Source of the DNA: an uncultured Gammaproteobacteria bacterium
GTDB lineage: Bacteria > Patescibacteriota > Microgenomatia > Levybacterales > GWA1-39-11
DNA: 64,000 nucleotides
Assembly (NCBI GenBank): GCA_964409875.1
Contig: CAYPEN010000002.1
Location: 1,067-65,066 of the forward strand
Direction of reading: 5' to 3'
This document shows, one piece after another, positions 1 through 64,000 of this stretch. The number at the start of each line of letters is the position of its first letter. The stretch's first letter is position 1. The notes below the pieces were generated by a model. The model had not been told where the DNA came from. It saw only the letters and a list, made by a program, of their open reading frames with translations, and ran no database searches. The position numbers were made by a program, and so were the translations under genes.

Positions 1-215
1 TTGTGATGCTCCGCATCCTCTACGCGCCGCGCTTCAGCGATGACGCTGTCGCACTGCTCGCAGGGAAGGTGGATCTCGACCGTCGCACGAGCGCGCTCGT
101 TGATGATCCTACCCAAGGCGTAATCCTTGAGCAGAAGGTTGCTGGGGTGACCACTGTCTGGCATTTCTTTACCCCTCCTTGGGGCTTTGCGGATTCCACC
201 GCGGGACTAGTCTTC

Positions 216-590
216 TCAGGCAACAGCCCTTGAAGATGCACGCTTGGTCGGCCTCCTTCGGCGCGATTTCTCACGCCGCAATTGTTCCGACCGCTGCTTG
301 GCCTTGCAAAAGTCATCGAGATACATCCACTCAGTGGCTCGAAGACCTTTGCGACCTTCGGAAACCCGCAAGCGGATCTCCAAGCCTCGGGCCGCATCCC
401 GTTGACTTGCTGAACGGGAGTACGCAACTCCGTTTGGGGTGGGGTACGGCTGAACTCGCTGGTTCTCGTGGAGGAAAATCCGCTCCACGGTTCCGTCGCC
501 TCGGGCGAACCCGAAGACAGAATCGAACCAGACTATCTGACCCACGATGAATGCCATACCATTCTCCTCGAACAGTGTCTCTCCCGGCAT
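216..590 (-). CDS. hypothetical protein (about 124 aa)
   Basis: High-GC ORF. I chose the internal ATG at 588-590 (MPGETLFEENG...), which sits 13 nt after the stop of the upstream gene. The frame choice is uncertain in this high-GC region. Confidence 0.3.
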   Translation of the reverse strand: MPGETLFEENGMAFIVGQIVWFDSVFGFARGDGTVERIFLHENQRVQPYPTPNGVAYSRSASQRDAARGLEIRLRVSEGRKGLRATEWMYLDDFCKAKQRSEQLRREKSRRRRPTKRASSRAVA

Positions 591-603
591 AACCGGGCCG
601 ATG

Positions 604-1101
604 TTATCCCACCGATACACTGGTAGGGGTTTGCGCGAGCTGGACGGAAACCGTCCCAACTCTGCACTCCCCCTCAGGGTATCGAAGCGAGATAGTGTCG
701 TTAAGCACTCCGAGTGCAGCCTGGGCGTAATCCCCAACCGCCTCATTGAGCGCTTGTATGGTCGGAGGGTAATGGTCCGCAAAACGGAGCACTCCCTGCC
801 AGAACGTTGGGGAGACCACGGTGTCATAAAAGGCACCTATCTCCTTTGTGATAATGACTTCAAGCGAGACTTTGTAGAGTTCTCCTCCATGGAGGACATC
901 AACATCTACTTGTTCGCTTCTTGGGGAAGGCGCTAACTCGGCCGCTGATGCTATCGGTCCTACTGTTCTATTGGTAAAGCCTATCAGCAGAATACCGACC
1001 AAAGCGATGAAAGCTAGCACTCCCATGCCTGTATTTAGCTGATGAAGGAAAACAACACCAGCCATACCAAGTACGAAAAGAACGACTTGCCTACTGGGCA
1101 T
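604..1101 (-). CDS. hypothetical membrane protein (165 aa)
   Basis: N-terminal hydrophobic helices. A strong SD (caaaggagggtgcgATG) lies directly upstream, and an AT-rich promoter-like unit lies further upstream at 1130-1420. Confidence 0.5.
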   Translation of the reverse strand: MPSRQVVLFVLGMAGVVFLHQLNTGMGVLAFIALVGILLIGFTNRTVGPIASAAELAPSPRSEQVDVDVLHGGELYKVSLEVIITKEIGAFYDTVVSPTFWQGVLRFADHYPPTIQALNEAVGDYAQAALGVLNDTISLRYPEGECRVGTVSVQLAQTPTSVSVG

Positions 1102-1411
1102 CGCACCCTCCTTTGTTTTTGTTTCCGCAATGACGAAGACAACAGATATATCTTCACCATAGCGGAAACAATACTTAGGCTGCGCTCAGTCTATCAATTT
1201 ACTCACTTGTTCGTAAAATCTCTCACAGATTGTTAAAGTGCAAAGCACTTCAAGCTATGCTTAAAGTGCACTACTTCAAGCTATGCTTAATGTGCAAGAT
1301 AATGTACCGCAAACGTGCTTCAGTTTGCGCGAATTAATGCCAGAGCATTATATCATTTGGATAAATTGGAAACAATTATTATGGGTCTTTATTGCTGGAA
1401 GTGAATTTTTG

Positions 1412-1507
1412 TGGTTAGCCCCACCCCTTCTATTTGAAGAGGTAGGGCCGTTGGTGTCCTTGGTTTGCTTTTATCAAACCTTAGACGCTTGCGAAAGATT
1501 GGTCGCT
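1412..1507. repeat. Repeat A copy 1 (about 90 bp with internal hairpin ccccacccc...ggtagggc); likely terminator
   Basis: About 90% identical to 3075-3166. It sits downstream (3') of the minus-strand gene set 1978->1571. Confidence 0.6.
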
Positions 1508-1570
1508 AATGTTGGTTCATTGCTATCCAGGCAACGGCCACGAGTGTAACAACGGTGACAAACACCCGGC

Positions 1571-1756
1571 TCAAGAATTTGGAGCCTGGGGCTTTTCTTG
1601 TCCGTCATCTTCAACCCACTGGGCCTGGATTCGGGCGACGGCCTCATCCCCCCAGTCGGGGGAACATGACTCGTCGAAATTGTTGTACAGGATGTACTCC
1701 AGCTCGCTGGCTGAAGGTGGTTGAACGCTGGGAGTTGCTCTGGGTGCGCTCGCCAT
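1571..1756 (-). CDS. hypothetical small acidic protein (61 aa)
   Basis: ORF directly downstream of, and translationally coupled to, 1760..1978. Confidence 0.3.
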   Translation of the reverse strand: MASAPRATPSVQPPSASELEYILYNNFDESCSPDWGDEAVARIQAQWVEDDGQEKPQAPNS

Positions 1757-1759
1757 CTT

Positions 1760-1978
1760 CTAGCGGTTATCCCACCAGATCTTGGCAAGCACTGCTGTTG
1801 CAGGCAGATACACCAGTACCGCTGCCAACATGAACCAGACAGACCTCCAGAGCCGTTTTCGCTCGGCCTCCTCTGCTGCTATCATCTTCCTGGAATCTCG
1901 GAAGGCCAGCGCCGTGACGACAATGATCCCAAGACCCAAGAGGAGAATGGACACTCCCCGGTCATCGATATGTACCAT
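1760..1978 (-). CDS. hypothetical small membrane protein (72 aa, 2 predicted TM)
   Basis: Strong SD (aaggagg) 7 nt upstream of the ATG, and two hydrophobic segments. Confidence 0.5.
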   Translation of the reverse strand: MVHIDDRGVSILLLGLGIIVVTALAFRDSRKMIAAEEAERKRLWRSVWFMLAAVLVYLPATAVLAKIWWDNR

Positions 1979-2066
1979 GTGATACGCCCCTCCTTGAGGC
2001 GTTTTCGTATTGTGAGCTCAGTTCGAATTGACGAACCCGATGTTGCCAAAGCAGAGCTGAAAAGCT

Positions 2067-2303
2067 CTACTCGCCCTCTTCTTCTGAACCCTGGTGAGGG
2101 TTCCTTTTCCGCTCGATGAATTCGGTGACACGCTCGAAAGCGCGTAGAACATCCTGTGCGATACGCGCCAGGTCTGTAAGGTCTTTTCCTGCAGTGTGGG
2201 CCGTATCAACGATGATGTGAACACGACCAAAGCGCCGCGGAACGGCACTCTCACCGCGGGAACGGGCAACCTGGTCCCGAATTGAGTTGAGATCCATTTT
2301 CAC
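2067..2303 (-). CDS. hypothetical protein (78 aa)
   Basis: SD (gaggag) upstream. Coding-like composition. Confidence 0.45.
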   Translation of the reverse strand: MKMDLNSIRDQVARSRGESAVPRRFGRVHIIVDTAHTAGKDLTDLARIAQDVLRAFERVTEFIERKRNPHQGSEEEGE

Positions 2304-2307
2304 TCCT

Positions 2308-2709
2308 CTAGACTACAGGTGTGTCGGTAGTTGCCGACCGCGCTTGCCGTTGTTCGAACTTGAGGACGTATTTGTCCCAGAGGGACTTTATGGTCCAAGG
2401 CGAGGCTTTGTACTTGCCGTTTTGTTGAGCATGCAAGTCAAAGTGCAACACCAAATCGCACACGACACGGGGGAACCAAAATGTGGCCTCATCAATCGAG
2501 GCAACGCGATAGCTCACCCTACCTTTGAAGATGCAAACCATCTTAAAGGTGTCAAAGTGGAAAAAGATGTCTTGTCCATGAGTGAGCTCATAGAGCTCGG
2601 TGTTGTTGGGTGGCCGGATAAATCCGAACCTCCCGTAGTAGTGGACGGCTTCTACCGGTGCCTCCGCCCCTCTTAGAATTTTCATCCATACCTCTTGGCT
2701 CATGACCAA
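2308..2709 (-). CDS. cold-shock-domain-like (OB-fold) protein, paralog of 4371..4772
   Basis: The motif YGRFGFIRPP...GQDIFFHFDTF resembles the CSD consensus KGFGFI..G.DVFVHF. It is about 35% identical to the product of 4371..4772. Confidence 0.5.
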   Translation of the reverse strand: MVMSQEVWMKILRGAEAPVEAVHYYGRFGFIRPPNNTELYELTHGQDIFFHFDTFKMVCIFKGRVSYRVASIDEATFWFPRVVCDLVLHFDLHAQQNGKYKASPWTIKSLWDKYVLKFEQRQARSATTDTPVV

Positions 2710-2830
2710 TACTCACCCACAATCGCTTGCAGATGGCAACCAAACTACTAACCAATAACTTATAGCTACTAGCTAATAATGTTGTTGCCACCTGCAAAAC
2801 TTCGAAAAGTTTGAAACAAACTTTTCTCAA
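2708..2830. repeat. Repeat B copy 1 (about 120 bp, low GC) at the 5' end of a promoter-like unit
   Basis: Near-identical to 4801-4922 (aaccaaactactaaccaataacttatagctactagctaataatgttgttgccacctgcaa...). It sits immediately upstream of the CSD-like gene start. Confidence 0.65.
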
Positions 2831-3074
2831 AATGTGTTTTATGGCACTTACTTTAGCAAATGCCAGCGATTTTGCTACGCAAAATCTTTCGCAAGCTGTA
2901 AAAGAGCGTTTGCAGGGATTTGCACGCTAATTCGCAAATCTTTCAAACACAAGGGAAAATTATAACAGAACCGCAAATTCAAAGCAAATACTATAGGGCA
3001 AAAAATATGCAAGGCGAAAATTTTTACAAAAAAAGGATTGTTTGAGTGAAGATAACTGATGTATATGTAGGGAA

Positions 3075-3166
3075 TAGCCCCACCCCTTCTGTTTGAAGAG
3101 GTGGGGCCGTTGGTGTCCTTAGTTTTATTACAAAACCATGGACGCTTGCGAAAGATCTAGTCGTCA
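3075..3166. repeat. Repeat A copy 2 (hairpin-containing, terminator-like)
   Basis: Matches 1412-1507. It is immediately downstream of the minus-strand gene 3157..3447. Confidence 0.6.
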
Positions 3167-3447
3167 GACTGGGGATAGCGAGGCCGTTCTCCGGCGAGAA
3201 ACGCCTCGTAGGAGACAAACTCACCGACTGGCCCGATGTTGCTGAAGATGCGCGACGTTGCGTACACCTTCTCGATCCCAACAGCTGGTTTCCTGCCCGT
3301 AAAAGGCGTGTACTCGATGGTAGTCCTGCCTTCTCCAAGGCAATCGCGGCATACGACGCCGACACCTTTCGGTTCGGCGTAACCGCGATAGACCCCTGTA
3401 CCGCCACAAGGGCGGCACTCGACTTCGAGCTTGACTTTGTCTGTCAT
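3157..3447 (-). CDS. zinc-ribbon protein with two CxxCxGxG motifs (DnaJ-type zinc-finger-like)
   Basis: Contains CRPCGGTG and CRDCLGEG. An SD lies upstream. Confidence 0.5.
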   Translation of the reverse strand: MTDKVKLEVECRPCGGTGVYRGYAEPKGVGVVCRDCLGEGRTTIEYTPFTGRKPAVGIEKVYATSRIFSNIGPVGEFVSYEAFLAGERPRYPQSDD

Positions 3448-3477
3448 GCTTACCTTTCTGCTTTCTCCAGGACTGGA

Positions 3478-4038
3478 CTACGCCTTGGGGCCGATTTTAC
3501 CCGCCGACTGGCGGTACAGCGGAGCGACCTGCAGGATTTGACCTGATTGCGTTCCGTTAATCACAAGTGTCGCACTCGGTGCGGTGTAGCTTCCGAAATA
3601 ACTCTCAAGAAGCGCAATCGCCACCGAATAGAACTCGTCGTCTGTCTTGTAGCCGCTGGGCTTGCTGAACAAGGCGCCGGCAAGCTTCGTCCCCATAGTC
3701 TGTATCTGGTTGCTCGCGCCGGCAGGATCGGTGAAACATCCCATGACGCGGATGCCGATCACCGGATCGGGTGCCCCCTTCTCGTGGTACTCAGTCCCCG
3801 TGGGGAAGAGCGCGTCGAAAAGGACTATGACTGCCCCACCGGTGCAGCGGACACTCCGCTGTCCCGAAGGAACTGTTGAGCGTGGAATAACAGTTGGACT
3901 TTGCACAGGTTGGATAGGACCAACGGGTGCTGAGAGGGTTGGTACCGGCGTTACTGCTGGTGTCGGTTTTTCCGCTCTGTCACCGCATCCTACGGCAACA
4001 ACGGCCACCATCAAGGCGGCCACGATAACGACTTTCAT
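3478..4038 (-). CDS. putative lipoprotein (186 aa)
   Basis: Signal peptide MKVVIVAALMVAVVAVGC with a lipobox Cys. SD ggagagg upstream. Confidence 0.55.
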   Translation of the reverse strand: MKVVIVAALMVAVVAVGCGDRAEKPTPAVTPVPTLSAPVGPIQPVQSPTVIPRSTVPSGQRSVRCTGGAVIVLFDALFPTGTEYHEKGAPDPVIGIRVMGCFTDPAGASNQIQTMGTKLAGALFSKPSGYKTDDEFYSVAIALLESYFGSYTAPSATLVINGTQSGQILQVAPLYRQSAGKIGPKA

Positions 4039-4107
4039 GTGTATCCTCTCCAGTTGGGTTCGTGCCGAAAACCTCGGTCAGGTCCCCCGAGGGGGTCGTA
4101 GCCGAAG

Positions 4108-4375
4108 CTAAGCTGTTGCGAGCTGGCGAGCTGGCTCGCCCAGGAGACGCGCGTAGTAGCGCTCCTCGATCTTTTTGGCCACTGCCTCCATCGCCTTGAT
4201 GAGGTCGTGGCCGGACAGCACCTGCACGATGAGCCTGGTACCTTGCCAGAACTTGTGTTCGATGGAGACTTCTTGGCCCTCCGCCATCCTGGCGGTGTAG
4301 GTGAAGATGTCGTCCCGGATCTGAGCGGCCACCCGCAGTGCGAATGGAAGCTCGTCGTTGGTGTTGATGATCATC
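4108..4375 (-). CDS. hypothetical protein (89 aa)
   Basis: I chose the internal ATG (MIINTNDELPF...) because it has a strong SD (aaaggag) 7 nt upstream. Confidence 0.45.
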
Positions 4376-4772
4376 GTGAAGCTCCTTTGATTTCGGTGTG
4401 GGGTTGAGTTGATGGCTGGCTGTAGAGACGTGTCCATTCGAGGACCGCGTCATCCCAGAAGGGTTTGGGGCACCATTTCTGTGCCCTGAATCCCTTTGTT
4501 GTCCTTTGGAGTTCGAATGCGATTTCCTTCCCCCGCTTGAGGAAGGTTTCCGCCTTTTCGATCTCTTTGGGAGTTGGTGTTTCGGTTCCGAACTCTACTC
4601 CTCCGGCTGTTATAACCGGCAGAAAGAGAGCGTCCAAGTGCAGGAGGATGTCCTGCCCCTGGGTAAGCCTTGCGGCTTGGGAGCCCTTCGGAGGATGGAG
4701 AAATCCATACCTCCTTTCTTCCCGGCGGAAATATGTATCCACCGGAGCGCTTAGCGGAGTCGCTAAACTCAC
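4371..4772 (-). CDS. cold-shock-domain-like protein, paralog of 2308..2709
   Basis: RYGFLHPPKGS...GQDILLHLDALF. Homologous to the 2308..2709 product. Confidence 0.5.
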   Translation of the reverse strand: MSLATPLSAPVDTYFRREERRYGFLHPPKGSQAARLTQGQDILLHLDALFLPVITAGGVEFGTETPTPKEIEKAETFLKRGKEIAFELQRTTKGFRAQKWCPKPFWDDAVLEWTRLYSQPSTQPHTEIKGASR

Positions 4773-4800
4773 CTGCCTACCTACCTGATTGCCTTTCGGC

Positions 4801-4922
4801 GATACTCATCCACAATCACTTGCAGATGGCAACCAAACTACTAACCAATAACTTATAGCTACTAGCTAATAATGTTGTTGCCACCTGCAATACTTCGAAA
4901 AGTTTGAAATAAAATTCTCTCA
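4801..4922. repeat. Repeat B copy 2
   Basis: Near-identical to 2708-2830. It is followed by a promoter-like AT-rich unit homologous to 2830-3075 and 1130-1410. Confidence 0.65.
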
Positions 4923-5560
4923 TAAGGTATCTTGTGGTCTTCGCAATAAATTGTTCAGCCCAAAGATTTTCCTTGCATGCTCGTAAAAAATCTAGCATGC
5001 GACAGTTGTCGTATCGAAGATTTCTCACTTCGTTCAAAATCTTTCGCAAGTTGTTAAAGTGCAAAACAAAGCCAAAAGTATTTTTGTGCTTCAAGCTTTG
5101 TATAATTTTCTTTCTTTGCCCTTTCAAAACATGCAATACGTTTTTTCGAGGCAAAAACAGACAGAAAGTATACCAAAAAACAAGAGGAAATGCAAATACT
5201 ATGGGTTATATTTTATGTGTATTTTTGTGCTACAATCACAACTATGGAAAGAGTTGAATTGCCATCAATTGTCCAGGAGGCAAGCAAACAAATTATATTG
5301 TTTGCTGGTATAGCAGTACGACTTGCGGTATGTCCTGGAGATGATATAGCCCTCGTAAGTGGCACATTTGCAGCCGGTACCGGCCGTGACAATGGGGTCA
5401 TGAGGCAATGATGCCTACTCCACTTGAATTGGACTTAGCGGATAAAAGAAACAGGCGGTTGCCAAAAAGTCTTCGCTAGCCTCAGCCGAGATAGTCAGAC
5501 CTCGCTTAACGTCTCTATATCATAGAATTAATTGCAGCAAAGCTGTGATAACACGATGTA

Positions 5561-6550
5561 TCACGCGGCATTAAGACGGGAAAGGAAGGTGTTGTTTGCG
5601 TGTGCAACCACATTTGAAACAGCAGTCGGATACAATCCTCTATCAAGCATCCCATCCACCCATCGTTCAAAAACATCAACCGTAGCCTGGCGATAATGTG
5701 CCAGTATAATAGCACCCCTTGGAACATTCAAAGGCATGTCTTCAATATTTGCATACCAATTGAGTGGCAAAAAACCCATTTGCTCATTCCAGTCAGTTGT
5801 ATACTCACTAAAAGCTCCTCCGGGAGGCCTCACATACGGCTTGGTTGTCTGATTGAATTTTTCGACCAACCAATCCTCTGCTGCATATAAATCTTCTTTA
5901 AAAACATCCCATGTGGGAGGCACCCCTGGCACCGGTGAATTACGCTGGTCGCGGTGCGTTTCGGTATGATTACCGTATTCGACTATTTCAGAATCCGCCA
6001 ACATTTGCACCATATCGGGATACGCTTTACGCTGTTGACCTTTCATAAAATCAGTAAAGGTTATTCCCTTTTTTTGGGCAATCGCAAGTATGGTTTTTAT
6101 CGCCTGTTTGTCAAATCCATCATCAATGGTGAGGGCAACGAGCGGAGCATCCGTTTCTATCACTCGTAGTGGTTCATTAGTGCCTCGAGGGGTCTTTGTC
6201 AAATTTCTCATCTGCTCGTAGGTATATTCTGGCTTGCGAGCAATAAACTTAGTTTCTTTTCTAACCTCTTTTTTTGTCGGCTGTACAATTTCTTCTCCCC
6301 TGGCAATTCCGGGAATAACTAGTTGATGCTTTTGAGGCTGATCAACCACCGGAGTCGCTTCAGCACCCTGTTGCAAGGAATTCAATCCAGTTTTGATTTG
6401 AAACAACCGCTCTTCCGGGCTCAACGAATAGAGGCTTGCTCTTTGAGCTCTCTTACGAGCGGGTTCTTTGCTGGTTGCAATACCGATAGCAGCTGCAATG
6501 CCTCCTAGGGCAACTCTCCCAAATTTGCCTCTGTCTATTCGTCTTTCCAT
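5561..6550 (-). CDS. polysaccharide deacetylase (NodB-homology domain), N-terminally anchored
   Basis: Contains TIDDGFD, HTETHRD and an N-terminal hydrophobic segment. The start is set at ATG 6548-6550 (MERRIDRG) because the longer ORF-track frame runs through the tRNA gene. Confidence 0.8.
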   Translation of the reverse strand: MERRIDRGKFGRVALGGIAAAIGIATSKEPARKRAQRASLYSLSPEERLFQIKTGLNSLQQGAEATPVVDQPQKHQLVIPGIARGEEIVQPTKKEVRKETKFIARKPEYTYEQMRNLTKTPRGTNEPLRVIETDAPLVALTIDDGFDKQAIKTILAIAQKKGITFTDFMKGQQRKAYPDMVQMLADSEIVEYGNHTETHRDQRNSPVPGVPPTWDVFKEDLYAAEDWLVEKFNQTTKPYVRPPGGAFSEYTTDWNEQMGFLPLNWYANIEDMPLNVPRGAIILAHYRQATVDVFERWVDGMLDRGLYPTAVSNVVAHANNTFLSRLNAA

Positions 6551-6601
6551 ATGAGGTGAAATATACGCTTTTGAGTAGAAAATAGCAAGAAAAATTTTTT
6601 G

Positions 6602-6673
6602 AGCCGATGGGGAGAATCGAACTCCCGACCTATTCTTTACGAAAGAACCGCTCTGCCACTGAGCCACATCGGC
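6602..6673 (-). tRNA. tRNA-Thr (anticodon CGU)
   Basis: Cloverleaf read by eye: acceptor GCCGATG/CATCGGC, D-arm GCTC-AGTGGCA-GAGC, anticodon loop TTCGTAA, T-arm GGGAG-TTCGATT-CTCCC. CCA is not encoded. Confidence 0.85.
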
Positions 6674-6685
6674 ACAATTTAAATT

Positions 6686-6800
6686 ATAACTCAAATCTGG
6701 GGTGGCAAGCGGAGGGGGACCCCCGTCGAGCGCCCGCAACCTGAGCTTGCGAATGGTGAGGATGTCGGACGGGGAGGAGCGCAGACAGGACCCCATCGTC
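6686..6800. repeat. GC-rich element copy 1 (about 110 nt), immediately 5' of tRNA-Thr
   Basis: About 70% identical to 10612-10720 and 28697-28822. It shares the blocks ggggtggc..cgactggg/ggaggggg..ccc and gagga..gacaggacc. Confidence 0.6.
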
Positions 6801-7018
6801 AATCTTCCATACCATATTTTATATTTCCATGAGGCTACTTTTCAATCTTAAACGCCTTATTTTTCACGGAATCGCAATTTGTAACACTATTATAAACCAA
6901 AAACAAACACTTTTATGATTTTTAATTGCACAAACAGCGCTAAATACATCAATATATATCATTTGAAGCTGGGCAATATTTTCGTCTTTGATCACAATAA
7001 GTGCCCAAAGCCACAAAA

Positions 7019-7039
7019 AACCACGCATTTTGCGTGGTT
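7019..7039. terminator. Perfect palindrome aaccacgca-ttt-tgcgtggtt
   Basis: 9-bp stem in the AT-rich intergenic region. Confidence 0.4.
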
Positions 7040-7562
7040 AAAGGTGTAGATAAGCCTCGCACAAAATCTTGAGCTAGTTTAGTTTCTGCCGAAACGAAAC
7101 TTCGATGAAGCGAGGCTTTATTTCGAGGCTTAAAGAAACAAGCTCGCTTACGACGTACTGCGTTCACTTGTATAATTTCTGCTCTTAAGCAAAGCTTGAG
7201 AGCTAATAATTCCTGCTCTTAAGAGAATGAAAAATGGCGATTCCCCGAAACATAAGTTGGGAAAAGCTCACCCTCGGACCTAAATCTGAGCGTATCTGCT
7301 TTCTTTGTGCCGGAAAATCCGGTACATACCCTGTTTCGAAAGTTGTAGAGGAAAACACGACCATTTTCCATCTACTCAAGAGCATATCTAGTATATCGCG
7401 CGCCATTAACAAGTCAAGTCTTGACATCACATTTTCTTTGTGGAATTAGCAAGGGGGAGCTATCAAAACAACAAACAATATAATCATCTACTACTATACC
7501 GGTGCTATTCCTAACAATTTTTCCTCTTCTCATTCTGTGCTCCTTTCCTATATACTAATTTT

Positions 7563-8333
7563 ATGGACATTATACATGTAGTAATACTTGGGGTAATTGA
7601 AGGACTTACGGAATTTCTCCCCATCTCCTCTACTGCTCATCAAATTTTAGCCTCCCATGTCCTACAGATCCCTCAATCAGAATTTCTCACTACTTTTGAG
7701 ATTGCAATTCAAGTAGGTGCAATCGCTGCTGTTGTTGTCGTGTACTACAAAAAGATACTTTCAAACAAACCACTTTTCTATAAAGCGTGTGTCGCCTTCT
7801 TGCCGACGGGCGTATTGGGATTTCTTTTTTTCAAACATATCAAAAGCCTTCTTACCAGCTCTTTTGTACCTGTTGTTACACTTCTTGTTGGAGGAATTGT
7901 AATAATTGCTATTGAAATGTTTTTGAAAAATTCAAAACATAAAATGAAAACTACCAAGGATTTGACATACAAAGACGCGTTACTGGTAGGTTTGATACAG
8001 TCAATTTCAATGATTCCAGGGGTATCACGCTCTGCCGCTTCAATTTTTGGGGGCATGGCCATTCGCCTAAACCGGGAATCGGCCGTCGAATTTTCTTTTC
8101 TTTTAGCAATTCCGACAATGGTAGCAGCAACAGGTTTGGACCTCATCAAAGAATCAAAAACTATTACGTCAGGTCAGATATTTGAGCTAATTTTAGGTAC
8201 TCTGATAGCTTTTGTAGTAGCACTTCTTGTCATAAAGTGGCTACTTAAGTATGTTCAGAAGAATAATTTTGTGGGATTTGGTATATACCGAATTGCACTT
8301 GCTATCCTCTACTACTTAATATTTCTTAGATAG
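7563..8333 (+). CDS. uppP: undecaprenyl-diphosphate phosphatase
   Basis: Signature EGLTEFLPISSTAH and a polytopic membrane profile. Confidence 0.9.
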   Translation: MDIIHVVILGVIEGLTEFLPISSTAHQILASHVLQIPQSEFLTTFEIAIQVGAIAAVVVVYYKKILSNKPLFYKACVAFLPTGVLGFLFFKHIKSLLTSSFVPVVTLLVGGIVIIAIEMFLKNSKHKMKTTKDLTYKDALLVGLIQSISMIPGVSRSAASIFGGMAIRLNRESAVEFSFLLAIPTMVAATGLDLIKESKTITSGQIFELILGTLIAFVVALLVIKWLLKYVQKNNFVGFGIYRIALAILYYLIFLR

Positions 8334-8340
8334 GAACTGA

Positions 8341-8360
8341 GCCCGCCATGAAGGCGGGCC
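8341..8360. terminator. GC hairpin gcccgcc-atgaa-ggcgggc
   Basis: 7-bp GC stem directly after the uppP stop. It is also the left boundary of a high-GC island. Confidence 0.6.
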
Positions 8361-8377
8361 CGTAGTGTCGAACGTGC

Positions 8378-8905
8378 TCAGAATGTCCAGTTGAGCCGAC
8401 CGCCATGCTCCTGCAGGAGCTTGACGATGTTAGCCCGATTGGGGTTGGCTCGAGCTTGGACCTTGTTCACGACCCGGATAAGGAACTCCCGAACGACTTC
8501 TTCGTCCGAGGCCTCAGAAAGACCGGAGCCGCCAAGCGATATCCCGGCCATGAACACTCCGCCGAACCAGCCGACCGCACCGATGGGAAGTACGGCTGGA
8601 CGACGAGCCCAAACCTGCGAAAGGGTTTGCTGGAAACGGTGTGTCAGCTCCGCCTTCGCCCGGGCGTTGTTCCGGAATCGCGAAGCGAGGTCGCTGTTAC
8701 CGACCTGCTTCTCCCAGAGAAATGCGCTCTCCCATGCTTCCTGCATGAGCAAGGACGTTAAACGCTCGTATGTGAGCGTCGGATTGACGAGGGAGAGGTG
8801 GAAGCCGTCCCGCTCCTGCGCTTTCATCAGATCGCGCAGCATCGGTTCAACCTCCACGAAAGCTGCTTCGCAGTCCTCGGGTGTCAGGAAAAACGGTTTG
8901 TCCAA
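8378..8905 (-). CDS. hypothetical protein (175 aa) in a high-GC island
   Basis: TTG start with SD agaaaggata upstream. The overlapping plus-strand ORF is Arg/Ser-rich and looks like an off-frame artefact. Confidence 0.4.
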   Translation of the reverse strand: MDKPFFLTPEDCEAAFVEVEPMLRDLMKAQERDGFHLSLVNPTLTYERLTSLLMQEAWESAFLWEKQVGNSDLASRFRNNARAKAELTHRFQQTLSQVWARRPAVLPIGAVGWFGGVFMAGISLGGSGLSEASDEEVVREFLIRVVNKVQARANPNRANIVKLLQEHGGRLNWTF

Positions 8906-9016
8906 GATTTATCCTTTCTGTTAGTTGGGCTTGTCCGAAGGCTTCGGACACGAGCACGGCTTCCGCCGCCGGACAATTTGCCGTTGTTATCCCTCGCTAT
9001 CGCGAGGCTGGTCGAG

Positions 9017-9466
9017 TCACGCTCGTCGGCGAGCGTGGGTAGGAAGCGCGATTCTGGGATGGCGAATGTAGCATTCGCAACCCGTGTGCATATCGCGCAG
9101 CGCAAAAGCGACGTGGGCCGTATAGACGGGCCCGTCCGCCTCGGGAAGGATGATGACCGGCTCGACACTTCCGGTCTTTTCAACCTCACCGTCTCGCGGG
9201 TCGCTTTTGGCTGTCCAGGAGAGACTTACGACGAGCTCACGCCCATTAAAGCCTATCTCCCGGATTTCTCCCCACAGGTCACCGATGCGCTTTGGGCGCC
9301 GAACCTGCAGGAGCATGCCGGAAAGTTCCCGGCACGCAACGAAGTCTGCCCAGGGTATCGCAGTGAACACATGTCCTCCTGTTATACCCCGCCTCACAAT
9401 TTCCGTATAAGAAACTCTGAGGCAAGGTAAACAGAAAGTGTTTTTGCACGTTCTGTTAAAGAGCAA
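9017..9466 (-). CDS. hypothetical protein (high-GC island)
   Basis: The most protein-like frame in this stretch. The start is uncertain. Confidence 0.25.
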   Translation of the reverse strand: MLFNRTCKNTFCLPCLRVSYTEIVRRGITGGHVFTAIPWADFVACRELSGMLLQVRRPKRIGDLWGEIREIGFNGRELVVSLSWTAKSDPRDGEVEKTGSVEPVIILPEADGPVYTAHVAFALRDMHTGCECYIRHPRIALPTHARRRA

Positions 9467-9790
9467 ATCGTGAGTCCGGCATGCTGTTGCCAGACAACAA
9501 CTTACTCAGCAATTATATCAAGTGTGAAGCTAATTTCAATACTATAAGTTAAAAACCGTGAAGTTAATTGCCACGCTTCAGCCTGTGTATAATTTATTAC
9601 ATAATTTTCATTGCGTTTACATAGCAGTTTGGTAATTCTGTTACATGTCTAGTCTTGATGGAGTTTATTTAGCTGAAGAACACCCCGTAGATGAGGCGTT
9701 GGGATGCATGGTTCCGATTGCTCTGGCGATAGCCGGGCTTTTATTTTTTTTAACGAAACTCATTGCTTTTTAAGTATATTTGCCTCCTAT

Positions 9791-9827
9791 TTTCAGAAAG
9801 TTTTAAATTAAAACTTTCGCATACAAT
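9791..9827. repeat. Hairpin-GCATACAAT element copy 1
   Basis: Palindrome gaaagtttt-aaattaaaactttc followed by gcatacaat. Related to 9888-9920 and 11568-11610. Confidence 0.55.
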
Positions 9828-9842
9828 AAGTTAAGAAGATTA

Positions 9843-9950
9843 GTGAAGCGACTGAATAGGAGCGGAACAAAAACTCTTTACCATTTTTCAGGAACTTTTT
9901 AAAAAAGTTCCGCATACAATTTTGAAAAGAGGTTTACATCCCTTTTTGTT
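9843..9950. repeat. Hairpin-GCATACAAT element copy 2 (longer unit gtgaagcgactgaataggagcgg...ggaactttttaaaaaagttccgcatacaat)
   Basis: About 80% identical to 11526-11640. Contains a perfect palindrome. Confidence 0.6.
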
Positions 9951-10215
9951 GAATGCCTAAAAGATAAAGAACTGCTTCTTTCTTATATCTTCTATCCCCT
10001 CGGGAGTTTATGCGGATAGCGGGTAACTTACCTCTTTTCCCCCATCTTTTAATGGTTAAGGGACTGACCCGCAATAATTCGGCAACTTCACGGACTGTTA
10101 GAAGGTCTGGGAGAGATTCGATTGATATATTTTGATTAGCCATTTTCTGCCTTAAATTAACACTATCACTATCAAATGTATATTCAGAGTAGCAAAGAAT
10201 ATCATACCTTGTCAA
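9934..10215 (-). CDS. excisionase-family helix-turn-helix DNA-binding protein
   Basis: LLTVREVAELLRVSPLTIKRWGKRGKLPAIRI matches the Xis/MerR-type HTH pattern. Confidence 0.65.
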   Translation of the reverse strand: MTRYDILCYSEYTFDSDSVNLRQKMANQNISIESLPDLLTVREVAELLRVSPLTIKRWGKRGKLPAIRINSRGDRRYKKEAVLYLLGIQQKGM

Positions 10216-10343
10216 TACCCTAAATTGACTAATTTAGTTTTGTCAAAGACTCTCTACGATATTCATGCCCTACACTATGACACAACCTGTGACAAAAATA
10301 AGAAACGCAGGAAATTTTTGAAAGATTTGAAAATTCCGAAAGT

Positions 10344-11228
10344 CTAAGAAAAACGCTCTCTTAGAACTGCATATGCAAATCTTGGCAACGCAAGTTGTCT
10401 TTTAATTCTCCACGGCTGCATTGCAAGTCGGAATGCCCACTCCATCCCCATATCTCTCATAAACTTTGGTGCTCGTCTCACTTTCCCCGATACATAATCA
10501 AAAGCACCCCCTACTCCCATAGCAACTGTTACATCGATACTATCAAGATTTTTTGCAATCCACTCCTCCTGCTTTGGCGCACCGAAGGCAACAAAAAGGA
10601 TATCTATATGGGGTCTGGTAAGGGGTGGCTCGACTGGGGGACCCCCATTGTCCACCCGCAACCCAAACGAAGCGCGTGGTGAGGATGACGAATGGGGGTG
10701 AGGAGAGACAGGACCCCAAACTTCATTCTTCCACTTTTCACCTACAAAAACTACTCTAAGCCCCGGGTACTTTTCACGCAAGCACTCCGAAGCCTTCTCT
10801 GCTACACCCCTACTACCCCCTAAAAAGCCTATGTTAATAGGACGATTTGATGCTACAGCACATATTTTTTCCATTAGATCGGTACCAGTTATTCGTCCTA
10901 TAATTTTCTTTTTGAGTATCCTACCGGCTATGAGTACACCTATCCCATCGGGAAGGCTGAGGGTAGCACCATTTAGAACGTCTTGGAACCTCTTTGAGCG
11001 TGTGCCTAACATCAAAATTTCGGGATTTGGTGTTACTATATAGAATTTTTTTGAAGGGTTTTCCAGTCTTTTGAAGATATACTCTAAGACTTCACTTTCG
11101 GAAGCTGTCGTTATATCGGTTCCTAATATTTTTACGGAAGGTAAATTTTTTCCCATACTATACACTTTTTCGATTCTTTTCGTATGATTTTTCAAAGCTC
11201 TCTGTTGTTCATTTTTTTTACCCCTCAA
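10344..11228 (-). CDS. WecB/TagA/CpsF-family glycosyltransferase carrying an in-frame GC-rich insertion
   Basis: Contains ILGTDI...IVTPNPE...DGIGV...ILFVAFGAPKQEEWI. The true start may be the internal MGKNLPSVKILG. The insertion lies at 10612-10720. Confidence 0.75.
   Translation of the reverse strand: MRGKKNEQQRALKNHTKRIEKVYSMGKNLPSVKILGTDITTASESEVLEYIFKRLENPSKKFYIVTPNPEILMLGTRSKRFQDVLNGATLSLPDGIGVLIAGRILKKKIIGRITGTDLMEKICAVASNRPINIGFLGGSRGVAEKASECLREKYPGLRVVFVGEKWKNEVWGPVSPHPHSSSSPRASFGLRVDNGGPPVEPPLTRPHIDILFVAFGAPKQEEWIAKNLDSIDVTVAMGVGGAFDYVSGKVRRAPKFMRDMGMEWAFRLAMQPWRIKRQLALPRFAYAVLRERFS
10612..10720. repeat. GC-rich element copy 2, in frame inside the glycosyltransferase CDS
   Basis: Encodes VWGPVSPHPHSSSSPRASFGLRVDNGGPPVEPPLTRPH, placed where TagA homologs have a short acidic helix. 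Confidence 0.6.
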
Positions 11229-11525
11229 TTTAGCCTATGAATTCAGTCTAAGTTGCTTTTTGCACTCTCCGGTAAAGTAAAGAGCAGAACAACTCTATAA
11301 TTTATAATATATGATATATCAAAATAGTGTTTTTATCAAAAATCGTGAAAATATTTGACATATTGATAATTTTTCACATTCCTACAAGATAAAACTCACA
11401 GATTTTGAATGTCTAATATTTATTTATTAAAGGTCGCTTGCTTTCCTACTAATTTCTTACGTTTCACTCTCCTTTCTCTTATGCTTCGATTTATTTTTTT
11501 GCCATTCAACTAATACTCATTTTTA

Positions 11526-11640
11526 GTGAAACGACTGCATAGGAGCGGAGCCAAGACTCTTTTCCTATTCTCTGGAAGTTTTTGAAATAAAACTTCCGCA
11601 TACAATCAAAAAAAGAGGCTTATTTATATACTCCTCTTTA
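11526..11640. repeat. Hairpin-GCATACAAT element copy 3
   Basis: Homologous to 9843-9950. With copy 2 it brackets the excisionase-family gene and the glycosyltransferase. Confidence 0.6.
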
Positions 11641-11751
11641 ATTTCCTATTGATAGATTTCTTAGCGCAGCCCAGAAATCTTCCCCTGACCTAGTATTCAT
11701 TCCTATTGATAGATTTCTTAGCGCAGCCAAGAAAAGCATATCTTAATATTC
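11639..11751. repeat. Two degenerate tandem duplications (about 60-bp period) of the mreB 3' end
   Basis: attcctattgatagatttcttagcgcagcc occurs twice and matches the mreB terminal codons attcctgttgatgcttttcttatac. Confidence 0.6.
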
Positions 11752-12762
11752 ATTCCTGTTGATGCTTTTCTTATACAGTTCCAAATTTTCCAATGCTACT
11801 CCCGTTCCCCGTGCAACACAGTAGAGAGGGTCTTCTGCAATATAAGCGGGCACACCGGTTTCTCGCGTTATGTATTTATCCATATTTCGAAGAAGCGTTG
11901 TTCCTCCGGAAAGAACGATACCTTTATCTATAATGTCTGAAGCCAACTCAGGCGGTGTCATTTCGAAGGTTTCACGGATTGCACCAATCATTGCCTTCAA
12001 AACAGGCTGTATTGCTTCATTTATCTCAAATTCGTTGACCTCAACAGAACGTGGAAGACCTGACACACTATCCCTTCCCTTAACTTCCATCTTTTTTGTC
12101 GAAGTTGAAGCTGGGATAGCGTTTGCCATACTGACCTTTATTTCCTCTGCCGTCTGCTCCCCCACCATAAGATTGAACTTTTTCTTAATGTACGTGCCTA
12201 TCGACTCTTCCAATTTATCCCCTGCCACCCGGATAGACTTGTGGACCACAACTCCACCTAAGGAAATGACGGCAACATCGCTCGTCCCACCCCCCGAGTC
12301 CAAAATCATATGCCCGTTAGGTTGAGCGATTGGGATTTTTGCCCCGATTGCTGCAGCCAATGGCTCTTCAATGAGGTACACGGAACGCGCACCAGCAGCC
12401 ATCGTTGCGTCTAAAACCGCTCTTTTTTCTACTTGAGTAATACCAGACGGAATGCATACCATAACCTCCGGCTTCAAAAATCGGCTCTTTCCGGATACTT
12501 TTTCGATGAAATATGAAAGCATCGCCTCCGTTATGACATAATCGGCAATAACTCCGTCTTTTAAGGGCCGTGTTGCTACAATATTGCCGGGTGTGCGACC
12601 CAACATCTCTTTTGCTTCACTTCCAACTGCTACCACCTTGTTGTCATCTGCCCTTACGGCAACAACCGTTGGCTCATTGAGAACCACACCTTTCCCCCCT
12701 AAATATACCAGTGTATTTGCTGTTCCCAAATCGATACCGATGCGTTTGTTAAATATGCTCAT
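11743..12762 (-). CDS. mreB: rod-shape-determining protein MreB
   Basis: MSIFNKRIGIDLGTANTLVY... is actin-like ATPase sequence along its full length. Confidence 0.95.
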   Translation of the reverse strand: MSIFNKRIGIDLGTANTLVYLGGKGVVLNEPTVVAVRADDNKVVAVGSEAKEMLGRTPGNIVATRPLKDGVIADYVITEAMLSYFIEKVSGKSRFLKPEVMVCIPSGITQVEKRAVLDATMAAGARSVYLIEEPLAAAIGAKIPIAQPNGHMILDSGGGTSDVAVISLGGVVVHKSIRVAGDKLEESIGTYIKKKFNLMVGEQTAEEIKVSMANAIPASTSTKKMEVKGRDSVSGLPRSVEVNEFEINEAIQPVLKAMIGAIRETFEMTPPELASDIIDKGIVLSGGTTLLRNMDKYITRETGVPAYIAEDPLYCVARGTGVALENLELYKKSINRNEY

Positions 12763-12913
12763 TTTTTATATATCACACTATACAATTTCTGCATCATTTG
12801 CAGCTGCTATATCCAATATACCTTATTTCTCTTGAAATTAACAGTCATGCGTCACGCTTCTTCTTGCACTTGACCCAAAAAGTGTATAATGAGTAAGAAC
12901 GAAAGGAATTTCT

Positions 12914-14113
12914 ATGCCCAAAAAGACACTTTTTACTACAGTTATTGTACTTCTTCTCGTAAGTCTTGTTGCCTATGCTTTTATTCTATATGGCAAAGGC
13001 TATCGCCTCAATTTATCCGGTAAAGGAAGCAAGATACTTGCAGGTACCGGGCTTCTCGTTCTGACAAGTACGCCAAATGGGGCTCGCGTGTATCTTAATG
13101 ACAATTTCACAACCGCAACGGACGACACGATAAATTTACCGCCCGGTGACTATGACGTTCGAATAGAAAAAGACGGATATTATCCTTGGAAAAAGCATGT
13201 CGTACTCAAAAATGAGGCTGTTACAAAAACGGATGCGGTTCTTTTCCCCGTTGTTCCTAAGCTTGAAGGCGTTACTCTTCTTGGGGCAGAACAACCATTG
13301 GTAGATAAAACCGGAAGTTTTGTGGCCTATAAAGTAAGCTCTTCTTCTGCTGAGAACAACGGCATTTATATTCTTAACATCAATAGGCCTATCATTTCGT
13401 TTGGAAGCTCTTCAAAGCAGATTGCAAGTGATAAGGTTGATAATTTCTCAAAAGCAACAATGGAATTTTCCCCCGATGGACTTGCGCTTCTTGCAACAAT
13501 TCCTGCCCCTGCAGGAGACAGGATTTATCTCTTAAAAACAGATATGCTCAATACGGAACCTCAAAATGTAACATTTACTATCGAACAGGTTAAAAAACAA
13601 TGGGAACTTATGCAACAGCAGTTGGACAAGAAATTCATAACAAGCCTCCCGCAGGCAACACGTACATTCGTACAGGAAAACTTTTCAGAACCACAACTCT
13701 CTCCTGAGGGCGACAAAATTCTTTATATTGCTTCACAAAGCGCTACAATGCCCCACTTCATAAATCCTCCTCTTCCCTCAACAAACTCAACAGTTGAAAC
13801 AAGAAATCTAGTAAAAGGATATGCATACGTCTATCAAATAAAAGAAGACAAAAACTACCTTCTGTATGCTTTAAGTGATGGCGGACAATTACCTCATTTC
13901 ATATGGCACCCCTCTTCTGCGCACTTAGTGTTCATTGAGAACAAAAGGATAGTTTCGATGGAATATGACGGTGGTAATAAAACTACGCTGTATGCAGGTC
14001 CATTTGACCCCTCTTTTCTCTATACATGGCCTGATGGCTCAGGACTTATTATACTTACCAACTTTAACGATGAAACAGTACCTCCCAATTTGTACCGCGT
14101 AGGCCTCAGATAA
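12914..14113 (+). CDS. N-anchored PEGA-domain protein with beta-propeller-like C-terminal region
   Basis: N-terminal TM segment. PEGA-like NGARVYLNDNFTTATDDTINLPPGDYDVRIEKDGY. SD gaaagga upstream. Confidence 0.65.
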   Translation: MPKKTLFTTVIVLLLVSLVAYAFILYGKGYRLNLSGKGSKILAGTGLLVLTSTPNGARVYLNDNFTTATDDTINLPPGDYDVRIEKDGYYPWKKHVVLKNEAVTKTDAVLFPVVPKLEGVTLLGAEQPLVDKTGSFVAYKVSSSSAENNGIYILNINRPIISFGSSSKQIASDKVDNFSKATMEFSPDGLALLATIPAPAGDRIYLLKTDMLNTEPQNVTFTIEQVKKQWELMQQQLDKKFITSLPQATRTFVQENFSEPQLSPEGDKILYIASQSATMPHFINPPLPSTNSTVETRNLVKGYAYVYQIKEDKNYLLYALSDGGQLPHFIWHPSSAHLVFIENKRIVSMEYDGGNKTTLYAGPFDPSFLYTWPDGSGLIILTNFNDETVPPNLYRVGLR

Positions 14114-14234
14114 ATTATTGCTAATAGTCAATAGTCGATAGCTAATAGTCAAAACTATTATTTCAAATTATTCATTTAACTTAATGCTTCCCACTACTAG
14201 CTTTTTGCTCTTAACTATTAGTTTTTAAGTTAAT

Positions 14235-14266
14235 CCGGGGCGCTGAGTTGTGCTCAAACGCCCCGG
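14235..14266. terminator. GC hairpin ccggggcg...cgccccgg
   Basis: 8-bp GC stem downstream of the minus-strand operon. It is the left boundary of a high-GC island. Confidence 0.5.
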
Positions 14267-14282
14267 AAGGAACAGGTCAGTG

Positions 14283-14699
14283 CTAGCCGTGGCCCTGAAG
14301 GAGGACCTCGTTTTGCATAGCTGCGGCAAAGGCCGGAGTCAGCTGGTCAGGACGGATGTCCACGGGTTCACCCGGATGGTGAACCTCTCCATGCAGCTGA
14401 AGATCCGAACGAAGCCTTGCAAGATCAGCCACAGGCAAACCGAGTGCCGTGGCCGTTTTGGCGTCTTGCCTCTCTCGCGCCCTGCGCTCTCGGCCGTTCA
14501 CCCAGCGGTGAAGCTGGAAGAGCAAAACCTCCGCCTCCCTGAGCTTTTCAGGCTCAAATTGGAGAAGGATTTCGCCTTCCCCGCCGGCCTGCTTGAGCTC
14601 ATCGTTCTCGACTCGGGTCCGAAAACCCTCGTCGCTGTAGATGCGAGCCAGCTGTAGGGCCAGCTCAAGGACGTCTTTGTCAGGAATAATATCAGTCAC
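14283..14699 (-). CDS. hypothetical protein (138 aa, GTG start), high-GC island
   Basis: SD aaggaagagg upstream of the GTG. Confidence 0.45.
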   Translation of the reverse strand: MTDIIPDKDVLELALQLARIYSDEGFRTRVENDELKQAGGEGEILLQFEPEKLREAEVLLFQLHRWVNGRERRARERQDAKTATALGLPVADLARLRSDLQLHGEVHHPGEPVDIRPDQLTPAFAAAMQNEVLLQGHG

Positions 14700-14744
14700 T
14701 CTGCCTCTTCCTTACTGGTGGAAGAACCGGAAGCCGTAGTCGGC

Positions 14745-15065
14745 TTAGTGTTCTTCCATGAGCTGCCGGTCGAGCCGGATTTGCTGCGCCACCCTTCTCT
14801 CGTGCCGTCCTTTTTCAAGAGCACAAACAGCTCCCTCAATGAAGCTCACCACGAAATAAAGGAGAAGTGCCCAAAGGGCTCCTGCCGTAACCCAGAGGAT
14901 TGCGGACGGAAACACAGCCCCACCACTGATAAAAACGCCCGATGTGGCGAGTTGTGGCAGGGTCATCCACCTGATGGTTTTCTGGCCAAGCTTGTAAGCC
15001 TGCCATACTCCCACGAGTGGCAAGGAGAGCACGAAGAGCATCTCCCAGAACGCAAGTTCGCTCAT
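14745..15065 (-). CDS. hypothetical membrane protein (106 aa)
   Basis: Three hydrophobic helices. SD aaaaggaaac upstream. Confidence 0.45.
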   Translation of the reverse strand: MSELAFWEMLFVLSLPLVGVWQAYKLGQKTIRWMTLPQLATSGVFISGGAVFPSAILWVTAGALWALLLYFVVSFIEGAVCALEKGRHERRVAQQIRLDRQLMEEH

Positions 15066-15547
15066 CTTGTTGTTTCCTTTTCGAAGCTGAGGCGCTCAGC
15101 CGTTTCGGGCTGGGTGCCAACGTAGATGGTCATCTTTCCTTGGTAGGAAGGATATGTCTTGACGATGTCCTGAGCGATGGTTGCCGCTTCGGTTTTTACT
15201 TCGAGGGCGCTTTTGAAAGGCGTCACCTCATTGTGTTGATACAGAACTTCCTTGACTTGTTCATAGAACATGTCGAGGGTTTGTGGGGCCACGAACAAAG
15301 CGGGGTCTACACACGCGGTGAAAACCAACCCGGTAACGGTGACATTCTTCCCGTTCCCGCCTGTAACGGTAAAATGAGCATGTTGCAGCTCTTTTTTTAC
15401 CGGTGACAGTTTCTTGCACGACGTAAGTGGCGTGCCGACGGCGATGTACGAGGCCTTTGGAGAACTCGTACTGTGGTCTACGGAGTAGGCCAGGACGACG
15501 GCGCATAACGCCAAAATAATGATGCTGATTGAGATGCGGGGTCCCAT
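15062..15547 (-). CDS. hypothetical secreted protein (161 aa)
   Basis: Start at MGPRISISIIILALCAVVLAYS (signal peptide) with SD gggagaggaaga upstream. Confidence 0.45.
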   Translation of the reverse strand: MGPRISISIIILALCAVVLAYSVDHSTSSPKASYIAVGTPLTSCKKLSPVKKELQHAHFTVTGGNGKNVTVTGLVFTACVDPALFVAPQTLDMFYEQVKEVLYQHNEVTPFKSALEVKTEAATIAQDIVKTYPSYQGKMTIYVGTQPETAERLSFEKETTR

Positions 15548-15816
15548 GTCTTCCTCTCCCTGGAAGTGTCTGGTGCAGGGCATTTCTGTCCTGCGGGTTC
15601 GGATACTGACCTGTTGTTAATGTGCGTGAGCGCAAAACGCGCGCCCAGCATGCAAAAAAACACCAGGCGGCGCAATGCGCCAAACATCAAATTATATCAA
15701 AAAACACAATCCATTTCAAATACTACGGGATAGTATTTGAGGCTGACATATGCACTTGTAAGTTGAATAAAAATACTAAATACTAAAGGTACAACCGTTT
15801 TTAACGGCTTTATTCT

Positions 15817-16695
15817 ATGTGGGAAAAAAAGCACATTAAAAGAATTCAGGTAATTGCCATCTGCGTCATTTTTGCGTTAGTGTTATCGGTAAGACTTCAA
15901 GCAGTTACCCTTTACCCTAAATTCTCAAAAAGTGGTGACAGCGTTGTAACGGCTACTGTCGGTCAGTTTCATATTACTGTTTCAGGCTACCAGTCCCCCT
16001 ATGCCTCCATCATATTAAAAACACAAAACGGAACATTCCTCGCCTCCACAACTGCTGATGCAAAAGGGTATTTTTCTATATCAAACATACTTATTAATAG
16101 CTCAAATTTGCAGTATTGTTTTCAAGCAGTGGACTTTAAGAGGATTGGAGAATCTGATTCATGTATTACCATTACAGGAACTATTAATAAAGATTTAACG
16201 TATTCGGACATATTTCTGCCTCCGACCATAGGACTTTCCAAAAAACAAATTAATGCGGGTCAAGATGGGGTAATTTTCGGGTACTCAATGCCGGGGGCAA
16301 CTGTTTCACTCGATATTGAAGGAAAAATTGTGACGGTTACAGCCGACAGCACCGGGTATTATACCTATACATATAAAAATGTTCCTGAAGGAGTATTCCG
16401 GATTTCCGCTTCAGCAGAGCTTTCAAGCAAAAAGTCACTCGCGCCTACCAACGATGTTGTTCTTGAATCACTTTCAGTACCCCAACAGATAACGGAAACC
16501 GGCAAGAAAGTTGTTCAAAAAATTGAGAAGAAAGTTCCGTTTGATTTCTTTCCTTTCCTTCTTATCGCGCTTGCCTTCCTGGTTGCGATAGGAATTCTCC
16601 TCTATAAATTAAGGTTCAAAGTATGGGTTATATTTATTGATTTTATTAGGCGCAGAAAAAAGATGCATCATGACTGGTTCCTTGATAGATGGTAA
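15817..16695 (+). CDS. surface protein with signal peptide and C-terminal TM anchor
   Basis: Signal peptide, beta-rich middle region, C-terminal hydrophobic helix followed by basic residues. Confidence 0.6.
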   Translation: MWEKKHIKRIQVIAICVIFALVLSVRLQAVTLYPKFSKSGDSVVTATVGQFHITVSGYQSPYASIILKTQNGTFLASTTADAKGYFSISNILINSSNLQYCFQAVDFKRIGESDSCITITGTINKDLTYSDIFLPPTIGLSKKQINAGQDGVIFGYSMPGATVSLDIEGKIVTVTADSTGYYTYTYKNVPEGVFRISASAELSSKKSLAPTNDVVLESLSVPQQITETGKKVVQKIEKKVPFDFFPFLLIALAFLVAIGILLYKLRFKVWVIFIDFIRRRKKMHHDWFLDRW

Positions 16696-16784
16696 TATCC
16701 GTGAAAAATCGTGAAAAATGTGATGTAGGCTCTTGACATATACATACCTTTCTGTTTCTAATAGTAATAGCATTTAGATAAAAT

Positions 16785-18248
16785 ATGCACTTATTGTATT
16801 CAATTAGCCTCAAAAAGCTAGCACTTATTAGCGGTGTTTTTGTCGTATTGTGCATATTGTCAACTCGAATAACCCATGCAGCTTCTCTTTCTTCTGCTTC
16901 CGCAACACTTACTACTTCCCGTCCCTCTGCCTCCTCCCCGGTAAGCGCAGATGCAGCATCAGGCGTGGGCCAACTCTCAATTTTTAATAACGGCTCACGG
17001 TATTTGGCTTCCGATTCAGCCCAAATTGTGAGAGGTACGGGAATTATTAGCAATAACCCGCTAAGAATCGCTTCACAATCCGCAGCACTAACAACCGTCT
17101 ATATTTCAGGAACGCTAGGAACGGCTGCAGGAGCCGGCGCTGATGTATTGTATGTTCCTATTACTGCAATGCACACGGTAGGATTCACTGCAAATACTAC
17201 CATTCCAAGCAGCGGTAAAATTGTTATTACTTATCCCGGAACATTTACAAATAGCGCTTCGCCTTCTGCTTCTACATTTGCATTCAACGGACTTACGACA
17301 GGGAATGTAAAGTCATTCCCTGCTTCTGCCTGCAATTCTGTTTCGATTTCCTCAAGCGGCGCGCCTACAATTACCTGTACGACAAACGCAGTTCAAACTG
17401 CAGGAACCAACATACAAATTTATATCGGTTGTTCTGCTGTCGGTGGCTCTGGAGGCTGCACTACACAGGTTCCGACGTTAATCAATCCGACAAAGGCAGC
17501 AACTGCTGGTACTGCTGACATATGGAAAATCGGAGTCCAAACACAAGATGCATCTTCCGTCACCCTGGATAATTCAACGGTTGCAATAGGAACGGTCGAG
17601 TCGGTAACCGTACGTGCTACTATCGACCCGAGCCTTACATTCAGTATCGCTGGCATCAATTCGGGTGTCGCAGTAAACAACGGGAATGGAGGCTGTAGTG
17701 AGTCAGAACTCACTAATAGCGGCATCAACTCTTCAGCCACAGAGGTAGGTCTTGGCGTATTGTCAATTGCCCCCGCGGTTAATACAAAACTCAATAATAT
17801 AGCAGCCCAATTGTTAACAGTAACGACAAATGGAGCCAACGGATACTCAATCACCGCAACCTCCCCTGCTTCACTTATCAATCCAAGCACAGGATTCTTC
17901 CTCAACTCCAACACTACGCCACAGCTATTCCCTGCAACCGGACATTTCTTCGGCCTGCACGCATGTGGAGTTGACGCAGACTATTTGAGCACTAAATGGA
18001 CATCAACTACCAGTGACACTAACTGTAACTCGTATATAACAGGCTCTGCAGGAAATGTATGTAAGTATGGATGGCCGACTGCAACAACGCCCTTTGTTAT
18101 CGCACAAGACACCTCAGGTCCTATCGGGAACGGAGTACCTACAGGAAACGGGTTAACGTCAATATCATACGCCGCGACACAGGATGTGACGCTGCCACCT
18201 GGACAATATCAGACGGTTATAACGTACGTTGCGACACCGTCGTTCTAA
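16785..18248 (+). CDS. secreted Thr/Ser/Gly/Ala-rich surface protein (487 aa), paralog of 19411..20871
   Basis: Signal peptide. About 50% identical to the 19411..20871 product. Extreme C-terminus PGQYQTVITYVATPSF. Confidence 0.7.
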   Translation: MHLLYSISLKKLALISGVFVVLCILSTRITHAASLSSASATLTTSRPSASSPVSADAASGVGQLSIFNNGSRYLASDSAQIVRGTGIISNNPLRIASQSAALTTVYISGTLGTAAGAGADVLYVPITAMHTVGFTANTTIPSSGKIVITYPGTFTNSASPSASTFAFNGLTTGNVKSFPASACNSVSISSSGAPTITCTTNAVQTAGTNIQIYIGCSAVGGSGGCTTQVPTLINPTKAATAGTADIWKIGVQTQDASSVTLDNSTVAIGTVESVTVRATIDPSLTFSIAGINSGVAVNNGNGGCSESELTNSGINSSATEVGLGVLSIAPAVNTKLNNIAAQLLTVTTNGANGYSITATSPASLINPSTGFFLNSNTTPQLFPATGHFFGLHACGVDADYLSTKWTSTTSDTNCNSYITGSAGNVCKYGWPTATTPFVIAQDTSGPIGNGVPTGNGLTSISYAATQDVTLPPGQYQTVITYVATPSF

Positions 18249-18347
18249 TAGCTAATAGTCGATAGACAATAGGTAATAGAAAGAGCTAGTTTGAGTTATT
18301 GAACCAATTTAGCTATTAGCTATAAACTATTAACTATAAATTAAATT

Positions 18348-19346
18348 ATGTCTACTGCTCGGAAGTGCAAAACTAAATATTTGGCAAAAAGTGGCCTCAT
18401 TTATCTGGTCATATCTTTTGGCCTCATATTGAGCGCAAAAATGATTTTTGCGCAACAGCAGCAGACCATCCGCACTATCACCATTGTTCCCCCATCCGTT
18501 GACTCAAAGTCCGACCCGGGTGACAAAAAAGAAGGAATCTTAAAAGTTGTTAATTCAAGCGACCAACCACTTACTTTTAAGGCACAGGTCAAGGATTTTG
18601 TTGTGGAAGATACTGTCGGAACCCCTCATATTCTCCCCGACAACACTTTATCCAAAAAATACTCAGCTTCATCCTGGATTGCTGTCGTTCCTGACACTTT
18701 TACTATCCAACCTGGTAAAACACAACAGTTAAATTACTATCTTCAAGTTCCGGCTGATGCACGTCCAGGAGGCCACTATGCAGCAATTGTCTATGAGCCC
18801 CAGGAGTTAATAGGTGTTCAAGGAACAGGAACTGGCGTTGAAACGCACGTTGGTACCCTCTTCTATGTAAGGGTTAATGGCACTATTGTTGAGAATGCAA
18901 CTGTCAAAAAATTTGTGGCAGACCCATCGATAGCCGAATATGGTCCTGCTACAATCAAGACGCAAATCATAAACTATAGTGACTCACACATCCGACCTAT
19001 TGGAACAGTTTCAGTCAAAAATCTACTCGGCCAAATGGTTTACAGCGAAAAACTGGAAGAGCACAATATCTTTCCTGAGGCAACGCGTGACTTTACAACA
19101 ACTATCGGCAAAAAGCTGATGTTTGGGCCATATACAGCAGAACTTAAGGCAAATTACGGGACCAACAACAACCTCACACTTTTTGCAACGACTACATTCT
19201 TTATTTTCCCATGGAAGATTGTATCTGTTGCCCTCCTTGCAATAGTTGCTCTTATTCTCTTCTTCATCTTCTGGAGAAAGAACAAGAAAAAGAATACGCC
19301 TGTTGCTGCTCCTCAGCCTCAAATGCCTCAACAACCGGTTGCTTAA
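18348..19346 (+). CDS. surface protein with signal peptide and C-terminal TM anchor (DUF916/CscA-like architecture, by inference)
   Basis: Signal peptide, beta-rich domain, C-terminal TM followed by KNKKKN. Resembles 35906..36874. Confidence 0.65.
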   Translation: MSTARKCKTKYLAKSGLIYLVISFGLILSAKMIFAQQQQTIRTITIVPPSVDSKSDPGDKKEGILKVVNSSDQPLTFKAQVKDFVVEDTVGTPHILPDNTLSKKYSASSWIAVVPDTFTIQPGKTQQLNYYLQVPADARPGGHYAAIVYEPQELIGVQGTGTGVETHVGTLFYVRVNGTIVENATVKKFVADPSIAEYGPATIKTQIINYSDSHIRPIGTVSVKNLLGQMVYSEKLEEHNIFPEATRDFTTTIGKKLMFGPYTAELKANYGTNNNLTLFATTTFFIFPWKIVSVALLAIVALILFFIFWRKNKKKNTPVAAPQPQMPQQPVA

Positions 19347-19410
19347 CATAGGCGTGACACAAAACTCTTATTTGACAATTCTTGTTGAAATTGGCTTAAA
19401 TGGAAGATGT

Positions 19411-20871
19411 ATGAAATTTGTAGCGCAAGTTGTCTTTGTAGTGGTTTTTATTCTTTTGTTCATGTCTGTTGCCAAAACCGAGGCTGCTTCTTTAACCAGC
19501 GCAAACGATACACTCTCAACATCACGCCCTTCTCCTTCAAGCCCTCTGAATGCGAATGCATCCTCATCTGACGGTTCTTTGACTATCTTTGACAACGGCT
19601 CACGGTATTTGGCTTCCGATTCAGGAATACTGATACAAAAAGGGACAACCAATATTATAAAAACAGGCATTCCTATTGCATCTCAATCCTCAACGCTTAC
19701 TTCAGTGTACCTCAGCGGCACCGTGGGTGCCGGAGCCGGAGCGGGAGCAGATGTATTGATAGTTCCTATTACGGCGATGCATACAGTGCAATTTACGGCT
19801 GCAACCACAATTCCTATCGGAGGAACTATCGTCATTACCTTTCCCGGTTCGGCGAATAATACTGCTTCTCCTTCAGCATCCACCTTTGCTTTTAACAATC
19901 TTTCAACCGGAAATATAAAGGCAAATTTTTCGGCTGGGACAGGAGCCTGTACTTTCAGTGTAAATGCTCCTACCGTAACATGTACTGTCGGAACAGGTGC
20001 TGTCACTGCCGGAACAATTGTAACTATACTTATTGGATGCTCTTTAAATTCAGGTTCAAGCTGCACTACTCAAGTACCCACCCTCATCAATCCTACAAAA
20101 GGGAACCAAACAGCAGGTGCTGCTGATGTCTGGAAAATAAACATTAAGACAACAGATGGAGTCAGCGACCTTGATACTGCTACTGTATCGGTAGGAACAA
20201 TAGAATCAGTAACAGTACGTGCAAACATTGACCCTTCCCTCACTTTTACCATTACCGGGGTAAATAATGGAACGGCAGTCAACAACGGCAACACAACAGG
20301 CTGCCTTCAGACGGAAACGACCAATACAGGCATAAATGCTACTGCTACCGAGGTAAACCTAGGAACACTTTCCAATTCCCCTACAGCTACAGATACAAAA
20401 GTAGGAAATATTGCTGCCCAGCTTATCACTATTTCGACAAATGCTGCCAACGGATATGTTTTGACGGCTACCTCATCCGGCCACCTACGAAATCCGTCTA
20501 CTGGCTATTTCCTGACAGATAACACGACTCCTCAAGTCTTTCCGGCAAGTGGTGCAAACTTTTTTGGATTCCATGCCTGTGGGCTTGATACGTACAATTC
20601 AGATATTGGAACAACATTTTGGAATTCTACAGCTTCAAATACTGCGTGCAACAGTTATATCAACGGCTCAACCGGTAATATTTGCAAATACGGCTGGCCT
20701 ACCACTGTGTCTCAAATATTATTGGCATCAGACACAACAGGTCCAATAGGAAATTCGCTTGTGGCCGGAAATGGACTCACTTCGGTCTCTTACGCAGCCG
20801 GAGCTGATGCAGGAGTACCTCCAGGACAATATTCTACGGTTGTAACGTACGTTGCAACCCCAGCATTCTGA
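19411..20871 (+). CDS. secreted Thr/Ser/Gly-rich surface protein, paralog of 16785..18248
   Basis: Start set at MKFVAQVVFVVVFILLF, because the ORF-track extension overlaps the previous gene. C-terminus PGQYSTVVTYVATPAF. Confidence 0.7.
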   Translation: MKFVAQVVFVVVFILLFMSVAKTEAASLTSANDTLSTSRPSPSSPLNANASSSDGSLTIFDNGSRYLASDSGILIQKGTTNIIKTGIPIASQSSTLTSVYLSGTVGAGAGAGADVLIVPITAMHTVQFTAATTIPIGGTIVITFPGSANNTASPSASTFAFNNLSTGNIKANFSAGTGACTFSVNAPTVTCTVGTGAVTAGTIVTILIGCSLNSGSSCTTQVPTLINPTKGNQTAGAADVWKINIKTTDGVSDLDTATVSVGTIESVTVRANIDPSLTFTITGVNNGTAVNNGNTTGCLQTETTNTGINATATEVNLGTLSNSPTATDTKVGNIAAQLITISTNAANGYVLTATSSGHLRNPSTGYFLTDNTTPQVFPASGANFFGFHACGLDTYNSDIGTTFWNSTASNTACNSYINGSTGNICKYGWPTTVSQILLASDTTGPIGNSLVAGNGLTSVSYAAGADAGVPPGQYSTVVTYVATPAF

Positions 20872-20874
20872 TTG

Positions 20875-20918
20875 GTATTTAGTATCTGCCATATACAACA
20901 TACCAGATACTAAATACT
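20875..20918. terminator. Bidirectional hairpin ggtatttagtatctg...cagatactaaatac
   Basis: 14-15-bp inverted repeat between convergent genes. Confidence 0.55.
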
Positions 20919-20930
20919 AACCATTCTCTC

Positions 20931-22637
20931 CTAGTTCATCATTGTTTTTGGTTGAGAAACATATTGAGGTGAATGAAATGGCAATGTGACGAACACTGAT
21001 GTTCCTTCACCTACAGTTGAATTAAGCCATATCTTTCCATCGTGCTCACCTACAATCGCCTTTGAAATATAAAGTCCCAACCCGGTTCCTTTTGCCCGAT
21101 TGTGATAGTTAGCCTGTATAAAAGGCCTGAAAAGGCCCTCAATTTTCTCCCTTTCTATCCCACTTCCATGGTCTTTTACTTCAATTTCTACCGAACCTTC
21201 TTTTTTTCTACTATATACTTCGACTATCGTGTGCTCTTCTGAGAATTTGATTGCGTTGGACAACAAATTTACGATTACCTGCCCTATTCTAAGAGGATCA
21301 AAGGCAAAGACGGGTATCGTATCATCCAAGTGATTTTCCAGCAAAATTGCCCTACTGGAAGCGGCATAGGACAATTCTTCAGTGGCTTTTCTTATAACAT
21401 CATTAATATTTGCATCACTTTTTTGAATAGTAAGCTTTCCTGCCTCAATTTTGGCACTATCCAACATATCATCAATGTCTTCAAGAAGCCTTTCAGATGC
21501 GCTTTTAATGATAAGCCGCATTTTTACTTTATCCTCTTCATGTGTTTGTGAGTCCATGAGTAAATCCGCAGCACCTTTAATCGCGGTCAGTGGCGCCCTC
21601 AGTTCATGAATCATCATGTTGGTGAAAGCCTCCCTCATTTTCCTGACTTCAGCCTCACGCGTCACATCTTGCATTGTCAAGGCTACACCGATAATTCTAT
21701 CGCTCTTGTAAGAAAAGACAGGTGTAACATAAATATTGAATTTGAGGCCATGTATGTCAATATCGCGGTATATCGTACTCTTTTTCTGGAATATGACATC
21801 TTTCATTTCTGAAATAAGGTTAGGCTTGAGGTTAAAACTTGAGAGGACTTTTATGAGCTCAGGGTTGGCTTCGGAAATTTTCAAAAACCTCAGAGCTGCA
21901 TGATTGATAGTCGCAAGGGTTAATCCCTCACGCTCAAGCGTAAAGAATATTTCTCCTGATGTGAGACTTTTGACGAGCGATTCGACTTTGCCTTTTTCTG
22001 TCTCAATAACGTATTCCAGCCGGCCTATCGCAAGCTGTGCTTTATTTACGATTTTATACATCATACTCATATCCTCCTCCTGATATGCCCGGAGGTTTTT
22101 TGATGTAATATTGATGATTCCGGTAAAACGGTTGTTGAGAACCAGTGGAATGTTAAAATAACTAAGGGGAAGCGCATCATATTGTATCGAAGTGTCTACT
22201 AGTAACTCAGCTTGTGGGTCGATATGAGCCCCTTTTGCCTTTTCCACAATCGGCATATTTTTAAGGGTTTCGTCTATTCCATATACTCCTTGCAGGACCG
22301 ACTCTCTCACTCCGTGAATGTACTGGGGACCGACATTTTCGTGTGTCGTTGTCACCAATTCTAAATGGTCAGTCTCTATAATCGCATACGAAACCGAGGT
22401 GACTTGGAAGATTTTTTCGACCGTTGCAGCAATGGTAGATGCAATATCCCTAGAAGAAAGCGAATATCCTATCTTCTCGGACAATTCGCTCAAAATTGTG
22501 AGTTCAAACAATTCACGGGCTTTATCACGCTTCTCTTTGTGATATTTTTCTCGGGTATTTTTAAGCTCAAAATAGAAGTATACCGCTGTCAAAAACGCAA
22601 TCAAAAACCCGAACATAAAAAAACTTTCCCAGAACAT
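20931..22637 (-). CDS. sensor histidine kinase (TM, PAS, HisKA, HATPase)
   Basis: H-box HELRAPLTAIKGAADLL. G-boxes GSGIEREKIEGLF...GTGLGLYISK. Confidence 0.9.
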   Translation of the reverse strand: MFWESFFMFGFLIAFLTAVYFYFELKNTREKYHKEKRDKARELFELTILSELSEKIGYSLSSRDIASTIAATVEKIFQVTSVSYAIIETDHLELVTTTHENVGPQYIHGVRESVLQGVYGIDETLKNMPIVEKAKGAHIDPQAELLVDTSIQYDALPLSYFNIPLVLNNRFTGIINITSKNLRAYQEEDMSMMYKIVNKAQLAIGRLEYVIETEKGKVESLVKSLTSGEIFFTLEREGLTLATINHAALRFLKISEANPELIKVLSSFNLKPNLISEMKDVIFQKKSTIYRDIDIHGLKFNIYVTPVFSYKSDRIIGVALTMQDVTREAEVRKMREAFTNMMIHELRAPLTAIKGAADLLMDSQTHEEDKVKMRLIIKSASERLLEDIDDMLDSAKIEAGKLTIQKSDANINDVIRKATEELSYAASSRAILLENHLDDTIPVFAFDPLRIGQVIVNLLSNAIKFSEEHTIVEVYSRKKEGSVEIEVKDHGSGIEREKIEGLFRPFIQANYHNRAKGTGLGLYISKAIVGEHDGKIWLNSTVGEGTSVFVTLPFHSPQYVSQPKTMMN

Positions 22638-22700
22638 ATTTCTAGAATATAGAATTTTGAATTATGAAGCAAGAAGCTAGGAGGTATGGAAAGAGAAAAA

Positions 22701-23042
22701 CTACTTGGTTAAATTCTCAAGTTTGTCGATGGTTCTTTTGCTTCCGATAACGATAATGTACATTCCAATGACAAAACATGCGCCTTTTATAAGAAATACT
22801 CCTACCGAATACACACTACTGTAGCTTATTTGAAGATATGAATTGAGTGCATCAACAATTATTCCCATGGCCAAGAAAAGAACTCCTGTTCCAATAGTCT
22901 TAAAACCATGCGCCAGAATGCCTGAACCGAATTTCTTTGTGACTTGATACATAATGACCGCGGCCGCAATAGCCGCAAAAGCTGCTATGAATGAAATTCC
23001 ATTCACAACAATGGTTAAAAACTGTACGCTATTAAATTGCAT
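22701..23042 (-). CDS. hypothetical membrane protein (113 aa)
   Basis: Four hydrophobic helices. Lies within the HK/RR operon. Confidence 0.5.
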   Translation of the reverse strand: MQFNSVQFLTIVVNGISFIAAFAAIAAAVIMYQVTKKFGSGILAHGFKTIGTGVLFLAMGIIVDALNSYLQISYSSVYSVGVFLIKGACFVIGMYIIVIGSKRTIDKLENLTK

Positions 23043-23082
23043 ATATTAATAATATCTGAAAACTTTCTCAACTTGCAATCTC

Positions 23083-23709
23083 TTACACCTGTGCCTGTGT
23101 TGGTTGAGCAGTAGGTTGAGTCTCCGTTGATAATGGCGCATTCGCAAGTTCTTCGAGTGCTTTGTTCAAGTCCTGCATCTCTTGTGAGGTAAATGGTTGT
23201 GGACCACTCACTGATTTTTCGTTATTTTCTGATTTTGTATCCAATCCATCAAAATGAACAGCAGTCATGGGAGGAGGCTCATGAGGGACTGATGAAGATA
23301 CAACAGTATCATTTGGAGTAGAAGTTTGAGCGGTAGTTTGGGATGCTGGAATTGAGCTTGTCGTAGCTTGCACTGATATACTAGGGGTAGGTTGTTGTGT
23401 TGAGGATTGTAAACCTCCTCCAAAAGCAGTTGAGGTCGCCATGGCCATCATCCCCGGATAACTTGTCAAAATTGATTCCATCGTTTTTTTGACTATCATA
23501 CCTGAAAGCTCCACAAACTGGTTTATCAGCCCCTGAAGCATTTGCTGTGGGTCACCTTCAAGCTTGATTACATCCCCATTTACGTCCACTGTTAATCCGA
23601 TTACATTTTTTACTTTTGCAAGGGTAATATCAGGACCCAAAACGAGCATCTGCTTTTTAATCAACTCGGAGAAAAGTTTTTTGTAGTCTGTATCGCTATT
23701 GGGCATCAT
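23083..23709 (-). CDS. hypothetical protein (208 aa) with Ser/Thr/Gln-rich C-terminus
   Basis: ORF between the receiver and kinase genes, on the same strand. Confidence 0.45.
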   Translation of the reverse strand: MMPNSDTDYKKLFSELIKKQMLVLGPDITLAKVKNVIGLTVDVNGDVIKLEGDPQQMLQGLINQFVELSGMIVKKTMESILTSYPGMMAMATSTAFGGGLQSSTQQPTPSISVQATTSSIPASQTTAQTSTPNDTVVSSSVPHEPPPMTAVHFDGLDTKSENNEKSVSGPQPFTSQEMQDLNKALEELANAPLSTETQPTAQPTQAQV

Positions 23710-23821
23710 ATGGACAGGTAATGCAAATTTTTAAATTCAAATTTACAATTTTTAATTATAAGTGAAGTTCTAAAATTTAATCATTTGAATTTGATTAAAA
23801 ATTTAAAATTTCAAATTATTA

Positions 23822-24193
23822 TCATTCCCCAAGTATCCCTTTGACCTTTTTCAAAAGATCTTCATGGGAAATTTGGTATTTTAAAATGTAATCAATAGCT
23901 CCCCTATTTAATGACTCCTTTACTAGCTCGTCATGAGAAAAATTTGTAAGCATCGCAACCGGCACTTTTGCGGTAGCAGGGTCATCTTTTATCGCCTTCA
24001 GAGCATCCGTTCCACTCATATCAGGCATCATCTGATCCATGAGAATGAGATCAAAGTTGCCTGTTTTTGAGATAGATACTGCTGACGTGCCATTATTTGC
24101 GATTGTCACCTCAAAACCGCCTTGCTTGAGAACCGTTTCAAAAACTGTTGCTGTATCCTGCTCGTCGTCCACGAGAAGTATTTTCTTAGACAT
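23822..24193 (-). CDS. single-domain response regulator (CheY-like receiver)
   Basis: LLVDDE...DLILMDQMMPDMSG...K. Confidence 0.85.
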   Translation of the reverse strand: MSKKILLVDDEQDTATVFETVLKQGGFEVTIANNGTSAVSISKTGNFDLILMDQMMPDMSGTDALKAIKDDPATAKVPVAMLTNFSHDELVKESLNRGAIDYILKYQISHEDLLKKVKGILGE

Positions 24194-24322
24194 AACTTCA
24201 GGCTATCAAGTATTGTGTAAAAAATCAAGCCCTACTGAAAGGAAAAATCCGAAAGATACACAAGCAAACGTAACCTATACTATAAGCTTGCATTTTGAGG
24301 CTGAAAACTGTATAATATCTGT

Positions 24323-26638
24323 ATGTCACGTCCAGAAGTTGCATTAAATCTTCGTCCTGAATATGTTGAGCCTCAGCCTTCATTTGAAGCGGGATCTGTG
24401 AGAATTACGCATATATCCGATGCTCCACAGGGGATCCAGTTTGAAACTACTGGAAAGCTTAGGCGTGGCCAATTAAGAAACAAACCATTTCATGAACTTA
24501 TCCCTCTTGATTCAGAGCTCGGGCAAACTGTAAGTCAGAAAACGAGGGCTGACGTTGATTTTGCCCTCACTAAGGCTCTTGGCGAAATACCCACAACCCT
24601 CTCAACTGAAAATGAGAACTACGACAACGCACAACAAGCGCTACATTACCATGACACTGAAAAACTAAAAGCCCTCCTCTCCCCAGAGGAATTTGAGGCA
24701 CACATTTCTGAAAAGCGGGCACTTGAGGCTAGAAAAGCAAGGGTTAACAAAATTCATTCAATGACAGATGAGGAAAGAAGAAAGTTTATGGATATCTATG
24801 CCTCGATGCACAAACTTGGCATTCGGTTCCCTCAATATGATAAAGAAACAGATACATTCAAGGGTGAAATTGTAGGTATTCCTTATTGGTTCTATAAATT
24901 GCTTTCTGAGCCTCGGCTCGGGAATGAAATCGTAAATTTGGGCGCAATAGGAGCAGGAACTTTAAATCTTATTACCGCTGATGGAAAAGTAATCAAGCAA
25001 ACGAGAGCAAAAAGTAATGGAAAATTCCAAAGAGATTTAGGCAACAGCGCGTCAGGACTGCAAGACATAGCTTTCAATCATGGAGAAAAGGGACATGCGA
25101 TGGGAGAATCTGACACTACTCTTAAAAGAGGCAACTTGAAAGAATTGAGTGAAGAGATAGGAATTAAGCCTGACGTTGTTACTCATGGTATTGAATCAGT
25201 CGGCACGCAAGATATTCTTGAGTCTGCAAAAGACAAGCTGTTCGCCGAAACACTTGAACAAAATGATCTTGATAAAAAAATTGTACTTTCTGACTTTAAG
25301 ATCCTTGGTACCGCCGAGGATCCTTTGAGTCCGCATGATGAGTTTTTGATGTTTGCAAGAATCAACCTTACTGCACAGGAAGTTATTGATAGAGCGAGAC
25401 ACGCTAGACGCCATGCAAAGAAAAGTGACCGAGACTTTGCCGAACATTTTATTGTCATGGATGCCACTCCGGAAGCCTTTGAGAAAGTCCTTACCGATCC
25501 AAATTTCCAGGATTCCCCTCCAACACACGCTGCCTGCGATATTGTAACAGGCCGTTATCTTATGATGGAGCGTGAAGGTGTTGGAGCCGCTAACCAATGG
25601 CTTGAACAGTTGAAGCCAAAAATGGATGACGCATGGGCAACAAGCATAGCAAAAAGAAAAGAATTCTTTGCAAATCATCCCGAGGTTGTTGCTCAAAATC
25701 CGAATATTGACCTTGAGAAATACGACCCGAATTTTGATGATGTTACAAATGGGTTTAGACCCCTTGAAGAGCGTATCCTTGAAGCAGGAATTGAAGCAGA
25801 TATAGAACGTACTTATGAAAAAGCATACATGTTTGACTGTGATGGAGTTCTAACTGACCTTGATAGCCAGGAGCTGAGATATACCGAAATTTTGGATAGA
25901 ACTATTGCCCTTCTTGATAATAACGCAGTTTCTCTTTGTAGCGGACGCCCTTCAAAATGGATTATTGATGAACTACTTAACCCACTTATTCATCGCATTG
26001 ACGAAACACAAAAAAGCAGAGATTTACTCAAAAATTTGGTCGTAATTGCCGAATCTGGAGGAGTTATTGTTGAAATCGATAACCAAGGAGAACTTAAAAG
26101 TTACAAGGATACTGCCCACTCCGTACCGACAAATATGCAGGACATTATCCGCACCCTCATAGATGTGAAATATGGAAACGCGATTAAATTTGATGAGGAT
26201 AAAGAAAGCATGGCAACAGCCGTGAAGCGCCGGGAGGCAACAAAGGACGAGTTTGAAAAAGCTCGTGTATCTTTCATGAAAGACGCAGAATTACTGTTAA
26301 AACAGTATCTTGAATCTGGTGATTACACTATGGACCCTACTGCTATAGCTGTAGATTTCAAACATAAGGACGTTGACAAAAGGCGGGCTGCTGAATTTTT
26401 TGTCGACTCCCTAAGACGTAAAGGTATATCCGTAAAGAGATTTGAAGTCGTTGGAGATAGCTCCTCCGATATTCTAATGGCAGTTGGACTCGAGCAAGAA
26501 GGTAAAATTGTGTCCTATCAACACGTTGGCAAAGATCCAATTGAAAATCCGGAACAGTATACTTTCCCGGTTATCCACAGGTTAAGAACCAACGATCAAC
26601 TCATGCTTGATTACCTCCGTGAACAAACGTCCGCTTAA
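24323..26638 (+). CDS. large hypothetical protein (771 aa) with C-terminal HAD-like hydrolase domain
   Basis: C-terminal FDCDGVLTD (motif I) and VGDSSSD (motif III). N-terminal 500 aa unassigned. Confidence 0.65.
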   Translation: MSRPEVALNLRPEYVEPQPSFEAGSVRITHISDAPQGIQFETTGKLRRGQLRNKPFHELIPLDSELGQTVSQKTRADVDFALTKALGEIPTTLSTENENYDNAQQALHYHDTEKLKALLSPEEFEAHISEKRALEARKARVNKIHSMTDEERRKFMDIYASMHKLGIRFPQYDKETDTFKGEIVGIPYWFYKLLSEPRLGNEIVNLGAIGAGTLNLITADGKVIKQTRAKSNGKFQRDLGNSASGLQDIAFNHGEKGHAMGESDTTLKRGNLKELSEEIGIKPDVVTHGIESVGTQDILESAKDKLFAETLEQNDLDKKIVLSDFKILGTAEDPLSPHDEFLMFARINLTAQEVIDRARHARRHAKKSDRDFAEHFIVMDATPEAFEKVLTDPNFQDSPPTHAACDIVTGRYLMMEREGVGAANQWLEQLKPKMDDAWATSIAKRKEFFANHPEVVAQNPNIDLEKYDPNFDDVTNGFRPLEERILEAGIEADIERTYEKAYMFDCDGVLTDLDSQELRYTEILDRTIALLDNNAVSLCSGRPSKWIIDELLNPLIHRIDETQKSRDLLKNLVVIAESGGVIVEIDNQGELKSYKDTAHSVPTNMQDIIRTLIDVKYGNAIKFDEDKESMATAVKRREATKDEFEKARVSFMKDAELLLKQYLESGDYTMDPTAIAVDFKHKDVDKRRAAEFFVDSLRRKGISVKRFEVVGDSSSDILMAVGLEQEGKIVSYQHVGKDPIENPEQYTFPVIHRLRTNDQLMLDYLREQTSA

Positions 26639-27480
26639 TTTTTTACCCACCACTTTACTCCATCGGAAATAATTTCTACGTCGCCTTTGAGCGTATTTCT
26701 AGTGGGGATACCATGCTGTTGTAACAGCTTTATGACTTCAGGAGCAGGATGATGATACCGGTTGTGATAGCCGTAGGAAAGAACTGCCAACTTTGGAACC
26801 AAATGCTGAAATGTAAATTCATCCACTCCAGTTTTTGAACCATGATGAGGTGGTTTAAACACATCAAGACTATCTATCAGGGGCATAATTGAGTTCAAAT
26901 ATGTCGATGGTATATCACCATCTAATAAAGCCCTAAATTTGTTATACCGAACCATCTGTACCAATGAGTAATCATTTGTGTCTTTACTCTTCTGATTGAG
27001 AAATTCCTGCGTTGGCCAAAATGTATCAATAGTGATCCCATCAGGAGATTTCAAAACGTCACCCCTAAAAACATAATGCACGGGTATATTTTCTTTTTTT
27101 AATATTTTCATCAACTCCTCATAAACACCTGTGTCTTTTGGAGCTTTTGACGTTCCAAAAAATGATACATTATAGGATTTTATAACTCCGATAAGACCTG
27201 TTAAATGGTCGGCATCAGGATGAGTCATAAAAACCGCTTCAATTTTTCTATCCCAAAATGGCAGATGACGGGAAAGACACTTTGTCATTGAATTTTCTCG
27301 TGGTCCTCCATCAATAATGACATCAATTCCTTGAGGACTCCTTATCAATATGCCGTCCCCTTGACCGACGTTACAAAAAATTAGATGAAAATTGTTATCA
27401 GAGAACCTCACCAAGTGATAGCTACTAAAAAGTGCTAAAACGGCACATGATAACAGCAAAAACATCAAAATTCGCCTCAT
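26635..27480 (-). CDS. comEC: ComEC/Rec2 metallo-beta-lactamase domain protein (separate ORF)
   Basis: HPDADHLTGL in an MBL-fold. It has its own N-terminal hydrophobic segment. Overlaps the upstream ORF by ATGA. Confidence 0.75.
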   Translation of the reverse strand: MRRILMFLLLSCAVLALFSSYHLVRFSDNNFHLIFCNVGQGDGILIRSPQGIDVIIDGGPRENSMTKCLSRHLPFWDRKIEAVFMTHPDADHLTGLIGVIKSYNVSFFGTSKAPKDTGVYEELMKILKKENIPVHYVFRGDVLKSPDGITIDTFWPTQEFLNQKSKDTNDYSLVQMVRYNKFRALLDGDIPSTYLNSIMPLIDSLDVFKPPHHGSKTGVDEFTFQHLVPKLAVLSYGYHNRYHHPAPEVIKLLQQHGIPTRNTLKGDVEIISDGVKWWVKN

Positions 27481-28694
27481 TTTATTTTTACTCTGCTCTT
27501 ACTTACCTGAATTACTAATGCAAACAATATCAAATAGTAACCTCCAACAAGTGTTGCTGGGAGATTATCGACAGAAATCTGACTACCCAAGCCTGAGAAG
27601 AATACTATTATACCGGTAAAGTACGCCAAAAATGGATAACATAGGAGCATAAACGGCAATGCGAGCGTAGGAGAAATAATGGAGACAATTGCGCCTATCC
27701 CGCCAAAAATCATAATAACCGGTATGGTCCATAGAACCAAGATGTTGATAGGAAATGAAAGCAATGAATACGCTCCAAATGAGGCCAACATCACAGGAAA
27801 TGTTGCTATCTGAGCCGAAAGTGTAGTTGTTATATCATCTTTGATAAAAGCTACACGCCGCCACGTGCCTAGTCCATCCAATATTGGTTTTATTGTGAGT
27901 ATCCCCAACGTTGAAAGAAATGAAAGCTGGAATGAAATGTCGGCAATCTCACCCGGCTGGAAAAATACCATACCCCAAGCAGTAAGAAACAACGCATACA
28001 GACTGCTTGTTTGCCTCCCTGCAAGTTGCCCTGCAAATGCCATAATTGCCATGACCGCAGCTCTTACAATGGGCGGGTCAAATCCGGTCAGGGTGGCATA
28101 TCCCATAATCCCCAAAATCGTGAAAAGTAATGCAAGTTTTCTTTTCACAAGCCTCAAAAAAATTGCTAAAAGAAGTCCCGCGGCGATACTTACATTTTGT
28201 CCTGAGGCTGCGATGACGTGCAAAACTCCCGCCTTTTTAAGAAGCGCATAATACTCATTATCTATCTTGTCCCGCACTCCCAAAACAACACCTAACAATA
28301 GTCCCGCTTCCCTTTCCGGCAACACCTTAATCGCCGCCTCCTCGACCCTTTCTCTTATAAATTTTGATAGTAAAAGTACGACATCCGTTTTCTCGATTTT
28401 TGATATAACCGGATTTTGGACAACCAAAAGCTCTCCTTTGTCACTCTTCTTTTTGGAAATGATACCATCTATAGACACCGTATCCCCATACCGGTATGTC
28501 GGATACAAAGCCGTTGTTACCATTATCCCGTCGACAAAAAAGTACTGGGAGTGGTTATTCTTCTTCGGTTCGTGAGTTATGCTATAGGTTTTTTTGAATG
28601 GCTCGTTTTCTCTATAAATATGCCGCTCATTAAAATAGAAAAACTCCCGTGTTGTAAGCAACAAAAGAAGAATAAAAATAAATAAATACTTCAT
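27477..28694 (-). CDS. comEC: ComEC/Rec2 competence membrane-channel domain protein
   Basis: Polytopic membrane profile with VIAASGQNVSI (competence domain). Start set at MKYLFIF because the upstream extension is a GC-rich repeat element. Confidence 0.75.
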   Translation of the reverse strand: MKYLFIFILLLLLTTREFFYFNERHIYRENEPFKKTYSITHEPKKNNHSQYFFVDGIMVTTALYPTYRYGDTVSIDGIISKKKSDKGELLVVQNPVISKIEKTDVVLLLSKFIRERVEEAAIKVLPEREAGLLLGVVLGVRDKIDNEYYALLKKAGVLHVIAASGQNVSIAAGLLLAIFLRLVKRKLALLFTILGIMGYATLTGFDPPIVRAAVMAIMAFAGQLAGRQTSSLYALFLTAWGMVFFQPGEIADISFQLSFLSTLGILTIKPILDGLGTWRRVAFIKDDITTTLSAQIATFPVMLASFGAYSLLSFPINILVLWTIPVIMIFGGIGAIVSIISPTLALPFMLLCYPFLAYFTGIIVFFSGLGSQISVDNLPATLVGGYYLILFALVIQVSKSRVKIK

Positions 28695-28696
28695 AT

Positions 28697-28822
28697 AGAT
28701 GTGGGGTGGCGCGACTGGGCCCAGTTGAGAACCTAACGCAAGCGAACCCATAATCTTCTCATAAGTAGAGCGGGCGGCAAGGCTTGCAAACTGGGTGCAG
28801 GAGCGACAGGACCTCACCGATT
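28697..28822. repeat. GC-rich element copy 3, between comEA and comEC
   Basis: Homologous to 6686-6800 and 10612-10720. Confidence 0.55.
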
Positions 28823-29488
28823 TTACTCGACCGTTATCTTATCCTTTAGCCCGTCAAATGTCTTTTGACCAAGAATCTTCTTCGTAACCAAGTCTTCAAT
28901 CTTGCTGTACGGCCTACCTGATATGATCTTTTGAGCTGTCACCTGCCCCACTTTAGGAAGAGAATCAAGTTGATTAACAGTTGCAGAATTTATATTAATC
29001 AGGCCAGAGTTGTCACCAACTGTCAAATTAGCACCATCGTTTGAGTTCAAATTTTGCTCTACTGATGTAACTGTAGTTGTTTGCTCGCCTTTTTGCGGAA
29101 TGTACACCTTTGCTCCGTCTATAAGCTTTTGGGCTAAATTAAAATGTTTTGATACATAATCTCTATCTGCTGTAGAGCTCATTCCTCCCGAGGCTATAAG
29201 CGCGTCTTGAACCCTTGCCCCTTCCCTTAATTTGTAAACTCCGGGTTTTTGAACTGCACCTTCTATATCAATAGAAATTTCCTTTGTGCTTGCTGTGCCT
29301 GCAACTGCCTTTGTGTCCGAAGGTACAAAAACAGCTTCATCTTTTGTGCTTTTTGTACTCAAGTATTGGAAAACTCCTATCAACAAAAGAAGGACACCAA
29401 GGCAAATTAGGCCTACAAATAATGGGTTGTTGCGGACAAACTCTTCCCCTCTTTTTACAAAAGATTTCTTCTCAGTTTCCTCCTCCAT
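28823..29488 (-). CDS. comEA: competence protein ComEA (TM, SLBB, helix-hairpin-helix)
   Basis: C-terminal INSATVNQLDSLPKVGQVTAQKII HhH motif. Confidence 0.8.
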   Translation of the reverse strand: MEEETEKKSFVKRGEEFVRNNPLFVGLICLGVLLLLIGVFQYLSTKSTKDEAVFVPSDTKAVAGTASTKEISIDIEGAVQKPGVYKLREGARVQDALIASGGMSSTADRDYVSKHFNLAQKLIDGAKVYIPQKGEQTTTVTSVEQNLNSNDGANLTVGDNSGLININSATVNQLDSLPKVGQVTAQKIISGRPYSKIEDLVTKKILGQKTFDGLKDKITVE

Positions 29489-29529
29489 ACCTCATATTAG
29501 AGAAGTTTGAGAATAAGTTTCAAGGGGTA

Positions 29530-32500
29530 TTAAATTACAACATTCACAATCTTGCCGGGGATATATATGACTCTTTTGACCGTAACACCTTCTGTGTGTT
29601 TTGAAACTGCCTCAAGCGCTCTCTTTTCCGCTTCTTTTTGGTCTGTAATCTTAGAGCTTTCAAGCTCGAATTCTCCTCTTTTTTTGCCGTTCACCTGAAC
29701 GATAATAAGGACCGTATCTAAAACAAGCTGCTTTTGGTCGAACTTTGGCCACTCTTGCAGATGAATTGAGCTGTTATTTCCCAGCATATTCCATAATTCC
29801 TCAGTCATATGAGGCGCGAAAGGTGCCAAGAGCCTAAGGTAGGTATTGGCTTCTAATTTAGTTATGTCTTTCTCCTTATTAAGCGCGTTATACCATTCCA
29901 TAAGCTTTGCAATGGCTGTGTTATATCCAAATTCTTCTATATCTTTTGTTACTCCTTGTATAGTTTTGTGCATCAAACGAGCTCTTTCACTACTCAACTC
30001 TTCATTTTCTCCTACTCTTTCTGACAACAGCTTCCATACTTTGCGGATAAACCTTCCCATACCCTCAATACCACTATCCCGAAAGTCCCCTCCATCGCTA
30101 TATGGCCCTAAAAACATCAAATAAGTTCTTAATGTATCGGCGCCATACTTTGATATATATTCATCCGGAACGACCACATTTCCCTTACTTTTACTCATTT
30201 TTGCACCGTCTTTTATGATAAGTCCATGTGCGAAGAAGTTGGTAAATGGCTCCTCAAAATCTATAAATTTCAAATCACATAATACCATCGTGACAAAACG
30301 TGAATACAAGAGGTGTAGCACAGAATGCTCTGCTCCGCCAATATACTGGTTGACCGGTAACCACTTTTTAGTCCTTTCTGTATCAAAAGCTACATTTTCT
30401 ACATCAGTACTCGGGTATCTTAAAAAATACCAACTACTATCAAGAAAAGTGTCGCTTACGTCGGTCTCTCGGGTTGCATCCCCTCCACAGTGTGGGCATT
30501 TTGTTTTATAGAACTCAGGATGGTTGGCAAGAGGTGACTTGCCGGTCCCCATTGGCTTCCAATCTGCAACATCAGGAAGAAGAACAGGGAGTTCAGCCTC
30601 AGGAACCGAGAACCAACCACTCATTCCTTCTACCTCAAATTCGCCATTTTTTTGGCAAGTTGAGCAATAAACCATCGGTATTGGAGGCCCCCAATACCGC
30701 TGGCGGGAGATGAGCCAATCCCTGAGGTGATAATTGGCCTTACGTTTCCCTAGAGCTTTCTCTTCTAGCCAATTTAAAACCTTTCCCATTTCCTTTGGAA
30801 CCTCAAGACCGTTCCATTCTTTAGAATTAATAAGTACCCCTGCTCCTTCGTAGGGCTCTTCTGTATTCTGTCTTTTGTCTTCTGTCTTCTGAATTACCTC
30901 AATTATCGGCAAATTATATTTTTTGGCGAATGCAAAATCCCTACCATCATGCGCCGGAACGGCCATAATTGCACCCGTGCCATATCCTGAAAGCACGTAA
31001 TCGGCAACCCACACCGGAATGTTCTCTCCGTTTACCGGATTTATGGTATAAAGTCCTAAAAATACACCTGTTTTTTCCTTTCCTTCTCCCGTTCTTTCAA
31101 TTTCGTTTTTTGCCTTAGCCTTTTCAACATATGCTGCAACTTCACCTCTTATCTTTTCATCAACTCCAAAACTCCCCTCAACTATCTGAGAGACAAGCGC
31201 GTGCTCGGGAGCAACCACCATGAATGTCGCGCCAAACAATGTGTCAGGACGTGTAGTAAAGACCTTGAGGCTTTCAACAATCTCATTCAAGACGGCCGGT
31301 TCTGCCCCGTTTGTATTAAAATGAGGCGTATTGGCAGTAACTTCCACAAATTTTGCCCCAAGTCTTGCAGCAATTTCTTCCGGCTGAGAAGGAATAATTA
31401 CATCGTCGTGGAGATCTTTTAGCACGATAGCACTCCCCACTCTTTCTTTAACAGCCTCAAAATCAAATTTCCAATCACATGCTTTGGTTAATTCAGGCCT
31501 CTCAACTCCATCCAAAAACTCTGGCTTTAAAGGAGGCGCTATCATAATTAACTTATGAATATTCGTTTTCAGTTTTGGAAGTAATTTTAATGCAACATCT
31601 CCCCCCAAACTGTGGGTAACAACCACCGTCTTTGAGTCAAAGGTATGCTTTTCTAGGAGGAAATTAACTTGGGTGTCAATATCGGGGTTGCCGTTAGTTG
31701 GCAGATCATACATTTCAACTGTTGAACCCCTCTTCTCAAGTTCGGTTTTGAGCCATTGCCAAAAATCTTTTTTTTGTCCGCCATTGTGCCCATGAATAAA
31801 TATGTACTTATTCTTTGTAGCTACTTCAAATTCAACCTCTGCTCCCTCGCTTTTGCCTATCCAATTCCTCTGGGCAATTTTTACTTTCTCTGTCCAATTG
31901 AGTCCTTCGATGTTTTTAAGTAAACGATCTGCATAGTTTGTTATACGGAAAAACCATTGCTCCAGATTTTTCTTTTCAACTTTTGTTCCACAACGCTCAC
32001 AGCACCCATCTATCACTTGCTCATCAGATAAAACTGTCATGTCCTTTGGACACCAGTTGACTAATGCTGTATCGCGGTAGGCAAGTCCTGCTTTGAAAAG
32101 CTGAATAAAAAGCCATTGTGTCCATTTGTAATAATCAGGGTTATATGTCTCAACCGTCCTATTCCAATCGAATGAATTGCCGATTGAACGGAGTTGGCGG
32201 TAGAAATTCTTCTCTGCTATTTGGGCCTGAACTTTTGGGTGACGGCCCACTTTCAGTGCATAGTTTTCTGAATGGATTCCGAATCCATCAAGCCCAATCG
32301 GCTCCAAGACATCCTTCCCTTGCATCCTGTTAAACCGTGCGTATACATCAGCACCCGTAAAAGCGTACATATTGCCTACATGAAGTCCTTCTGCTGAAGG
32401 GTAAGGAAACATCATGAGGTTAAAATAGGGGTTCTTCGCTGCTGTTATATCAGGAGAAAAAGTGTTGTCACTCTCCCATTTTTCCTGCCATTTCGGTTCA

Positions 32501-32538
32501 ATTTCTGATGGATTATAGCGCGGCTCATTAACTTTCAT
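29530..32538 (-). CDS. leuS: leucyl-tRNA synthetase with inserted YdeN/RBBP9-family serine hydrolase domain
   Basis: HVGNMY (HIGH-like), KMSKSKGN and TTRPDT (editing) motifs. An extra domain of about 180 aa lies at 31258-31803. Confidence 0.9.
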   Translation of the reverse strand: MKVNEPRYNPSEIEPKWQEKWESDNTFSPDITAAKNPYFNLMMFPYPSAEGLHVGNMYAFTGADVYARFNRMQGKDVLEPIGLDGFGIHSENYALKVGRHPKVQAQIAEKNFYRQLRSIGNSFDWNRTVETYNPDYYKWTQWLFIQLFKAGLAYRDTALVNWCPKDMTVLSDEQVIDGCCERCGTKVEKKNLEQWFFRITNYADRLLKNIEGLNWTEKVKIAQRNWIGKSEGAEVEFEVATKNKYIFIHGHNGGQKKDFWQWLKTELEKRGSTVEMYDLPTNGNPDIDTQVNFLLEKHTFDSKTVVVTHSLGGDVALKLLPKLKTNIHKLIMIAPPLKPEFLDGVERPELTKACDWKFDFEAVKERVGSAIVLKDLHDDVIIPSQPEEIAARLGAKFVEVTANTPHFNTNGAEPAVLNEIVESLKVFTTRPDTLFGATFMVVAPEHALVSQIVEGSFGVDEKIRGEVAAYVEKAKAKNEIERTGEGKEKTGVFLGLYTINPVNGENIPVWVADYVLSGYGTGAIMAVPAHDGRDFAFAKKYNLPIIEVIQKTEDKRQNTEEPYEGAGVLINSKEWNGLEVPKEMGKVLNWLEEKALGKRKANYHLRDWLISRQRYWGPPIPMVYCSTCQKNGEFEVEGMSGWFSVPEAELPVLLPDVADWKPMGTGKSPLANHPEFYKTKCPHCGGDATRETDVSDTFLDSSWYFLRYPSTDVENVAFDTERTKKWLPVNQYIGGAEHSVLHLLYSRFVTMVLCDLKFIDFEEPFTNFFAHGLIIKDGAKMSKSKGNVVVPDEYISKYGADTLRTYLMFLGPYSDGGDFRDSGIEGMGRFIRKVWKLLSERVGENEELSSERARLMHKTIQGVTKDIEEFGYNTAIAKLMEWYNALNKEKDITKLEANTYLRLLAPFAPHMTEELWNMLGNNSSIHLQEWPKFDQKQLVLDTVLIIVQVNGKKRGEFELESSKITDQKEAEKRALEAVSKHTEGVTVKRVIYIPGKIVNVVI
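31258..31803 (-). other. Inserted alpha/beta serine hydrolase domain (YdeN/RBBP9-like) within leuS
   Basis: YIFIHGHNGG...FWQWLKTEL...VVVTHSLGGDVALKLL...LKDLHDDVIIP...TPHF aligns by eye with B. subtilis YdeN (IIHGY..HWFPWLKKRL..LVAHSLGC..SKDDQIVPF..HGGHF). Confidence 0.7.
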
Positions 32539-32725
32539 ATAGTAAAAGAATTGTACCAAACTTTTGCCTCAAATTATAGCCCATATGTACTTATGGTAAA
32601 ATGGCGCTGTCACTCATGCGGCCAATTCGCAAAAAGCTTGCGTTTTCGGGCTCTTGAGCAGACCGCCTAGGCTCGCCTCGGCGAGACTGGCACATTGAAA
32701 ACGCAGGAAAAGAAAGGATTAACCA

Positions 32726-32995
32726 TTGACTAAAAAGCATAAGGTTCAGCATCCGCAGCTCAACGACCTCATCAAGGCAGGGATAGTGATGGATGGCACC
32801 CTCATGATGGCCTACCACCACTACCAGGAACTCTTCGGCAGGAGAGACTCCACGGAGCACTTGTTGGAGAGGGAGAGATCTCCTCTCGAAAATCTCGTAA
32901 CCGAGATTGGCATCGCCATCGAAAAACAACAGGAGTTCCAAGCAGCCCTTACAGCATATCTCGCCTCAAACGAGTACAAAGCTGGGCAACACTAG
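32726..32995 (+). CDS. hypothetical small protein (89 aa, TTG start), high-GC island
   Basis: More protein-like than the overlapping minus-strand frame. Confidence 0.3.
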   Translation: MTKKHKVQHPQLNDLIKAGIVMDGTLMMAYHHYQELFGRRDSTEHLLERERSPLENLVTEIGIAIEKQQEFQAALTAYLASNEYKAGQH

Positions 32996-33263
32996 CCCGG
33001 GGCGGTATCCACCCCTAAGCCAACTACTCAAAAGGAGGCTGACCGAATCGACCGTCGTTTAACAACGACCCACACTCATTCCCTCTAAGGAGCAAGAACG
33101 TGGCCCACAAACCAAACGGCTTCGGACGCCTCAAAAAGCGTCCGGGTCTCCGACAAAACGGCCAGAATAGGGGGCCGGCGTGGATAGCTTCCACATCGAT
33201 GACCTCCTCAAGAGCCAACTGGAAGCTCAAACTTCAGGAACTCGGCCTGAGAAAGGTTAACAA

Positions 33264-33677
33264 GTGACACCCAACGACGAACGTACGCTTGTTCTGGTGA
33301 AGCCGGACGCGTACGCGAAGGCTCAAGAAATCGAAGAGCGGTACCGCAGGGCAGGTCTTACCATCTGCTCGCATAAGACCGTCAAGCCCACACGCCCACT
33401 CATCGAGGAGCACTATCGTGAGCACGTCGGCAAACCCTACTACAGAGGGACCGTCGAGTTCATGCTTTCAGGTGATATCTTCGCCATTGTACTCGTCGGC
33501 CCCAACGTCATTGAGCGCGTGCGGGAGCTGCATGGCCCTACTGACCCCACGAAGGCAAAACCCGGAAACATCCGGCATGACTTCGGAGGGAGGCAAATGC
33601 CGGCCAATGCTGTCCACGCGAGCGACAGCGTCGAGTCTGCAAAGCGTGAACTCGCGCTGTGGTTCCCTGGCATATAA
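33264..33677 (+). CDS. ndk: nucleoside diphosphate kinase (GTG start)
   Basis: LVLVKPDA...NAVHASDSVESAKRELALWF. The gene lies in a high-GC patch. Confidence 0.9.
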   Translation: MTPNDERTLVLVKPDAYAKAQEIEERYRRAGLTICSHKTVKPTRPLIEEHYREHVGKPYYRGTVEFMLSGDIFAIVLVGPNVIERVRELHGPTDPTKAKPGNIRHDFGGRQMPANAVHASDSVESAKRELALWFPGI

Positions 33678-33689
33678 TGCCACCTGCGT

Positions 33690-33740
33690 TCTCCCGAATT
33701 CTCGGGAGAAAAACTTGGCGGCCCGGTTCTCCGGGCCGTC
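33690..33740. terminator. Two GC hairpins (ctcccgaattctcgggag; ggcccggttctccgggcc) after ndk
   Basis: Perfect inverted repeats immediately 3' of the ndk stop. Confidence 0.55.
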
Positions 33741-33786
33741 TCAAGCCTCACTAGAATTCCCCTTTTATATCTGCTACCATGAGATT

Positions 33787-34407
33787 ATGAAGCAGCGGCA
33801 AATTATCGAAAGCTTTTCCATCATTTTGAGTGTAGCTTTTGTTTTTTTTGTGGTTCAAGCAGGTTTTAGCAATTATTCCACTTACCTGCTAGCACTTCTT
33901 ATTATCTTCTTTGCTATATATATAAGTATAAAAAAAAGGTCGAAATCTGCATCAGGTTTTTTCTCGGCAAGCCCGCTGGAATTATTTGGCATTATTACAA
34001 TAGTACTGCTAATAGTCTCGTTGACTAATGGGCTTTTCTCTCCTCTGTTCTTTTTTCTCTACTTCATTTTATTCTTACTCGCATTTATGAACGAACCGCT
34101 TACAATTTGGATTTTTGCTTTATCAGTGCTGCTCTTTTTTGTTCCGCAAGCTTCAAATAACCTCACCCCTGACACGTTTATCAAACTCGGCTCTCTTTTG
34201 CTAATTTCACCTATCGCATTTTTTGTAGGCAACGAATTGGAGCGACGTCAAATTCTGAACAGAAAAATAGAGAGCAAAACCGACGAGATTCTTCAGGAGG
34301 CTACAATTCTGAAAGAGGAAGAGGGAACAAAAAATCCTGATGAGGCCGAGGCGATTGATGAAATAATTGAAGAAGCACAATCACTTCAAGATGACATAAA
34401 GGAATAA
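33787..34407 (+). CDS. hypothetical polytopic membrane protein with acidic C-terminal tail
   Basis: Start at ATG 33787 (MKQRQIIESF). The longer track ORF overlaps ndk. Confidence 0.55.
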   Translation: MKQRQIIESFSIILSVAFVFFVVQAGFSNYSTYLLALLIIFFAIYISIKKRSKSASGFFSASPLELFGIITIVLLIVSLTNGLFSPLFFFLYFILFLLAFMNEPLTIWIFALSVLLFFVPQASNNLTPDTFIKLGSLLLISPIAFFVGNELERRQILNRKIESKTDEILQEATILKEEEGTKNPDEAEAIDEIIEEAQSLQDDIKE

Positions 34408-34412
34408 CCCCC

Positions 34413-35183
34413 ATGAAAGCGTTCACAAAAAAACTATTTTCACCTGCTGGCTCTATTGCTTTTATAAGTGTCAATCTTCTGTTTTTTGTCCTATTCTACT
34501 CTTTTGAGGTTAATGCCCAGACCAGCATGTCCAATGGGTCCTACATTATCAAATTTCCCAATCTTAATTCTTTTGCCGGCAAACCGTCTAATGCACAGTA
34601 TAAATTAGGTATAACGGGAGGCCAAACTGCTCCCGGGCTTTACTCAGGCTCCAATTACAAAGTACGGGCAGGATTTCAATATCTACTCTCAAGTATCCCA
34701 TTTTCTTTTTCGATTTCTTCTCTATTCATCGATTTTGGCCCCATAACCCCCGGTGCTCCGGTAACACGCACCAATAACCTGACAGTTTCAAATGGTTCTG
34801 CTTATGGATATACAGTGTTAGTGAGAGAAAACCACCCTCTGAGGGTCAATCCTTCTGGTTTTTCAATTCCCGATACAACATGCGATTCGGGAACATGCAA
34901 CGAACAAACGTCAGGCACGTGGAACAACCTTACCACTTTCGGCTTCGGATACAGATGCGACAATATCACCGGAGCTGATTGCCAATCCGGTTTTTCAGGC
35001 GCAAATGACTACAGACAGTTTCCTTCCAGTGAATCGGCTGAGTTGGCATTCCCCATAATGCGTGGCGTCAACAGAGGCCGTAATATTCAGTCACAAGTAA
35101 CATATAAAGTAAATGTATCAACAACACAAGCGGCTGGATTATATGAAAACGCAATTACCTTCATCGCCGTTCCTTCCATTTAA
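34413..35183 (+). CDS. secreted hypothetical protein sharing its C-terminal motif with 16785/19411 products
   Basis: Signal peptide. C-terminus AGLYENAITFIAVPSI. Confidence 0.6.
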   Translation: MKAFTKKLFSPAGSIAFISVNLLFFVLFYSFEVNAQTSMSNGSYIIKFPNLNSFAGKPSNAQYKLGITGGQTAPGLYSGSNYKVRAGFQYLLSSIPFSFSISSLFIDFGPITPGAPVTRTNNLTVSNGSAYGYTVLVRENHPLRVNPSGFSIPDTTCDSGTCNEQTSGTWNNLTTFGFGYRCDNITGADCQSGFSGANDYRQFPSSESAELAFPIMRGVNRGRNIQSQVTYKVNVSTTQAAGLYENAITFIAVPSI

Positions 35184-35905
35184 TAATTGATCCAGACTTT
35201 GTTTATTTAATCGCATTGAGGCTGTGAAAAGATATACATTCAAGATACTACCCTTGGTAGCTTAATTTTAAAAATACCGCAATATCTTCATATTATAACC
35301 GCATTAGCCTCATGAAATGCTCTTTTTACAGCGTAAAAAGAGCAGAAAATATTTTCACAGTGAATAAACAGGGGCCTACACTTTTAAGGAGTTATCTCGC
35401 ATCTATCTTTTTCCAACGTACCGTGAAAAAGATAGTTTTTTTTAATATTAAATTATATGTTAATCGTGAAATCAAAATTACTATAGGAAAATAAGAGGTA
35501 TAATGTAATTATACCGATATATCAAATTAAAAACCGATTCCTCTAATTTATATTGAATTATCAATCCAAAATACCATTTTTAGCTTCAGTCACTCAGCTC
35601 TTTTAATTGCTATTACGCAAGTGTTTTGCAAAAGAAATTACCTGATATAGATTGATATAGATACGTATTTTCACGGCTTTTTCTCTTTTGCTTCATTATA
35701 GATCTGCCTCGTCTTCTATAACTATTACCGCACTATTCGAAAAATACTTGCAATTTGAACTGATTTTATATTACCGCACATACTAATTTGGCATGAAAAT
35801 AGGTATACTTCACATAAGCAATTTGCCTACGAATATATATCTATTTCCAGTTAGTTTTATACGCCCTAACTTTCATTTTTTGGGTAGGTACGGTAGTATT
35901 AGTGT

Positions 35906-36874
35906 ATGAGAAGATACTCTGTTCTATTCACAGTTCTTTTTATCATACTATTGGCCGTCGTTCCACGGGTTGATGCCCAGGGCCAATCGGTTAGTATTTA
36001 TCCTCCTGTTATTGAGGTGCAAACGAGCCCCCCATCCTCTCCCACAGTCCCAATTGTAATTCAAAACAACAATAGCGAAGATGTAACATTAAAGATACAA
36101 CTTATACCGTTTAAGACAAATGATACCTCAGGCGAGGTCATACTTATGCCTGATGAGATTAACAAAGGGTTTTACCCCTATTACCGGGATCGAATCCAAT
36201 TTCTTATTGATTCAAAAAAAACCGACACTATTGTATTGCAAGCCTTAGAGTCAAAGCAAATTGAACTCAACATAAATCTTTCAAAAGGTGACCCTCCGGG
36301 TGATTTCTATTATTCGATAGTCTTTATTTCAGAAGGTCAAAAAACAGGTGAAAGCAGTGTTTCTAGCCTACCGACAGGTATCGCAACCAATCTACTGTTA
36401 TCAATTGGGCCCAAGGATCAATCCTCCGGCGGAATTAGCCAATTTTCTACCTCGTCATTTAAGTCGAAAGGCCCTGTAGAATTCACTTTGAAGCTACATA
36501 ATGCAAGCAAACATCTGATAAATCCAACAGGAAATATCGAAATAACAAACACTTTTGGCAAACCTGTAGGTTCGGTCAAACTTTTATCACAATATGTATT
36601 ATCCCGCTCCGACCGATACCTCATCGATACAAGCCAAAGCACCGCTTCTGCTCAAACAACTACTATTTTAGACTCTATTCCAAAGGTAATTTGGCCTGAA
36701 AAATTTCTTTTTGGATGGTACAAAGCAAAAGTCTCAGTTCAACTTGATGAAAATGGACCCATTTACTACGCTTACACCTATTTCTTCGCCTTCCCCCTCT
36801 ACCTCTTTTTCCCACTTGTTATAGTGCTATTTATCATTTTTAGCGTTTACCTTCGCATAAGGCGCAAGATTTAG
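35906..36874 (+). CDS. surface protein with signal peptide and C-terminal TM anchor (paralogous architecture to 18348..19346)
   Basis: Signal peptide. QSVSIYPPVIEV...TLKIQL resembles TITIVPPSVDS...ILKVVN. C-terminal TM followed by RIRRKI. Confidence 0.65.
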   Translation: MRRYSVLFTVLFIILLAVVPRVDAQGQSVSIYPPVIEVQTSPPSSPTVPIVIQNNNSEDVTLKIQLIPFKTNDTSGEVILMPDEINKGFYPYYRDRIQFLIDSKKTDTIVLQALESKQIELNINLSKGDPPGDFYYSIVFISEGQKTGESSVSSLPTGIATNLLLSIGPKDQSSGGISQFSTSSFKSKGPVEFTLKLHNASKHLINPTGNIEITNTFGKPVGSVKLLSQYVLSRSDRYLIDTSQSTASAQTTTILDSIPKVIWPEKFLFGWYKAKVSVQLDENGPIYYAYTYFFAFPLYLFFPLVIVLFIIFSVYLRIRRKI

Positions 36875-37582
36875 TTACTAATTTTATATAAAGACTCGTA
36901 GTAAATTAAATTAGTAAAAAATTGGCCGCCACTCTACTTTCATAACGGCTATCCTTTTTAATGTACTATTCTGATAACGTATAAAGCTTATTAATTTCAA
37001 ATTGTAACGGTTTAGATTATATTAATAGGATTTTTTTAGATAACAATTCTTATCACACTGAACATATCTTTGCTTATCAACGTCGTATAGTGATTAATTT
37101 ATGTAAGATACTTTTAATAATTATACGCGATTTATATATCCTAATAGTAATTTCTTTTCATGCTATAGTTTTTCACGGACCTCATTTTTAATGGAATTCA
37201 TTTGCACTAATTTGATACGAAATGCTAGCACTACATTGTCTTAAGTGCAGATTTTGAGGCTATTTGAGGCTTAATGTTTGTAAATTCTTGTCAATTTTAT
37301 CAAGTTTTAAAAACTTCATTTTGTCCGTGAAAATGGTCGCAGCAATAACTATATCATAAGGTTATAAAATATATCATAGCCTCGGTACTCCTCTTGACAG
37401 CATGATGTATATTTATTTAATCTGTTTATAGGCCTTATGAAACACCCGTGTAAACAGTATAATCGGTATAATTTTGAACTTGATATATTCCTTTGCGGTA
37501 ATATTTTTTACAACAGAAATCGCGTAAAAAATCTTTGTAAAAACTCTTGCTCATTCTTTTCACGCTAATTTAAATTCTGCCC

Positions 37583-40500
37583 ATGGATATTCTTGAATTA
37601 TTTAAAGAACAACTACTCAAAGACCGCTCTACATCTTCAAAAAGCACATTGAAGAACTATCTCTCTGACGTGCGGCATTTCATCTCCTGGTTTGAAAAAT
37701 CTACACATTCAACTTTTGAGGTGAAAGATATAACACCTGACGTTATTGTTTTGTATGAGCAGTCTTTAGGTGGCCTCATTGAGGATGCAAAACTTAATGT
37801 CGCAACCCAACTCTCCGCTGCCTCCATGAAACGCCATCTTTCTTCCCTCCGCAAATTTTTTGCTCTTCTTGAAAGAGAAGGACACATTTCACACAATCCC
37901 TTTACACAAATTCAACCGGAAGCAAGCGAGGTTCCAACCGACCTTTGGCATCTTAAATCTTTTAAAGACGCACTTCTTCTCCAGAAAGCCTCAAAGATTA
38001 CCGTGAAAAATTATCTCTCGGATATTTCAGGCTTCGCAAAATGGTATGAAGAAACGATATTGCCCGGCCTTGAGAAGCCACTGAGTGCTACGGGTGGTTT
38101 TTATCTTTTGACCCAGGAGATTATTGAAGATTACCGCAAGAGGCTCCTTGAAGTTCAGAATGCCGCCCCAAGAACTGTTAACCGAAAACTATCGGCCCTT
38201 AGGCGCTACCTTAACTTTGTAACGGAGAAAGGGTTTGTAAGTTTAAACGAGCTTAGCATTGATCCGGTAAGAGTCTTTGAAGAGAGAATGACCTCAGTTG
38301 AGAGTCCAAGCGTTGAACTTACTGAACTCCCTGTCGTAACAAAAAAAGAAAAAACCCATTCCAAATTTCCACCCGTACGGTTACTTCAAAAACTTGTTAT
38401 TTTCCCTTATCTTGCTCTTGAGGAGAAGGCCGCAACGTCAATTGCAACTTTCATTTCAGGAAAACCTTTGAATGGTCTTGATAAGCTTCCCCCAAAACTG
38501 GCATCTATTGTTGAAGCAAAGAACGTGCTTCGCGGTAAAACAAATTCAATCAGCAACATTCTAGGTGTACGAAATGTTTCAAAAGAGTTTTATGCGCCGG
38601 ATAAAGTTTCACTTCTGGGAACCCCCCTCTACAAAAGGCTTATTTATCACGCCAAATTTACAAGGCCTAACTGGTACAAAAGATATCACAACTACTCTTT
38701 TGTACACTACGTACACTTTGCCCTCCTTGTGATATTTGCATCGGGCGTCGGTGTTGCCCTCTATCAAAACTTGGTTGCCAAAAAACAAGCGCCAACTTTT
38801 GCTGCAGCGACCGCTCCTCCCAGGATAATTTCCTTTCAAGGAAGGCTTACCGATAACCTCGATAACCCCATAACCTCAACCTCAGCGTTGAGGTTTGCCA
38901 TTTATAATGACGCCTCGGCGTCAGGCGGCGCACTACTCTGGCAGGAGGCTATAACCAATATCACTCCAGACCAAGACGGGATATTTTCAATCCTTCTGGG
39001 GGGTGGTACGCAAATTCCATCTACTGTCTTTACCGATAATTCTCAAATATACCTCGGTGTTACTGTCGGCACTACCTCAGAGCTTTCTCCACGGCAAAGA
39101 ATTGCGAGTGTAGGATATGCAACAAATTCCGAATTTTTGCAGGGTCAGCCTCCGACGACCCAGGCGGGCATTACTTCATTCACAAATGTTATACTTGCTC
39201 TTGACTCTTCAGGGAACCTTACTCTTGCCGATAGTGCAACGACAAATCACACCTTCCAGGTCTCAAACGGCGCATTTAATCTCAAAGGACAAACACTCTA
39301 TCTTACGACCAACTCAGGCTCTGGAGGGAACGTTATTCTTTCTCCTGACGGGTTGGGCAAGATTGATATCCAACGTCCTATTATCAACACTACTACTATG
39401 GGAAACATTGTCCCAGGAGGCGTTGAAGTAAATGATAAGTTTGGTGTTCTTGCTACCGAATCAGCAGTAGCCGCTTTTACCGTTAACAACAACACCTCGG
39501 GTGGAGACATCCTAGCCGCTTCCTCATCTGGCACTACACGCTTTAAGATTGCTAACGACGGGACCCTAACCGATGGCGTGTATAACACCGCCGGCGGAAT
39601 ATTTTACGGTTCAAATACAAACGGAACTTTTGCTCAAACTACTGCCGGCTCCCTAGGACAATGTCTTCAGTCAACCGCAGGTGGGGCTCCTACGTGGAGC
39701 ACGTGCGGAGGCTCTGATTGGAGAACAAATCTTGGAACCCTCTCCCCCAACAACGATACTCTTGACCTTCTCGTTGGCGGAAACACCACAGCGTCTGCTA
39801 AATTTAGATTTGTAAATGTAAATACGGGAACTCCAGTTGCCTCAGTGTCTGCAAATAGCGGCAATAATTCTACTTTTATATCAGGAGATGGAACACTTGG
39901 CACTACTAATCGTGCTACGCTAACTATTGGTAACTCATCAACCTACAATACAACAGGCAACCTCCTCTTTAACCCGAATGGGATTGGAAGAATTGGCATA
40001 GGTACAACTTCTCCGCTAATAGGATTTGATCTTCGTGGAAATTCAGGCACTACTGCAGCAGCCTCAATATCTGCAAATACTTCATTTGCTACGCTTTTGG
40101 TTGACAACTCAGGCTCAGGAGATCTCATTGCGGCAAGCGCTTCAGGTGTACCGAATTTTGTTGTAAAAAATAATGGTGATGTGATTATTGGTCAAGGTGG
40201 CGCAGGAAAATTAACCGCAAGTGTCATCGACCCTTACCTTGTCCAAAATCAGAAAACAACAGGCACTCAAAGTCTTACATTTCAGACAATGGGGGCTACG
40301 AACGCTGACTTTATATTTAAAAACACTTCCACAACCCTATCAACTCTCACTCAAGCAGGACAATTGCAATTGCCGGTTACGGGTTCTACGGGCGGTATAG
40401 TTATCGGCGGAGATACGCAAATATTCAGGGGCGCTGCTGATAGACTGGATGTTGCATCAGGAGACTCATTTAATGTCGTGAATGGAAATCTTCAAATTGG

Positions 40501-43500
40501 TGGCACGACAGTTATTGATTCATCCCGAAACGGTACCTTCCAAACACTTAATATTACAGGTGGCTGTACCGGATGTACTGTTGGCGCACCATCGCCTTTC
40601 CAAGCTCTTAGCGGTGCAATTGTTCCACTCAATGGAACCCTTGATTTATTAGTGGGTTCACAAGCAACAACCAGTGCTAAATTCTCTGTTCTTAATATAT
40701 CAAATGGTACTCCTACTGCATCAGTTTCGGCGACATCAACCGGAGCTGGACTTTCAATTGCAGGAGATGGAACACTTCAAGGAACACTGAATAACAATAT
40801 TGTTATCGGAGGAAATACAACCGGAGCTATTCAGTTCAAACCAAACAACAGTTCTGTCAGTATGTTCTTAAGCGGAGCAAATGTTGCGATAGGCAATCAA
40901 ACCCCACAGGCCTCTCTTGATGTTTCTCAAAATTCTCACTTGTCAGCAGCGGTTGATAAAATAATTTTCGGCTCAATAGGCAATACCATTGGCGTCCTTG
41001 GATATGACGGCGCTGCAAATGATGAAATACGAATAGGCGCCCAAAGCAACAAGGGACTTGAGCTCTTGACCAACAACACAACACAAGCATACATTACAAA
41101 TACCGGCAACTTTGGCATTGGTTCCACTTCCCCCACGGCAAAACTTGATGTAAATGGAACTGCTTCGGTTTCCGGTGCATTTAAGATATATGGCACCCCT
41201 ACCATCCAGTCTACTTCGAATCAAACACTAACCCTTGGGGGCGACACAACGGGAGATATTCAGTTAAAACCTGGAAATGCGACGAACCCAACTGTGTATT
41301 TTGCAACAGGAGGAAATGTTGGAATAAATATATCAACTCCAACCAACCTACTTACCATTAACCAAGGCTCTAATACGACAACCAATACTATTGCATCTTA
41401 TGGCTTTAATCTATTTAATCAAGGAGTTACTAATTTCACGATTGGTTCTGATGCAAGTTATGCGTACCTTCAAAGCTGGGCAAGCAAGCCACTCCAAATT
41501 AACAACCAAGGAAATAATGTGTTACTTAATATAAATACAGGGTTGGTAGGAATAGGTACTACCGCACCGGTAGCAAAATTACAAATAAATGGCGGAAATG
41601 AGGGTGGCAATTCTGCATTCATTGTAAATCAAACCGGAGTATCCACAAACGACATTTTTGCAGCTTCTGCCTCCGGCACCACTAAATTTACAATCAAAAA
41701 CGATGGGACTGCTTCTTCATCAGCAGGCTTTACAATTAATGGAACCGGTGCACTTCAGAGCACAAAGAATCAAACACTAACCATTGGCGGCAATAGTACC
41801 GGTGCAATAGTACTCTCCCCTAACAATGGTGCTGGGACGCTACAGTTTACCAATTTCACAACAAATGGGGGTATTTTGTATACAAATACTGCTGGTGTAT
41901 TATCACAGACTGCAGGCGGCACAGGAACTCAGTGCTTATTGGGCAATTTGAGCTGGGGTTCCTGCGGAACGGGTACAACAAGCACACCCTTTTATGAATC
42001 ATTAGGCGCTATTGTTCCATTCCAAGGGAGTGAGGATTTTCTTATCGGTGCACAGGCAACAACAAGCGCAAAATTTGCAGTTCTTAATGTAAATAACGGC
42101 ACTCCTACCGCTTCTGTTTCATCAGGCCTTAATGGAACGAGTGCATATTTTGACGCCAATGGCAACTTCAGAACGGCAAATAAGATGTCTCTTACGCTGG
42201 GGGGCGGAAATACAGGAAATATTACTATCCAAGGTAACAACACGCTCTATCTTATTGACCAGGCAATAAACTTGAGCGCTATCAACCCGACGCTTAGTGC
42301 TAACGGCTCTAGCACTTTAACGCTTAACAATAATTCAACTGGGAACATTCAGTTCTTCTCATCCTCAAACACCCTGACGAATGCCGGAGCTCTTACTATT
42401 GCTGGAAGCGCGACAATTAACGGTGGGACTGTTCAGCTTGCAAACGGTGCCCAGGGAACAATTCAAACCGCTTCAAACGCCGATATAGTAATAACAGCCG
42501 GCTCGGGAACCATCAATTTGAACACAGTCAGTAACGGACCTGTTTTGACCGGCTCCGGGCTCACTACTCTGGGAGGCGGACTAACGGTAAATGGTGCTAC
42601 AACCACCTTTGGGAATGCTGCCCCACTCATAACAACTGGCACCAACACCGATTTGACCATTACCCCCAACGGAACCGGCAACCTTATTATTACTTCTGAC
42701 TTCAATACCGGGGTAAGAATTGGCTCATCATCAAACACCCCTGCACTTCTTAGTGTGAGCGGTGGCATTGGCTCAAATGCCGGGTTTATTTTGAACCGTG
42801 TCGGTGCAACTGATGATATCTTCGCTGCTTCATCATCCGGCACTACAAAATTTGTTATCAAAAATGACGGGACAGCATCGACTTCAGGAAACCTAGTACT
42901 TGACGGCACTGGCAGCCTACAAACAACCAAAAACCAGACGCTTACTATCGGCGGAACTAGCACAGGAAATATTGTTCTTTCACCAAATAACGGGTCTGGA
43001 AACATACGGTTCTCAAACTTCAGCACTAATAATGGTCTACTCTACACTAACGGAAGCGGAGTTCTCTCTCAGACAGGAGCCGGTGGTGCACTTCAATGTC
43101 TTTTAGGGGACCTTACGTGGGGTTCCTGCGGCACCGGAACCAGTCGTACCCCCTTTCAGGAGTTGTTAGGCGCAGTAGTTCAAAACAATACTACGGAAGA
43201 CTTCCTTGCAGGAGGACAGGCATCAACATCCGCAGTACTCAAAGTCACTGGACAAGGCAATCCCTTTGCCGGAACCTTAGTAGGTGCATCTATATCAGCA
43301 AATACCTCGTTTGCCGGATTTCTTGCAGATAACAAAGGCGTTGGTGATTTATTTACTGCCTCCTCCTCCGGAGTTACACAATTTGTTATCCGAAACAATG
43401 GAGCTGTCGGGATTGGAACAAATGTTCCAGGAGCAATGCTTGATGTTAACGGGAATCTTCTGTTGGGTGCAAATTCCACAATTGATGCACGCGCATCAGG

Positions 43501-46500
43501 AACGATAACTATTGGAAATGGAACAAATACGACAGGTTTAACGCTTGGGAAAGCAGGTACAACGACGACTTTTAATGCTACGTCATGGACGGCTACTCCA
43601 ACTATCTCAGGTTTAGTTACCGGCACTCTCGGTTTTTCTGTTGCAGCTGGCCAATCGTATACTGGAGCAGGAGCTGTTACACTTTCTTCTGCTTCAAATA
43701 ATGACCTTACTGTTACCGCTCAAGGGTCCGGAAACACTATTATCACAAGCGATTTTGACACAGGAGTTCGGATTGGGGCATCCACAAATACACCGGCTGC
43801 TCTTTCGGTATCAGGAGGCATCGGATCTAACGCTGGATTTATCCTAAATAGAGTTGGGACAACTGATGATATTTTTGCGGCTAGTTCAGCAGGCACAACA
43901 AAATTTGTTATCAAAAACGATGGGACTGCTTCTTCATCAGCAGGATTTACTATAAATGGAGCCGGTAACATCCAGTCAACCAGAAATCAAACCCTTACCC
44001 TTGGCGGGAACTCAACAGGCACAATTCTGCTTCAACCCAACAATGGCTCGGGAAATGTTGGGATAAATAATTCAAATCCTTTCTCAGCGTTATCTGTTGA
44101 TGGTAATATTGAACTTGGCACAGGAGTTACAACAAGACAACTTACCGCATATAATTCTACTCGCACCAACCACGGCACCCTCGAATTATATAATTTAGCA
44201 ACCGGCAGCCTCACCCTCTCAACTGATTTTTCAACAGGAAATATAGTGCTCACACCGGGAGCATCGGGAAGCATTCAAATGACCAATTTCACCTCAAACG
44301 GTGGGCTACTCTACACAAATGGCTCGGGAGTCCTTTCCCAAGTGACAGCAGGTTCTACCTCCCAGTGTCTTTTTGGAGGCACAACACCTTCATTTAATAA
44401 CTGCGCGGCCGGATTTGGCTCTCCGTTCCGTGAATTCAGCGGAGCAATTGTACAACTTAACACAACCGAGGATTTTCTAGCCGGTGGCCAAGCATCAACC
44501 TCAGCAACATTCAAAGTTACCGGCCAGGGAAATCCTTTTGCAGGAACATTGGTTGGTGCCTCAATATCGGCAAACACTTCATTTGCAGGATTTGTGGTAG
44601 ACAACAAAGGCGTGGGTGATATATTTACTGCTTCCTCATCCGGAGTTCCACAGTTTGTGATAAAAAATAATGGAAATGTCGGAATCGGACTTGGAACGGG
44701 TACGGCAGGCATTCCTACTGCCAAGCTTGACGTGAACGGTACAGCTTCTATTTCTTCTGCACTTACATTCAGAACAGGAACTGGAAGTATCCAGACAACG
44801 GCAAACAACACGCTGACACTAGGTGGAGGGACAACTGGAAACCTAATCGTGGGCCGTACATCTCAAGTAATTACACTCCCCGGCTTTGACTGTTCAGCCC
44901 AGACAAATGGAGGGAAATTAACAACAACTACAGGAGGAATTCTGGCTTGTTCTGCTGATACATCAGGGGTATCCGGATTCGCCTCTCCATTCAGAGAATC
45001 AAGCAACCCAGCAGGTTCAATTTTTGCTCTCAACTCAACCGAGGATATCCTTCTCGGCGGGCCGTCATCAACTTCGGCGGCACTCCGAATAATCGGCCAG
45101 GAAAATCCCTTTAAAGGAACTCTTGCTGCTGCAACAATAAGCGCCAATACCTCGTTTGCAGGATTTGTGGTAGATAACAAAGGCGTTGGAGACCTATTCA
45201 CAGCTTCTTCTTCGGGTGTGACTCAGTTCCAAATTAAAAATGGCGGGGCTGTTGGAATTGGCGCCATTGCCGCAAATAGGCCAACTGCCATGCTTGATGT
45301 AGTAGGCACTGCTTCTATATCGTCGCAACTAGCTTTTAGGACAGGTGCTGGCAGTATCCAGACAACCGCTATGAACCCACTTACCATTGGGGGCTCAACA
45401 ACCGGAAATGTATCTATAAAATCCTCTAATACTACTGTCTTTCAAGCTCCGGGTACTGCAAACATATTCGTTGGAGCAGATGCAGGCCGCATAAATTCAA
45501 GCGGATCTCATAATTCTTTCTTTGGATATCAAACCGGATATAATAACACTACCGGAAGCTTCAATTTCTTCTTAGGAGATTCTGCAGGATTTGCTAACAT
45601 AGGGGGATCCAATAATTCATTTATTGGCCTTCAGGCAGGAGTTGCAAACCAATCTGGCGGCAATAACTTGTTTTTAGGAAATTCGTCAGGAGCAACAAAT
45701 ATTTCTGGTAGCTCTAATACATTTGTCGGAGAAAGTTCAGGGTTTTCTAATACCGCAAGCTTCAATACATTTATAGGTAACAGTGCAGGCTATTCTAACG
45801 GAGCCGGTACAGGAAATGTATTTATTGGCTATCTAGCAGGAGATACTTCAAATAATGCTAACGCTAACCTTACAGGAAATAATAATACATTTATTGGTTA
45901 CCAGTCAGGCCCGGCTACTACAACGCAACTTACAAATGCGACAGCGTTAGGCTATCAAGCACTTGTTTCCTCCTCTAATTCTCTCATTTTGGGTGGCACA
46001 GGTGCAAATGCAGTTAAGGCAGGAATTGGAACACAATCACCCACAGGTGTTCTTGATATTCAGGGGGGATTTATGGGTGGGAATGCTGCTCTAATTATCA
46101 ATCAAACAGGTTCATCAAATAATAATATCCTTACAGCATCATCGTCTGGCATCACAAAATTTGTAGTTGGCAATGATGGTCAAGTACTATTCGGCAACGC
46201 AGCAGCAGACCCGAGTACGGCGCTTGGAGCCGGCTCAGTCTACTATAACTCAGGGAGCCAGGCCTTGAAATTCTACAACGGCTCAACTTGGTCAACTATC
46301 GGTTCAGGCAACTCATCGAGCCCCTTCAAAGAAGCGTTGGGAGCAATACTGCAAAATCAACCGACCGAAGACTTTTTGCTGGGCGGAAATGCAACCTCAT
46401 CCGCAGACTTTGCGGTACTTAACCTTAATTCAGGCACACCCACCGCATCGGTCTCAGCTACCGCTACGGGCAAAGGACTTTCGCTCGCCGGGGACGGAAC

Positions 46501-48760
46501 TATTCAGGCCCTGCGGTACAACACCCTTACTATCGGAGGAAATACCACCGGCGATATTGCATTTACACCTGGCAATATTACTGCCAAAAACGGTCTTTAT
46601 CTCTCCTCAAACGGAAATGTCAGCATCGGTAACATTAATGCACCACAGAATACGCTATTACCTAATCCTAAATTCCAAATATTTGGTTCCATTGGCCACG
46701 CACCCGTTGCTTCAATTTCTGCTCAACCAACTGCAGTTGCGCCTACTTTGCTTCTAACAGTAGACGGAACCAACGACGTTTTTGTAGCAAGTAAATCCGG
46801 TCAACCTATATTTAGAATTGATAGTTCCGGTGCAGTTCATGCTGGAGGAAATTACTCCAATGATTATGGGGCTGACGTTGCCGAGTATTACCGAAAAGCT
46901 AACCCTAACGAACAATTCCAACCTGGCCAATTAGTGTGTCTTACCGGTACAGACGTAACTAAATGTTCCAGTAACAACCCGCAGCAAAAAATCGTAGGGG
47001 TAATTTCTGACCGGGCAATGCTTGTCGGATTTGGAAAATACAGCAACGACCCTAATTATGTGCTTGTAGGTATGGTTGGTCAACTTGGGGTATGGACCAC
47101 CGGTGACATAAAAGCAGGTGACCCCCTAACACTCTCCACGACACCGGGCGTTGCCACCATTGCAAAAGGCGAAGGGAACATAATTGGTTATGCCCGCGAG
47201 GATAACAACAACCAGTTGAAGAGAATAGAATCTGTAATTCAACCCAACTATTTCAATCCGAATACTGCTCTTCAAACTGACAACGTATTCAATTCATTGA
47301 CGCTTAGTATACAAAATGGCGTTTATAATGTTTTTGATGCATTTGGGAATAGTATAAATCACATTGATGCATTCTCAAAAGCACTCATCGGCAACCTGAC
47401 TGCAGGATTTGCCAGCATTCAAACCCTAGTTGTAAATACATTTACTGCCACTACTTCGTCTCTTGGGAATGCAACTGCTTCTACATTCGCCGTTGCTGCC
47501 AACACTATAACGATAGGAGGACAGGATATCCGGCAATTTATAATTGATACCGTCAGAAATGCCGGGTTTGGACAAAATACACTTACCACCCCGTTGGCCA
47601 CTGGAGCTATAGAAACCAACGTTATTTCCCCCCTTGCTGACAACAGCACGGTTCAATTGAATGTGAACAAGGATAATGTTGAGGTTAAAAATACAGATAC
47701 CGGTAAAACAGTAGCCTGGTTCAATAATCAAGGAAATGCAACCCTTAGCGGACAGTTAACATCAGAAGGCGTACAAACAACCAATGCCACAGTTTCTGGA
47801 ACGCTCGCAGCCAACTCCATAACTACTACAGATGCATCAGTATCAGGTACGATAACAGCCAATACGATAGTAGCCACTAACATTTCAGGGCTTGACCAAA
47901 AACTTGCTACTCTTGCAGCTGCCCTTCAAAACAACAATTCAGCCTCGAATTCAAGTCAAGTTAACAACAATTATCTTGCATCTGACACTATACATGCCAA
48001 CTTCGGCATTTTTGAGCAAGGAATAACCTCAATGGGTCCTGTCACCTCAAATATCATAACAGCGACAGACCAACTTGCCGTAGGCAATAGCTTTACAATC
48101 ACCAACAACTCTATCAATACGGTAGGAGCGGATTTGCAAATCCAGTCTTTGAGGCAAGGCAATATCGCATTTGAGGGAGGGCTCATTAAAATGGATACTG
48201 ACGGAAATATGTTGGTGAGCGGCAATTTGAATCTGCTGGGAGAGATCGACGCCGTCCATGGCGTATTCTCAGGAACGCTCACCGCACCAGCTTTAGCAAC
48301 CGGCCTTATTTCTCCTCTTCCCGGAGATGATTTGGACATAAAGCTATCAGATTCGGCATCAACCTCAGGACGGCTTAAAATTGTAAATCAGCAAAATCAA
48401 GAGGTTCTCTCAATTAATAGCCATGGGGATCTTAATGCCTCAGGAAGCGGAACTTTTGCAAAGCTGAATTTCAATCTGGTCGGCAAAGCCGAAGCAACTT
48501 CCTTGACCGAGGCGGTTGCAACGGGAAGTGCCGGATTTGCAACGTTAAGACAAGGACAAGTGGAGCTTACTATCAAAAACCCAATCATCACCTCAAAATC
48601 GCTCATTTATATAACGCCATATGGCGATACCAACAACAAAGTCATCTATCTTTTGAGACAGGTTCCTCAATCTGAGGTTGATGACGGCTCATTCACTGTC
48701 GGCATTTCAGGTACTCCCGCCCCTGCCGACATCCAGTTCAACTGGCTCATCGTTAATTAG
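37583..48760 (+). CDS. giant membrane protein (3725 aa): two N-terminal integrase-type SAM-like domains, one TM, long beta-helix/tail-fibre-like repeat ectodomain
   Basis: Single uninterrupted ORF. TM segment near aa 375 (YSFVHYVHFALLVIFASGVGVALY). Repeat units of about 350 aa (…NGSGVLSQT…QCLLG…WGSCG…). C-terminal tail-fibre-like F-x-G repeats. Confidence 0.85.
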   Translation: MDILELFKEQLLKDRSTSSKSTLKNYLSDVRHFISWFEKSTHSTFEVKDITPDVIVLYEQSLGGLIEDAKLNVATQLSAASMKRHLSSLRKFFALLEREGHISHNPFTQIQPEASEVPTDLWHLKSFKDALLLQKASKITVKNYLSDISGFAKWYEETILPGLEKPLSATGGFYLLTQEIIEDYRKRLLEVQNAAPRTVNRKLSALRRYLNFVTEKGFVSLNELSIDPVRVFEERMTSVESPSVELTELPVVTKKEKTHSKFPPVRLLQKLVIFPYLALEEKAATSIATFISGKPLNGLDKLPPKLASIVEAKNVLRGKTNSISNILGVRNVSKEFYAPDKVSLLGTPLYKRLIYHAKFTRPNWYKRYHNYSFVHYVHFALLVIFASGVGVALYQNLVAKKQAPTFAAATAPPRIISFQGRLTDNLDNPITSTSALRFAIYNDASASGGALLWQEAITNITPDQDGIFSILLGGGTQIPSTVFTDNSQIYLGVTVGTTSELSPRQRIASVGYATNSEFLQGQPPTTQAGITSFTNVILALDSSGNLTLADSATTNHTFQVSNGAFNLKGQTLYLTTNSGSGGNVILSPDGLGKIDIQRPIINTTTMGNIVPGGVEVNDKFGVLATESAVAAFTVNNNTSGGDILAASSSGTTRFKIANDGTLTDGVYNTAGGIFYGSNTNGTFAQTTAGSLGQCLQSTAGGAPTWSTCGGSDWRTNLGTLSPNNDTLDLLVGGNTTASAKFRFVNVNTGTPVASVSANSGNNSTFISGDGTLGTTNRATLTIGNSSTYNTTGNLLFNPNGIGRIGIGTTSPLIGFDLRGNSGTTAAASISANTSFATLLVDNSGSGDLIAASASGVPNFVVKNNGDVIIGQGGAGKLTASVIDPYLVQNQKTTGTQSLTFQTMGATNADFIFKNTSTTLSTLTQAGQLQLPVTGSTGGIVIGGDTQIFRGAADRLDVASGDSFNVVNGNLQIGGTTVIDSSRNGTFQTLNITGGCTGCTVGAPSPFQALSGAIVPLNGTLDLLVGSQATTSAKFSVLNISNGTPTASVSATSTGAGLSIAGDGTLQGTLNNNIVIGGNTTGAIQFKPNNSSVSMFLSGANVAIGNQTPQASLDVSQNSHLSAAVDKIIFGSIGNTIGVLGYDGAANDEIRIGAQSNKGLELLTNNTTQAYITNTGNFGIGSTSPTAKLDVNGTASVSGAFKIYGTPTIQSTSNQTLTLGGDTTGDIQLKPGNATNPTVYFATGGNVGINISTPTNLLTINQGSNTTTNTIASYGFNLFNQGVTNFTIGSDASYAYLQSWASKPLQINNQGNNVLLNINTGLVGIGTTAPVAKLQINGGNEGGNSAFIVNQTGVSTNDIFAASASGTTKFTIKNDGTASSSAGFTINGTGALQSTKNQTLTIGGNSTGAIVLSPNNGAGTLQFTNFTTNGGILYTNTAGVLSQTAGGTGTQCLLGNLSWGSCGTGTTSTPFYESLGAIVPFQGSEDFLIGAQATTSAKFAVLNVNNGTPTASVSSGLNGTSAYFDANGNFRTANKMSLTLGGGNTGNITIQGNNTLYLIDQAINLSAINPTLSANGSSTLTLNNNSTGNIQFFSSSNTLTNAGALTIAGSATINGGTVQLANGAQGTIQTASNADIVITAGSGTINLNTVSNGPVLTGSGLTTLGGGLTVNGATTTFGNAAPLITTGTNTDLTITPNGTGNLIITSDFNTGVRIGSSSNTPALLSVSGGIGSNAGFILNRVGATDDIFAASSSGTTKFVIKNDGTASTSGNLVLDGTGSLQTTKNQTLTIGGTSTGNIVLSPNNGSGNIRFSNFSTNNGLLYTNGSGVLSQTGAGGALQCLLGDLTWGSCGTGTSRTPFQELLGAVVQNNTTEDFLAGGQASTSAVLKVTGQGNPFAGTLVGASISANTSFAGFLADNKGVGDLFTASSSGVTQFVIRNNGAVGIGTNVPGAMLDVNGNLLLGANSTIDARASGTITIGNGTNTTGLTLGKAGTTTTFNATSWTATPTISGLVTGTLGFSVAAGQSYTGAGAVTLSSASNNDLTVTAQGSGNTIITSDFDTGVRIGASTNTPAALSVSGGIGSNAGFILNRVGTTDDIFAASSAGTTKFVIKNDGTASSSAGFTINGAGNIQSTRNQTLTLGGNSTGTILLQPNNGSGNVGINNSNPFSALSVDGNIELGTGVTTRQLTAYNSTRTNHGTLELYNLATGSLTLSTDFSTGNIVLTPGASGSIQMTNFTSNGGLLYTNGSGVLSQVTAGSTSQCLFGGTTPSFNNCAAGFGSPFREFSGAIVQLNTTEDFLAGGQASTSATFKVTGQGNPFAGTLVGASISANTSFAGFVVDNKGVGDIFTASSSGVPQFVIKNNGNVGIGLGTGTAGIPTAKLDVNGTASISSALTFRTGTGSIQTTANNTLTLGGGTTGNLIVGRTSQVITLPGFDCSAQTNGGKLTTTTGGILACSADTSGVSGFASPFRESSNPAGSIFALNSTEDILLGGPSSTSAALRIIGQENPFKGTLAAATISANTSFAGFVVDNKGVGDLFTASSSGVTQFQIKNGGAVGIGAIAANRPTAMLDVVGTASISSQLAFRTGAGSIQTTAMNPLTIGGSTTGNVSIKSSNTTVFQAPGTANIFVGADAGRINSSGSHNSFFGYQTGYNNTTGSFNFFLGDSAGFANIGGSNNSFIGLQAGVANQSGGNNLFLGNSSGATNISGSSNTFVGESSGFSNTASFNTFIGNSAGYSNGAGTGNVFIGYLAGDTSNNANANLTGNNNTFIGYQSGPATTTQLTNATALGYQALVSSSNSLILGGTGANAVKAGIGTQSPTGVLDIQGGFMGGNAALIINQTGSSNNNILTASSSGITKFVVGNDGQVLFGNAAADPSTALGAGSVYYNSGSQALKFYNGSTWSTIGSGNSSSPFKEALGAILQNQPTEDFLLGGNATSSADFAVLNLNSGTPTASVSATATGKGLSLAGDGTIQALRYNTLTIGGNTTGDIAFTPGNITAKNGLYLSSNGNVSIGNINAPQNTLLPNPKFQIFGSIGHAPVASISAQPTAVAPTLLLTVDGTNDVFVASKSGQPIFRIDSSGAVHAGGNYSNDYGADVAEYYRKANPNEQFQPGQLVCLTGTDVTKCSSNNPQQKIVGVISDRAMLVGFGKYSNDPNYVLVGMVGQLGVWTTGDIKAGDPLTLSTTPGVATIAKGEGNIIGYAREDNNNQLKRIESVIQPNYFNPNTALQTDNVFNSLTLSIQNGVYNVFDAFGNSINHIDAFSKALIGNLTAGFASIQTLVVNTFTATTSSLGNATASTFAVAANTITIGGQDIRQFIIDTVRNAGFGQNTLTTPLATGAIETNVISPLADNSTVQLNVNKDNVEVKNTDTGKTVAWFNNQGNATLSGQLTSEGVQTTNATVSGTLAANSITTTDASVSGTITANTIVATNISGLDQKLATLAAALQNNNSASNSSQVNNNYLASDTIHANFGIFEQGITSMGPVTSNIITATDQLAVGNSFTITNNSINTVGADLQIQSLRQGNIAFEGGLIKMDTDGNMLVSGNLNLLGEIDAVHGVFSGTLTAPALATGLISPLPGDDLDIKLSDSASTSGRLKIVNQQNQEVLSINSHGDLNASGSGTFAKLNFNLVGKAEATSLTEAVATGSAGFATLRQGQVELTIKNPIITSKSLIYITPYGDTNNKVIYLLRQVPQSEVDDGSFTVGISGTPAPADIQFNWLIVN

Positions 48761-48767
48761 TTCCAAA

Positions 48768-48845
48768 CTAATTAACGATATAGGTAGATTCATTAAAGTT
48801 TGGTTTTTATAAAAAACCAAACTGATTCTTAATTAGATGCTAGCT
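48768..48845. repeat. Terminator-containing 3' module copy 1 (hairpin aagtttggttttt-ataaaaaaccaaact)
   Basis: Direct repeat of 48957-49033. Contains a rho-independent terminator-like hairpin followed by a T-tract. Confidence 0.6.
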
Positions 48846-48956
48846 ATATTGTGAATAGAATGAAATCAATGGGCTATATGACTTCTTACCTTAAAGTTAA
48901 TTTTCTTAAGAAAGTTAACTGCTACTAATGAAGGAAGTCATATTGTGAACCTGGAA

Positions 48957-49033
48957 CTAATTAATGATATAGGTAGCTTCATTAAAGTTTGGTTTTCATA
49001 AAAACCAAACTGATTCTTAATTAGATGCTACCT
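48957..49033. repeat. Terminator-containing 3' module copy 2
   Basis: About 93% identical to copy 1. Sits between convergent genes. Confidence 0.6.
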
Positions 49034-49064
49034 CTATAGTTAACTAGCATACTATATTCATTTC

Positions 49065-49985
49065 TTAATTCTTCTCTCTTTCCTCAAATTTTATCAGAGA
49101 GTAGCGAGCCAGACGCTCAATGCTAGGATTCTTATCTTTCATTACATCAAAATACCTCATAACGATTCCTAATGCATCTTTCCACTCTCCAAGGTAAACT
49201 TCTGACAAAGGCTTGACACTATGCTTACCGGTTGCGACACGGCGGATAAATTCAATAACTTCACCGACATTTCTATTAGGCCACTCTTCTCCCCAAACGA
49301 CCATTGATGAAAATTCTTTTTTTAAATTCTTTTTTATGAGCTCATCTATTTTTTTGTATTCGCGCTCCACCCACTCGCCGTCAATGTTATTCAGCTTTTG
49401 TGCTAATTCCTCAGAAATATGAGGCTTAGGAAGTATTTTTTGCTCAATACCAGCTTTAAGAGGGGTTTCCTTCTTTTCTCTTGAGAATTTTCCCTGTTTT
49501 CTTTTTATATGCATCGACTCGATTGAACCTCTTATATACTCTGACATGGGATGCTCTCCCCAAAGAGCCGATGCCTCCTTGAGACTATCCTCAAGCGTCA
49601 TTTTATTACGAGGAGCTGGCATTGAGCTTTGTCTATGATTGACATATAAATAGGAAAAAGCGGTAAGAAGATTGTCCCGGTCACAAACAGAAACACTTGA
49701 ATAGTTATTTCCTCTCTGTTCTGTTGTTATACAATCAAACCTTTTAAGAACCGCGAGACGGTTGTTAAGCCTGTTATAATTTTCCTCCTGATTTAGTCTA
49801 TATATAGGAAGCATTGAAGGAGACATGTTGTGAAGTGTTGCATTCAAGTTATAGGCGCTTTCATCAAACCTTACGGCATTTTCACTCAGCGTATTTAAGA
49901 ATTTCTGAAAGTCTGGATTTCCTATTTTGTCGAGTTCCTCATATGTAATAAGCGGCAGGGATTGAGAATGAGGCTGTTTTTCCAT
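49065..49985 (-). CDS. hypothetical protein (306 aa)
   Basis: Clean ORF with no recognisable motif. Confidence 0.5.
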   Translation of the reverse strand: MEKQPHSQSLPLITYEELDKIGNPDFQKFLNTLSENAVRFDESAYNLNATLHNMSPSMLPIYRLNQEENYNRLNNRLAVLKRFDCITTEQRGNNYSSVSVCDRDNLLTAFSYLYVNHRQSSMPAPRNKMTLEDSLKEASALWGEHPMSEYIRGSIESMHIKRKQGKFSREKKETPLKAGIEQKILPKPHISEELAQKLNNIDGEWVEREYKKIDELIKKNLKKEFSSMVVWGEEWPNRNVGEVIEFIRRVATGKHSVKPLSEVYLGEWKDALGIVMRYFDVMKDKNPSIERLARYSLIKFEEREKN

Positions 49986-50106
49986 AAGATATAAAGTTTT
50001 GAAATCCTCCAGGAATTAGTATATGCCGAATTTATATTTTTTCAACCTCAACCGCTGCATTCCCCCAAACCCACCAACACATTCCGTGATATACAATATT
50101 CTTTAT

Positions 50107-50165
50107 ACTCCCGTCCCTCTTCTCTATCCTTGACATTCCCATTTGAACGTAGCAAAAATTAAATT
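50107..50165. promoter_or_regulatory. Conserved upstream element E copy 1 (ccctcttctct..cttgacattccc.tttgaacgtagcaa)
   Basis: About 85% identical to 51298-51352. Contains a TTGACA -35-like hexamer. Confidence 0.45.
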
Positions 50166-50188
50166 ACCCAAGAACTATATAGAATATA

Positions 50189-50518
50189 ATGACAAGAATT
50201 ATCTACTACACAGATGCCTCATCAAATCCGGTAAAAGACTTTATCGATTCACTCGATAACAAGCAAAAAGCTAAAATATTTAGGATATTTCAATACATAG
50301 AAGTCTATGGATTATTATCTGTTTTGCCTCATGTTAAGAAGCTTTCGGGAACAGACCTTTGGGAAATTCGAATTCTTGGCAAAGACAACCTACGGATAAT
50401 TTATGTAACTATTACTCCAGAATCAATTGTAGTGCTTCATGGATTTATCAAGAAAACTCAAAAAACATCTTCCAAAGATCTTAGTATCGCACTAAAAAGG
50501 CGAGCTAATTTGAAGTAA
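50189..50518 (+). CDS. type II toxin, RelE/ParE superfamily (HigB-like)
   Basis: Toxin-first gene order. LWEIRI...RIIY...LHGFIKKTQKT. Confidence 0.6.
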   Translation: MTRIIYYTDASSNPVKDFIDSLDNKQKAKIFRIFQYIEVYGLLSVLPHVKKLSGTDLWEIRILGKDNLRIIYVTITPESIVVLHGFIKKTQKTSSKDLSIALKRRANLK

Positions 50519-50557
50519 AATATTGAATTTTGATATCATTTATGATATCATCACTCT

Positions 50558-50848
50558 ATGAGAACGAAAAATAAGATTTATACATTTAAAGAACACCTTA
50601 AAGAAAGCCTTAATGATTCGGATTTTAAAAAAGAGTGGGAGGCATCTGAAGCTGACTATCTTCTTGCTTGTCATATAATTGAGGCTAGACTCAAAAAAAA
50701 TCTTTCACAAAGAGAGCTTGCAAAAAAAATAGGCACTTCCCAGGCAGCTATTTCCCGCATCGAAAGCATGAATGGAAATCCTTCCCTTTCACTACTCAAA
50801 AGGATTGCCAACTCCCTCAGTATGAAGCTCAAAATCTCTTTCTCTTAA
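50558..50848 (+). CDS. XRE-family HTH antitoxin (HigA-like)
   Basis: LSQRELAKKIGTSQAAISRIE HTH. Immediately downstream of the toxin. Confidence 0.65.
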   Translation: MRTKNKIYTFKEHLKESLNDSDFKKEWEASEADYLLACHIIEARLKKNLSQRELAKKIGTSQAAISRIESMNGNPSLSLLKRIANSLSMKLKISFS

Positions 50849-50959
50849 TATAATTTGCTATCATTCATTTCAATTCACTGACCTACATGCGCGCCGATTA
50901 ATGGAAATAATTGATCTACTTCATTGACTTTGAAAAAAAATGGTCCTAAGATAAATAAT

Positions 50960-51256
50960 ATGGACACTCCTGCCCAACAGAATCAAAACCCACAAACAGT
51001 ACCACCTTGGAAACAACCACACATTCCCGTGACTCAAAAGGATATGACAGGGTTGAACCCTGTCAACTTGGAGGAATATGCATATTCAAGTTTGTCTACC
51101 TATAATAATCCTCCACAGAGACCTTGGATTGAAACAAAAACTATTCTTCAATATTTTGAATCAAGTAAAAACCCTGCCACTTCATATATGGAATTTGTCC
51201 GGATGATTGATGAAGATGAACCGGAATTATCCCTACTCACCATCGAAGATGAATAA
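50960..51256 (+). CDS. small hypothetical protein sharing its N-terminus with the 51395 gene product
   Basis: MDTPAQQNQNPQTVPP...HIPVTQKDM resembles MDPTAQQNQNPPPQTV...HLPVTPQEM, and the similarity extends to the DNA level. Confidence 0.35.
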   Translation: MDTPAQQNQNPQTVPPWKQPHIPVTQKDMTGLNPVNLEEYAYSSLSTYNNPPQRPWIETKTILQYFESSKNPATSYMEFVRMIDEDEPELSLLTIEDE

Positions 51257-51264
51257 ATAATCAG

Positions 51265-51289
51265 TTGACAGGGTTCAACCCTGTCAACT
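51265..51289. terminator. REP-like perfect palindrome gttgacaggg-ttcaa-ccctgtcaac
   Basis: 10-bp stem. Related copies at 51045-51066 and 57297-57319. Confidence 0.55.
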
Positions 51290-51297
51290 GTATTTCA

Positions 51298-51352
51298 CAT
51301 ACTTTCCCTCTTCTCTCTTGACTTTCCCTTTTGAACGTAGCAATATTAAAAT
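51298..51352. promoter_or_regulatory. Conserved upstream element E copy 2
   Basis: Matches 50107-50165. Lies upstream of the sulfatase-like gene. Confidence 0.45.
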
Positions 51353-51394
51353 AAGGTATATTTTTTAGAAATTAGTAATTAGAAATTATCTAAT

Positions 51395-52987
51395 ATGGAT
51401 CCAACTGCCCAACAAAACCAAAACCCACCTCCTCAGACAGTGGCTGAACAAATGCGCGCATCGCACTTGCCTGTAACTCCACAGGAAATGCAAATAGCAC
51501 CACCCCCAACTCGTAGTTCTTTCAATTTGAAAAGCCCTTTAATTTTTGTACTGATGATTATATTTATTTTTACCGCCGGACTAACCTATCGATATTTATC
51601 TTCTAAAAGCACGCTAATTTCAAAAAAAGAAACAGCTCTTACTACTAGCGAGCAAAAAAATAAAAAGAATATAATTGTTATTGATATCTGCAGCGCCCGT
51701 GCCGACCACTTCTCGTACAATGGATATTTTAGACAGACAACTCCAAATATCGACAAGTTGGCTGCAAAATCAACCGTCTTTACCAATGGCTGGACTCAGT
51801 CTGGCTGGTGCCTCCCAAATTTTGCAACAATGCTTACGGGAACCCGGCCCCATGTTAATAAAATAATTACTCCAAATAGCGACTTGTCCCATTTAGATAA
51901 GAATCTTTTAACAATCCAACAAATTCTTCAAAAAGCTGGATATAGTACCGCAGGCTTTTCAGGCACACGCTGGCTTACAAAAGACACGTTTGGTCTTGTT
52001 GATAAAGGATTTGATATATTTGAAAATCCTTATGATGTTAAAAACGCTCATCCAATGGTAGGGATGTCATTTGCAAATAATCTTCCGCTGGTAAATGACT
52101 TCTTAAAGTCACAAAAGACATCTTCCCAGCCTTTTTTCCTTTATATAACTGTTGATGACCTACATTCACCCTATGCGTCACCAAATCCTAATAAATATGA
52201 CCCTAGCTATAAAGGCATACTCGATAATATACCAAATGACATGGATCAAATGTCAGATTACAGCATAGCAGGAGGCGTTTTTGACAAAATTTACAATAAC
52301 AGCGCTGATTTAAATCAAAACGATAAAGTTACAAACCAGTTAAAAAATGCTGTAGAGGAATTTAAAAAAGATCCTAAAAACATGGAACATCTTATTGCAA
52401 GATATGATGCTTCATTAAATTACGTTGACAGCATGGTTGGAAAAGTTTTAGATGAATTAGATAATGACCAATTAATGAAAAATTCAATTGTTATAATAAC
52501 GGGTCATCAAGGAGAACAATTCGGAGAGCATAATTTACTGGGACATACTGAAAGCCTTTATGAGCCGATTTTACGGGTTCCCTTCATAATCTATGATCCT
52601 GAAACCTCAAATGGATCAAGAAGAGATCAACTTGTTGAACGTATTGATATTCCCGCCACTATCCTCGATGCAACAAATCAATTACAAAGTCATCAAAATC
52701 AATTTACAGGCACAAGCCTCCTGCCCTTGCTTAAAGATAACAATATAAATTGGAAAACCACAATTTTTGCAGAGTCAAAACCTCCCCGTACACAGAAGGT
52801 AACAAATAGGGATATTGAGGAAAAAGCAGTACGAAACAAACAGTATAAATTAATCTGGGATTCAAATAAGAAAGATCAATATCAGCTTTATGATTTGACA
52901 GCAGATCCTAAGGAAACTAAAAACTTAGCATTATCTTTACCCAATGTAGTATCTGAATTAAAATTAGAGTTGGATAAAAATAATTAG
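51395..52987 (+). CDS. N-anchored sulfatase-like hydrolase/transferase (alkaline-phosphatase superfamily)
   Basis: NIIVIDICSARADHF...GW...PNFATMLTG. The canonical C-x-P-x-R sulfatase motif is not intact (CSARA). Confidence 0.65.
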   Translation: MDPTAQQNQNPPPQTVAEQMRASHLPVTPQEMQIAPPPTRSSFNLKSPLIFVLMIIFIFTAGLTYRYLSSKSTLISKKETALTTSEQKNKKNIIVIDICSARADHFSYNGYFRQTTPNIDKLAAKSTVFTNGWTQSGWCLPNFATMLTGTRPHVNKIITPNSDLSHLDKNLLTIQQILQKAGYSTAGFSGTRWLTKDTFGLVDKGFDIFENPYDVKNAHPMVGMSFANNLPLVNDFLKSQKTSSQPFFLYITVDDLHSPYASPNPNKYDPSYKGILDNIPNDMDQMSDYSIAGGVFDKIYNNSADLNQNDKVTNQLKNAVEEFKKDPKNMEHLIARYDASLNYVDSMVGKVLDELDNDQLMKNSIVIITGHQGEQFGEHNLLGHTESLYEPILRVPFIIYDPETSNGSRRDQLVERIDIPATILDATNQLQSHQNQFTGTSLLPLLKDNNINWKTTIFAESKPPRTQKVTNRDIEEKAVRNKQYKLIWDSNKKDQYQLYDLTADPKETKNLALSLPNVVSELKLELDKNN

Positions 52988-52992
52988 AAAAA

Positions 52993-53772
52993 ATGAGCAC
53001 AAAATTTTTGACGGCTGTAGCTTTACTTGTATTAATCGGTGTAATCGGTGTAACAGTGTATTTATATATACTCAATCATTCAAGTTCAAAACAAACAGAA
53101 AATAATACTGTTCAAACACAGATCACTGACAAAGTACGTGATACGGCTATTCATATATGCGACAAAAAAGTATATACCTCACTTAATGAAGCTCTCAAAA
53201 ATCCGGAAAAAGTCTGTACACTCGACCTCTCAGGCCAAAAGCTGGCAACGCTTCCTTCAGGAATTTCAAAACTAACAAATTTAGAGTCACTTTATATAGG
53301 AAATAACCAGCTGAAAGAATTACCTGGTGAAATATTTCAGCTTAAGCTTTTAGTAAGACTAGATGCACCAGGCAATCAAGTTCAATTTATTCCAAGTGAA
53401 ATTGAAAATCTTACCAATCTTCAAATCCTTAACCTTAATAATAACCAAATTTTGATTGTACCAAAGCAGATTGGGAATCTTAAAAATTTAACAGACCTTC
53501 TCCTGGGAAATAATTCCCGTCAATTATCAGCAAATGTAAATTCTAAAGATGATGTTCCGCATCAAAAATTAAGTCAACTGCCTGATGAGATTAAAAACCT
53601 TACCAGTCTTTCAAATTTGGTCCTAATTAACGATGGGTTTGATAATGCTGAAAAAATGAGAATAAAGCAGCTAATGGGAAGGCCGGGTGTTGTTCATTTT
53701 GATACCCTTACTACAATTGAGTCAGAAATTATTCCCTCTGCATCACCTACGGCGGGTCCGACAAATAAGTAA
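52993..53772 (+). CDS. N-anchored leucine-rich-repeat protein
   Basis: Repeated LxxLxxLxLxxNxL units (LTNLESLYIGNNQLKELP...). Confidence 0.7.
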   Translation: MSTKFLTAVALLVLIGVIGVTVYLYILNHSSSKQTENNTVQTQITDKVRDTAIHICDKKVYTSLNEALKNPEKVCTLDLSGQKLATLPSGISKLTNLESLYIGNNQLKELPGEIFQLKLLVRLDAPGNQVQFIPSEIENLTNLQILNLNNNQILIVPKQIGNLKNLTDLLLGNNSRQLSANVNSKDDVPHQKLSQLPDEIKNLTSLSNLVLINDGFDNAEKMRIKQLMGRPGVVHFDTLTTIESEIIPSASPTAGPTNK

Positions 53773-53953
53773 TACTCGAGGCATTTCTTAGTAAGCCATA
53801 GAGACAATATTATTGCTTAAAGGTAAGTTAAATTTATTAAGTCTATGCCAATACTAAAAAGCGTTTCTGTGATATTCTGCTGTAGAATAGTAAAAACAGC
53901 ATCCGCGCTATAGAAAGATAATTACAAACTACAATAAACAGCTTAAAAACTTT

Positions 53954-56900
53954 TTAATAGCACCCTAGTGGACCTTGCGGCGACAGGCACACAACACCTG
54001 AACCCATACACATATCTCCGCTCAAAGCACACGATGCATTTCCATTTATTGCAGTTTGTCCACAGGACACTGTTGTCGCAGTCGTCGATGAACAACTAGT
54101 GTTACCAGCTGACGAACAGAACGCTGAACCACAACAACCTACGTAATTCGGGGGAGGGCCGCAATCGTAACCTACACATTGGCTGGTCTGAACAATTGCA
54201 GCACAAACATATCCAGAAAATTGACCATTTGCGCTCGTACCTAAGTAACTTGTCATAGAATTACTGCAATTGTAGTCAAAGCTCCCATCTCCTCTGTTTG
54301 TAGTCTGGTAGCTTCCACTGTATCCTGGGTTGGCAGTTGCATTGCCATCGTAACAATCAAGGCCAGATGAAGTTGCTCGATACCCTGAAGGAAGTGAAGC
54401 ACCTGAGCATACATTTGAAGGTGTTGTGCTCGTTGTGTACCCATCACCGTCAGAATCCTGATACCCACTCAAATTCTGCCATTTTGTCGCGTCGCTATCA
54501 TTACAATCGGTACCCGGACTTGAATTAAATCCCGCAGGCAAAGCGCCTCCAGAACAAACAGGCGTAGCGGAATTTCCAACTACCCCGTCCTTGTCCCCAT
54601 CAACATAGGCATTTAAATTTTGGTATAAATTTATATTATTGTCATTACAATCGTTAGCATTCATAGACCATGGACCTGTGGGAGTATTATTGGCTACGCA
54701 AAGTGTTGTCGTTGCATAATTTGACCTAAGTCCGAATATAATTACACCTCCATATCCGGAAGACGACAAAGTTGCGCTTTTTACGCCTGTTGGACCTGCA
54801 CTATTCTGCATAACATCTGATATTGATACCATTCTTCCTCCTGTATTATTTGTATCCGCCCTCTCTGTCATGCCTGCAGGTGGCGTCCAAGAAGCTAACC
54901 CTGAACTTCTATATGCACCCGCAACCACAACAATCAATTCATAAGGGTATGATGTAGTTATTCCGGAAGAAGTTTGAAAAGCTGTTTGGAGAGAGTTATT
55001 ATTCCCAATTACAGTCACCTGAGAAGTATCAACTGGACTTGAGGAATTCACATTATCATATGCAACAATGTTACCTGCAAATGCCGTTACATTAGGACTT
55101 GCACTCCATGTATATGATGCAGGTTCTCCTCCTACTGCTACTTTATAGTAAACCGCAGTAGAAGACACTGTGGGCGAATTGTTGTCTACACGGTTTATCA
55201 AATTCCAACCTGCTGGAGGGGTTAATACTATGCTCGAACCACCAAAGGTAATGGATGCGATCAAAACAACTCCACTATCTACTCCTGCTGCAGGATTGTT
55301 AATAGTGACACTTGCCGTGGAGCCTGTATTATATCCTGTGCCTGCTGCACTTCCCTTAAATTGTATTGTTGAACTTGCTCCATTATGATCACCGTCGTTG
55401 TCGGCATACACAGTCGTATTTACGCAGCTTGAGGGGGTTGTGACATACGATGTTGCGGATGCTGTACCTGCACCTGCTGCATTTTTGGCCTTAACTGCAT
55501 ATCCATAAGTAGTGGTTTGCGAGACGGTGTTGTCAGTATAAGAAGTCAAAGCAGTGCTTGTTAATGTTGCAGAAGGTGAACATGATCCGTTTGTGCAGCG
55601 CAATAAATCATATCCATTGGTTATCGACGGCACTGCACCGCCTGTCTGAGTTCCACTCCAACTAATTGAGGTCTGGTTATAGGCAGGAGCCGAAACATTC
55701 ACTGTCGTTGGTGCGCAAGGCGTGCCATTAGAATCGTCCTGACAGTCGGTTGCCCCGCTTCCTAATGCGCTTCCCGCATCCATATATGTATATGCGCCTG
55801 GAGTAGCGCTCGTGGTAAAAGGCAAAACCGCCGTGTCGTACCGTGTACCATTTGCATTTGTTGCCATAACACAGAAGTAATAGGTTTGATTTGCCGAAAG
55901 GCTAGGCAATGTTGCTTGTGTCGTGGCACCGGATAAATTTGATGTCCCAGTTAGCCCTGTTGGCCCGGCAAGCGTATTCGGCTGGAGGTTACATGCAACG
56001 CCGGGCGTAGTTCCCCACAGATAGCTGATGCTGGTGCTTGCACCATTTGGATTTACTGTTGAGTTAAGTATTGCCGAATTCGTCGTAAGACTGCTCGCCG
56101 CACTTGTTGTAACAGTTGGCGCTGCAGGGGGCGTACTCCATACCATTGCATAAAGGCCGGTACATCGTTCAGTCGATGAGGTACTACCATTTAAAACACC
56201 TATTTCGATTGCATCAAGAGTCGCTGTTGTCCAACCAGACCCATTATTTGGATTTGTGTCATTGAGTTTAGCTAAAGATGCATAGGCTCCTATACCAGGA
56301 TCACTAGAAGTTGTATCACTATTAGTGATACCTGGAGAATTTGTCCGTAAACGGACTATAGTACCAGGAGAACTACCAGCTTCTGTTTTGCATATAGTTA
56401 ATGTTTTAACTGTTCCAATTCCATTAGATACTCCAGCAGTCGAACTGCTGTCGACAGTAAATGTAGATACATTTCCAGCTGTGTTTGCATCGCGGATATA
56501 GGTAGTATCTCCATTTGGCGGCACTTCATTAACCTGATTATACGCTGTTCCTGTTCCAGTTCCCCATAATTGAGCAAAACCAGCTCCTTTCGGCTTTAAA
56601 ATATTTACCTGCCCCGCCCCGGGATAAGCAGAATCGCTTATTGCAACATCGTCATAGTACCAATTGGCTGTATATGAATTTATCGGATCACCTAGAACAA
56701 GTTGATCCTGTGTGTAATTATAAGATGTCCATGTTTGAGGAGTCCCACCATCCACTTTGGCTTCACTTAGTCCGTTAGAAACGATTTTTGCCTCAATTCT
56801 ATACCATGTACCAGCGTTAAGAGTGGCTATATTTGCAGAGAAGCCGCTAGCACCAAATCCTGTTAGTACACCGGAAGAATTCACATAGAGACTTGCTATA

Positions 56901-57280
56901 TTGTTACTACCAGAATCTCTCCATGCAGAAATAAGCAAATTGCTTCCAGGCAAACTTCCCATATAGAAATAAAAGGTATAATACGTGGCAGCTGTGCGCC
57001 CTAAGAATGCACCATTACCATTGGTTGCTAAACCACGAATGGTAACGCCTCCATTTGTTCCACTAGGATTTATGCGAAGTGCATAATTTCCAGTACGCTT
57101 AGTTAATGACTGAATAGAATAAGTTCCATTTGTACTATATAATTCGGAAGAATCACCTGTCTCAAATCCAGTTATATTTAAATAAGCAGCTTCGGATTTT
57201 TGAACGAAGGCGAAACCACTGAAAATAACCAACAGCAAGCTAGCAAGTACTATTTTGTTAATAAATCCTATTTTTTTCAT
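53954..57280 (-). CDS. large secreted adhesin-like protein (1108 aa) with MopE-type metal-binding motifs and Cys-rich C-terminus
   Basis: Signal peptide MKKIGFINKIVLASLLLVIFSGFAFVQKSEA. D-x-D-x-D-G motifs. Shares a domain with the 978-aa protein. Confidence 0.7.
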   Translation of the reverse strand: MKKIGFINKIVLASLLLVIFSGFAFVQKSEAAYLNITGFETGDSSELYSTNGTYSIQSLTKRTGNYALRINPSGTNGGVTIRGLATNGNGAFLGRTAATYYTFYFYMGSLPGSNLLISAWRDSGSNNIASLYVNSSGVLTGFGASGFSANIATLNAGTWYRIEAKIVSNGLSEAKVDGGTPQTWTSYNYTQDQLVLGDPINSYTANWYYDDVAISDSAYPGAGQVNILKPKGAGFAQLWGTGTGTAYNQVNEVPPNGDTTYIRDANTAGNVSTFTVDSSSTAGVSNGIGTVKTLTICKTEAGSSPGTIVRLRTNSPGITNSDTTSSDPGIGAYASLAKLNDTNPNNGSGWTTATLDAIEIGVLNGSTSSTERCTGLYAMVWSTPPAAPTVTTSAASSLTTNSAILNSTVNPNGASTSISYLWGTTPGVACNLQPNTLAGPTGLTGTSNLSGATTQATLPSLSANQTYYFCVMATNANGTRYDTAVLPFTTSATPGAYTYMDAGSALGSGATDCQDDSNGTPCAPTTVNVSAPAYNQTSISWSGTQTGGAVPSITNGYDLLRCTNGSCSPSATLTSTALTSYTDNTVSQTTTYGYAVKAKNAAGAGTASATSYVTTPSSCVNTTVYADNDGDHNGASSTIQFKGSAAGTGYNTGSTASVTINNPAAGVDSGVVLIASITFGGSSIVLTPPAGWNLINRVDNNSPTVSSTAVYYKVAVGGEPASYTWSASPNVTAFAGNIVAYDNVNSSSPVDTSQVTVIGNNNSLQTAFQTSSGITTSYPYELIVVVAGAYRSSGLASWTPPAGMTERADTNNTGGRMVSISDVMQNSAGPTGVKSATLSSSGYGGVIIFGLRSNYATTTLCVANNTPTGPWSMNANDCNDNNINLYQNLNAYVDGDKDGVVGNSATPVCSGGALPAGFNSSPGTDCNDSDATKWQNLSGYQDSDGDGYTTSTTPSNVCSGASLPSGYRATSSGLDCYDGNATANPGYSGSYQTTNRGDGSFDYNCSNSMTSYLGTSANGQFSGYVCAAIVQTSQCVGYDCGPPPNYVGCCGSAFCSSAGNTSCSSTTATTVSCGQTAINGNASCALSGDMCMGSGVVCLSPQGPLGCY

Positions 57281-57296
57281 TGTTTCGTTTCACTCC

Positions 57297-57319
57297 GTGA
57301 CAGGGTTGGACCCTGTCAC
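57297..57319. repeat. REP-like palindrome gtgacagggttggaccctgtcac overlapping a stop codon
   Basis: Same core as 51265-51289. Sits between the small anchored gene and the 1108-aa gene. Confidence 0.5.
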
Positions 57320-57711
57320 TTCACTACCACCTTTCCTTTATGGCCTGCTTCATCTACATATGTATATGTACCATCCTTTTCAAACAGGCTTGTTGCAATA
57401 TCATGCCCATTGAAGACAAACTCCTTGGAGTATTGCACCTCACCCTCCCACTTCAAAAGCACTTTTTTATCCAGTGGGTTGGTGAAGCGCACTAACATTC
57501 CTTTTGAAATGACGATTTCTTTTGGCGAAAAACCTGACGGCAACACCCGCACAACTGCAAAGCTCGGCTCTTTGGTGGGAGTTGGCCCTGTCATAGAAGT
57601 ACTGGTGCTTTTTCCACCCTTTTTAGGCGAGAGAAAACCAAATCCCAGCGCAACAAGACCGATAAGTACGGCGACTCCTATAAGTAATAATGCTACTCGT
57701 TTTGTTTCCAT
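57316..57711 (-). CDS. small N-anchored beta-rich protein (family member 1 of 4; cupredoxin-like fold suspected, no Cu ligand set)
   Basis: N-terminal TM followed by a beta-rich domain of about 100 aa ending GKVVVK. Confidence 0.6.
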   Translation of the reverse strand: METKRVALLLIGVAVLIGLVALGFGFLSPKKGGKSTSTSMTGPTPTKEPSFAVVRVLPSGFSPKEIVISKGMLVRFTNPLDKKVLLKWEGEVQYSKEFVFNGHDIATSLFEKDGTYTYVDEAGHKGKVVVK

Positions 57712-57751
57712 ATTCTCTTAACTTTCCCTTTAAACTTCCAACTTCTATCAC

Positions 57752-60580
57752 CTAATTCGGCCCGCTTCCATCGTTATAGTACGTTCGTCCATTAAAGACT
57801 GCTGAGGCTCCGACGCATTGAGGTCCGGCGGCTGTCGCAGTTTTATATCCATCATTATCAGCGTCTCTAACCATATTGGGCAATGTTCTATATGCATAAG
57901 CAGAATTATTATTACAGTCATATGTAGCGCTGGCTGAAGCTATCTTCCACGAGTAATTAAATACGCTGCTTATTGTGTTCCTCCTGATAAATTCAGTAGC
58001 GGCCGAAGGAGTTGAGCCCACATATTGAATTGTGTCATCAAGATAATTATCACGGTCTTTGTCATGAACAAATACTCCACCCGCAGCAAGAGTACCTCCC
58101 CGAGCAACAGCAAGTATCGCTCCTCTTCCTAGCGAAACGGAACCAAACGCAACTTTTTGACCCGCAGTAATAGAAAGTCTTGCTCCGGCGGGAATGGTAA
58201 GCTGTGCGGTATTTCTTGTTCCTGTGCCTGAATCTACTCCACCGATTGTTCCTGTGAAATTACAAACAGCGCCTGCCGGAATAGTCATGTTACCAGCTGA
58301 GGGCGCATCACATGGACCTGAAGGGCCGTCAGGAGTTGTAAATGAAATTACACCGCTGGTTCCTCCACTCGTAGCCCCTGTTGTGTAGTTAACCGAGCTA
58401 ACCGTGTTCACTGCATATGCACAGTAATAATATGTGGTGTTAGGATATAACCAGGTGCTTGCATTAAAAGGAATCTGATAGTTAAAGTTCACCGGCGAAC
58501 TTCCACTCCCCAAATCTATATCAGGGAAGTTACCGGACCCTTCCGGATACCGAATACCACCCGTATCGGATGTTGCAGCACAGCTAGCAGGTGCGCTGGT
58601 AAATACCCTAAAATGACCGTTGGTTGGGTAACCATTCGGGTTAGCTGACCCTTTCAAATTCACATAATACGATTGGGGGGCATCATTGCTAACGGTGGTT
58701 ACAGATGTCGGCGCAGGATTTAGCGTTGAAAATGTGCCAAGCGTATAAGCTGTACCATAAGAATTGGTTGCATACGCATTAAATGAATAGGCAGTATTGG
58801 GTTGTAAATTACTAATATTTACTGTAAATACTCCGGTTGTCGTCGCCCCTTGTGGAGTACAGGTTACACCCGAACCAACCAATTGTGGGTTATTGTTAGT
58901 AGATGTAACTGCATAGCAAATACCTCTTGCTGTTAACGATGAGCCTCCAATTGATGTAACGTTGCCACCAAGTGTAGCCGATGAAACCGTGACTGAGGCA
59001 CTAGTAGGCGAAGTTATTGTTGCAACACCTGCAGTCGTTGAAAAGGTATCATCTGTGGAATATGTAGTCCCAAATGCATTTGTAGCATAAGACCTGAAGT
59101 GGTAAAGAGTACTTGGACTTAAATTGTTGAATGTAACTGTGTAGCCCCCAGTAGTTCCAGTAGCTGTTAAGCAATTTCCACCTATAGAAGGGTTAGCGCC
59201 AGTGCCAACACAAACTCCACGACTAGTTATTGTTGAACCCCCATCATTATTTACATAACCGACCAAAGTTGCGCCTGTAGCCGAAATACCACTAACACTT
59301 TGTATTGTTACAGTAATACGATAATGGTCAATGCTATATGTATAAGAACCACTACCAACAATATTTGACTCCTGTACTCTCATTCCGAACGTGGCACTAT
59401 TGATATCGGTTGGTGTGAAAGTTGTTCCCCAGAGATCTGAAGATGATCCGGCAGACCCATATTGCATAGTTGTGTTGATGCTAATATATCTTCCATTACT
59501 GTTAGTACATCCATAACTACCACCTGAGGTTTGATTCGCACAAGTGGAAAGGAATGTATACCAGCTGTCAGTTCCCGACGAAACAGAGCTTTTAGCTTCA
59601 GCCTTTATCCCCAGAATTGAAGCGCTTACTGGTATATTAAATCCAAAACCATAACCCCACAAAAGACTCGTATATCTACCATAAAGAGAACCGTCCAAAA
59701 CTGAAGTTGCATATTGACCGTCTGCTGTATTTGCATATGAAGGATTGGTCCAGGGTTTTGAATATGCATCATAATTATCAGACCAAACAGTTGTTGGATT
59801 CATTGGACCAACATCAATTGTCCCGTTTGTTCCACTTGTGTTACTCATTGTCGGCGCTAAGGGTTGGGTTCGAAGAGCAATTGTAACAACACCTGCTGTT
59901 GCAGTTTCAGATACAGTGGAAGTAAATGATCCTGTCGTTCCAATAGAAGCCTGAGCAATATCAAACATTGCAGTACTTCTACACGATGCGTTATTTGTTG
60001 AAGCTCGTGAGGAAGTACCCGTTGGCGTTGTCCACGTATCACCCAGACAACCCGAAGAATAACCATTATAGAAAAGCAGAACCATATCATTTGCAACAGT
60101 TGTTGTTAGAGCAGTTGTTGCGTGAGTGGTGGAAGTTGCTTGACCTGCAATCGTATGCACATCAATTGGAGTGGAGTTGTTAACTCCCGAATAGGCAACA
60201 ACTCCGGCAGACCAACAGAGACCGCTTCCATAGCTATTAGTCCACGTATAGCTTGCAGGTTCAGATGATACAACTCTGTAATATGTATAAACATTTAGGC
60301 CGTTTGTTGCATCATTTAAATTATCGATAAGAGTCCATCCTGTAGGCGTAGTCCAAGTACCTGAAGTGCCTGAATAGATGTTGGCTATCATAACATCCCC
60401 GTTTTGCACTCCTGCAGGCACATTAATAACAGCATTGGTGGGAGAACAAGCACTACCACTATTAGCAGTTGATGCTGCTCTAAACGTTATTGCAGCCTCA
60501 ACTCTTGTTGGCTTACTTAATAATAACGCAAATATTACCAAACTAAATCCAGACAATAATAATAATTTTTTAAATTTCAT
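57752..60580 (-). CDS. large secreted adhesin-like protein (about 942 aa) with Fn3-like repeats and MopE-type motifs
   Basis: Start at MKFKKLLLLSGFSLVIFALLL (signal peptide). Shares the domain P.GW.LI...YY.V...EPASYTW with the 1108-aa protein. Confidence 0.7.
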   Translation of the reverse strand: MKFKKLLLLSGFSLVIFALLLSKPTRVEAAITFRAASTANSGSACSPTNAVINVPAGVQNGDVMIANIYSGTSGTWTTPTGWTLIDNLNDATNGLNVYTYYRVVSSEPASYTWTNSYGSGLCWSAGVVAYSGVNNSTPIDVHTIAGQATSTTHATTALTTTVANDMVLLFYNGYSSGCLGDTWTTPTGTSSRASTNNASCRSTAMFDIAQASIGTTGSFTSTVSETATAGVVTIALRTQPLAPTMSNTSGTNGTIDVGPMNPTTVWSDNYDAYSKPWTNPSYANTADGQYATSVLDGSLYGRYTSLLWGYGFGFNIPVSASILGIKAEAKSSVSSGTDSWYTFLSTCANQTSGGSYGCTNSNGRYISINTTMQYGSAGSSSDLWGTTFTPTDINSATFGMRVQESNIVGSGSYTYSIDHYRITVTIQSVSGISATGATLVGYVNNDGGSTITSRGVCVGTGANPSIGGNCLTATGTTGGYTVTFNNLSPSTLYHFRSYATNAFGTTYSTDDTFSTTAGVATITSPTSASVTVSSATLGGNVTSIGGSSLTARGICYAVTSTNNNPQLVGSGVTCTPQGATTTGVFTVNISNLQPNTAYSFNAYATNSYGTAYTLGTFSTLNPAPTSVTTVSNDAPQSYYVNLKGSANPNGYPTNGHFRVFTSAPASCAATSDTGGIRYPEGSGNFPDIDLGSGSSPVNFNYQIPFNASTWLYPNTTYYYCAYAVNTVSSVNYTTGATSGGTSGVISFTTPDGPSGPCDAPSAGNMTIPAGAVCNFTGTIGGVDSGTGTRNTAQLTIPAGARLSITAGQKVAFGSVSLGRGAILAVARGGTLAAGGVFVHDKDRDNYLDDTIQYVGSTPSAATEFIRRNTISSVFNYSWKIASASATYDCNNNSAYAYRTLPNMVRDADNDGYKTATAAGPQCVGASAVFNGRTYYNDGSGPN

Positions 60581-60581
60581 T

Positions 60582-60998
60582 TTATTTAATAGTAATTGAA
60601 ACCTTATTATTCGTATCGTTAGATAACCAAGAAGTAAATTCGCCTGATTTACCAAACACTTGCGTATTAGTGGTTTTTCCGGGCCCAACTGTTATATCAG
60701 AACTCATAAGCCCACTTGTTTTTATCGTAACCTCTTTTGCAGTATTATTTTTGACTATTAATGCATTACCTACCTTCACCTCTATCGTATGTGGAGATAG
60801 ACCATCTGATGTCACAAAAAGTGTTCCAGATGGTACTGGTATGGCTGTTGGATTTATTGCTGTATTTTTCATAGATGTAGTTGGCTTTTGAGTTAGAACT
60901 TCGATTTTTGTTTGAGATTTCGACTTAAAGAGAATAATAATACCAAAAAGAACAATTAATCCCATACCTAATATAATTACTATCACTTTTCTATTCAT
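60582..60998 (-). CDS. small N-anchored beta-rich protein (family member 2 of 4)
   Basis: N-terminal TM, beta-rich domain, C-terminus VSITIK. Confidence 0.6.
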   Translation of the reverse strand: MNRKVIVIILGMGLIVLFGIIILFKSKSQTKIEVLTQKPTTSMKNTAINPTAIPVPSGTLFVTSDGLSPHTIEVKVGNALIVKNNTAKEVTIKTSGLMSSDITVGPGKTTNTQVFGKSGEFTSWLSNDTNNKVSITIK

Positions 60999-60999
60999 A

Positions 61000-62028
61000 T
61001 TACCTATTTATTCTAATGGACGATGTTGATGTATTTCCCAGACTATCTGTTCCTATCAAATCATACCCATACGTTCTGTTATAGGTATCCGTAACCTGCC
61101 AAGTTCCCGACCACGTTCCGCTCTGAGCAGTCCCTCCGCTTCGGGACAACGTAAATTCTCTCGCGTCGCCATCCGAGTATAATACTGCTTTAATTGAAGT
61201 AATATTTCCAACAGAATCATCTGCTTGCACTCTAATCGATTGCGCCTGGCCAATCGACTGGTATAACGGCATAATTGTTGCACTATATATATCAGGATTG
61301 GTACTTGCAGGATTCCCAAAGTCATAGGTAACAGAGCCTACAGGAGGAGTCGGGGTTGGAGTTGGGGTTGAGGACGGCAATGGAGTCGGTGTTGCGGTAG
61401 GATTGATGGTTTCTATTCCTCCGCCGCCAATTGAAGGCCCTGCAGCAAGTGCGTCACAATTGACAGCTCCTGACAATGTACATGCCCATGTGGCACCTGA
61501 GTAACCGGCAGGAACACAATTTGAAAGGGATGAAAGCGGACAAATATTGGTAAGCGCAGAGGACTTACTTACCTGCGCAAATACCACATTCCATTGAGGA
61601 CAGGCAGCTGATGTATCGGTACGATACTTATAACACGTCCCGCTGCCTCCATTACATTTCGGGTCCTGAGGAACCTTCTTCATATATACAGTGTTATTCA
61701 CCCTCCACTCGTTACCGAAAGGAATTTGCTGTGGGTAACATTTTTTATCACCATAGTAAAGATCCAAAGCGGTCTTAACCTGCTTCAAATCGGCAACTCT
61801 TTGAGCGTCTTGGCTTTTATTCAGCTGTCCTACGGGGTTGATGGTCAAAAGAATGCCGCCGATAAGTGTCGCAAGAATTGTTGCGGCAACAAGCACTTCA
61901 ATAAGAGTAAAACCTTCTTTAGAAGACAATAGACAATAGACACTAGACACTAGATTTTTTTTATTCAATCTTCTGTCTTCTCTCTTCTGTCTTTTGACTA
62001 ATATATTCTGTTGGGCAGATAATTTCAT
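61000..62028 (-). CDS. large type IV pilin/pseudopilin (class III signal peptide)
   Basis: KEGFTLIEVLVAATIL prepilin motif. The true start may be an internal GTG near 61950. About 290-aa C-terminal globular part. Confidence 0.75.
   Translation of the reverse strand: MKLSAQQNILVKRQKREDRRLNKKNLVSSVYCLLSSKEGFTLIEVLVAATILATLIGGILLTINPVGQLNKSQDAQRVADLKQVKTALDLYYGDKKCYPQQIPFGNEWRVNNTVYMKKVPQDPKCNGGSGTCYKYRTDTSAACPQWNVVFAQVSKSSALTNICPLSSLSNCVPAGYSGATWACTLSGAVNCDALAAGPSIGGGGIETINPTATPTPLPSSTPTPTPTPPVGSVTYDFGNPASTNPDIYSATIMPLYQSIGQAQSIRVQADDSVGNITSIKAVLYSDGDAREFTLSRSGGTAQSGTWSGTWQVTDTYNRTYGYDLIGTDSLGNTSTSSIRINR
61925..61992. repeat. Heptanucleotide tandem repeats (ACAATAG x2, ACACTAG x2; TCTTCTG/TCTTCTC x3) in the 5' end or leader of the pilin gene
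   Basis: Read directly from the sequence. The unit length is not a multiple of 3. Confidence 0.55.
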
Positions 62029-62532
62029 TTATTTAATAACTACAATTCCCGTCATTGACGGTTTTTCTTTACTTTTGTAGGTGAATGTGCCTGATGTATT
62101 AAAGGTTACTTGCTTGTATTCCCCGGGTGCAATTGCTCCTAAATTAAGTACAGCGCTGTTTGCATCATTTGCCTCGATAGTAATAGGGTCTGCGTCGATA
62201 TTAAGGAATTGAATGTAACCGCCTTTTGGAATGGTAACTGGAGAAGGATTAAACCTTCTCGAATTTAACATGACCGTTGAATTTTCTATTGGTGGAATTG
62301 TCGGATACGGGGTGAGGTTGACCTTTTTTGTAGGCTCGTTGGATGTGGAAGGGATATTGTTGTCAACGACGTTTTCTTTCCCTTTCCCAAAAAGCAAAAT
62401 TATTGAGAGCACCAGGAAAATAACAATTCCCCCCACTAAAATGCCCATGATTATTTTTTCGTTTTTGTTCATGGCGCGAGTAAGCTCATTTGAGATATAT
62501 CCTGCTTCTTTTGACTTGACTCTTTTTGGCAT
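62029..62532 (-). CDS. small N-anchored beta-rich protein (family member 3 of 4)
   Basis: N-terminal TM. C-terminus GTFTYKSKEKPSMTGIVVIK. Confidence 0.6.
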   Translation of the reverse strand: MPKRVKSKEAGYISNELTRAMNKNEKIIMGILVGGIVIFLVLSIILLFGKGKENVVDNNIPSTSNEPTKKVNLTPYPTIPPIENSTVMLNSRRFNPSPVTIPKGGYIQFLNIDADPITIEANDANSAVLNLGAIAPGEYKQVTFNTSGTFTYKSKEKPSMTGIVVIK

Positions 62533-62835
62533 ATCAATTTGTATAACTTTTTTATCTGTCGCAAATTGTAAGAAAAGGCCGACCTGCCAAAACTAAGCCA
62601 ACCGGAAGCTGCAACACTCCCTACCCAACGCACTACTGCATTGTGTAGTTTTAGTATATGTACCTTTTTTTTCCGTTGTCAAGAGAAGAAAACACTCAAA
62701 ATATATTAAATATATTAATTTCTCTATTTAGAAACGAGCTATTTCTCATTTCTTTGTATAATTTACTATAAATATAGATATCAAAATATAAAACAAACTA
62801 TCAATTATTCTTGATATTTATATGATATCTATTTG

Positions 62836-63726
62836 TCATTTATACGGTATTTCAGTTGTAACAGTTATCCCCATGCTATCGGTCGCTTGAATCCGTAAAA
62901 AATATTGCTTATTTATCGTATCAGTTATATTCCATATGCCATACCACGTTCCATTTGTGTTTTCACCATCTACAAGATGCAACGGATACGTATTTACCTG
63001 TGTATCAGTTCTTACTGTTACATTGACAGAATTGATTGGATTTGTTGAACGCGCTTCGATTGAGAATCTTTGCAAGCCGCGTGCTGCAGGATATGGACTA
63101 ATATTACCTGCTGTAAAATAGGGGTCAGTATTCATTGCAACGGTAAAATTCCCACCGGTAGCTGGCGTAGGGATGGGAGTCGAGGAAATTGACGGAACTG
63201 TAGTTGGCGTCACTTTATCACCATACTTTAATGCGGACGCTTGCAGTGACTGACAATCTACATCTCCTGATAGTTGGCAGGCCCATGAAGAGTTGTAGCC
63301 TGATGGCGCACATTTGGATAAGCTTGATAATACACATGCATCTCCATTGCTTGGCTGCTTATCGAGCTTTGCAAATACGATTCCCCATTGAGGACATGCT
63401 TTTGTATCTGTATAATAACTAAAGGGTACGTTGTTAGGATCTTGGGGAACCTTTTTCATATAAACGGTATTATTTTCTTTCCACTCTCCCCCATTTGTAA
63501 GCACATCGGAAAAAGAAGAATTTTTTGAAGGAAAACACTTTTTATCAGAATAATAAAGATTGAGTGCCTTTTTTATTTCCCGGATACTCTCCTGTCTCAC
63601 CACATCCTTTGCTTTTGTTGTCTGCCTGAAAGGGTTGATGCCTATCAAAACTCCAGCCCCAAGCGTTGCAAGAATCGTAAGTGCTACCAAAATTTCAACA
63701 AGAGTAAAACCTTTGTTCTCTAGCAT
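62836..63726 (-). CDS. large type IV pilin (paralog of 61000..62028)
   Basis: MLENK|GFTLVEILVALTIL canonical prepilin leader and hydrophobic stalk. Shares NTVYMKKVPQDP...CPQW with the other pilin. Confidence 0.8.
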   Translation of the reverse strand: MLENKGFTLVEILVALTILATLGAGVLIGINPFRQTTKAKDVVRQESIREIKKALNLYYSDKKCFPSKNSSFSDVLTNGGEWKENNTVYMKKVPQDPNNVPFSYYTDTKACPQWGIVFAKLDKQPSNGDACVLSSLSKCAPSGYNSSWACQLSGDVDCQSLQASALKYGDKVTPTTVPSISSTPIPTPATGGNFTVAMNTDPYFTAGNISPYPAARGLQRFSIEARSTNPINSVNVTVRTDTQVNTYPLHLVDGENTNGTWYGIWNITDTINKQYFLRIQATDSMGITVTTEIPYK

Positions 63727-63780
63727 ATCTTCTTTCGATGCTACTCTTTTATGCATAGTATTGAAATGTTAGGCTAAGTA

Positions 63781-64000
63781 TTTGCCAATTACTGAATTAC
63801 TATCGTTCCTTTTTGCTCCGGTATTAATTTATTGTAGTAACTAAATTGTCCGGGGGTTGAAAACTTTATAGGACTGGATGTACTTCCCACCTCAATTTTC
63901 CCAATTTTTAGATCATTATTCGCTGGAGCTGATAATATATTTGGCTCTATATCTATCACCTTCTCTGAAAAATTAGCAAAATTGATATATGTACCTTTTT
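63781..64000 (-). CDS. small beta-rich protein (family member 4 of 4), C-terminal part only; truncated by window edge
   Basis: Translation ...GQFSYYNKLIPEQKGTIVIQ* aligns with the C-termini of the other three members. Confidence 0.5.

Follow-up and report, generated by a model that had tools for sequence, protein, structure and literature searches.

Position-conserved GC-rich mini-operons of foreign compositional type in an AT-rich Levybacteria genome

The 64-kb stretch of DNA analysed here (hereafter, the window) contains six GC-rich units, which we explain, with about even confidence, as old clade-specific accessory expression cassettes of a foreign compositional type whose GC richness is actively maintained. 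Because related species keep them at the same positions and with the same foreign-looking composition, the units are neither assembly errors nor fresh actinobacterial imports. The source organism is Candidatus Levybacteria (Microgenomates), a small, AT-rich bacterium of the candidate phyla radiation, and not the Saccharibacteria-like organism considered in a preliminary description of the window.

Census, composition, and anatomy of the units

The GC content of the window was 42.9%, and 500-nt windows outside the islands had a mean of 0.413 ± 0.045 and a maximum of 0.51. GC-rich segments were present at all four sites named in the preliminary description (z = 2.8–3.7); however, the number of units is six, since the patch at 1–5000 is not a single island but a tandem array of three units (a, b, and c), separated by spacers of ~40% GC with repeat modules (Table 1). 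The units had GC contents of 54–58% against a background of 41%, i.e., a rise of ~13 to 17 points instead of the ~20 previously given. All units of the first three patches lie on the minus strand. The three hairpins described earlier were confirmed by folding. An island-encoded ndk is real as well, but it is located in the fourth patch (p4) and not in 1–5000.

GC contents at the three codon positions were.62/.44/.63 in the islands and.48/.45/.355 in host genes, with a rise in C-ending as well as G-ending codons, and the non-coding island parts had.45–.68 GC. The dinucleotide distance (delta*) between islands and host was 115 (null 36 ± 14), while that between island halves was 59, the same as the host-versus-host null. 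The six units share one coherent non-host dinucleotide signature.

Judging from consensus matches and folding, the units appear to be self-contained promoter-to-hairpin mini-operons with four common parts. Each would start with a sigma-70 promoter that is AT-rich, close to consensus, and equipped with an extended -10, followed by a leader of about 120–330 nt, 2–4 short ORFs that are closely spaced or overlap and have Shine-Dalgarno (SD) sites, and a strong GC hairpin (fold z = -4 to -6.7), most likely a transcription terminator. In a scan of 16.5 kb, the two highest-ranking promoter matches were those immediately upstream of p2 and p3. The 64 kb contain six exact TGNTATAAT sites, of which four fall upstream of units, and the layout of promoter, GC-rich body, and hairpin recurs in most of the 20 relatives' islands examined. 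The strong SD sites and unusual starts noticed previously were also verified: 13 of 19 island genes had an SD motif (18% expected from background, p = 1.6e-6), including three with a full AAGGAGG, and eight of the 19 start with GTG or TTG. Only 3 of 24 host genes had the motif (Fisher p = 3e-4), although host starts were those of the longest ORFs, so that the lack of host SD sites may be somewhat overstated.

Within the array, which adjoins a polysaccharide deacetylase gene, the unit b 3' scaffold (fold z = -6.1) was 94% identical to 3075–3156. Scaffold modules were 92–94% identical between units whose cargo was unrelated or just 28% identical, and a 12-nt inverted CTTGCGAAAGAT pair flanks units b and c as well as one unit in L008/L102. 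A contig 100% identical to unit a (L105) shows that the unit ends ~50 nt outside the window edge.

Table 1. Coordinates of the six units and their features in the window
Feature	Position	Strand	Remark
Array unit a	1-1101	-	GC 55.6%; from GC, ORF, and SD evidence
165-aa gene	604-1101	-	membrane N-terminus
113-aa gene, CSD-like	216-557	-	weak Pfam CSD match, E 0.011
68-aa gene	1-164	-	only start inside window; runs past window edge
Unit a predicted promoter and leader	1102-1415	-	AT-rich
Predicted extended -10 TGATATAAT	1347-1355	-
Repeat D12/D18 in leader	1214-1247	-
Unit b 3' scaffold module	1416-1499	-	two hairpins, one with 14-bp GC stem; repeats D11, D20
Motif TTGCGAAAGAT in scaffold	1489-1499	-
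Array unit b	1500-2709	-	GC 53.6%
131-aa gene, CSD-like	2308-2703	-	CSD fold
78-aa gene	2067-2303	-
72-aa gene	1760-1978	-	membrane
61-aa gene	1571-1756	-
Unit b predicted promoter and structured leader	2704-3074	-	AT-rich; leader fold z = -8.1
Predicted extended -10 TGTTATAAT	2959-2967	-
Motif TTGCGAAAGAT in leader	2884-2894	-
D4 in leader	2709-2844	-	conserved 136-nt hairpin module
Unit c 3' scaffold module	3075-3156	-	two hairpins; fold z = -6.7
Motif TTGCGAAAGAT in scaffold	3146-3156	-
Array unit c	3157-4800	-	GC 57.5%
133-aa gene, CSD-like	4371-4772	-
89-aa gene	4108-4377	-
186-aa gene	3478-4038	-	lipoprotein-type signal
96-aa gene	3157-3447	-	CxxCxGxG zinc ribbon
Unit c leader	4773-5100	-	AT-rich
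D4 copy in leader	4802-4937	-	92% identity to 2709-2844
Motif TTGCGAAAGAT in leader	5039-5049	-
Solitary unit p2	8338-9539	-	GC 58%
Predicted promoter TTGAAA-16-TATAAT with TG	9512-9539	-	then ~140-nt leader
118-aa gene	9017-9373	-
175-aa gene	8378-8905	-	GlcG/HbpS-like fold (predicted)
Hairpin	8341-8360	-	fold z = -4.1
Solitary unit p3	14230-15719	-	GC 55%
Predicted promoter TTGAAA-17-TATAAT with TG	15691-15719	-	then 137-nt GC-rich leader
161-aa gene	15062-15547	-	signal peptide
106-aa gene	14745-15065	-	membrane
138-aa gene	14283-14699	-
Hairpin	14235-14266	-	fold z = -5.6
Solitary unit p4	32594-33745	+	GC 55.6%
Extended -10-like TGGTAAAAT	32594-32602	+	read by eye, no call in promoter scan; leader follows
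89-aa gene	32726-32995	+
55-aa gene	33100-33267	+
ndk, 137 aa	33264-33677	+	GTG start overlaps preceding stop; Pfam NDK 1.4e-42
Two GC hairpins	33689-33745	+	33690-33740 fold z = -5.4

The preliminary description had also raised chimeric assembly, and the compositional contrast alone would fit a fusion of high-GC with low-GC organisms during assembly or binning. This has a negligible probability: independent per-run Logan contigs were 100% identical to 9372–17018, 10106–17018, and 1–2755 across island–host junctions, and L001 and L002 were 100% identical over both p3 junctions. Misassembly is therefore excluded. At least 12 contigs that stem from different studies and assemblers show the same architecture, and GenBank MAGs and JGI contigs of relatives carry islands in matching slots.

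Relatives, cargo, and exchange between lineages

The cassettes occupy fixed intergenic slots across one Levybacteria clade and are missing at nearly all outgroup loci examined. The MerR–UppP slot of p2 holds orthologues in L008, L009, L087, L091, L092, and L102, the p3 slot is filled in L007, L008, L009, L010, L012, and L044, the p4 slot adjoining LeuRS has the same GC island in L003, L004, L005, and L006, and L102 holds unit b orthologues at 52–75%. Islands were essentially absent at loci with MreB ≤79% or UppP ≤50% identity. The Ndk, p2, and p3 orthologues in these slots had GC3 values of.47–.75, compared with.27–.46 in the flanks, with dS of ~1.1 to infinity in islands and flanks alike. Since dS is unreliable at saturation, a parallel decay of the islands from a much more GC-rich ancestor stays conceivable; island GC3 was lower in two lineages (0.47–0.63 in L004 and 0.53–0.58 in L087).

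The ORFs were conserved at full length with dN/dS of 0.10–0.35, showing that the cassettes encode real proteins under purifying selection, and the genes evolve 2–5 times faster than their flanks. Ndk identity among relatives was 64–82%, and that of the neighbouring LeuRS was 69–72%, as vertical descent would predict. The cargo includes CSD-like proteins (probably nucleic-acid binders), a GlcG/HbpS-like protein, lipoproteins, membrane proteins, a zinc ribbon, and Ndk, and the islands of relatives additionally encode TIM, ACP, and a second Ndk. By homology search, most island genes are clade-restricted orphans. For example, a search of 1.84 billion cluster representatives gave only 14 relatives of 2_g2, whose structure model had a pLDDT of 92. 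Island proteins had their top matches in related Levybacteria, namely orthologues encoded at the same loci and equally high in GC, an outcome that the preliminary description had itself named as speaking against horizontal acquisition. Outside the clade, Ndk matched a mix of archaea, Actinobacteria, and Firmicutes at ~50–56% identity.

Tracts of 100% identity in a ~79%-identical background were found at 1–1486, 6950–8100, and 8420–10750. They cover islands a and p2 and take in the flanking MerR, part of WecG, and UppP, which stay AT-rich. One breakpoint falls at a scaffold motif, where the tract shared with L102 stops in the unit b 3' scaffold, and that near 10750 is crossed by independent contigs. 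Related lineages have thus swapped pieces the size of a cassette, and the breakpoints lie in scaffold modules or in conserved flanks. Genes for the competence proteins ComEA and ComEC were also found.

Origin and maintenance of the GC richness

The earlier proposal of horizontal acquisition from a high-GC donor survives only as to a foreign ultimate origin, which agrees with the shared non-host signature and with the absence of the units from ~78%-MreB relatives and nearly all other Microgenomates loci examined. A recent transfer that has yet to ameliorate, e.g., from an actinobacterial host, is highly improbable. High-GC bacteria typically show such a composition and amino-acid usage along with SD sites and GTG/TTG starts, and the named Ndk matches beyond the clade are mostly from Micrococcales (52–54%); however, the nearest non-clade Ndk is archaeal (55%), no actinobacterial members of the orphan families were found, the organism belongs to Levybacteria, and orthologous islands occupy the same slots across lineages with saturated synonymous sites. 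With same-locus, same-GC Levybacteria orthologues as top matches, a recent actinobacterial transfer is unsupported.

Under our preferred explanation, GC-rich DNA of a non-host type would have entered the ancestor of the clade, or arisen there under a different regime, and the cassettes would afterwards have been inherited and reshuffled through homologous recombination. GC content, codon and amino-acid usage, SD dependence, and the dinucleotide signature outlast synonymous saturation in all lineages, which means that some force holds these features and that they are more than the waning trace of a transfer. We tentatively favour weak selection linked to unit expression, in which a strong promoter, a structured, GC-rich, and UA-poor mRNA, and SD-dependent coupled translation would set the units apart from host genes, mostly without SD sites. 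The long array leaders are AT-rich although presumably transcribed, and thus fit poorly with simple whole-transcript selection for GC richness.

The main alternative to expression-linked selection is GC-biased gene conversion (gBGC), in which the cassettes would be recombination hot spots, as diversifying accessory loci between conserved genes or repeat scaffolds, and repeated biased conversion would lift the GC equilibrium of the segment. The GC richness of both coding and non-coding parts, the joint rise of C- and G-ending codons, the identical tracts over islands a and p2, and the competence genes agree with this, and by our own estimate a scaled force of modest size (B about 1.4) would be enough. 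Nevertheless, we judge it distinctly unlikely, given that the flanking genes inside the identical tracts remain AT-rich and that island borders are sharp and coincide with promoter and hairpin, whereas variable tract ends would give a gradual transition; moreover, the ~+28 points of GC3 seen here lie far above the shifts reported for bacteria.

Somewhat unlikely is a continuing import, i.e., repeated acquisition or refreshing from an unsampled GC-rich (~57%) reservoir followed by spread within the clade by recombination, so that cassettes would always look young. Candidates for this reservoir are the episymbiont's partner organism and plasmid-like or viral elements belonging to these bacteria. 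The coherent signature of the six units, the housekeeping-type cargo of cellular origin (Ndk, TIM, and ACP), the recent inter-lineage tracts, and a distant 2_g2 relative on a contig of uniform 58% GC point in this direction, as does unrelated cargo in one slot across species. Singletons (33 of 71 island ORFs in the sampled relatives) are compatible with both continuing import and rapid divergence. Against it, the Ndk, p2, and p3 orthologues are fixed in their slots with Ndk diverging about as LeuRS does, searches of 5.8 billion and 1.84 billion proteins gave no close homologue from a donor, viral contigs yielded no relatives, a PHROG comparison gave no signal, and no integrase or transposase adjoins any unit.

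A site-specific cassette platform that resembles an integron or acts as an invertible phase-variation switch, with the CTTGCGAAAGAT pair and long hairpin modules as recombination sites, would account for near-identical scaffolds around unrelated cargo, the inverted pair, the breakpoint at a scaffold motif, and the single orientation of the array cassettes. It is very unlikely, as no integrase or invertase lies near the array within the window (its neighbour being the deacetylase gene), RYYYAAC/GTTRRRY attC cores were not found, every one of the units comes with a separate promoter-like site and 2–4 ORFs, neither the window nor L102 nor L009 showed an inverted orientation, and p2–p4 have no scaffold modules.

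Comparison with known systems

Like classical, horizontally acquired genomic islands or islets of atypical GC, the units contrast sharply with their surroundings in composition, are unusual in codon usage and dinucleotide signature, carry accessory cargo that is largely hypothetical, are patchy beyond one clade, and are inserted between genes. Unlike such islands, they lack an integrase or transposase, are not flanked by direct repeats, and are not inserted at a tRNA gene; they are only 1.1–1.6 kb, each a predicted complete promoter-to-terminator operon, and are position-conserved across species with saturated dS, not ameliorated, and without a recognisable donor. Co-oriented tandem small variable units, conserved hairpin-forming modules between them, and small proteins of mainly unknown function recall integron cassette arrays and CALINs, from which the units differ in having no IntI or attC core sites, their own predicted promoter and leader with several ORFs, AT-rich inter-cassette DNA of ~450 nt, and solitary members without scaffold.

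The O-antigen and capsule loci of enterobacteria are hypervariable, occupy fixed chromosomal slots, keep an atypical GC content over the long term, and are exchanged via flanking homology. Like them, the units lie in a fixed slot with conserved genes on both sides, have alleles that are very divergent or not even homologous between close relatives, are exchanged by homologous recombination via these flanks, and stay atypical in composition over long times. Such loci are long, have a GC content below that of their genome, and serve a common function (polysaccharide synthesis), whereas the units are very small, exceed the genome in GC, and are miscellaneous in function, with non-host translation-initiation signals.

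Cold-shock genes of the cspA type have long structured 5' leaders. No Rfam cspA-leader match was obtained for the array leaders, and the CSD-like proteins are twice the size of Csp, contain inserted helices, fall below the Pfam CSD threshold, and head polycistronic GC-rich operons (first gene in units b and c, second in unit a). As in cspA, the array units encode a CSD/OB-fold protein with RNP1-like (Y/F)GF(I/L) and RNP2-like I(F/L)(F/L)H(F/L)D motifs, preceded by a strongly structured leader of 250–330 nt.

Anatomy and composition of the GC-rich units

The GC content was 42.9% over the window, and 500-nt windows outside the patches had a mean of 0.413 ± 0.045 and were always ≤0.51. Relative to these windows, six segments stood out at 54-58% GC (z = 2.8-3.7; see table). 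The GC-rich patches of the preliminary description thus exist, as six segments instead of four: the supposed single island at 1-5000 comprises three tandemly arrayed units (a, b, and c) with spacers of ~40% GC between them, and the island-borne ndk assigned to it is a real Ndk gene located in the last patch (p4). The hairpins described there are genuine and fold with z-scores of -4.1, -5.6, and -5.4.

The six units share one build, namely a promoter, a leader, ORFs, and a terminator hairpin. A predicted sigma-70-type promoter with an extended -10 lies in AT-rich DNA 5′ of the units. The best two promoter matches in the first 16.5 kb (11/12 positions plus TG) are situated exactly upstream of p2 and p3, and exact TGNTATAAT occurs at six sites in the whole 64 kb, four of them upstream of units. 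The leader is ~120-140 nt long in the solitary units (p2, p3, and p4) and 250-330 nt in the array, and the short ORFs, two to four per unit, frequently overlap by 4 nt. At the unit end lies a GC hairpin (putative terminator), and GC returns to 25-44% within a few bases. Neither the gathering nor the permissive Rfam scan matched an RNA family within the units or their leaders.

The array units additionally share a scaffold. A 136-nt leader module, of which units b and c carry copies with 92% identity, folds as a long hairpin (z = -8.1 for the whole array leader), an 82-nt two-hairpin 3′ module is 94% identical, and the 12-nt motif CTTGCGAAAGAT flanks units b and c as an inverted pair. A low-complexity motif rich in stop codons (CTAATAGTCAATAGTCGATAGCTAATAG and variants) lies inside the leader module and recurs in intergenic DNA.

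As in integrons, the array cassettes have one orientation. No attC core pairs (RYYYAAC ... GTTRRRY) were found in the inter-cassette or 3′ regions on either strand, and no IntI tyrosine recombinase adjoined the array, at the other end of which the L105 and L102 contigs show host genes. Promoterless, mostly single-ORF cassettes were not matched either, each unit having its own promoter-like extended -10 and several ORFs. The CTTGCGAAAGAT pairs are flanking inverted repeats of the kind that delimit invertible segments; only a single orientation was seen in the window and the L008/L102 and L009 contigs. No invertase or recombinase was located beside the array, and a recombinase as array neighbour was ruled out, the adjoining gene encoding a polysaccharide deacetylase that separates the array from a tRNA-Thr 1.5 kb away. 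With regard to mobility genes and insertion scars, no integrase or transposase Pfam match was obtained in or beside the units. An exact scaffold-motif scan of metagenome DNA gave 0 matches with an overly specific pattern, and metagenome loci were then retrieved using UppP as a protein anchor; no scaffold copies were detected on viral contigs.

Coordinates of the GC-rich units and of other features in the window
Feature	Position (strand)	Remarks
Unit a	1-1101 (-)	array
Unit b	1500-2709 (-)	array
Unit c	3157-4800 (-)	array
p2	8338-9505 (-)	solitary
p3	14230-15690 (-)	solitary
p4	32604-33745 (+)	solitary
p2 slot	MerR/UppP	occupied in L008, L009, L087, L091, L092, L102; empty in L014
p3 slot	CpD/PEGA	occupied in L007, L008, L009, L010, L012, L044; empty in L013
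p4 slot with ndk	LeuRS-adjacent	occupied in L003-L006
CTTGCGAAAGAT inverted pair, unit b	1489-1499(+) / 2884-2894(-)	
CTTGCGAAAGAT inverted pair, unit c	3146-3156(+) / 5039-5049(-)	
CTAATAGTCAATAGTCGATAGCTAATAG-type motif	2745-2772, 4838-4865	array leader module
CTAATAGTCAATAGTCGATAGCTAATAG-type motif	14121-14148, 18245-18272	intergenic
CSD-like proteins	216-557, 2308-2703, 4371-4772	
2_g2 (175 aa)	8378-8905	p2
Ndk	33264-33677	Pfam NDK E 1.4e-42, 131/135 profile positions
Identical tract	1-1486	unit a and scaffold; ends at CTTGCGAAAGAT motif
Identical tract	6950-8100	
Identical tract	8420-10750	p2 and neighbouring genes
LeuRS	29530-32559 (-)	1009 aa
Giant ORF	37583-48760 (+)	3725 aa
47-nt GC-rich repeat	6749-6795, 10672-10718, 28770-28816	62-79% identity
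Tandem ~190-nt duplication	48766-49043	84-91% identity; upstream of 49065-49985
TCTTCTG heptamer, short runs	30857-30905, 61955-62010	

The GC1/GC2/GC3 values were.62/.44/.63 in the islands and.48/.45/.355 in the host, with Arg contents of 7.4 and 2.9% and Asn contents of 2.3 and 6.8%, respectively. The base-composition-normalised dinucleotide distance (delta*) between islands and host was 115, whereas the null gave 36 ± 14 (maximum 81). When the island set was halved, the halves differed by only 59, equal to host vs host; therefore, the six units share one coherent non-host signature. Both GC3 and delta* thus showed the atypical composition and signature of genomic islands. A search for uptake signals revealed no over-represented k-mers common to the islands. 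The strong Shine-Dalgarno (SD) sites and unusual start codons remarked on in the islands were borne out: 13 of the 19 island genes carried an SD motif (background 18%, p = 1.6e-6), and eight started with GTG or TTG. The host genes at 7563-64000 have AT-rich upstream regions, and only 3 of 24 carried the motif (not significant), a count that is approximate because host starts were those of the longest ORFs; the frequencies differed between islands and host (Fisher p = 3e-4). One study (PMC9297842) reports loss of the anti-SD in some Parcubacteria only.

Distribution, age, and exchange between lineages

Chimeric assembly had been proposed as one explanation for the islands, and it was refuted by independent assemblies that reproduced the contrast. 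Per-run Logan contigs matched window positions 9372-17018, 10106-17018, and 1-2755 at 100% identity, and the contig covering 1-2755 runs 2.4 kb past the window edge into ordinary host genes. The repeated leader module interrupts the Logan contigs, and the linkage between units b and c therefore rests on the window and a collinear JGI contig.

The window was placed in Candidatus Levybacteria (Microgenomates, CPR) by MreB, which was 90-98% identical to relatives, ~78% to a further group, and ~60-69% to other Microgenomates. In the close clade, GC islands made up as much as ~25% of the length of a locus; they were essentially absent from the ~78%-MreB relatives, other Microgenomates, and all loci with UppP at ≤50% identity. 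When the loci with an empty slot (L013 for p3 and L014 for p2) were aligned with the window, no insertion scars were definable, the intergenic DNA being too diverged. In the L014 regions 8192-10001 and 6559-6981, a GC island lies between PEGA and MreB instead of CpD and PEGA, and a ~45-nt repeat (CGGGCGTTCATTCACTCATTT...) is present in two neighbouring intergenic slots.

The dS values between the window and its relatives ranged from 1.1 to infinity, saturated for islands and flanks alike and unreliable as estimates at that level. In every lineage, GC3 was 0.47-0.75 in island orthologues (most ≥0.55), with somewhat lower values in two lineages (L004 and L087), and 0.27-0.46 in flanks. According to a rough two-state estimate, neutral decay to the host equilibrium across such distances predicts a GC3 of ~0.5 or lower, even starting at 0.95. 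Three-taxon polarisation of third positions gave g/(1-g), the value produced by saturation as an artefact, in islands as well as flanks and had no power. Ndk (64-82% identical) and the neighbouring LeuRS (69-72%) were about equally diverged. The other island proteins were 30-64% identical, compared with 70-98% for flanks, and island dN was 2-5 times flank dN. The island dN/dS of 0.10-0.35 reflects purifying selection, and the island ORFs are therefore real genes. Overall, this is not the pattern of a recent transfer awaiting amelioration.

Three tracts of the window were 100% identical at the DNA level to a relative represented by the L008, L102, and L003 contigs, despite an overall identity of ~79%, and the breakpoint near 10750 was spanned by independent contigs. 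In the same comparison, units b, c, p3, and p4 were far more diverged than their own flanks. The cassettes thus include the best-conserved as well as the most divergent stretches of the region, a mixture expected of accessory loci moved between lineages by homologous recombination.

Origin, cargo, and proposed maintenance of the GC-rich composition

Recent transfer from an actinobacterial donor, the other explanation originally proposed, was unsupported: a recent gain should be missing at the orthologous sites of close relatives, but GC islands occupied the same slots there, and no donor lineage was recognised. Outside the Levybacteria clade, Ndk showed no close homologues that would identify a donor, with matches of 50-56% identity to mixed taxa (an archaeon, Micrococcales, and a Firmicute), the archaeal one sitting in an L7Ae-S28e-L24e-Ndk-aIF5B operon. 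PDB matches of Ndk and TIM, which carry no taxon labels, indicated no special affinity. Among 1.84 billion cluster representatives, 14 were related to the p2 protein 2_g2; those with readable context occupied the same slot or similar arrays, and one distant relative was on a contig of uniformly 58% GC. Six members were found for the array's first-gene family (g1); both families are limited to a handful of metagenomic relatives. No viral contig contained a relative of 2_g2, 1c_g3, or the g1 family, and PHROGs and PADLOC assigned no defence, phage, or mobility families to the island proteins.

Pfam and NCBIfam matches among the island proteins were confined to Ndk, a generic zinc ribbon, and weak CSD matches. 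The C-terminal region of Ndk reads N-A-V-H-A-S-D-S, corresponding to the motif of the Ndk catalytic histidine, NxxH(G)SD, with Gly replaced by Ala; the protein scored 141 bits against the NCBIfam equivalog cut-off of 155 and is thus a divergent member. The CSD-like family of the array, whose genes head units b and c, contains RNP1- and RNP2-like motifs and appears to resemble a cold-shock/OB domain. Foldseek matched it to the CSDs of CspA, CspB, YB-1, and Lin28 (probability ~1.0, TM 0.3-0.4 on query), and the support is moderate because, of five AF2 models, only one reached a confident score (pLDDT 78). The Pfam CSD gathering score was not reached, the best match being that of 216-557 only (E 0.011, 16 bits vs a cut-off of 27). 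For 2_g2, the AF2 model (pLDDT 92) showed a GlcG/HbpS/DUF336 fold, and the top 20 PDB structure matches were all DUF336-type (probability ~1, TM 0.5-0.65); no Pfam match and no PDB sequence match with the family profile were obtained. Further cargo included proteins that bear lipoprotein signals or signal peptides, small membrane proteins, and a CxxCxGxG zinc ribbon, and the islands of relatives also carried TIM, ACP, and a second Ndk. Singletons made up 33 of the 71 island ORFs catalogued in 13 loci. In the related locus L009, an array island includes a tandem-duplicated two-gene module at 16802-18179 (16802/17507, 17178/17889).

We conclude that the units are old, clade-specific accessory expression cassettes of a foreign compositional type, which occupy fixed slots, evolve fast, and are exchanged among related lineages, and that their GC richness is maintained rather than residual. 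Ancient foreign origin combined with active maintenance is the best reading, held with moderate confidence. Strand-specific, transcription-linked mutation was dropped as a cause, GC/AT skew being inconsistent relative to gene orientation. C-ending and G-ending codons were both elevated in the islands and their non-coding parts were also GC-rich; translational selection alone is therefore insufficient to explain the shift and was excluded as the single cause. The favoured maintaining force would be weak selection tied to the expression mode of the cassettes, which may combine strong promoters and structured UA-poor mRNAs with coupled, SD-dependent translation, in a genome where most native genes have no SD. 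The AT-rich array leaders argue against a simple whole-transcript GC rule. The main rivals to such selection are GC-biased conversion acting at recombining loci and re-import from an unsampled GC-rich pool.

A joint reading, which we consider rather improbable in its entirety, would describe a ~1-Mb CPR genome in which an AT-rich, largely SD-less core coexists with exchangeable, strongly promoted, SD-dependent GC-rich cassettes; their composition would be held by selection or biased conversion and not by transfer recency, and the array scaffold (promoter-leader-hairpin/terminator) would be a recombination platform distinct from integrons. On this reading, the transcript-shaped cassette boundaries (GC-rich from ~+1 to the terminator hairpin) might even permit the capture of foreign transcripts. 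No earlier description of such cassettes was found in the searchable literature. Atypical GC is usually taken as a time stamp of recent transfer, or as a warning of chimerism in metagenome-assembled genomes; here, it signifies neither: independent assemblies agree, and the contrast is kept at orthologous positions despite synonymous saturation. If confirmed, maintenance would offer a clean natural test case in which selection, biased gene conversion, and re-import can be told apart as sources of local base composition, within a very small genome that has few repair genes. The contrast in translation-initiation signals within one genome, with SD-led cassettes and an SD-poor core, matters for gene calling and for understanding CPR expression. 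The cassettes also provide a set of small proteins that are exchangeable and evolve fast, many of them secreted or membrane-bound, which may bear on an episymbiotic lifestyle.

Other features of the window

The giant ORF encodes two N-terminal phage-integrase SAM-like (core-binding) domains, the only integrase-related match in the window and 33 kb from the array; no catalytic integrase domain was detected in it. It contains internal 120-244-nt repeats at 40-45 kb, and its homologue in the related contig L003 (4445 aa) showed Kelch/beta-propeller matches. LeuRS carries a Ser_hydrolase/alpha-beta-hydrolase insert (PF06821, E 9e-8) at residues 253-416, directly preceding the editing domain, and the same insert was found in L003, L004, and L006. 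One copy of the 47-nt GC-rich repeat adjoins tRNA-Thr, and the other two are inside the WecG and ComEC frames. The tandem ~190-nt duplication is in AT-rich intergenic DNA, and the heptamer TCTTCTG occurs in short runs at two places.

Follow-up and report, generated by a model that had tools for sequence, protein, structure and literature searches.

At positions 1130-5250 of the window, the 64,000-nucleotide (64-kb) stretch of DNA analysed here, similar units of promoter, small genes and hairpins follow one another. Is this an integron-like cassette array, a tandemly duplicated accessory locus, or something else? The first-pass annotation had raised the first two possibilities.

Layout of the modules

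The tandem modules were confirmed. M3, M2 and M1, named here from right to left in the direction of transcription, are all on the minus strand, as is every gene of the array. Each has an AT-rich promoter/leader unit, two to four small GC-rich genes and a 3′ end rich in hairpins (Repeat A). The GC content of units 1, 2 and 3 is 0.37, 0.36 and 0.34, respectively, versus 0.54-0.58 in the gene runs, as their reported AT-richness implied. The repetition of promoter, genes and 3′ hairpins with paralogous content is therefore real. However, the array is not the complete set; two further modules of the same design exist at about 9548-8340 (M5) and 15729-14235 (M4). M1-M3 thus follow a lineage-specific operon design of which the window has at least five copies (Table 1).

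Table 1. Features of the five modules (window coordinates unless a contig is named).
Module	Feature	Position	Strand	Remark
M3	Promoter	5167..5205	-	Layout shared by all eight aligned units
M3	Promoter upstream element CCCATAGTATTTG	5205-5193	-	Contains -35 TTGCAT
M3	Extended -10 TGGTATACT	5175-5167	-	17-nt spacer to -35
M3	5′UTR box GCACTTTAACAA	5062-5051	-
M3	Long-range helix, 5′ strand CTTGCGAAAGAT	5050-5039	-	Abuts box
M3	Repeat B 5′UTR hairpin	4820..4890	-	Outer stem GCAGGUGGC/GCCAUCUGC, ~32 bp in all; just 5′ of ribosome-binding site
M3	Gene 1, CSD-like, 133 aa	4772-4371	-
M3	Gene, 88 aa	4374-4108	-
M3	Gene, 186-aa putative lipoprotein	4038-3478	-
M3	Last gene, 96-aa Cys-rich zinc-ribbon-like protein	3447-3157	-
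M3	Long-range helix, 3′ strand ATCTTTCGCAAG	3145..3156	-	Begins right after stop TAG (3159-3157)
M3	3′UTR, Repeat A copy 2	3076..3143	-	Hairpin 1, 3143-3115; GC-rich 14-bp hairpin 2, 3108-3076
M2	Promoter	2959..2997	-	CCTATAGTATTTG 2997-2985; extended -10 TGTTATAAT 2967-2959
M2	Box GCTCTTTTACAG	2907-2896	-
M2	Helix, 5′ strand GCTTGCGAAAGATT	2896-2883	-
M2	Repeat B 5′UTR hairpin	2727..2797	-
M2	Gene 1, CSD-like, 125 aa	2685-2308	-
M2	Gene, 76 aa	2297-2067	-
M2	Gene, 72-aa membrane protein	1978-1760	-
M2	Fourth gene	1756-1571	-	Frameshifted relative to orthologues of 86-87 aa; their frame would stop at TAG 1508-1506
M2	Helix, 3′ strand AATCTTTCGCAAGC	1487..1500	-
M2	3′UTR, Repeat A copy 1	1417..1486	-	Hairpin 1, 1486-1456; hairpin 2, 1449-1417
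M1	Promoter	1347..1385	-	CCCATAATAATTG 1385-1373; TGATATAAT 1355-1347
M1	Box GCACTTTAACAA	1241-1230	-
M1	Helix, 5′ strand TCTGTGAGAG	1229-1220	-
M1	Helix, 3′ partner CTCTCACAGA	L005 2806-2815		Just left of window position 1; 7 nt past last M1 stop
M1	5′UTR hairpin TTGTTTCCGC...GCGGAAACAA	1119..1171	-	Just 5′ of Shine-Dalgarno; counterpart of Repeat B hairpin; interior covaries in L003 and L007
M1	Gene 1, 165-aa membrane-anchored protein	1101-604	-
M1	Gene 2, 113-aa CSD-like protein	557-216	-
M1	Gene, 68 aa (start only inside window)	Runs past window edge at position 1	-
M5	Whole module	8340..9548	-	Same design as M1-M3
M5	Promoter	9548-9512	-
M5	Box	9464-9453	-
M5	Helix, 5′ strand GAACGTGC	9453-9446	-
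M5	Genes	9370-9017, 8905-8378	-
M5	Helix, 3′ strand GCACGTTC	8377-8370	-	Abuts stop
M5	3′ hairpin	8360-8340	-
M4	Whole module	14235..15729	-
M4	Promoter	15729-15691	-
M4	Box	15625-15614	-
M4	Helix, 5′ strand AACAGGTCAGT	15615-15605	-
M4	Genes	15547-15062, 15065-14745, 14699-14283	-
M4	Helix, 3′ strand ACTGACCTGTT	14281-14271	-	1 nt past stop
M4	3′ hairpin	14266-14235	-

Encoded proteins

The module genes (two to four small genes per module) have no database relatives. The array ORFs are real genes, since among orthologues substitutions are concentrated at third codon positions and indel lengths are divisible by three. As judged from an AF2 model (pLDDT 93) and a Foldseek search whose top ~30 PDB matches are all cold-shock domains, the first M2 gene encodes a divergent cold-shock-domain (CSD) protein; by homology to it, so do the first M3 gene and the second M1 gene. 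RNP1/RNP2-like motifs align in these proteins. The M2 and M3 proteins (125-133 aa) are paralogues as had been stated (28% identity, E 9e-14), but only these two gene runs open with a CSD-like gene; in M1 it comes second. The M2 gene had been started at 2709, while ATG 2685 is the most likely start, as called in all relatives. A divergent CSD protein is encoded in all modules examined in the window and its relatives except M4, M5 and L129-A; neither M4 nor M5 yielded one. That the CSD proteins act on the module RNAs is speculation.

Promoters, leaders and 3′ hairpins

The module promoters are of the sigma-70 type (-35 TTGnnn, 17-nt spacer, extended -10 TGnTATAAT). Directly 5′ of these promoter elements lies a conserved CCCATAGTA element. 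The motifs described as common to the three units are exact in units 2 and 3 but degenerate in unit 1. The 5′UTRs are long and structured. They contain a 12-nt A/U-rich box, GC(A/T)C(A/T)TT(A/T)ACA(A/G), which occurs five times in the 64-kb window, always on the minus strand and inside a module. In M1-M3, a long hairpin precedes the ribosome-binding site. Repeat B, reported as 120 bp, is real but slightly longer (136 nt; 2709-2844 versus 4802-4937, 92%). In its hairpin, a G.U pair of the sense strand is conserved and the interiors have been replaced with compensatory changes, a further sign of strand-specific RNA structure.

Repeat A was also borne out (1416-1466 versus 3075-3125, 94% identical; 1471-1499 versus 3128-3156, 86% identical). 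Its 46-nt core has two sites only in 64 kb, with 0 expected by chance. Each copy forms two hairpins (dG about -39 to -41 kcal/mol, z -6 to -7), and in M2 and M3 the 3′UTR is a single-stranded segment followed by these GC-rich hairpins. The annotation had called Repeat A a hairpin terminator; the hairpins stand, but no U-tract follows the 3′ hairpins in this genome, so that Repeat A is a putative terminator.

Complementarity between the two ends of a module

In all five modules and in eight instances in relatives, the 8-14 nt located 3′ of the box are the reverse complement of a segment 0-23 nt past the stop codon of the last gene in that module. Pairing between the UTRs is therefore proposed. 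The two strands are 1.1-1.9 kb apart, and both lie between the promoter and the 3′ hairpins. In the distant relative L129, these hairpins carry U-tracts, which places the 3′ helix strand inside the predicted transcript. The longest Watson-Crick runs between the box end (19 nt) and the 30 nt from the stop are 12 (M3), 14 (M2), 10 (M1), 11 (M4) and 8 nt (M5). Random 30-nt windows from the same 64 kb reached those runs in 0, 0, 14, 0 and 287 of 42,268 trials, respectively; for most modules, the expectation by chance is under 1e-4, while the 8-bp helix of M5 alone is modestly significant (P about 0.007).

The helices are module-specific, each matched at its own 3′ end: CUUGCGAAAGAU (M2 and M3), UCUGUGAGAG (M1), AACAGGUCAGU (M4) and GAACGUGC (M5). 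At least five distinct helix sequences exist. In the relative L003, the M2 helix GCUUGCGAAAAUU/AAUUUUCGCAAGC has two compensatory changes. The four modules of the distant relative L129 have helices of 8, 10, 10 (plus one G.U) and 10 bp, CGAAAGUAGU/ACUACUUUCG being new among them. M4 orthologues share 63-72% protein identity and differ in their last genes, yet ACAGGUCAGU/ACUGACCUGU persists beside whichever stop is last. In 11 aligned instances, 77.6% of the cells are paired, a fraction inflated by the choice of the 3′-strand register for best pairing, versus 23-39% with the partner slid; the slid controls and the random-window test argue against an artefact of this choice. Of the 15 pairs, 12 change on both sides, and the observed values were reached in none of 500 shuffles. 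A CTTGCGA core is common to three of the four L129 modules and allows cross-pairing; thus, module specificity is not absolute, and sequence-specific recognition may also play a part.

Could this be plain tandem duplication and divergence, the motifs being a common promoter/operator for one regulator (for example, the neighbouring Trp-repressor-like protein) and the complementarity having no function of its own? The promoter units are clearly homologous, the CTTGCGA core is found in many modules, even in L129, and a conserved HTH gene lies beside the array in close and distant relatives. However, this would leave unexplained the joint change of both strands to new sequences in M1, M4, M5 and L129-D, the constant place of the 3′ copy just past the last stop whatever the last gene, and the complementarity in the stand-alone modules M4 and M5, 4-10 kb away; the low chance expectation also speaks against it. 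I regard this explanation as very improbable.

The best explanation is probably a lineage-specific operon family in which 5′-3′ UTR pairing controls mRNA stability or processing. From the sequences, I infer pairing in RNA, its action in cis and its effect. Each operon mRNA can probably pair its own two ends, which would close it into a loop. When the complete predicted transcripts (1.2-2.1 kb) were folded to minimum free energy, the full helix formed in all five modules (11/11, 8/8, 12/12, 14/14 and 10/10 helix pairs), and local folds of Repeat A leave the 3′ helix strand unpaired. The predicted pairing most likely sets the lifetime or the processing of the mRNA, possibly by hiding an RNase site within the A/U-rich box. 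It may also be coupled to translation, since a ribosome terminating at the last stop must melt the helix. Alternatively, the helix may serve as a processing stem that encloses each module within a longer precursor made by read-through. The transcript ends, the read-through and the pairing itself are predictions. Two points speak against the explanation: the helices are short (8-14 bp) and enclose 1.1-1.9 kb, and U-tracts are missing from the 3′ hairpins of this genome.

Might the 3′ strand act in trans instead? The post-stop segment and the Repeat A hairpins could be released as a small RNA pairing with the 5′UTRs of new transcripts of the same module, for feedback control of the operon; M2 and M3, whose seed and target are identical, would also cross-act. 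Such 3′UTR-derived small RNAs are an established class (PMC7821165), and Repeat A resembles them in layout, with an unpaired 12-14-nt seed abutting the stop and then two stable hairpins. The complementarity and covariation suit cis and trans equally. On the other hand, the intramolecular helix is already favoured in the whole-transcript folds, neither a processing site nor an internal promoter is in evidence, and the shorter 3′ ends of M4, M5 and L129, with a single hairpin, are still complementary. Action in trans is therefore conceivable but unlikely.

Changes in module number and the integron question

The flanks of the array are kept among relatives despite two, three or four modules: L003 has two (M3 is absent), the window and L001 have three, and L129 has four. 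The M3 of L001 is largely different from that of the window. Variation in module number and content supports the reading as a tandemly duplicated accessory locus, and gain or loss of modules, which the annotation had proposed to look for in relatives, does occur. Since the L003 promoter unit is a hybrid that resembles M3 upstream of the -10 and M2 downstream of it, modules were probably lost or gained by homologous recombination between repeated promoter units. Identity with L001 steps up from about 78% to 100%, and this step is located within the conserved Repeat A. Most simply, array size changed via recombination between homologous promoter units; the array would have grown and shrunk by duplication and unequal homologous recombination at similar promoter/leader units rather than by site-specific cassette capture.

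The integron-like reading was rejected. Integron cassettes are normally promoterless, whereas each module has its own sigma-70-type promoter. No integrase was found on either side of the array. Left of position 1, where the annotation had hoped for a recombinase, the same-strain contig L005 and L001 have none; they have the 68-aa gene, a hairpin, a convergent Trp-repressor-like gene and a Vut_1 transporter. Pfam found no integrase or transposase domain in the large ORFs at 15,817-36,874 and 49,065-63,756, a scan that excluded ORFs of 3725, 1108 and 978 aa (37,583-48,760, 53,954-57,280 and 57,752-60,688) and small ORFs. Neither strand of 1-5600 has a RYYYAAC...GTTRRRY pair at attC spacing, and Repeat A folds into two independent local hairpins, not a single R''-L''/L'-R' structure.

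Nevertheless, the complementary segments could be inverted repeats bounding promoterless gene blocks and serve as DNA recombination sites, the blocks being inverted as an on/off switch, or excised and exchanged like cassettes downstream of a constant promoter/leader landing pad. Inverted repeats of 8-14 bp do flank each gene block, and relatives differ in modules as described. G.U and A.C counts in the helix columns (7 versus 12) have no strand bias, so that covariation alone cannot separate RNA pairing from DNA-level inverted repeats. Integron cassettes follow the same boundary logic, as they are known to begin with a sequence that matches the inverse core in their own attC. In contrast, the repeats have at least five unrelated sequences, which leaves the modules without one common protein site. 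The array and its surroundings (window, L001, L005 and L129) are free of recombinases, transposases and integrases, and none was found in the scanned large ORFs; block orientation is identical in every contig examined, and attC core pairs are absent. The only reconstructable gain/loss junction is between the -35 and the -10 of the hybrid promoter, off the repeats, and the L001 identity breakpoint is 20-30 nt from the repeat. Recombination at these segments is improbable.

Comparison with known systems

The modules resemble integron arrays in their tandem units, variable gene content, structured repeat at each 3′ end, unit number differing among relatives, and a 5′ boundary complementary to part of the unit's own 3′ element. 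They differ in lacking an integrase and an attI, in having a promoter each, in a 3′ element of two separate hairpins without R''/R' cores, and in the distance between partners (1.1-1.9 kb, against within a 57-141-nt attC); the single inferable module gain/loss maps to homologous promoter sequence. Leader-trailer stems around 16S and 23S rRNA, cut by RNase III, likewise join complementary segments 1-3 kb apart that enclose a functional unit within a longer transcript, and read-through precursors are conceivable for the array, as its 3′ hairpins lack U-tracts. However, rRNA stems have about 20 bp or more and surround RNA genes, while the modules are protein-coding operons with their own promoters.

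It is known that the Bacillus subtilis hbs mRNA is shielded from RNase Y by a 14-nt 5′/3′UTR pairing and that in Staphylococcus aureus icaR, whose 3′UTR holds an anti-SD sequence, 5′-3′UTR pairing makes an RNase III substrate (PMC7821165, PMC3868564). In these mRNAs, too, about 7-14 nt of Watson-Crick pairing link leader and 3′UTR, with proposed control of stability or translation (PMC7821165, PMC3868564). Yet they are single genes and single cases whose interaction is not conserved even between close species, while the modules are a whole paralogous family of multi-gene operons in which the predicted pairing is kept where proteins are only 30-40% identical, has fixed positions (post-box and right after the last stop) and covaries among family members. 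The icaR pairing targets the Shine-Dalgarno sequence, whereas that of the modules does not.

Finally, the CSD-first modules resemble cspA-family mRNAs (cold box, CSD autoregulation) in having a long structured leader and a short conserved box common to paralogues. The box sequence is unrelated, the module CSD proteins, at 113-194 aa, have twice the length and contain insertions and a C-terminal helix, and their genes are co-transcribed with unrelated small genes. The cspA system has no 3′-end pairing, in contrast to that predicted for the modules.

Organization of the array and its genes

All genes between window positions 1 and 5250 lie on the minus strand. Read from right to left, they form three modules, M3, M2 and M1, each with an AT-rich promoter and leader unit, a run of small GC-rich genes and a hairpin-rich 3′ end. 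The GC content is 34-37% in the units versus 54-58% in the gene runs, and M2 and M3 open with paralogous genes (28% identity, E 9e-14). Together with Repeat A, which follows the gene runs, and Repeat B, which lies in the M2 and M3 leaders, these features confirmed the modular repetition with paralogous content described in the first-pass annotation. When orthologues were compared, codon position 3 took most of the substitutions (for example, 14/17/40 and 10/10/31), the indels were multiples of three, and GC1>GC2<GC3 held throughout. Thus, the ORFs are genuine genes, and the possibility that the GC-rich blocks are non-coding RNA was ruled out by the same three features.

Positions of the module features in window coordinates (aa, amino acids)
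Feature	Position	Strand	Remarks
M3 AT-rich unit	5205-4773	minus	
M3 gene 1	4772-4371	minus	133 aa, CSD-like
M3 gene 2	4374-4108	minus	88 aa
M3 gene 3	4038-3478	minus	186 aa, lipoprotein-like
M3 gene 4	3447-3157	minus	96 aa, Cys-rich
Repeat A copy	3156-3076	minus	3′ end of M3
M2 AT-rich unit	2997-2686	minus	
M2 gene 1	2685-2308	minus	125 aa, CSD-like
M2 gene 2	2297-2067	minus	76 aa
M2 gene 3	1978-1760	minus	72 aa, membrane
M2 gene 4	1756-1571	minus	
Repeat A copy	1500-1417	minus	3′ end of M2
M1 AT-rich unit	1385-1102	minus	
M1 gene 1	1101-604	minus	165 aa
M1 gene 2	557-216	minus	113 aa, CSD-like
M1 gene 3		minus	68 aa, running off the window
M3 helix	5050-5039 with 3156-3145	minus	3′ strand immediately after the stop codon
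M2 helix	2896-2883 with 1500-1487	minus	
M1 helix	1229-1220	minus	UCUGUGAGAG with CUCUCACAGA; different sequence at the same leader place; 3′ strand located in contig L005
M4 helix	module 15729-14235		AACAGGUCAGU with ACUGACCUGUU, starting 1 nt after the last stop
M5 helix	module 9548-8340		GAACGUGC with GCACGUUC, directly after the stop

The fourth gene of M2 (1571-1756) encodes 61 aa here versus 86-87 aa in the related contigs L001, L003 and L007. The C-terminal membrane segment that it lacks can be read in a different frame (1506-1570), ending at the TAG of 1508-1506. Sequence comparison suggests a 1-nt frameshift in this strain, shared by the same-strain contig L005, which may reflect a pseudogene, a sequencing error or slippage.

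A recurring protein with a predicted cold-shock-domain fold

Searches of the module proteins against Pfam and PHROGs gave no significant family, only weak zinc-ribbon and cold-shock-domain (CSD) matches. The second protein of M1 matched Pfam CSD (PF00313) weakly (E 0.011, 16 bits against a cut-off of 27), and the first proteins of M2 and M3 did not match it. An AF2 model of the CSD-like protein reached pLDDT 93 with an alignment of eight homologues (pLDDT 57 with five sequences), and the top ~30 Foldseek matches in the PDB were all cold-shock domains (TM 0.56-0.75, normalised to the target). In alignments, RFGFIRP corresponds to the RNP1 motif (K/R-G-F-G-F-I) and DIFFHF to the RNP2 motif (V-F-V-H-F). 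On this modelling, the recurring module protein has a cold-shock-domain fold, a five-stranded OB-fold barrel; its membership is at the fold level only, below the Pfam gathering score. The family is small and divergent, with 4 clusters among 1.84e9 representatives. M1, M2, M3 and three of the four modules of the distantly related contig L129 encode one such protein each; none was found in M4 and M5, which are stand-alone modules of the same design elsewhere in the window, or in L129-A. The remaining module genes are module-specific ORFans, several of them with membrane or signal segments.

Promoter and leader units

Eight units from the window and its relatives were aligned. The conserved predicted promoter consists of a -35 TTGnnn, a 17-nt spacer and an extended -10 TGnTATAAT, with an upstream element CCCATAGTA overlapping the -35 TTGnnn. 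The leaders have in common one or more hairpins and a 12-nt box, GC(A/T)C(A/T)TT(A/T)ACA(A/G). Repeat B (136 nt, 92% identity between copies) forms a ~32-bp hairpin upstream of the ribosome-binding site in M2 and M3; a similar hairpin lies at 1171-1119 in M1. Related genomes keep the Repeat B outer stem, GCAGGUGGC/GCCAUCUGC, together with its G·U pair on the sense strand, while the interior has been swapped at least three times among them with compensatory changes. In Rfam searches at gathering scores, tRNA-Thr was the only match; permissive E-values added miRNA-like chance matches on the Repeat B hairpin.

The units also differ between relatives. In this strain, extra sequence of ~95 nt (M2) and ~170 nt (M3) (2751-2878 and 4938-5038) separates the 5′ helix strand from the Repeat B hairpin; it is absent from the L001 and L003 counterparts. 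In M2, the Repeat B interior is of the M3 type here, but L001, L003 and L007 have another type, a difference suggesting that M2 underwent gene conversion by M3. In an M4 orthologue of contig L132 (~3790-4000), the promoter element CCCGTAGTATTTG has been swapped for an unrelated sequence, and the leader, the box and the 5′/3′ complementarity are retained. Thus, promoter and leader are exchangeable independently of each other.

Complementary sequences at the two ends of each module

Repeat A is part of the 3′ end of the upstream module. Its blocks (94% and 86% identity) have nothing similar elsewhere in the 64 kb, and a search of a genome-contig collection with an 18-nt degenerate Repeat A pattern, which is too short, gave chance matches only, none of them aligning to the window. 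Directly after the stop codon there is a single-stranded segment, and beyond it lie two stable hairpins (dG ~-39 to -41 kcal/mol, z -6 to -7) whose sequences vary between copies and relatives with pairing retained. U-tracts after the 3′ hairpins are absent from this genome and present in the distant L129.

It was found that the first part of Repeat A is AUCUUUCGCAAGC, the exact reverse complement of GCUUGCGAAAGAU, which lies in the 5′UTR directly after the box and whose plus-strand view is the tcgcaag motif already noticed in the first-pass annotation. One copy lies on either side of a module's coding part. In M1, the CUCUCACAGA strand is a perfect complement of its leader partner and lies 7 nt past the stop codon of the last gene. 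A search of the window for the box gave two sites besides M1-M3, and both proved to be the stand-alone modules M4 and M5. Complementary runs as long as those of M3, M2, M1, M4 and M5 occurred in 0, 0, 14, 0 and 287, respectively, of 42,268 random 30-nt windows of the same sequence. When the predicted transcripts (1.2-2.1 kb) were folded at full length by minimum free energy, every helix pair was present in all five window modules.

Is this complementarity conserved in related genomes? M2 of L003 differs from that of the window by two compensatory changes (GCUUGCGAAAAUU/AAUUUUCGCAAGC), and M1 of L003 retains UCUGUGAGA/UCUCACAGA. L129 (assembly GCA_964557125.1), whose CSD-like protein is just 30-40% identical, has the design in all of its four modules (helices of 8, 10, 10 (+1 G·U) and 10 bp), including one new helix, CGAAAGUAGU/ACUACUUUCG. 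M4 orthologues from three more lineages, with 63-72% protein identity, end in different genes and retain ACAGGUCAGU/ACUGACCUGU beside whichever stop codon is last, the helix overlapping the stop in one case. In total, perfect complements of 8-14 nt follow the box and the last stop codon in 13 of 13 instances, with the transcript boundaries being predicted. A scan of a non-exhaustive metagenome collection (the JGI contig of L001 was not returned) for the box followed by CTTGCGA gave two chance matches inside coding DNA.

In an ungapped alignment of 11 instances, in which the 3′ register was set by best pairing and thus favours structure (a bias from which the random-window test is free), 77.6% of cells were paired versus 23-39% when the partner was slid by 1-3 columns. 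Both sides had changed in 12 of the 15 pairs, and none of 500 shuffles of the 11 instances reached the observed values. M5 of the window and module B of L129 were omitted from this count, as MAFFT put both out of register. I regard the locus as belonging to a larger group of operons whose mRNA ends show conserved, covarying complementarity, a rare known kind of bacterial RNA feature. The known cases of bacterial 5′-3′ UTR pairing are a few unrelated single genes and are not conserved even between sister species. In contrast, the complementarity here recurs in paralogous and orthologous operons at fixed positions with changing sequence. Riboswitches and other RNA elements were established by evidence of this kind, a series of pairings with fixed position and changing sequence.

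Possible end-to-end pairing and its proposed roles

Both strands lie between the predicted promoter and the 3′ hairpins, the pairing is kept while the helix sequence differs between modules, and the 3′ strand is left unpaired by local structure. These three features argue for a base-paired nucleic-acid helix over a protein-recognised site. The simplest carrier would be the operon mRNA itself, via 5′UTR-3′UTR pairing; instead of this pairing in cis, a small RNA derived from the 3′UTR may pair in trans. The strand test, counting G·U against A·C (7 versus 12), does not tell an RNA role from a DNA role. A role of the repeats as DNA, in inversion or excision, is nevertheless disfavoured by the diversity of the repeat sequences, the lack of a recombinase among the proteins scanned, the single orientation in all contigs and the location of the L003 junction in the promoter.

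In Bacillus subtilis hbs, a 14-nt 5′UTR-3′UTR pairing guards the mRNA against RNase Y, while in Staphylococcus aureus icaR such pairing makes a substrate for RNase III (PMC7821165, PMC3868564). By analogy, pairing of the mRNA ends may mask the A/U-rich box from an RNase or present the box to one. Alternatively, the helix may enclose each module so that it is processed out of a read-through transcript. In most instances, the 3′ strand starts 0-10 nt past the stop codon; in L129-C, it starts 23 nt past it. At such a short distance, a terminating ribosome would have to open the helix, which might couple the state of the helix to translation. If the pairing is confirmed, these modules would show that bacterial operons can inherit end-to-end pairing as a modular element of their design, and they would offer a simple test system for its role in RNase protection, the processing of read-through precursors and coupling to translation termination.

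It is conceivable, if rather doubtful, that a closed-loop mRNA is the module-specific operon design and constitutes, with the CSD protein, a self-contained post-transcriptional control unit that would be copied with the genes at every module duplication. The conserved leader box would be followed by an address sequence pairing with the nucleotides directly after the last stop codon. The transcript ends would thereby be joined, a ribosome terminating on the last gene would reopen the helix, and the putatively RNA-melting CSD protein encoded by most modules would complete the unit. If true, this would be a prokaryotic counterpart of mRNA circularisation, previously unseen as a conserved, covarying feature of a family.

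Integron and other mobile-element readings

The first-pass annotation considered the array as either integron-like or tandemly duplicated. The former reading fails, as there is no adjoining intI or other recombinase found, no attC core pair and no promoterless cassette. Beyond window position 1, where intI or another recombinase was sought in L005 and L001, there are instead the 68-aa gene, a hairpin, a convergent Trp-repressor-like gene and a Vut_1 transporter gene. The other flank carries polysaccharide deacetylase, tRNA-Thr(CGT) and BacA genes. Pfam searches of the large window ORFs other than those of 3725, 1108 and 978 aa gave no recombinase or transposase domain, and no recombinase domain was found in the module proteins; the ORFs scanned encode a histidine kinase, ComEC, ComEA, LeuRS, a sulfatase, an LRR protein and pilins. 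No RYYYAAC/GTTRRRY (R″/R′) pair with 47-157-nt spacing was found on either strand of 1-5600. An attC site has R″/R′ cores 57-141 nt apart in one imperfect hairpin with extrahelical bases, whereas Repeat A has two separate local hairpins; integron cassettes are promoterless and driven from a common Pc, whereas each module here has its own predicted promoter. Thus, promoter and terminator repeats around variable small genes can look like an integron array.

Several other elements were considered and rejected or disfavoured. The TTAAC/TTTAC box and subterminal hairpins recall IS200/IS605-like or MIC-like elements; there is no TnpA or TnpB, none of the CSD-like proteins is an HUH enzyme, and the terminal repeats vary between modules. 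Retron a1/a2 pairing was rejected, as a reverse transcriptase is lacking and the repeats enclose 1-2 kb of coding sequence. Inverted repeats are present as in an invertible DNA switch, but all the related contigs examined have one orientation, no recombinase is nearby, and the repeats are module-specific. A promoter-flanking inverton would pair the 3′ repeat of one module with the 5′ repeat of the next; M4, M5 and the first modules of arrays complement their own 3′ ends, and the M1 variant matches the 3′ end of M1 itself. A search of 1-5300 against a phage DNA collection gave no match.

Variation of the array among relatives

The tandem-duplication reading was supported. Among relatives, the module number at the locus is 2, 3 or 4, and the content of M3 differs: L003 lacks M3 entirely, one of the four M3 proteins of L001 is clearly orthologous (62% identity), and L129 has four modules at the syntenic site. 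The suspected turnover of modules is therefore partly borne out. The single unit of L003 is a hybrid, M3-like upstream of the -10 and M2-like downstream, which is the expected product of unequal homologous recombination between repeated promoter units. As far as this junction sequence indicates, module gain and loss point to homologous recombination. The identity to L001 rises from ~78% in M2 to 100% inside a conserved Repeat A and remains 100% for >5 kb. Since the two genomes are 79-95% identical elsewhere, mosaicism is general rather than module-specific.

In the stretch between tRNA-Thr and M3 (5561-6550 and 5325-5487), the polysaccharide deacetylase gene is intact in the window and L003. 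In L001 (7246-7565), only a 58-aa 3′ remnant is left, with the neighbouring 160-nt segment on its opposite side. Thus, close relatives differ by rearrangement in the stretch from the tRNA to the array. Immediately upstream of the tRNA, L001 also carries the 5′ end of the tRNA in part as two direct repeats.

Neighbouring genes and other elements

In close and distant relatives alike, the array is bordered downstream by the convergent Trp-repressor-like HTH gene, which falls narrowly short of the Pfam cut-off (E ~1e-5), and then by Vut_1 (L005 2906-3772; L129 9707-10279). The product of the HTH gene is a candidate regulator of the shared promoter element. Directly upstream of M5, there is a gene for a 69-aa HTH_17/MerR (excisionase-like) DNA-binding protein (9934-10143, minus strand) with no accompanying integrase. 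A ~96-nt GC-rich element beside tRNA-Thr (6714-6809) is 74% identical to 10636-10733, a copy that sits within a WecG-family ORF (10344-11228, minus strand) and adds a Pro/Ser-rich stretch to the protein. This element could be a small repeated or mobile insert. As a mere impression, the gene content resembles that of an uncultivated bacterium with a small genome. A single ORF of 3725 aa occupies 37583-48760 on the plus strand.

Follow-up and report, generated by a model that had tools for sequence, protein, structure and literature searches.

A GC-rich hairpin repeat shared by CPR and Actinomycetota genomes and inserted in frame in a WecG/TagA glycosyltransferase gene

The window, by which we mean the whole 64,000-nucleotide stretch of DNA analysed here, contains three copies (c1, c2 and c3) of a short GC-rich element. 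The genes neighbouring them, among which is also a polysaccharide deacetylase, all lie on the minus strand. The copies and the features around them are as follows, the bit scores and E-values given for c1-c3 coming from a covariance model that was based on copies of other genomes.

6601-6673, minus strand: tRNA-Thr (CGU), with c1 located 25 nt upstream
6699-6794, minus strand: copy c1, 96 nt, 68% GC (46.9 bits, E 2.5e-9)
6845-6816, minus strand: promoter-like site, with c1 just downstream of it and thus between the site and tRNA-Thr
10344-11156, minus strand: WecG/TagA/CpsF-family glycosyltransferase, host of c2, 270 aa from the ATG at 11156 (PF03808, E 7e-49)
10622-10717, minus strand: copy c2, 96 nt or 32 codons, 62% GC (52.5 bits, E 1e-10)
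27477-28694, minus strand: comEC (Competence domain), with its true start at the ATG at 28694
28703-28815, minus strand: copy c3, 113 nt, 58% GC (19.6 bits, E 0.014)
28823-29488, minus strand: comEA (SLBB and HHH_3 domains), with its stop 7 nt upstream of c3

The three copies can be aligned with one another over their whole length. On the plus strand they have common ends, GGGGTGGC at the start and GACAGGACC(C/T)C at the finish, and the minus-strand reading of the element, as exemplified by c1, is GGGGUCCUGUC...GGGGGUCCCCC...GCCACCCC. Their GC content (58-68%) stands out against that of the surrounding genome (about 41%). The architecture of the wider family described below is matched in full by c1 and c2 and in its basal part by c3, a divergent member that has the same basal architecture as the other two. 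Between comEA, which stops at 28823, and comEC, which starts at 28694, the gap is filled by c3, and the same junction is empty in a relative (locus L003), where stop and start overlap in TAATG. Two open reading frames are distorted by the element: ORF 5561-6802, which passes through tRNA-Thr, is inflated by c1, and ORF 27477-28817 starts inside c3, which makes the longer comEC call an artefact of that copy. The initial annotation had suspected such inflation for the deacetylase and comEC, and had described three GC-rich copies in one orientation, one of them in frame within the glycosyltransferase gene; both descriptions hold, the second by alignment, shuffling and covariance model alike. Little can be built on its further remark that one and the same reading frame is open in all three copies, considering that c1 is open in 5/6 frames, c2 in 4/6 and c3 in 1/6, and that the number of open frames in 95 copies of the family is about that of composition-matched shuffles, for which reason we also rejected stop-codon depletion as a sign of selection.

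Copy c2 lies in frame and in sense orientation within the glycosyltransferase gene, whose Pfam match it breaks into two stretches. It encodes the peptide GPVSPHPHSSSSPRASFGLRVDNGGPPVEPP, and the insert corresponds to residues ~141-180 of the protein. Several of the 40 closest orthologues lack the insert, being 236-241 aa long with 3-6 residues at the site, and others among these 40 carry the element at the same place. In an AlphaFold model of the protein (64 homologues; mean pLDDT 89), the fold outside the insert scores above 90 and the insert, the sole low-confidence part, is a disordered loop without secondary structure between two strands. The glycosyltransferase insert is thus a true insertion. 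The comparison with insert-free orthologues had been proposed at the outset as the means of recognizing a native loop, and since such orthologues exist the loop is not native; the idea that the copy replaces a short acidic helix did not survive the same comparison, given the 3-6 residues at the empty sites and the position of the insert between two strands in the model.

The element is not read in one frame throughout these orthologues. In the window and its near relatives the peptide reads GPVSPHPHSSSS..., and in others it reads GVLSSLPPRPTSS..., which is the product of the same nucleotides after a one-base shift, so what the orthologues share is the nucleotide sequence and not the peptide. 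A protein word-index search with the insert peptide gave no candidates, and an exhaustive HMMER search with the 35-residue c2 peptide gave one unrelated repeat protein only; outside this glycosyltransferase lineage, then, the c2 peptide is essentially absent. All copies measured at the site (96, 96, 93 and 87 nt) are multiples of three with open frames. In each of the ten WecG inserts examined the element occupies the same site in the same orientation while the subtypes differ, the c1 subtype occupying the site at locus L008 and the WecG gene of a Nomurabacteria genome having a copy at this loop too. Random insertion would not predict one site and one orientation for all ten. A second, AT-rich type of insert, with peptides resembling NSKFKIQNS and TTNYKLQT, was also observed at this loop (WecG orthologues P0015, P0019-P0021, P0029, P0039 and P0040), sometimes adjoining the GC-rich element, and suggests that the loop is a hotspot for insertions.

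These results bear on whether the resemblance among the three copies could be due to chance in GC-rich sequence, or the loop be native to the glycosyltransferase. There are only three copies in the window and the similarity of c3 is weak (19.6 bits), which such an explanation would accommodate. Against it, none of 100 dinucleotide-preserving shuffles of the window contained the two-ended pattern, the model built from other genomes detects c1, c2 and c3 and nothing else in the window with E-values down to 1e-10, orthologues free of the loop were found, and the element is also present in many unrelated genes. We regard chance or a native loop as having practically no likelihood.

The wider distribution of the element was examined by scanning one genome per species with the pattern GGTCCTGTC-N40-70-GGGGGTCCCCC, which gave at least 120 matches. 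About two thirds of the matches listed have the full architecture of the window copies. Going by record labels, the hosts are Saccharibacteria, Nanosyncoccus, 'Patescibacteria group', Nomurabacteria, Solirubrobacterales, Thermoleophilaceae and other Actinomycetes MAGs, and a few low-GC MAGs labelled as other phyla (binning as labelled in the records) are also among the matches listed. A covariance model (R1) built from 69 copies recognized 92 copies in 100 loci from Patescibacteria and Actinomycetota. About 25 of these 92 lack the scan pattern and hence were not selected by it, some 14 of them being extra copies in loci chosen on account of a different copy. In several genomes an 8-kb stretch holds two or three copies; close copies occur in opposite orientations, and there is no strict strand bias. 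Across the family the element measures about 75-115 bp and has 60-85% GC, and there are subtypes common to low-GC Saccharibacteria and 70%-GC Actinomycetes MAGs, as would be expected of a horizontally moving element. The wider search that the initial annotation had called for thus reveals a dispersed multi-copy family in many genomes of two phyla, and the two points on which that annotation had let its claim depend came out in its favor, in that further copies exist and not every orthologue carries the loop.

The remaining third of the matches listed belongs to a multi-copy repeat of Streptomyces, about 105 nt in length (CTAGGTCCTGTCGTCAAACTCCCGTCGTC...GGGGGTCCCCCCGGCCGAAGGCTGGGGGAG; loci L015, L025-L027, L030, L031, L033, L037 and others), which was rejected as a family member as it has only the two scan words in common with the element, lacks the 3' end and is not detected by model R1; the one locus tested, L026, has no Rfam match. 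Adjacency to tRNA genes was likewise rejected as a rule, with three tRNA-adjacent copies only (c1 and those at two of 32 loci scanned). In viral contigs the two-ended pattern gave five matches, all of them chance or unrelated. In JGI metagenomes a 20-nt apical word of the c1 and c2 subtypes matched 52 loci, of which 51 are unrelated coding sequence and one (L146) is a true copy, so that these two subtypes are rare there. The L146 copy (2114-2293) has a nested AT-rich insertion of about 90 nt in its apical loop. Rfam searches, at the gathering threshold for the window and eight loci and at E <= 10 for the c1 region, returned no match to the element, the only matches being tRNA and an unrelated SAM riboswitch. 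Neither Rfam 15 nor the literature on CPR, Saccharibacteria or Actinobacteria that we searched describes such an element.

What unites the copies is a hairpin, for which the family consensus is GGGUCCUGUC-P2-CCCCC-variable hairpin-GGGGGUCCCCC-P2'-GCCACCC. Read in the sense of the window genes, the 5' half consists of outer covarying pairs, GGGU, a CCU bulge, G-U-C, the P2 arm (6-10 nt), 2-4 nt and CCCCC; after the variable apical hairpin, the 3' half consists of GGGGG-U-CCCCC, the 3' arm of P2, G-C-C, ACCC and the outer pairs. Ordered from the base, this gives P1 (GGGU/ACCC), the CCU bulge, a G-C pair, a pyrimidine-pyrimidine mismatch, a C-G pair, P2 and the CCCCC/GGGGG stem, beyond which lie a conserved UCCCCC loop and the variable apical hairpin. 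In most subtypes the C run of the GGGGG-U-CCCCC block is conserved as an internal loop or bulge. In c2 the conserved parts lie at these positions:

10713-10717, minus strand: 5' arm of P1 (GGGGU)
10712-10707, minus strand: CCU bulge, then G, the mismatch partner U, and C, following the 5' arm of P1
10636-10646, minus strand: GGGGG-U-CCCCC block, the G run of which pairs with CCCCC at 10698-10694 (P3)
10626-10622, minus strand: 3' arm of P1 (ACCCC), with the conserved GCC just before it at 10629-10627

Covariation, a test of which had been suggested with the first description of the copies, is strong in both P1 and P2. In 90 distinct sequences, standard pairs fill 89.5% of P1/P2 cells, compared with 33-55% when the partners are slid by 1-3 columns; 277 P1/P2 cells have changed on both sides, and none of 500 shuffles reaches the observed values. 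The mismatch covaries as well: the U of GUC and the middle C of GCC act as a pyrimidine-pyrimidine pair, found as T.C in 77 cases, C.T in 8, T.T in 6 and C.C in none, with a 5' C always facing a 3' T (8/8). The stem beyond CCCCC/GGGGG has undergone compensated changes between subtypes, such as CAUU/AAUG, CGUC/GACG and CAAAAUUU/AAAUUUUG. By inspection, a reading of the bulge as a kink-turn was rejected, since on neither strand do bulge and mismatch come in the order that such a motif requires. Fold z-scores range from -2.7 to -6.2 on both strands. Both give the same long hairpin, which is slightly more stable on the strand that is antisense to the genes of the window. G.U pairs are rare (about 1% of cells), and in the gene sense A.C and C.A mismatches outnumber them (47 vs 15), whereas the a and b subtypes have a conserved U.G in the apical stem when read in that sense; taken together, these signs single out neither one strand nor DNA or RNA as the folded species.

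The position of the copies relative to genes is varied. In low-GC (CPR) loci most copies lie within long ORFs. Hosts identified by Pfam as ordinary genes are CarB (the large chain of carbamoyl-phosphate synthase), a class I aminoacyl-tRNA synthetase, UvrD (two cases), PolA, M1 aminopeptidase N, QueA, a GatA-type amidase, the pseudouridine synthase RsuA and PriA, to which WecG is to be added; every one of these inserts is found either where two domains meet or in the middle of a domain match, which it splits. In E2 acyltransferases from an Actinomycetes MAG and from Solirubrobacterales, two copies in opposite orientations lie around the E3-binding (peripheral-subunit-binding) domain, so that both of its flexible linkers are occupied. 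In high-GC loci, codon-position GC periodicity places nine copies in frame within genes, 28 beside one coding flank, four between convergent genes and four between same-strand flanks that are in different frames, and leaves seven without coding signal. Copies within genes always lie in loops or linkers. They occur in either orientation and in five or more of the six frames, with antisense insertions (about 20) outnumbering sense ones (4-5), both in CPR (about 12 vs 3-4) and in high-GC loci (8 vs 1). Extragenic copies located 3' of genes have the opposite tendency (19 sense, 8 antisense).

Target-site duplications were not found, the flanking direct repeats of 88 copies being distributed as in a shuffled control. 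The sole case that resembles one is in locus L021, where the copy at 924-1013 has a 9-nt direct repeat, ATGATTATT, in its flanks, slightly offset from the element ends. In locus L098 (571-664) the palindrome continues into the flanks (CCAAAAAA...TTTTTTGG), as if the element lay in the loop of an older hairpin.

The hairpin invites the alternative, already raised in the initial annotation, that the element is a structured RNA: a noncoding RNA or a cis-regulatory motif (riboswitch, ribozyme, processing site or terminator) acting in the transcripts that carry it. The structural half of this idea is well founded, as the hairpin is conserved and covaries strongly and contains a conserved non-Watson-Crick pair, and one could add the conserved apical U.G in the gene sense, the prevalence of sense copies 3' of genes and the sense orientation of c1 and c3 within their transcription units. 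The functional half fares worse. The c1 region has no Rfam match even at E <= 10, the copies share no gene context, and the rarity of G.U pairs together with the A.C/C.A excess marks neither strand clearly as the folded one. At the glycosyltransferase site the copies are open and multiples of three, which argues that they are read through and not removed. A sense-acting regulatory RNA in particular is unlikely in view of the two orientations found within coding sequence. Overall, we consider a structured RNA quite improbable.

Removal from RNA or protein, in the manner of an intron or intein, would account for conserved genes being interrupted at defined points. One host gene does contain a true intein as well: the UvrD gene of a Saccharimonadales genome (L032 1616-4786, minus strand) has Intein_splicing and Hint matches and, downstream of them, a hairpin copy located between the helicase and Tudor domains. 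However, no self-splicing intron or intein is known that is as small as the element, no Rfam intron model matches it, copies of it also lie between genes, and the preservation of frame in the measured glycosyltransferase-site copies would be needless if they were spliced. We give an intervening sequence of this kind hardly any credence.

The history of orthologous copies is informative in two directions. Filled and empty orthologous sites are both found, at the c2 site among WecG orthologues and at the c3 junction, which is empty in L003. Where the c2 subtype has been retained in WecG (six genomes, proteins 61-89% identical), it has changed little. In pairs among the window, L003 and L007, the element is 87-92% identical (third codon positions 81-94%), compared with 64-66% for the rest of the gene (third positions 47-49%). 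Between two WecG clades the outermost P1 pair has switched from G-C to C-G, one P2 pair from U-A to G-C, and the mismatch from U.C to C.U or U.U, and P3 has decayed in three orthologous copies (L003, L186 and L188). Other subtypes, including that of c1, occupy the same WecG site in the same orientation in other orthologues. Flanking synonymous sites are saturated and the element is conserved, which implies that the nucleic acid itself is under selection or has undergone gene conversion repeatedly. Judged from these sequence comparisons, the conservation of c2 does not fit a freely decaying passenger and points either to conversion between genomic copies or to a hairpin that is selected where it stands.

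It is possible, then, that the host itself keeps the hairpin, either as DNA or RNA bound by a conserved protein (with a role in nucleoid organization, recombination or repair, or mRNA stability or pausing) or as a cassette supplying flexible linkers, with purifying selection acting on the copies in place. Besides the excess of conservation over flanking synonymous sites in orthologous WecG genes, such an explanation would draw on the compensatory changes that have maintained P1 and P2 between the two clades, on the loop nucleotides and covarying non-canonical mismatch that are conserved across phyla, on the occupation, at several loci, of the two E2 linkers that flank the E3-binding domain and on the biased orientation relative to genes. 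However, association with particular genes is inconsistent, close relatives apparently manage without copies, P3 has decayed in the three orthologous copies mentioned, multi-copy dispersal and cross-phylum subtypes have a selfish appearance, and gene conversion between copies could equally give the high identity. We hold retention by the host to be unlikely; its chief support is the conservation of the orthologous copies. A related proposal, on which we are similarly doubtful, is that the hairpin is a nucleic-acid signal under purifying selection in place, also within coding sequence, and read by a conserved protein, with element and protein exchanged between CPR/Saccharibacteria and Actinomycetota. 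The known hosts of Saccharibacteria fall within Actinomycetota.

On balance, we think it probable, with considerable room for doubt, that the three copies are instances of a non-autonomous selfish hairpin repeat, similar in kind to Rickettsia palindromic elements (RPEs) or REPINs, which is tolerated at sites where the encoded peptide is harmless. A selfish repeat agrees with the dispersal of the copies, their lack of association with particular genes, the use of both orientations, the filled and empty sites and the occurrence of subtypes across phyla; much the same evidence (a dispersed family, unrelated genes, both orientations, filled and empty sites) upholds the initial suggestion of a small mobile or miniature element tolerated within coding sequence. 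Counted against a selfish repeat are the lack of a longer autonomous version and of target-site duplications, the presence of only three copies in 64 kb, the rarity of the c1 and c2 subtypes in JGI metagenomes, the same-site inserts of WecG, the slow change of the element and the antisense bias within genes.

If the element is selfish, it could have spread and persisted in the following way. First, the conserved base of the hairpin would be recognized by a putative trans-acting enzyme. This would most likely be a transposase or nuclease that is specific for structure, as for REP/REPIN or IS200/IS605-type hairpins, and it would copy or move the element without target-site duplication. From its analogy with REP/REPIN-RAYT, IS200/IS605 and attC, the combination of bulge and covarying mismatch at the hairpin base suggests recognition by such an enzyme. 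Second, an insertion within a gene would survive only if some 30 codons stay open and give a flexible peptide rich in Gly, Pro, Ser, Ala and Arg, and the survivors would come to lie in a surface loop or an inter-domain linker, as in WecG here. Third, c1 would have entered the stretch that separates the promoter from the tRNA-Thr gene, and c3 the formerly overlapping comEA/comEC junction, each becoming a co-transcribed passenger. Finally, the element may be GC-rich because its hairpin has to be stable, and perhaps because it arose in high-GC Actinomycetota.

The two ends of the element pair with each other as P1, of which only GGGU/ACCC is constant, and no longer element with the same ends, such as would constitute an autonomous version, was found in the 64-kb window. 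Islands of about 1 kb with 55-63% GC in a background of about 41% (1-1000, 1600-2400, 3200-4800, 8400-9400, 14200-15600 and 32600-33800) were considered as autonomous parents and rejected, as their ends are unlike those of the element and they contain small ORFs and an NDK gene. These ORFs lie on both strands and have no Pfam match except for nucleoside diphosphate kinase (33264-33677). The AT-rich spacers between the first islands are themselves repeated (2709-2844 vs 4802-4937, 92%; 1416-1466 vs 3075-3125, 94%). Elsewhere in the window, a near-perfect palindrome of 21-24 nt, TGACAGGGTTGAACCCTGTCA, occurs three times (51045-51068, 51266-51289 and 57298-57321) and has weak covariance-model scores as a bare P1-like stem. 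The leucyl-tRNA synthetase ORF (29530-32559, minus strand, 1009 aa) contains what appears by eye to be an internal alpha/beta-hydrolase-like segment (HGHNGG...THSLGG), and a long coding region at 39500-46600, rich in internal direct repeats (50-250 nt, families D1-D6), presumably encodes a large repeat-rich surface protein.

If the repeat is indeed selfish, reduced CPR genomes carry so far unlisted hairpin repeats that reshape essential proteins at their loops and linkers, in the manner of RPEs in Rickettsia, and high-GC Actinomycetota share that same family. For annotation, the element inflates ORF calls, lengthens conserved enzymes by about 30 residues and creates GC-rich islands that resemble RNA genes; for evolution, it provides disordered linkers and may serve to mark DNA exchange between CPR and Actinomycetota. 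Mechanistically, the conserved hairpin and covarying mismatch would imply a putative structure-specific enzyme. Were the hairpin instead a signal under selection, it would be part of a structure-specific DNA or RNA recognition system that spans phyla and also supplies protein linkers. In either case, an element that changes much more slowly than the neighbouring synonymous sites calls for an explanation of its own.

Among known systems, integron attC sites and IS200/IS605 hairpins resemble the family in being recognized by structure as single strands, with bulges or mismatches serving as marks of identity and with compensated stems. Integron attC sites have R''/L''...L'/R' boxes (RYYYAAC...GTTRRRY) and lie in cassette arrays. 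The R and L boxes are absent from the family consensus and its contexts are core genes and not cassette arrays, so that identity with attC was rejected. The IS200/IS605 type differs in that the family consists of a single hairpin instead of a left-end and right-end pair and has no strict strand bias. With bacterial MITEs (Correia, ERIC, Coxiella QMITE and Nezha), some of which are inserted in frame in ORFs (PMC10969869, PMC5896051), the family has in common that it comprises small non-autonomous repeats with inverted ends. Its terminal inverted repeat, however, is the short P1 only, with outer pairs that vary between copies, and the missing target-site duplications led us to reject a classical MITE.

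REPs are 20-40 bp long, have a GTAG or CGTC tag and are extragenic (PMC3733652). The family shares with REPs and REPINs the primacy of structure over sequence, long imperfect hairpins, the lack of target-site duplication, a high copy number in some genomes and frequent location at gene ends and inside operons. It differs in being one hairpin of about 95 bp, in having no GTAG or CGTC tag and in often being intragenic, and by these same properties of size, tag and position its identity with REPs was rejected.

The closest functional parallel is found in the Rickettsia palindromic elements described by Ogata et al., which are inserted in frame in many metabolic genes (reviewed in PMC10969869). 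Like RPEs, for which a length of ~100-150 bp is typical, the copies are dispersed palindromes that lie in frame in unrelated housekeeping genes and encode a peptide compatible with the fold; in both cases there are extragenic copies too, and no transposase is known for either. Unlike RPEs, the hairpin family is GC-rich, occurs in AT-rich as well as 70%-GC hosts of two phyla and is not specific to Rickettsia, its base carries a bulge and a covarying pyrimidine mismatch, and its orthologous copies outlast synonymous sites. The resemblance would be functional only, homology with RPEs not being expected given the hosts and the GC content of 60-85%. In summary, in-frame palindromic repeats are already known as a kind, and the present family appears to be new as a family; it is unusual in spanning two phyla, in having a defined structural signature and in outlasting the saturation of synonymous sites.
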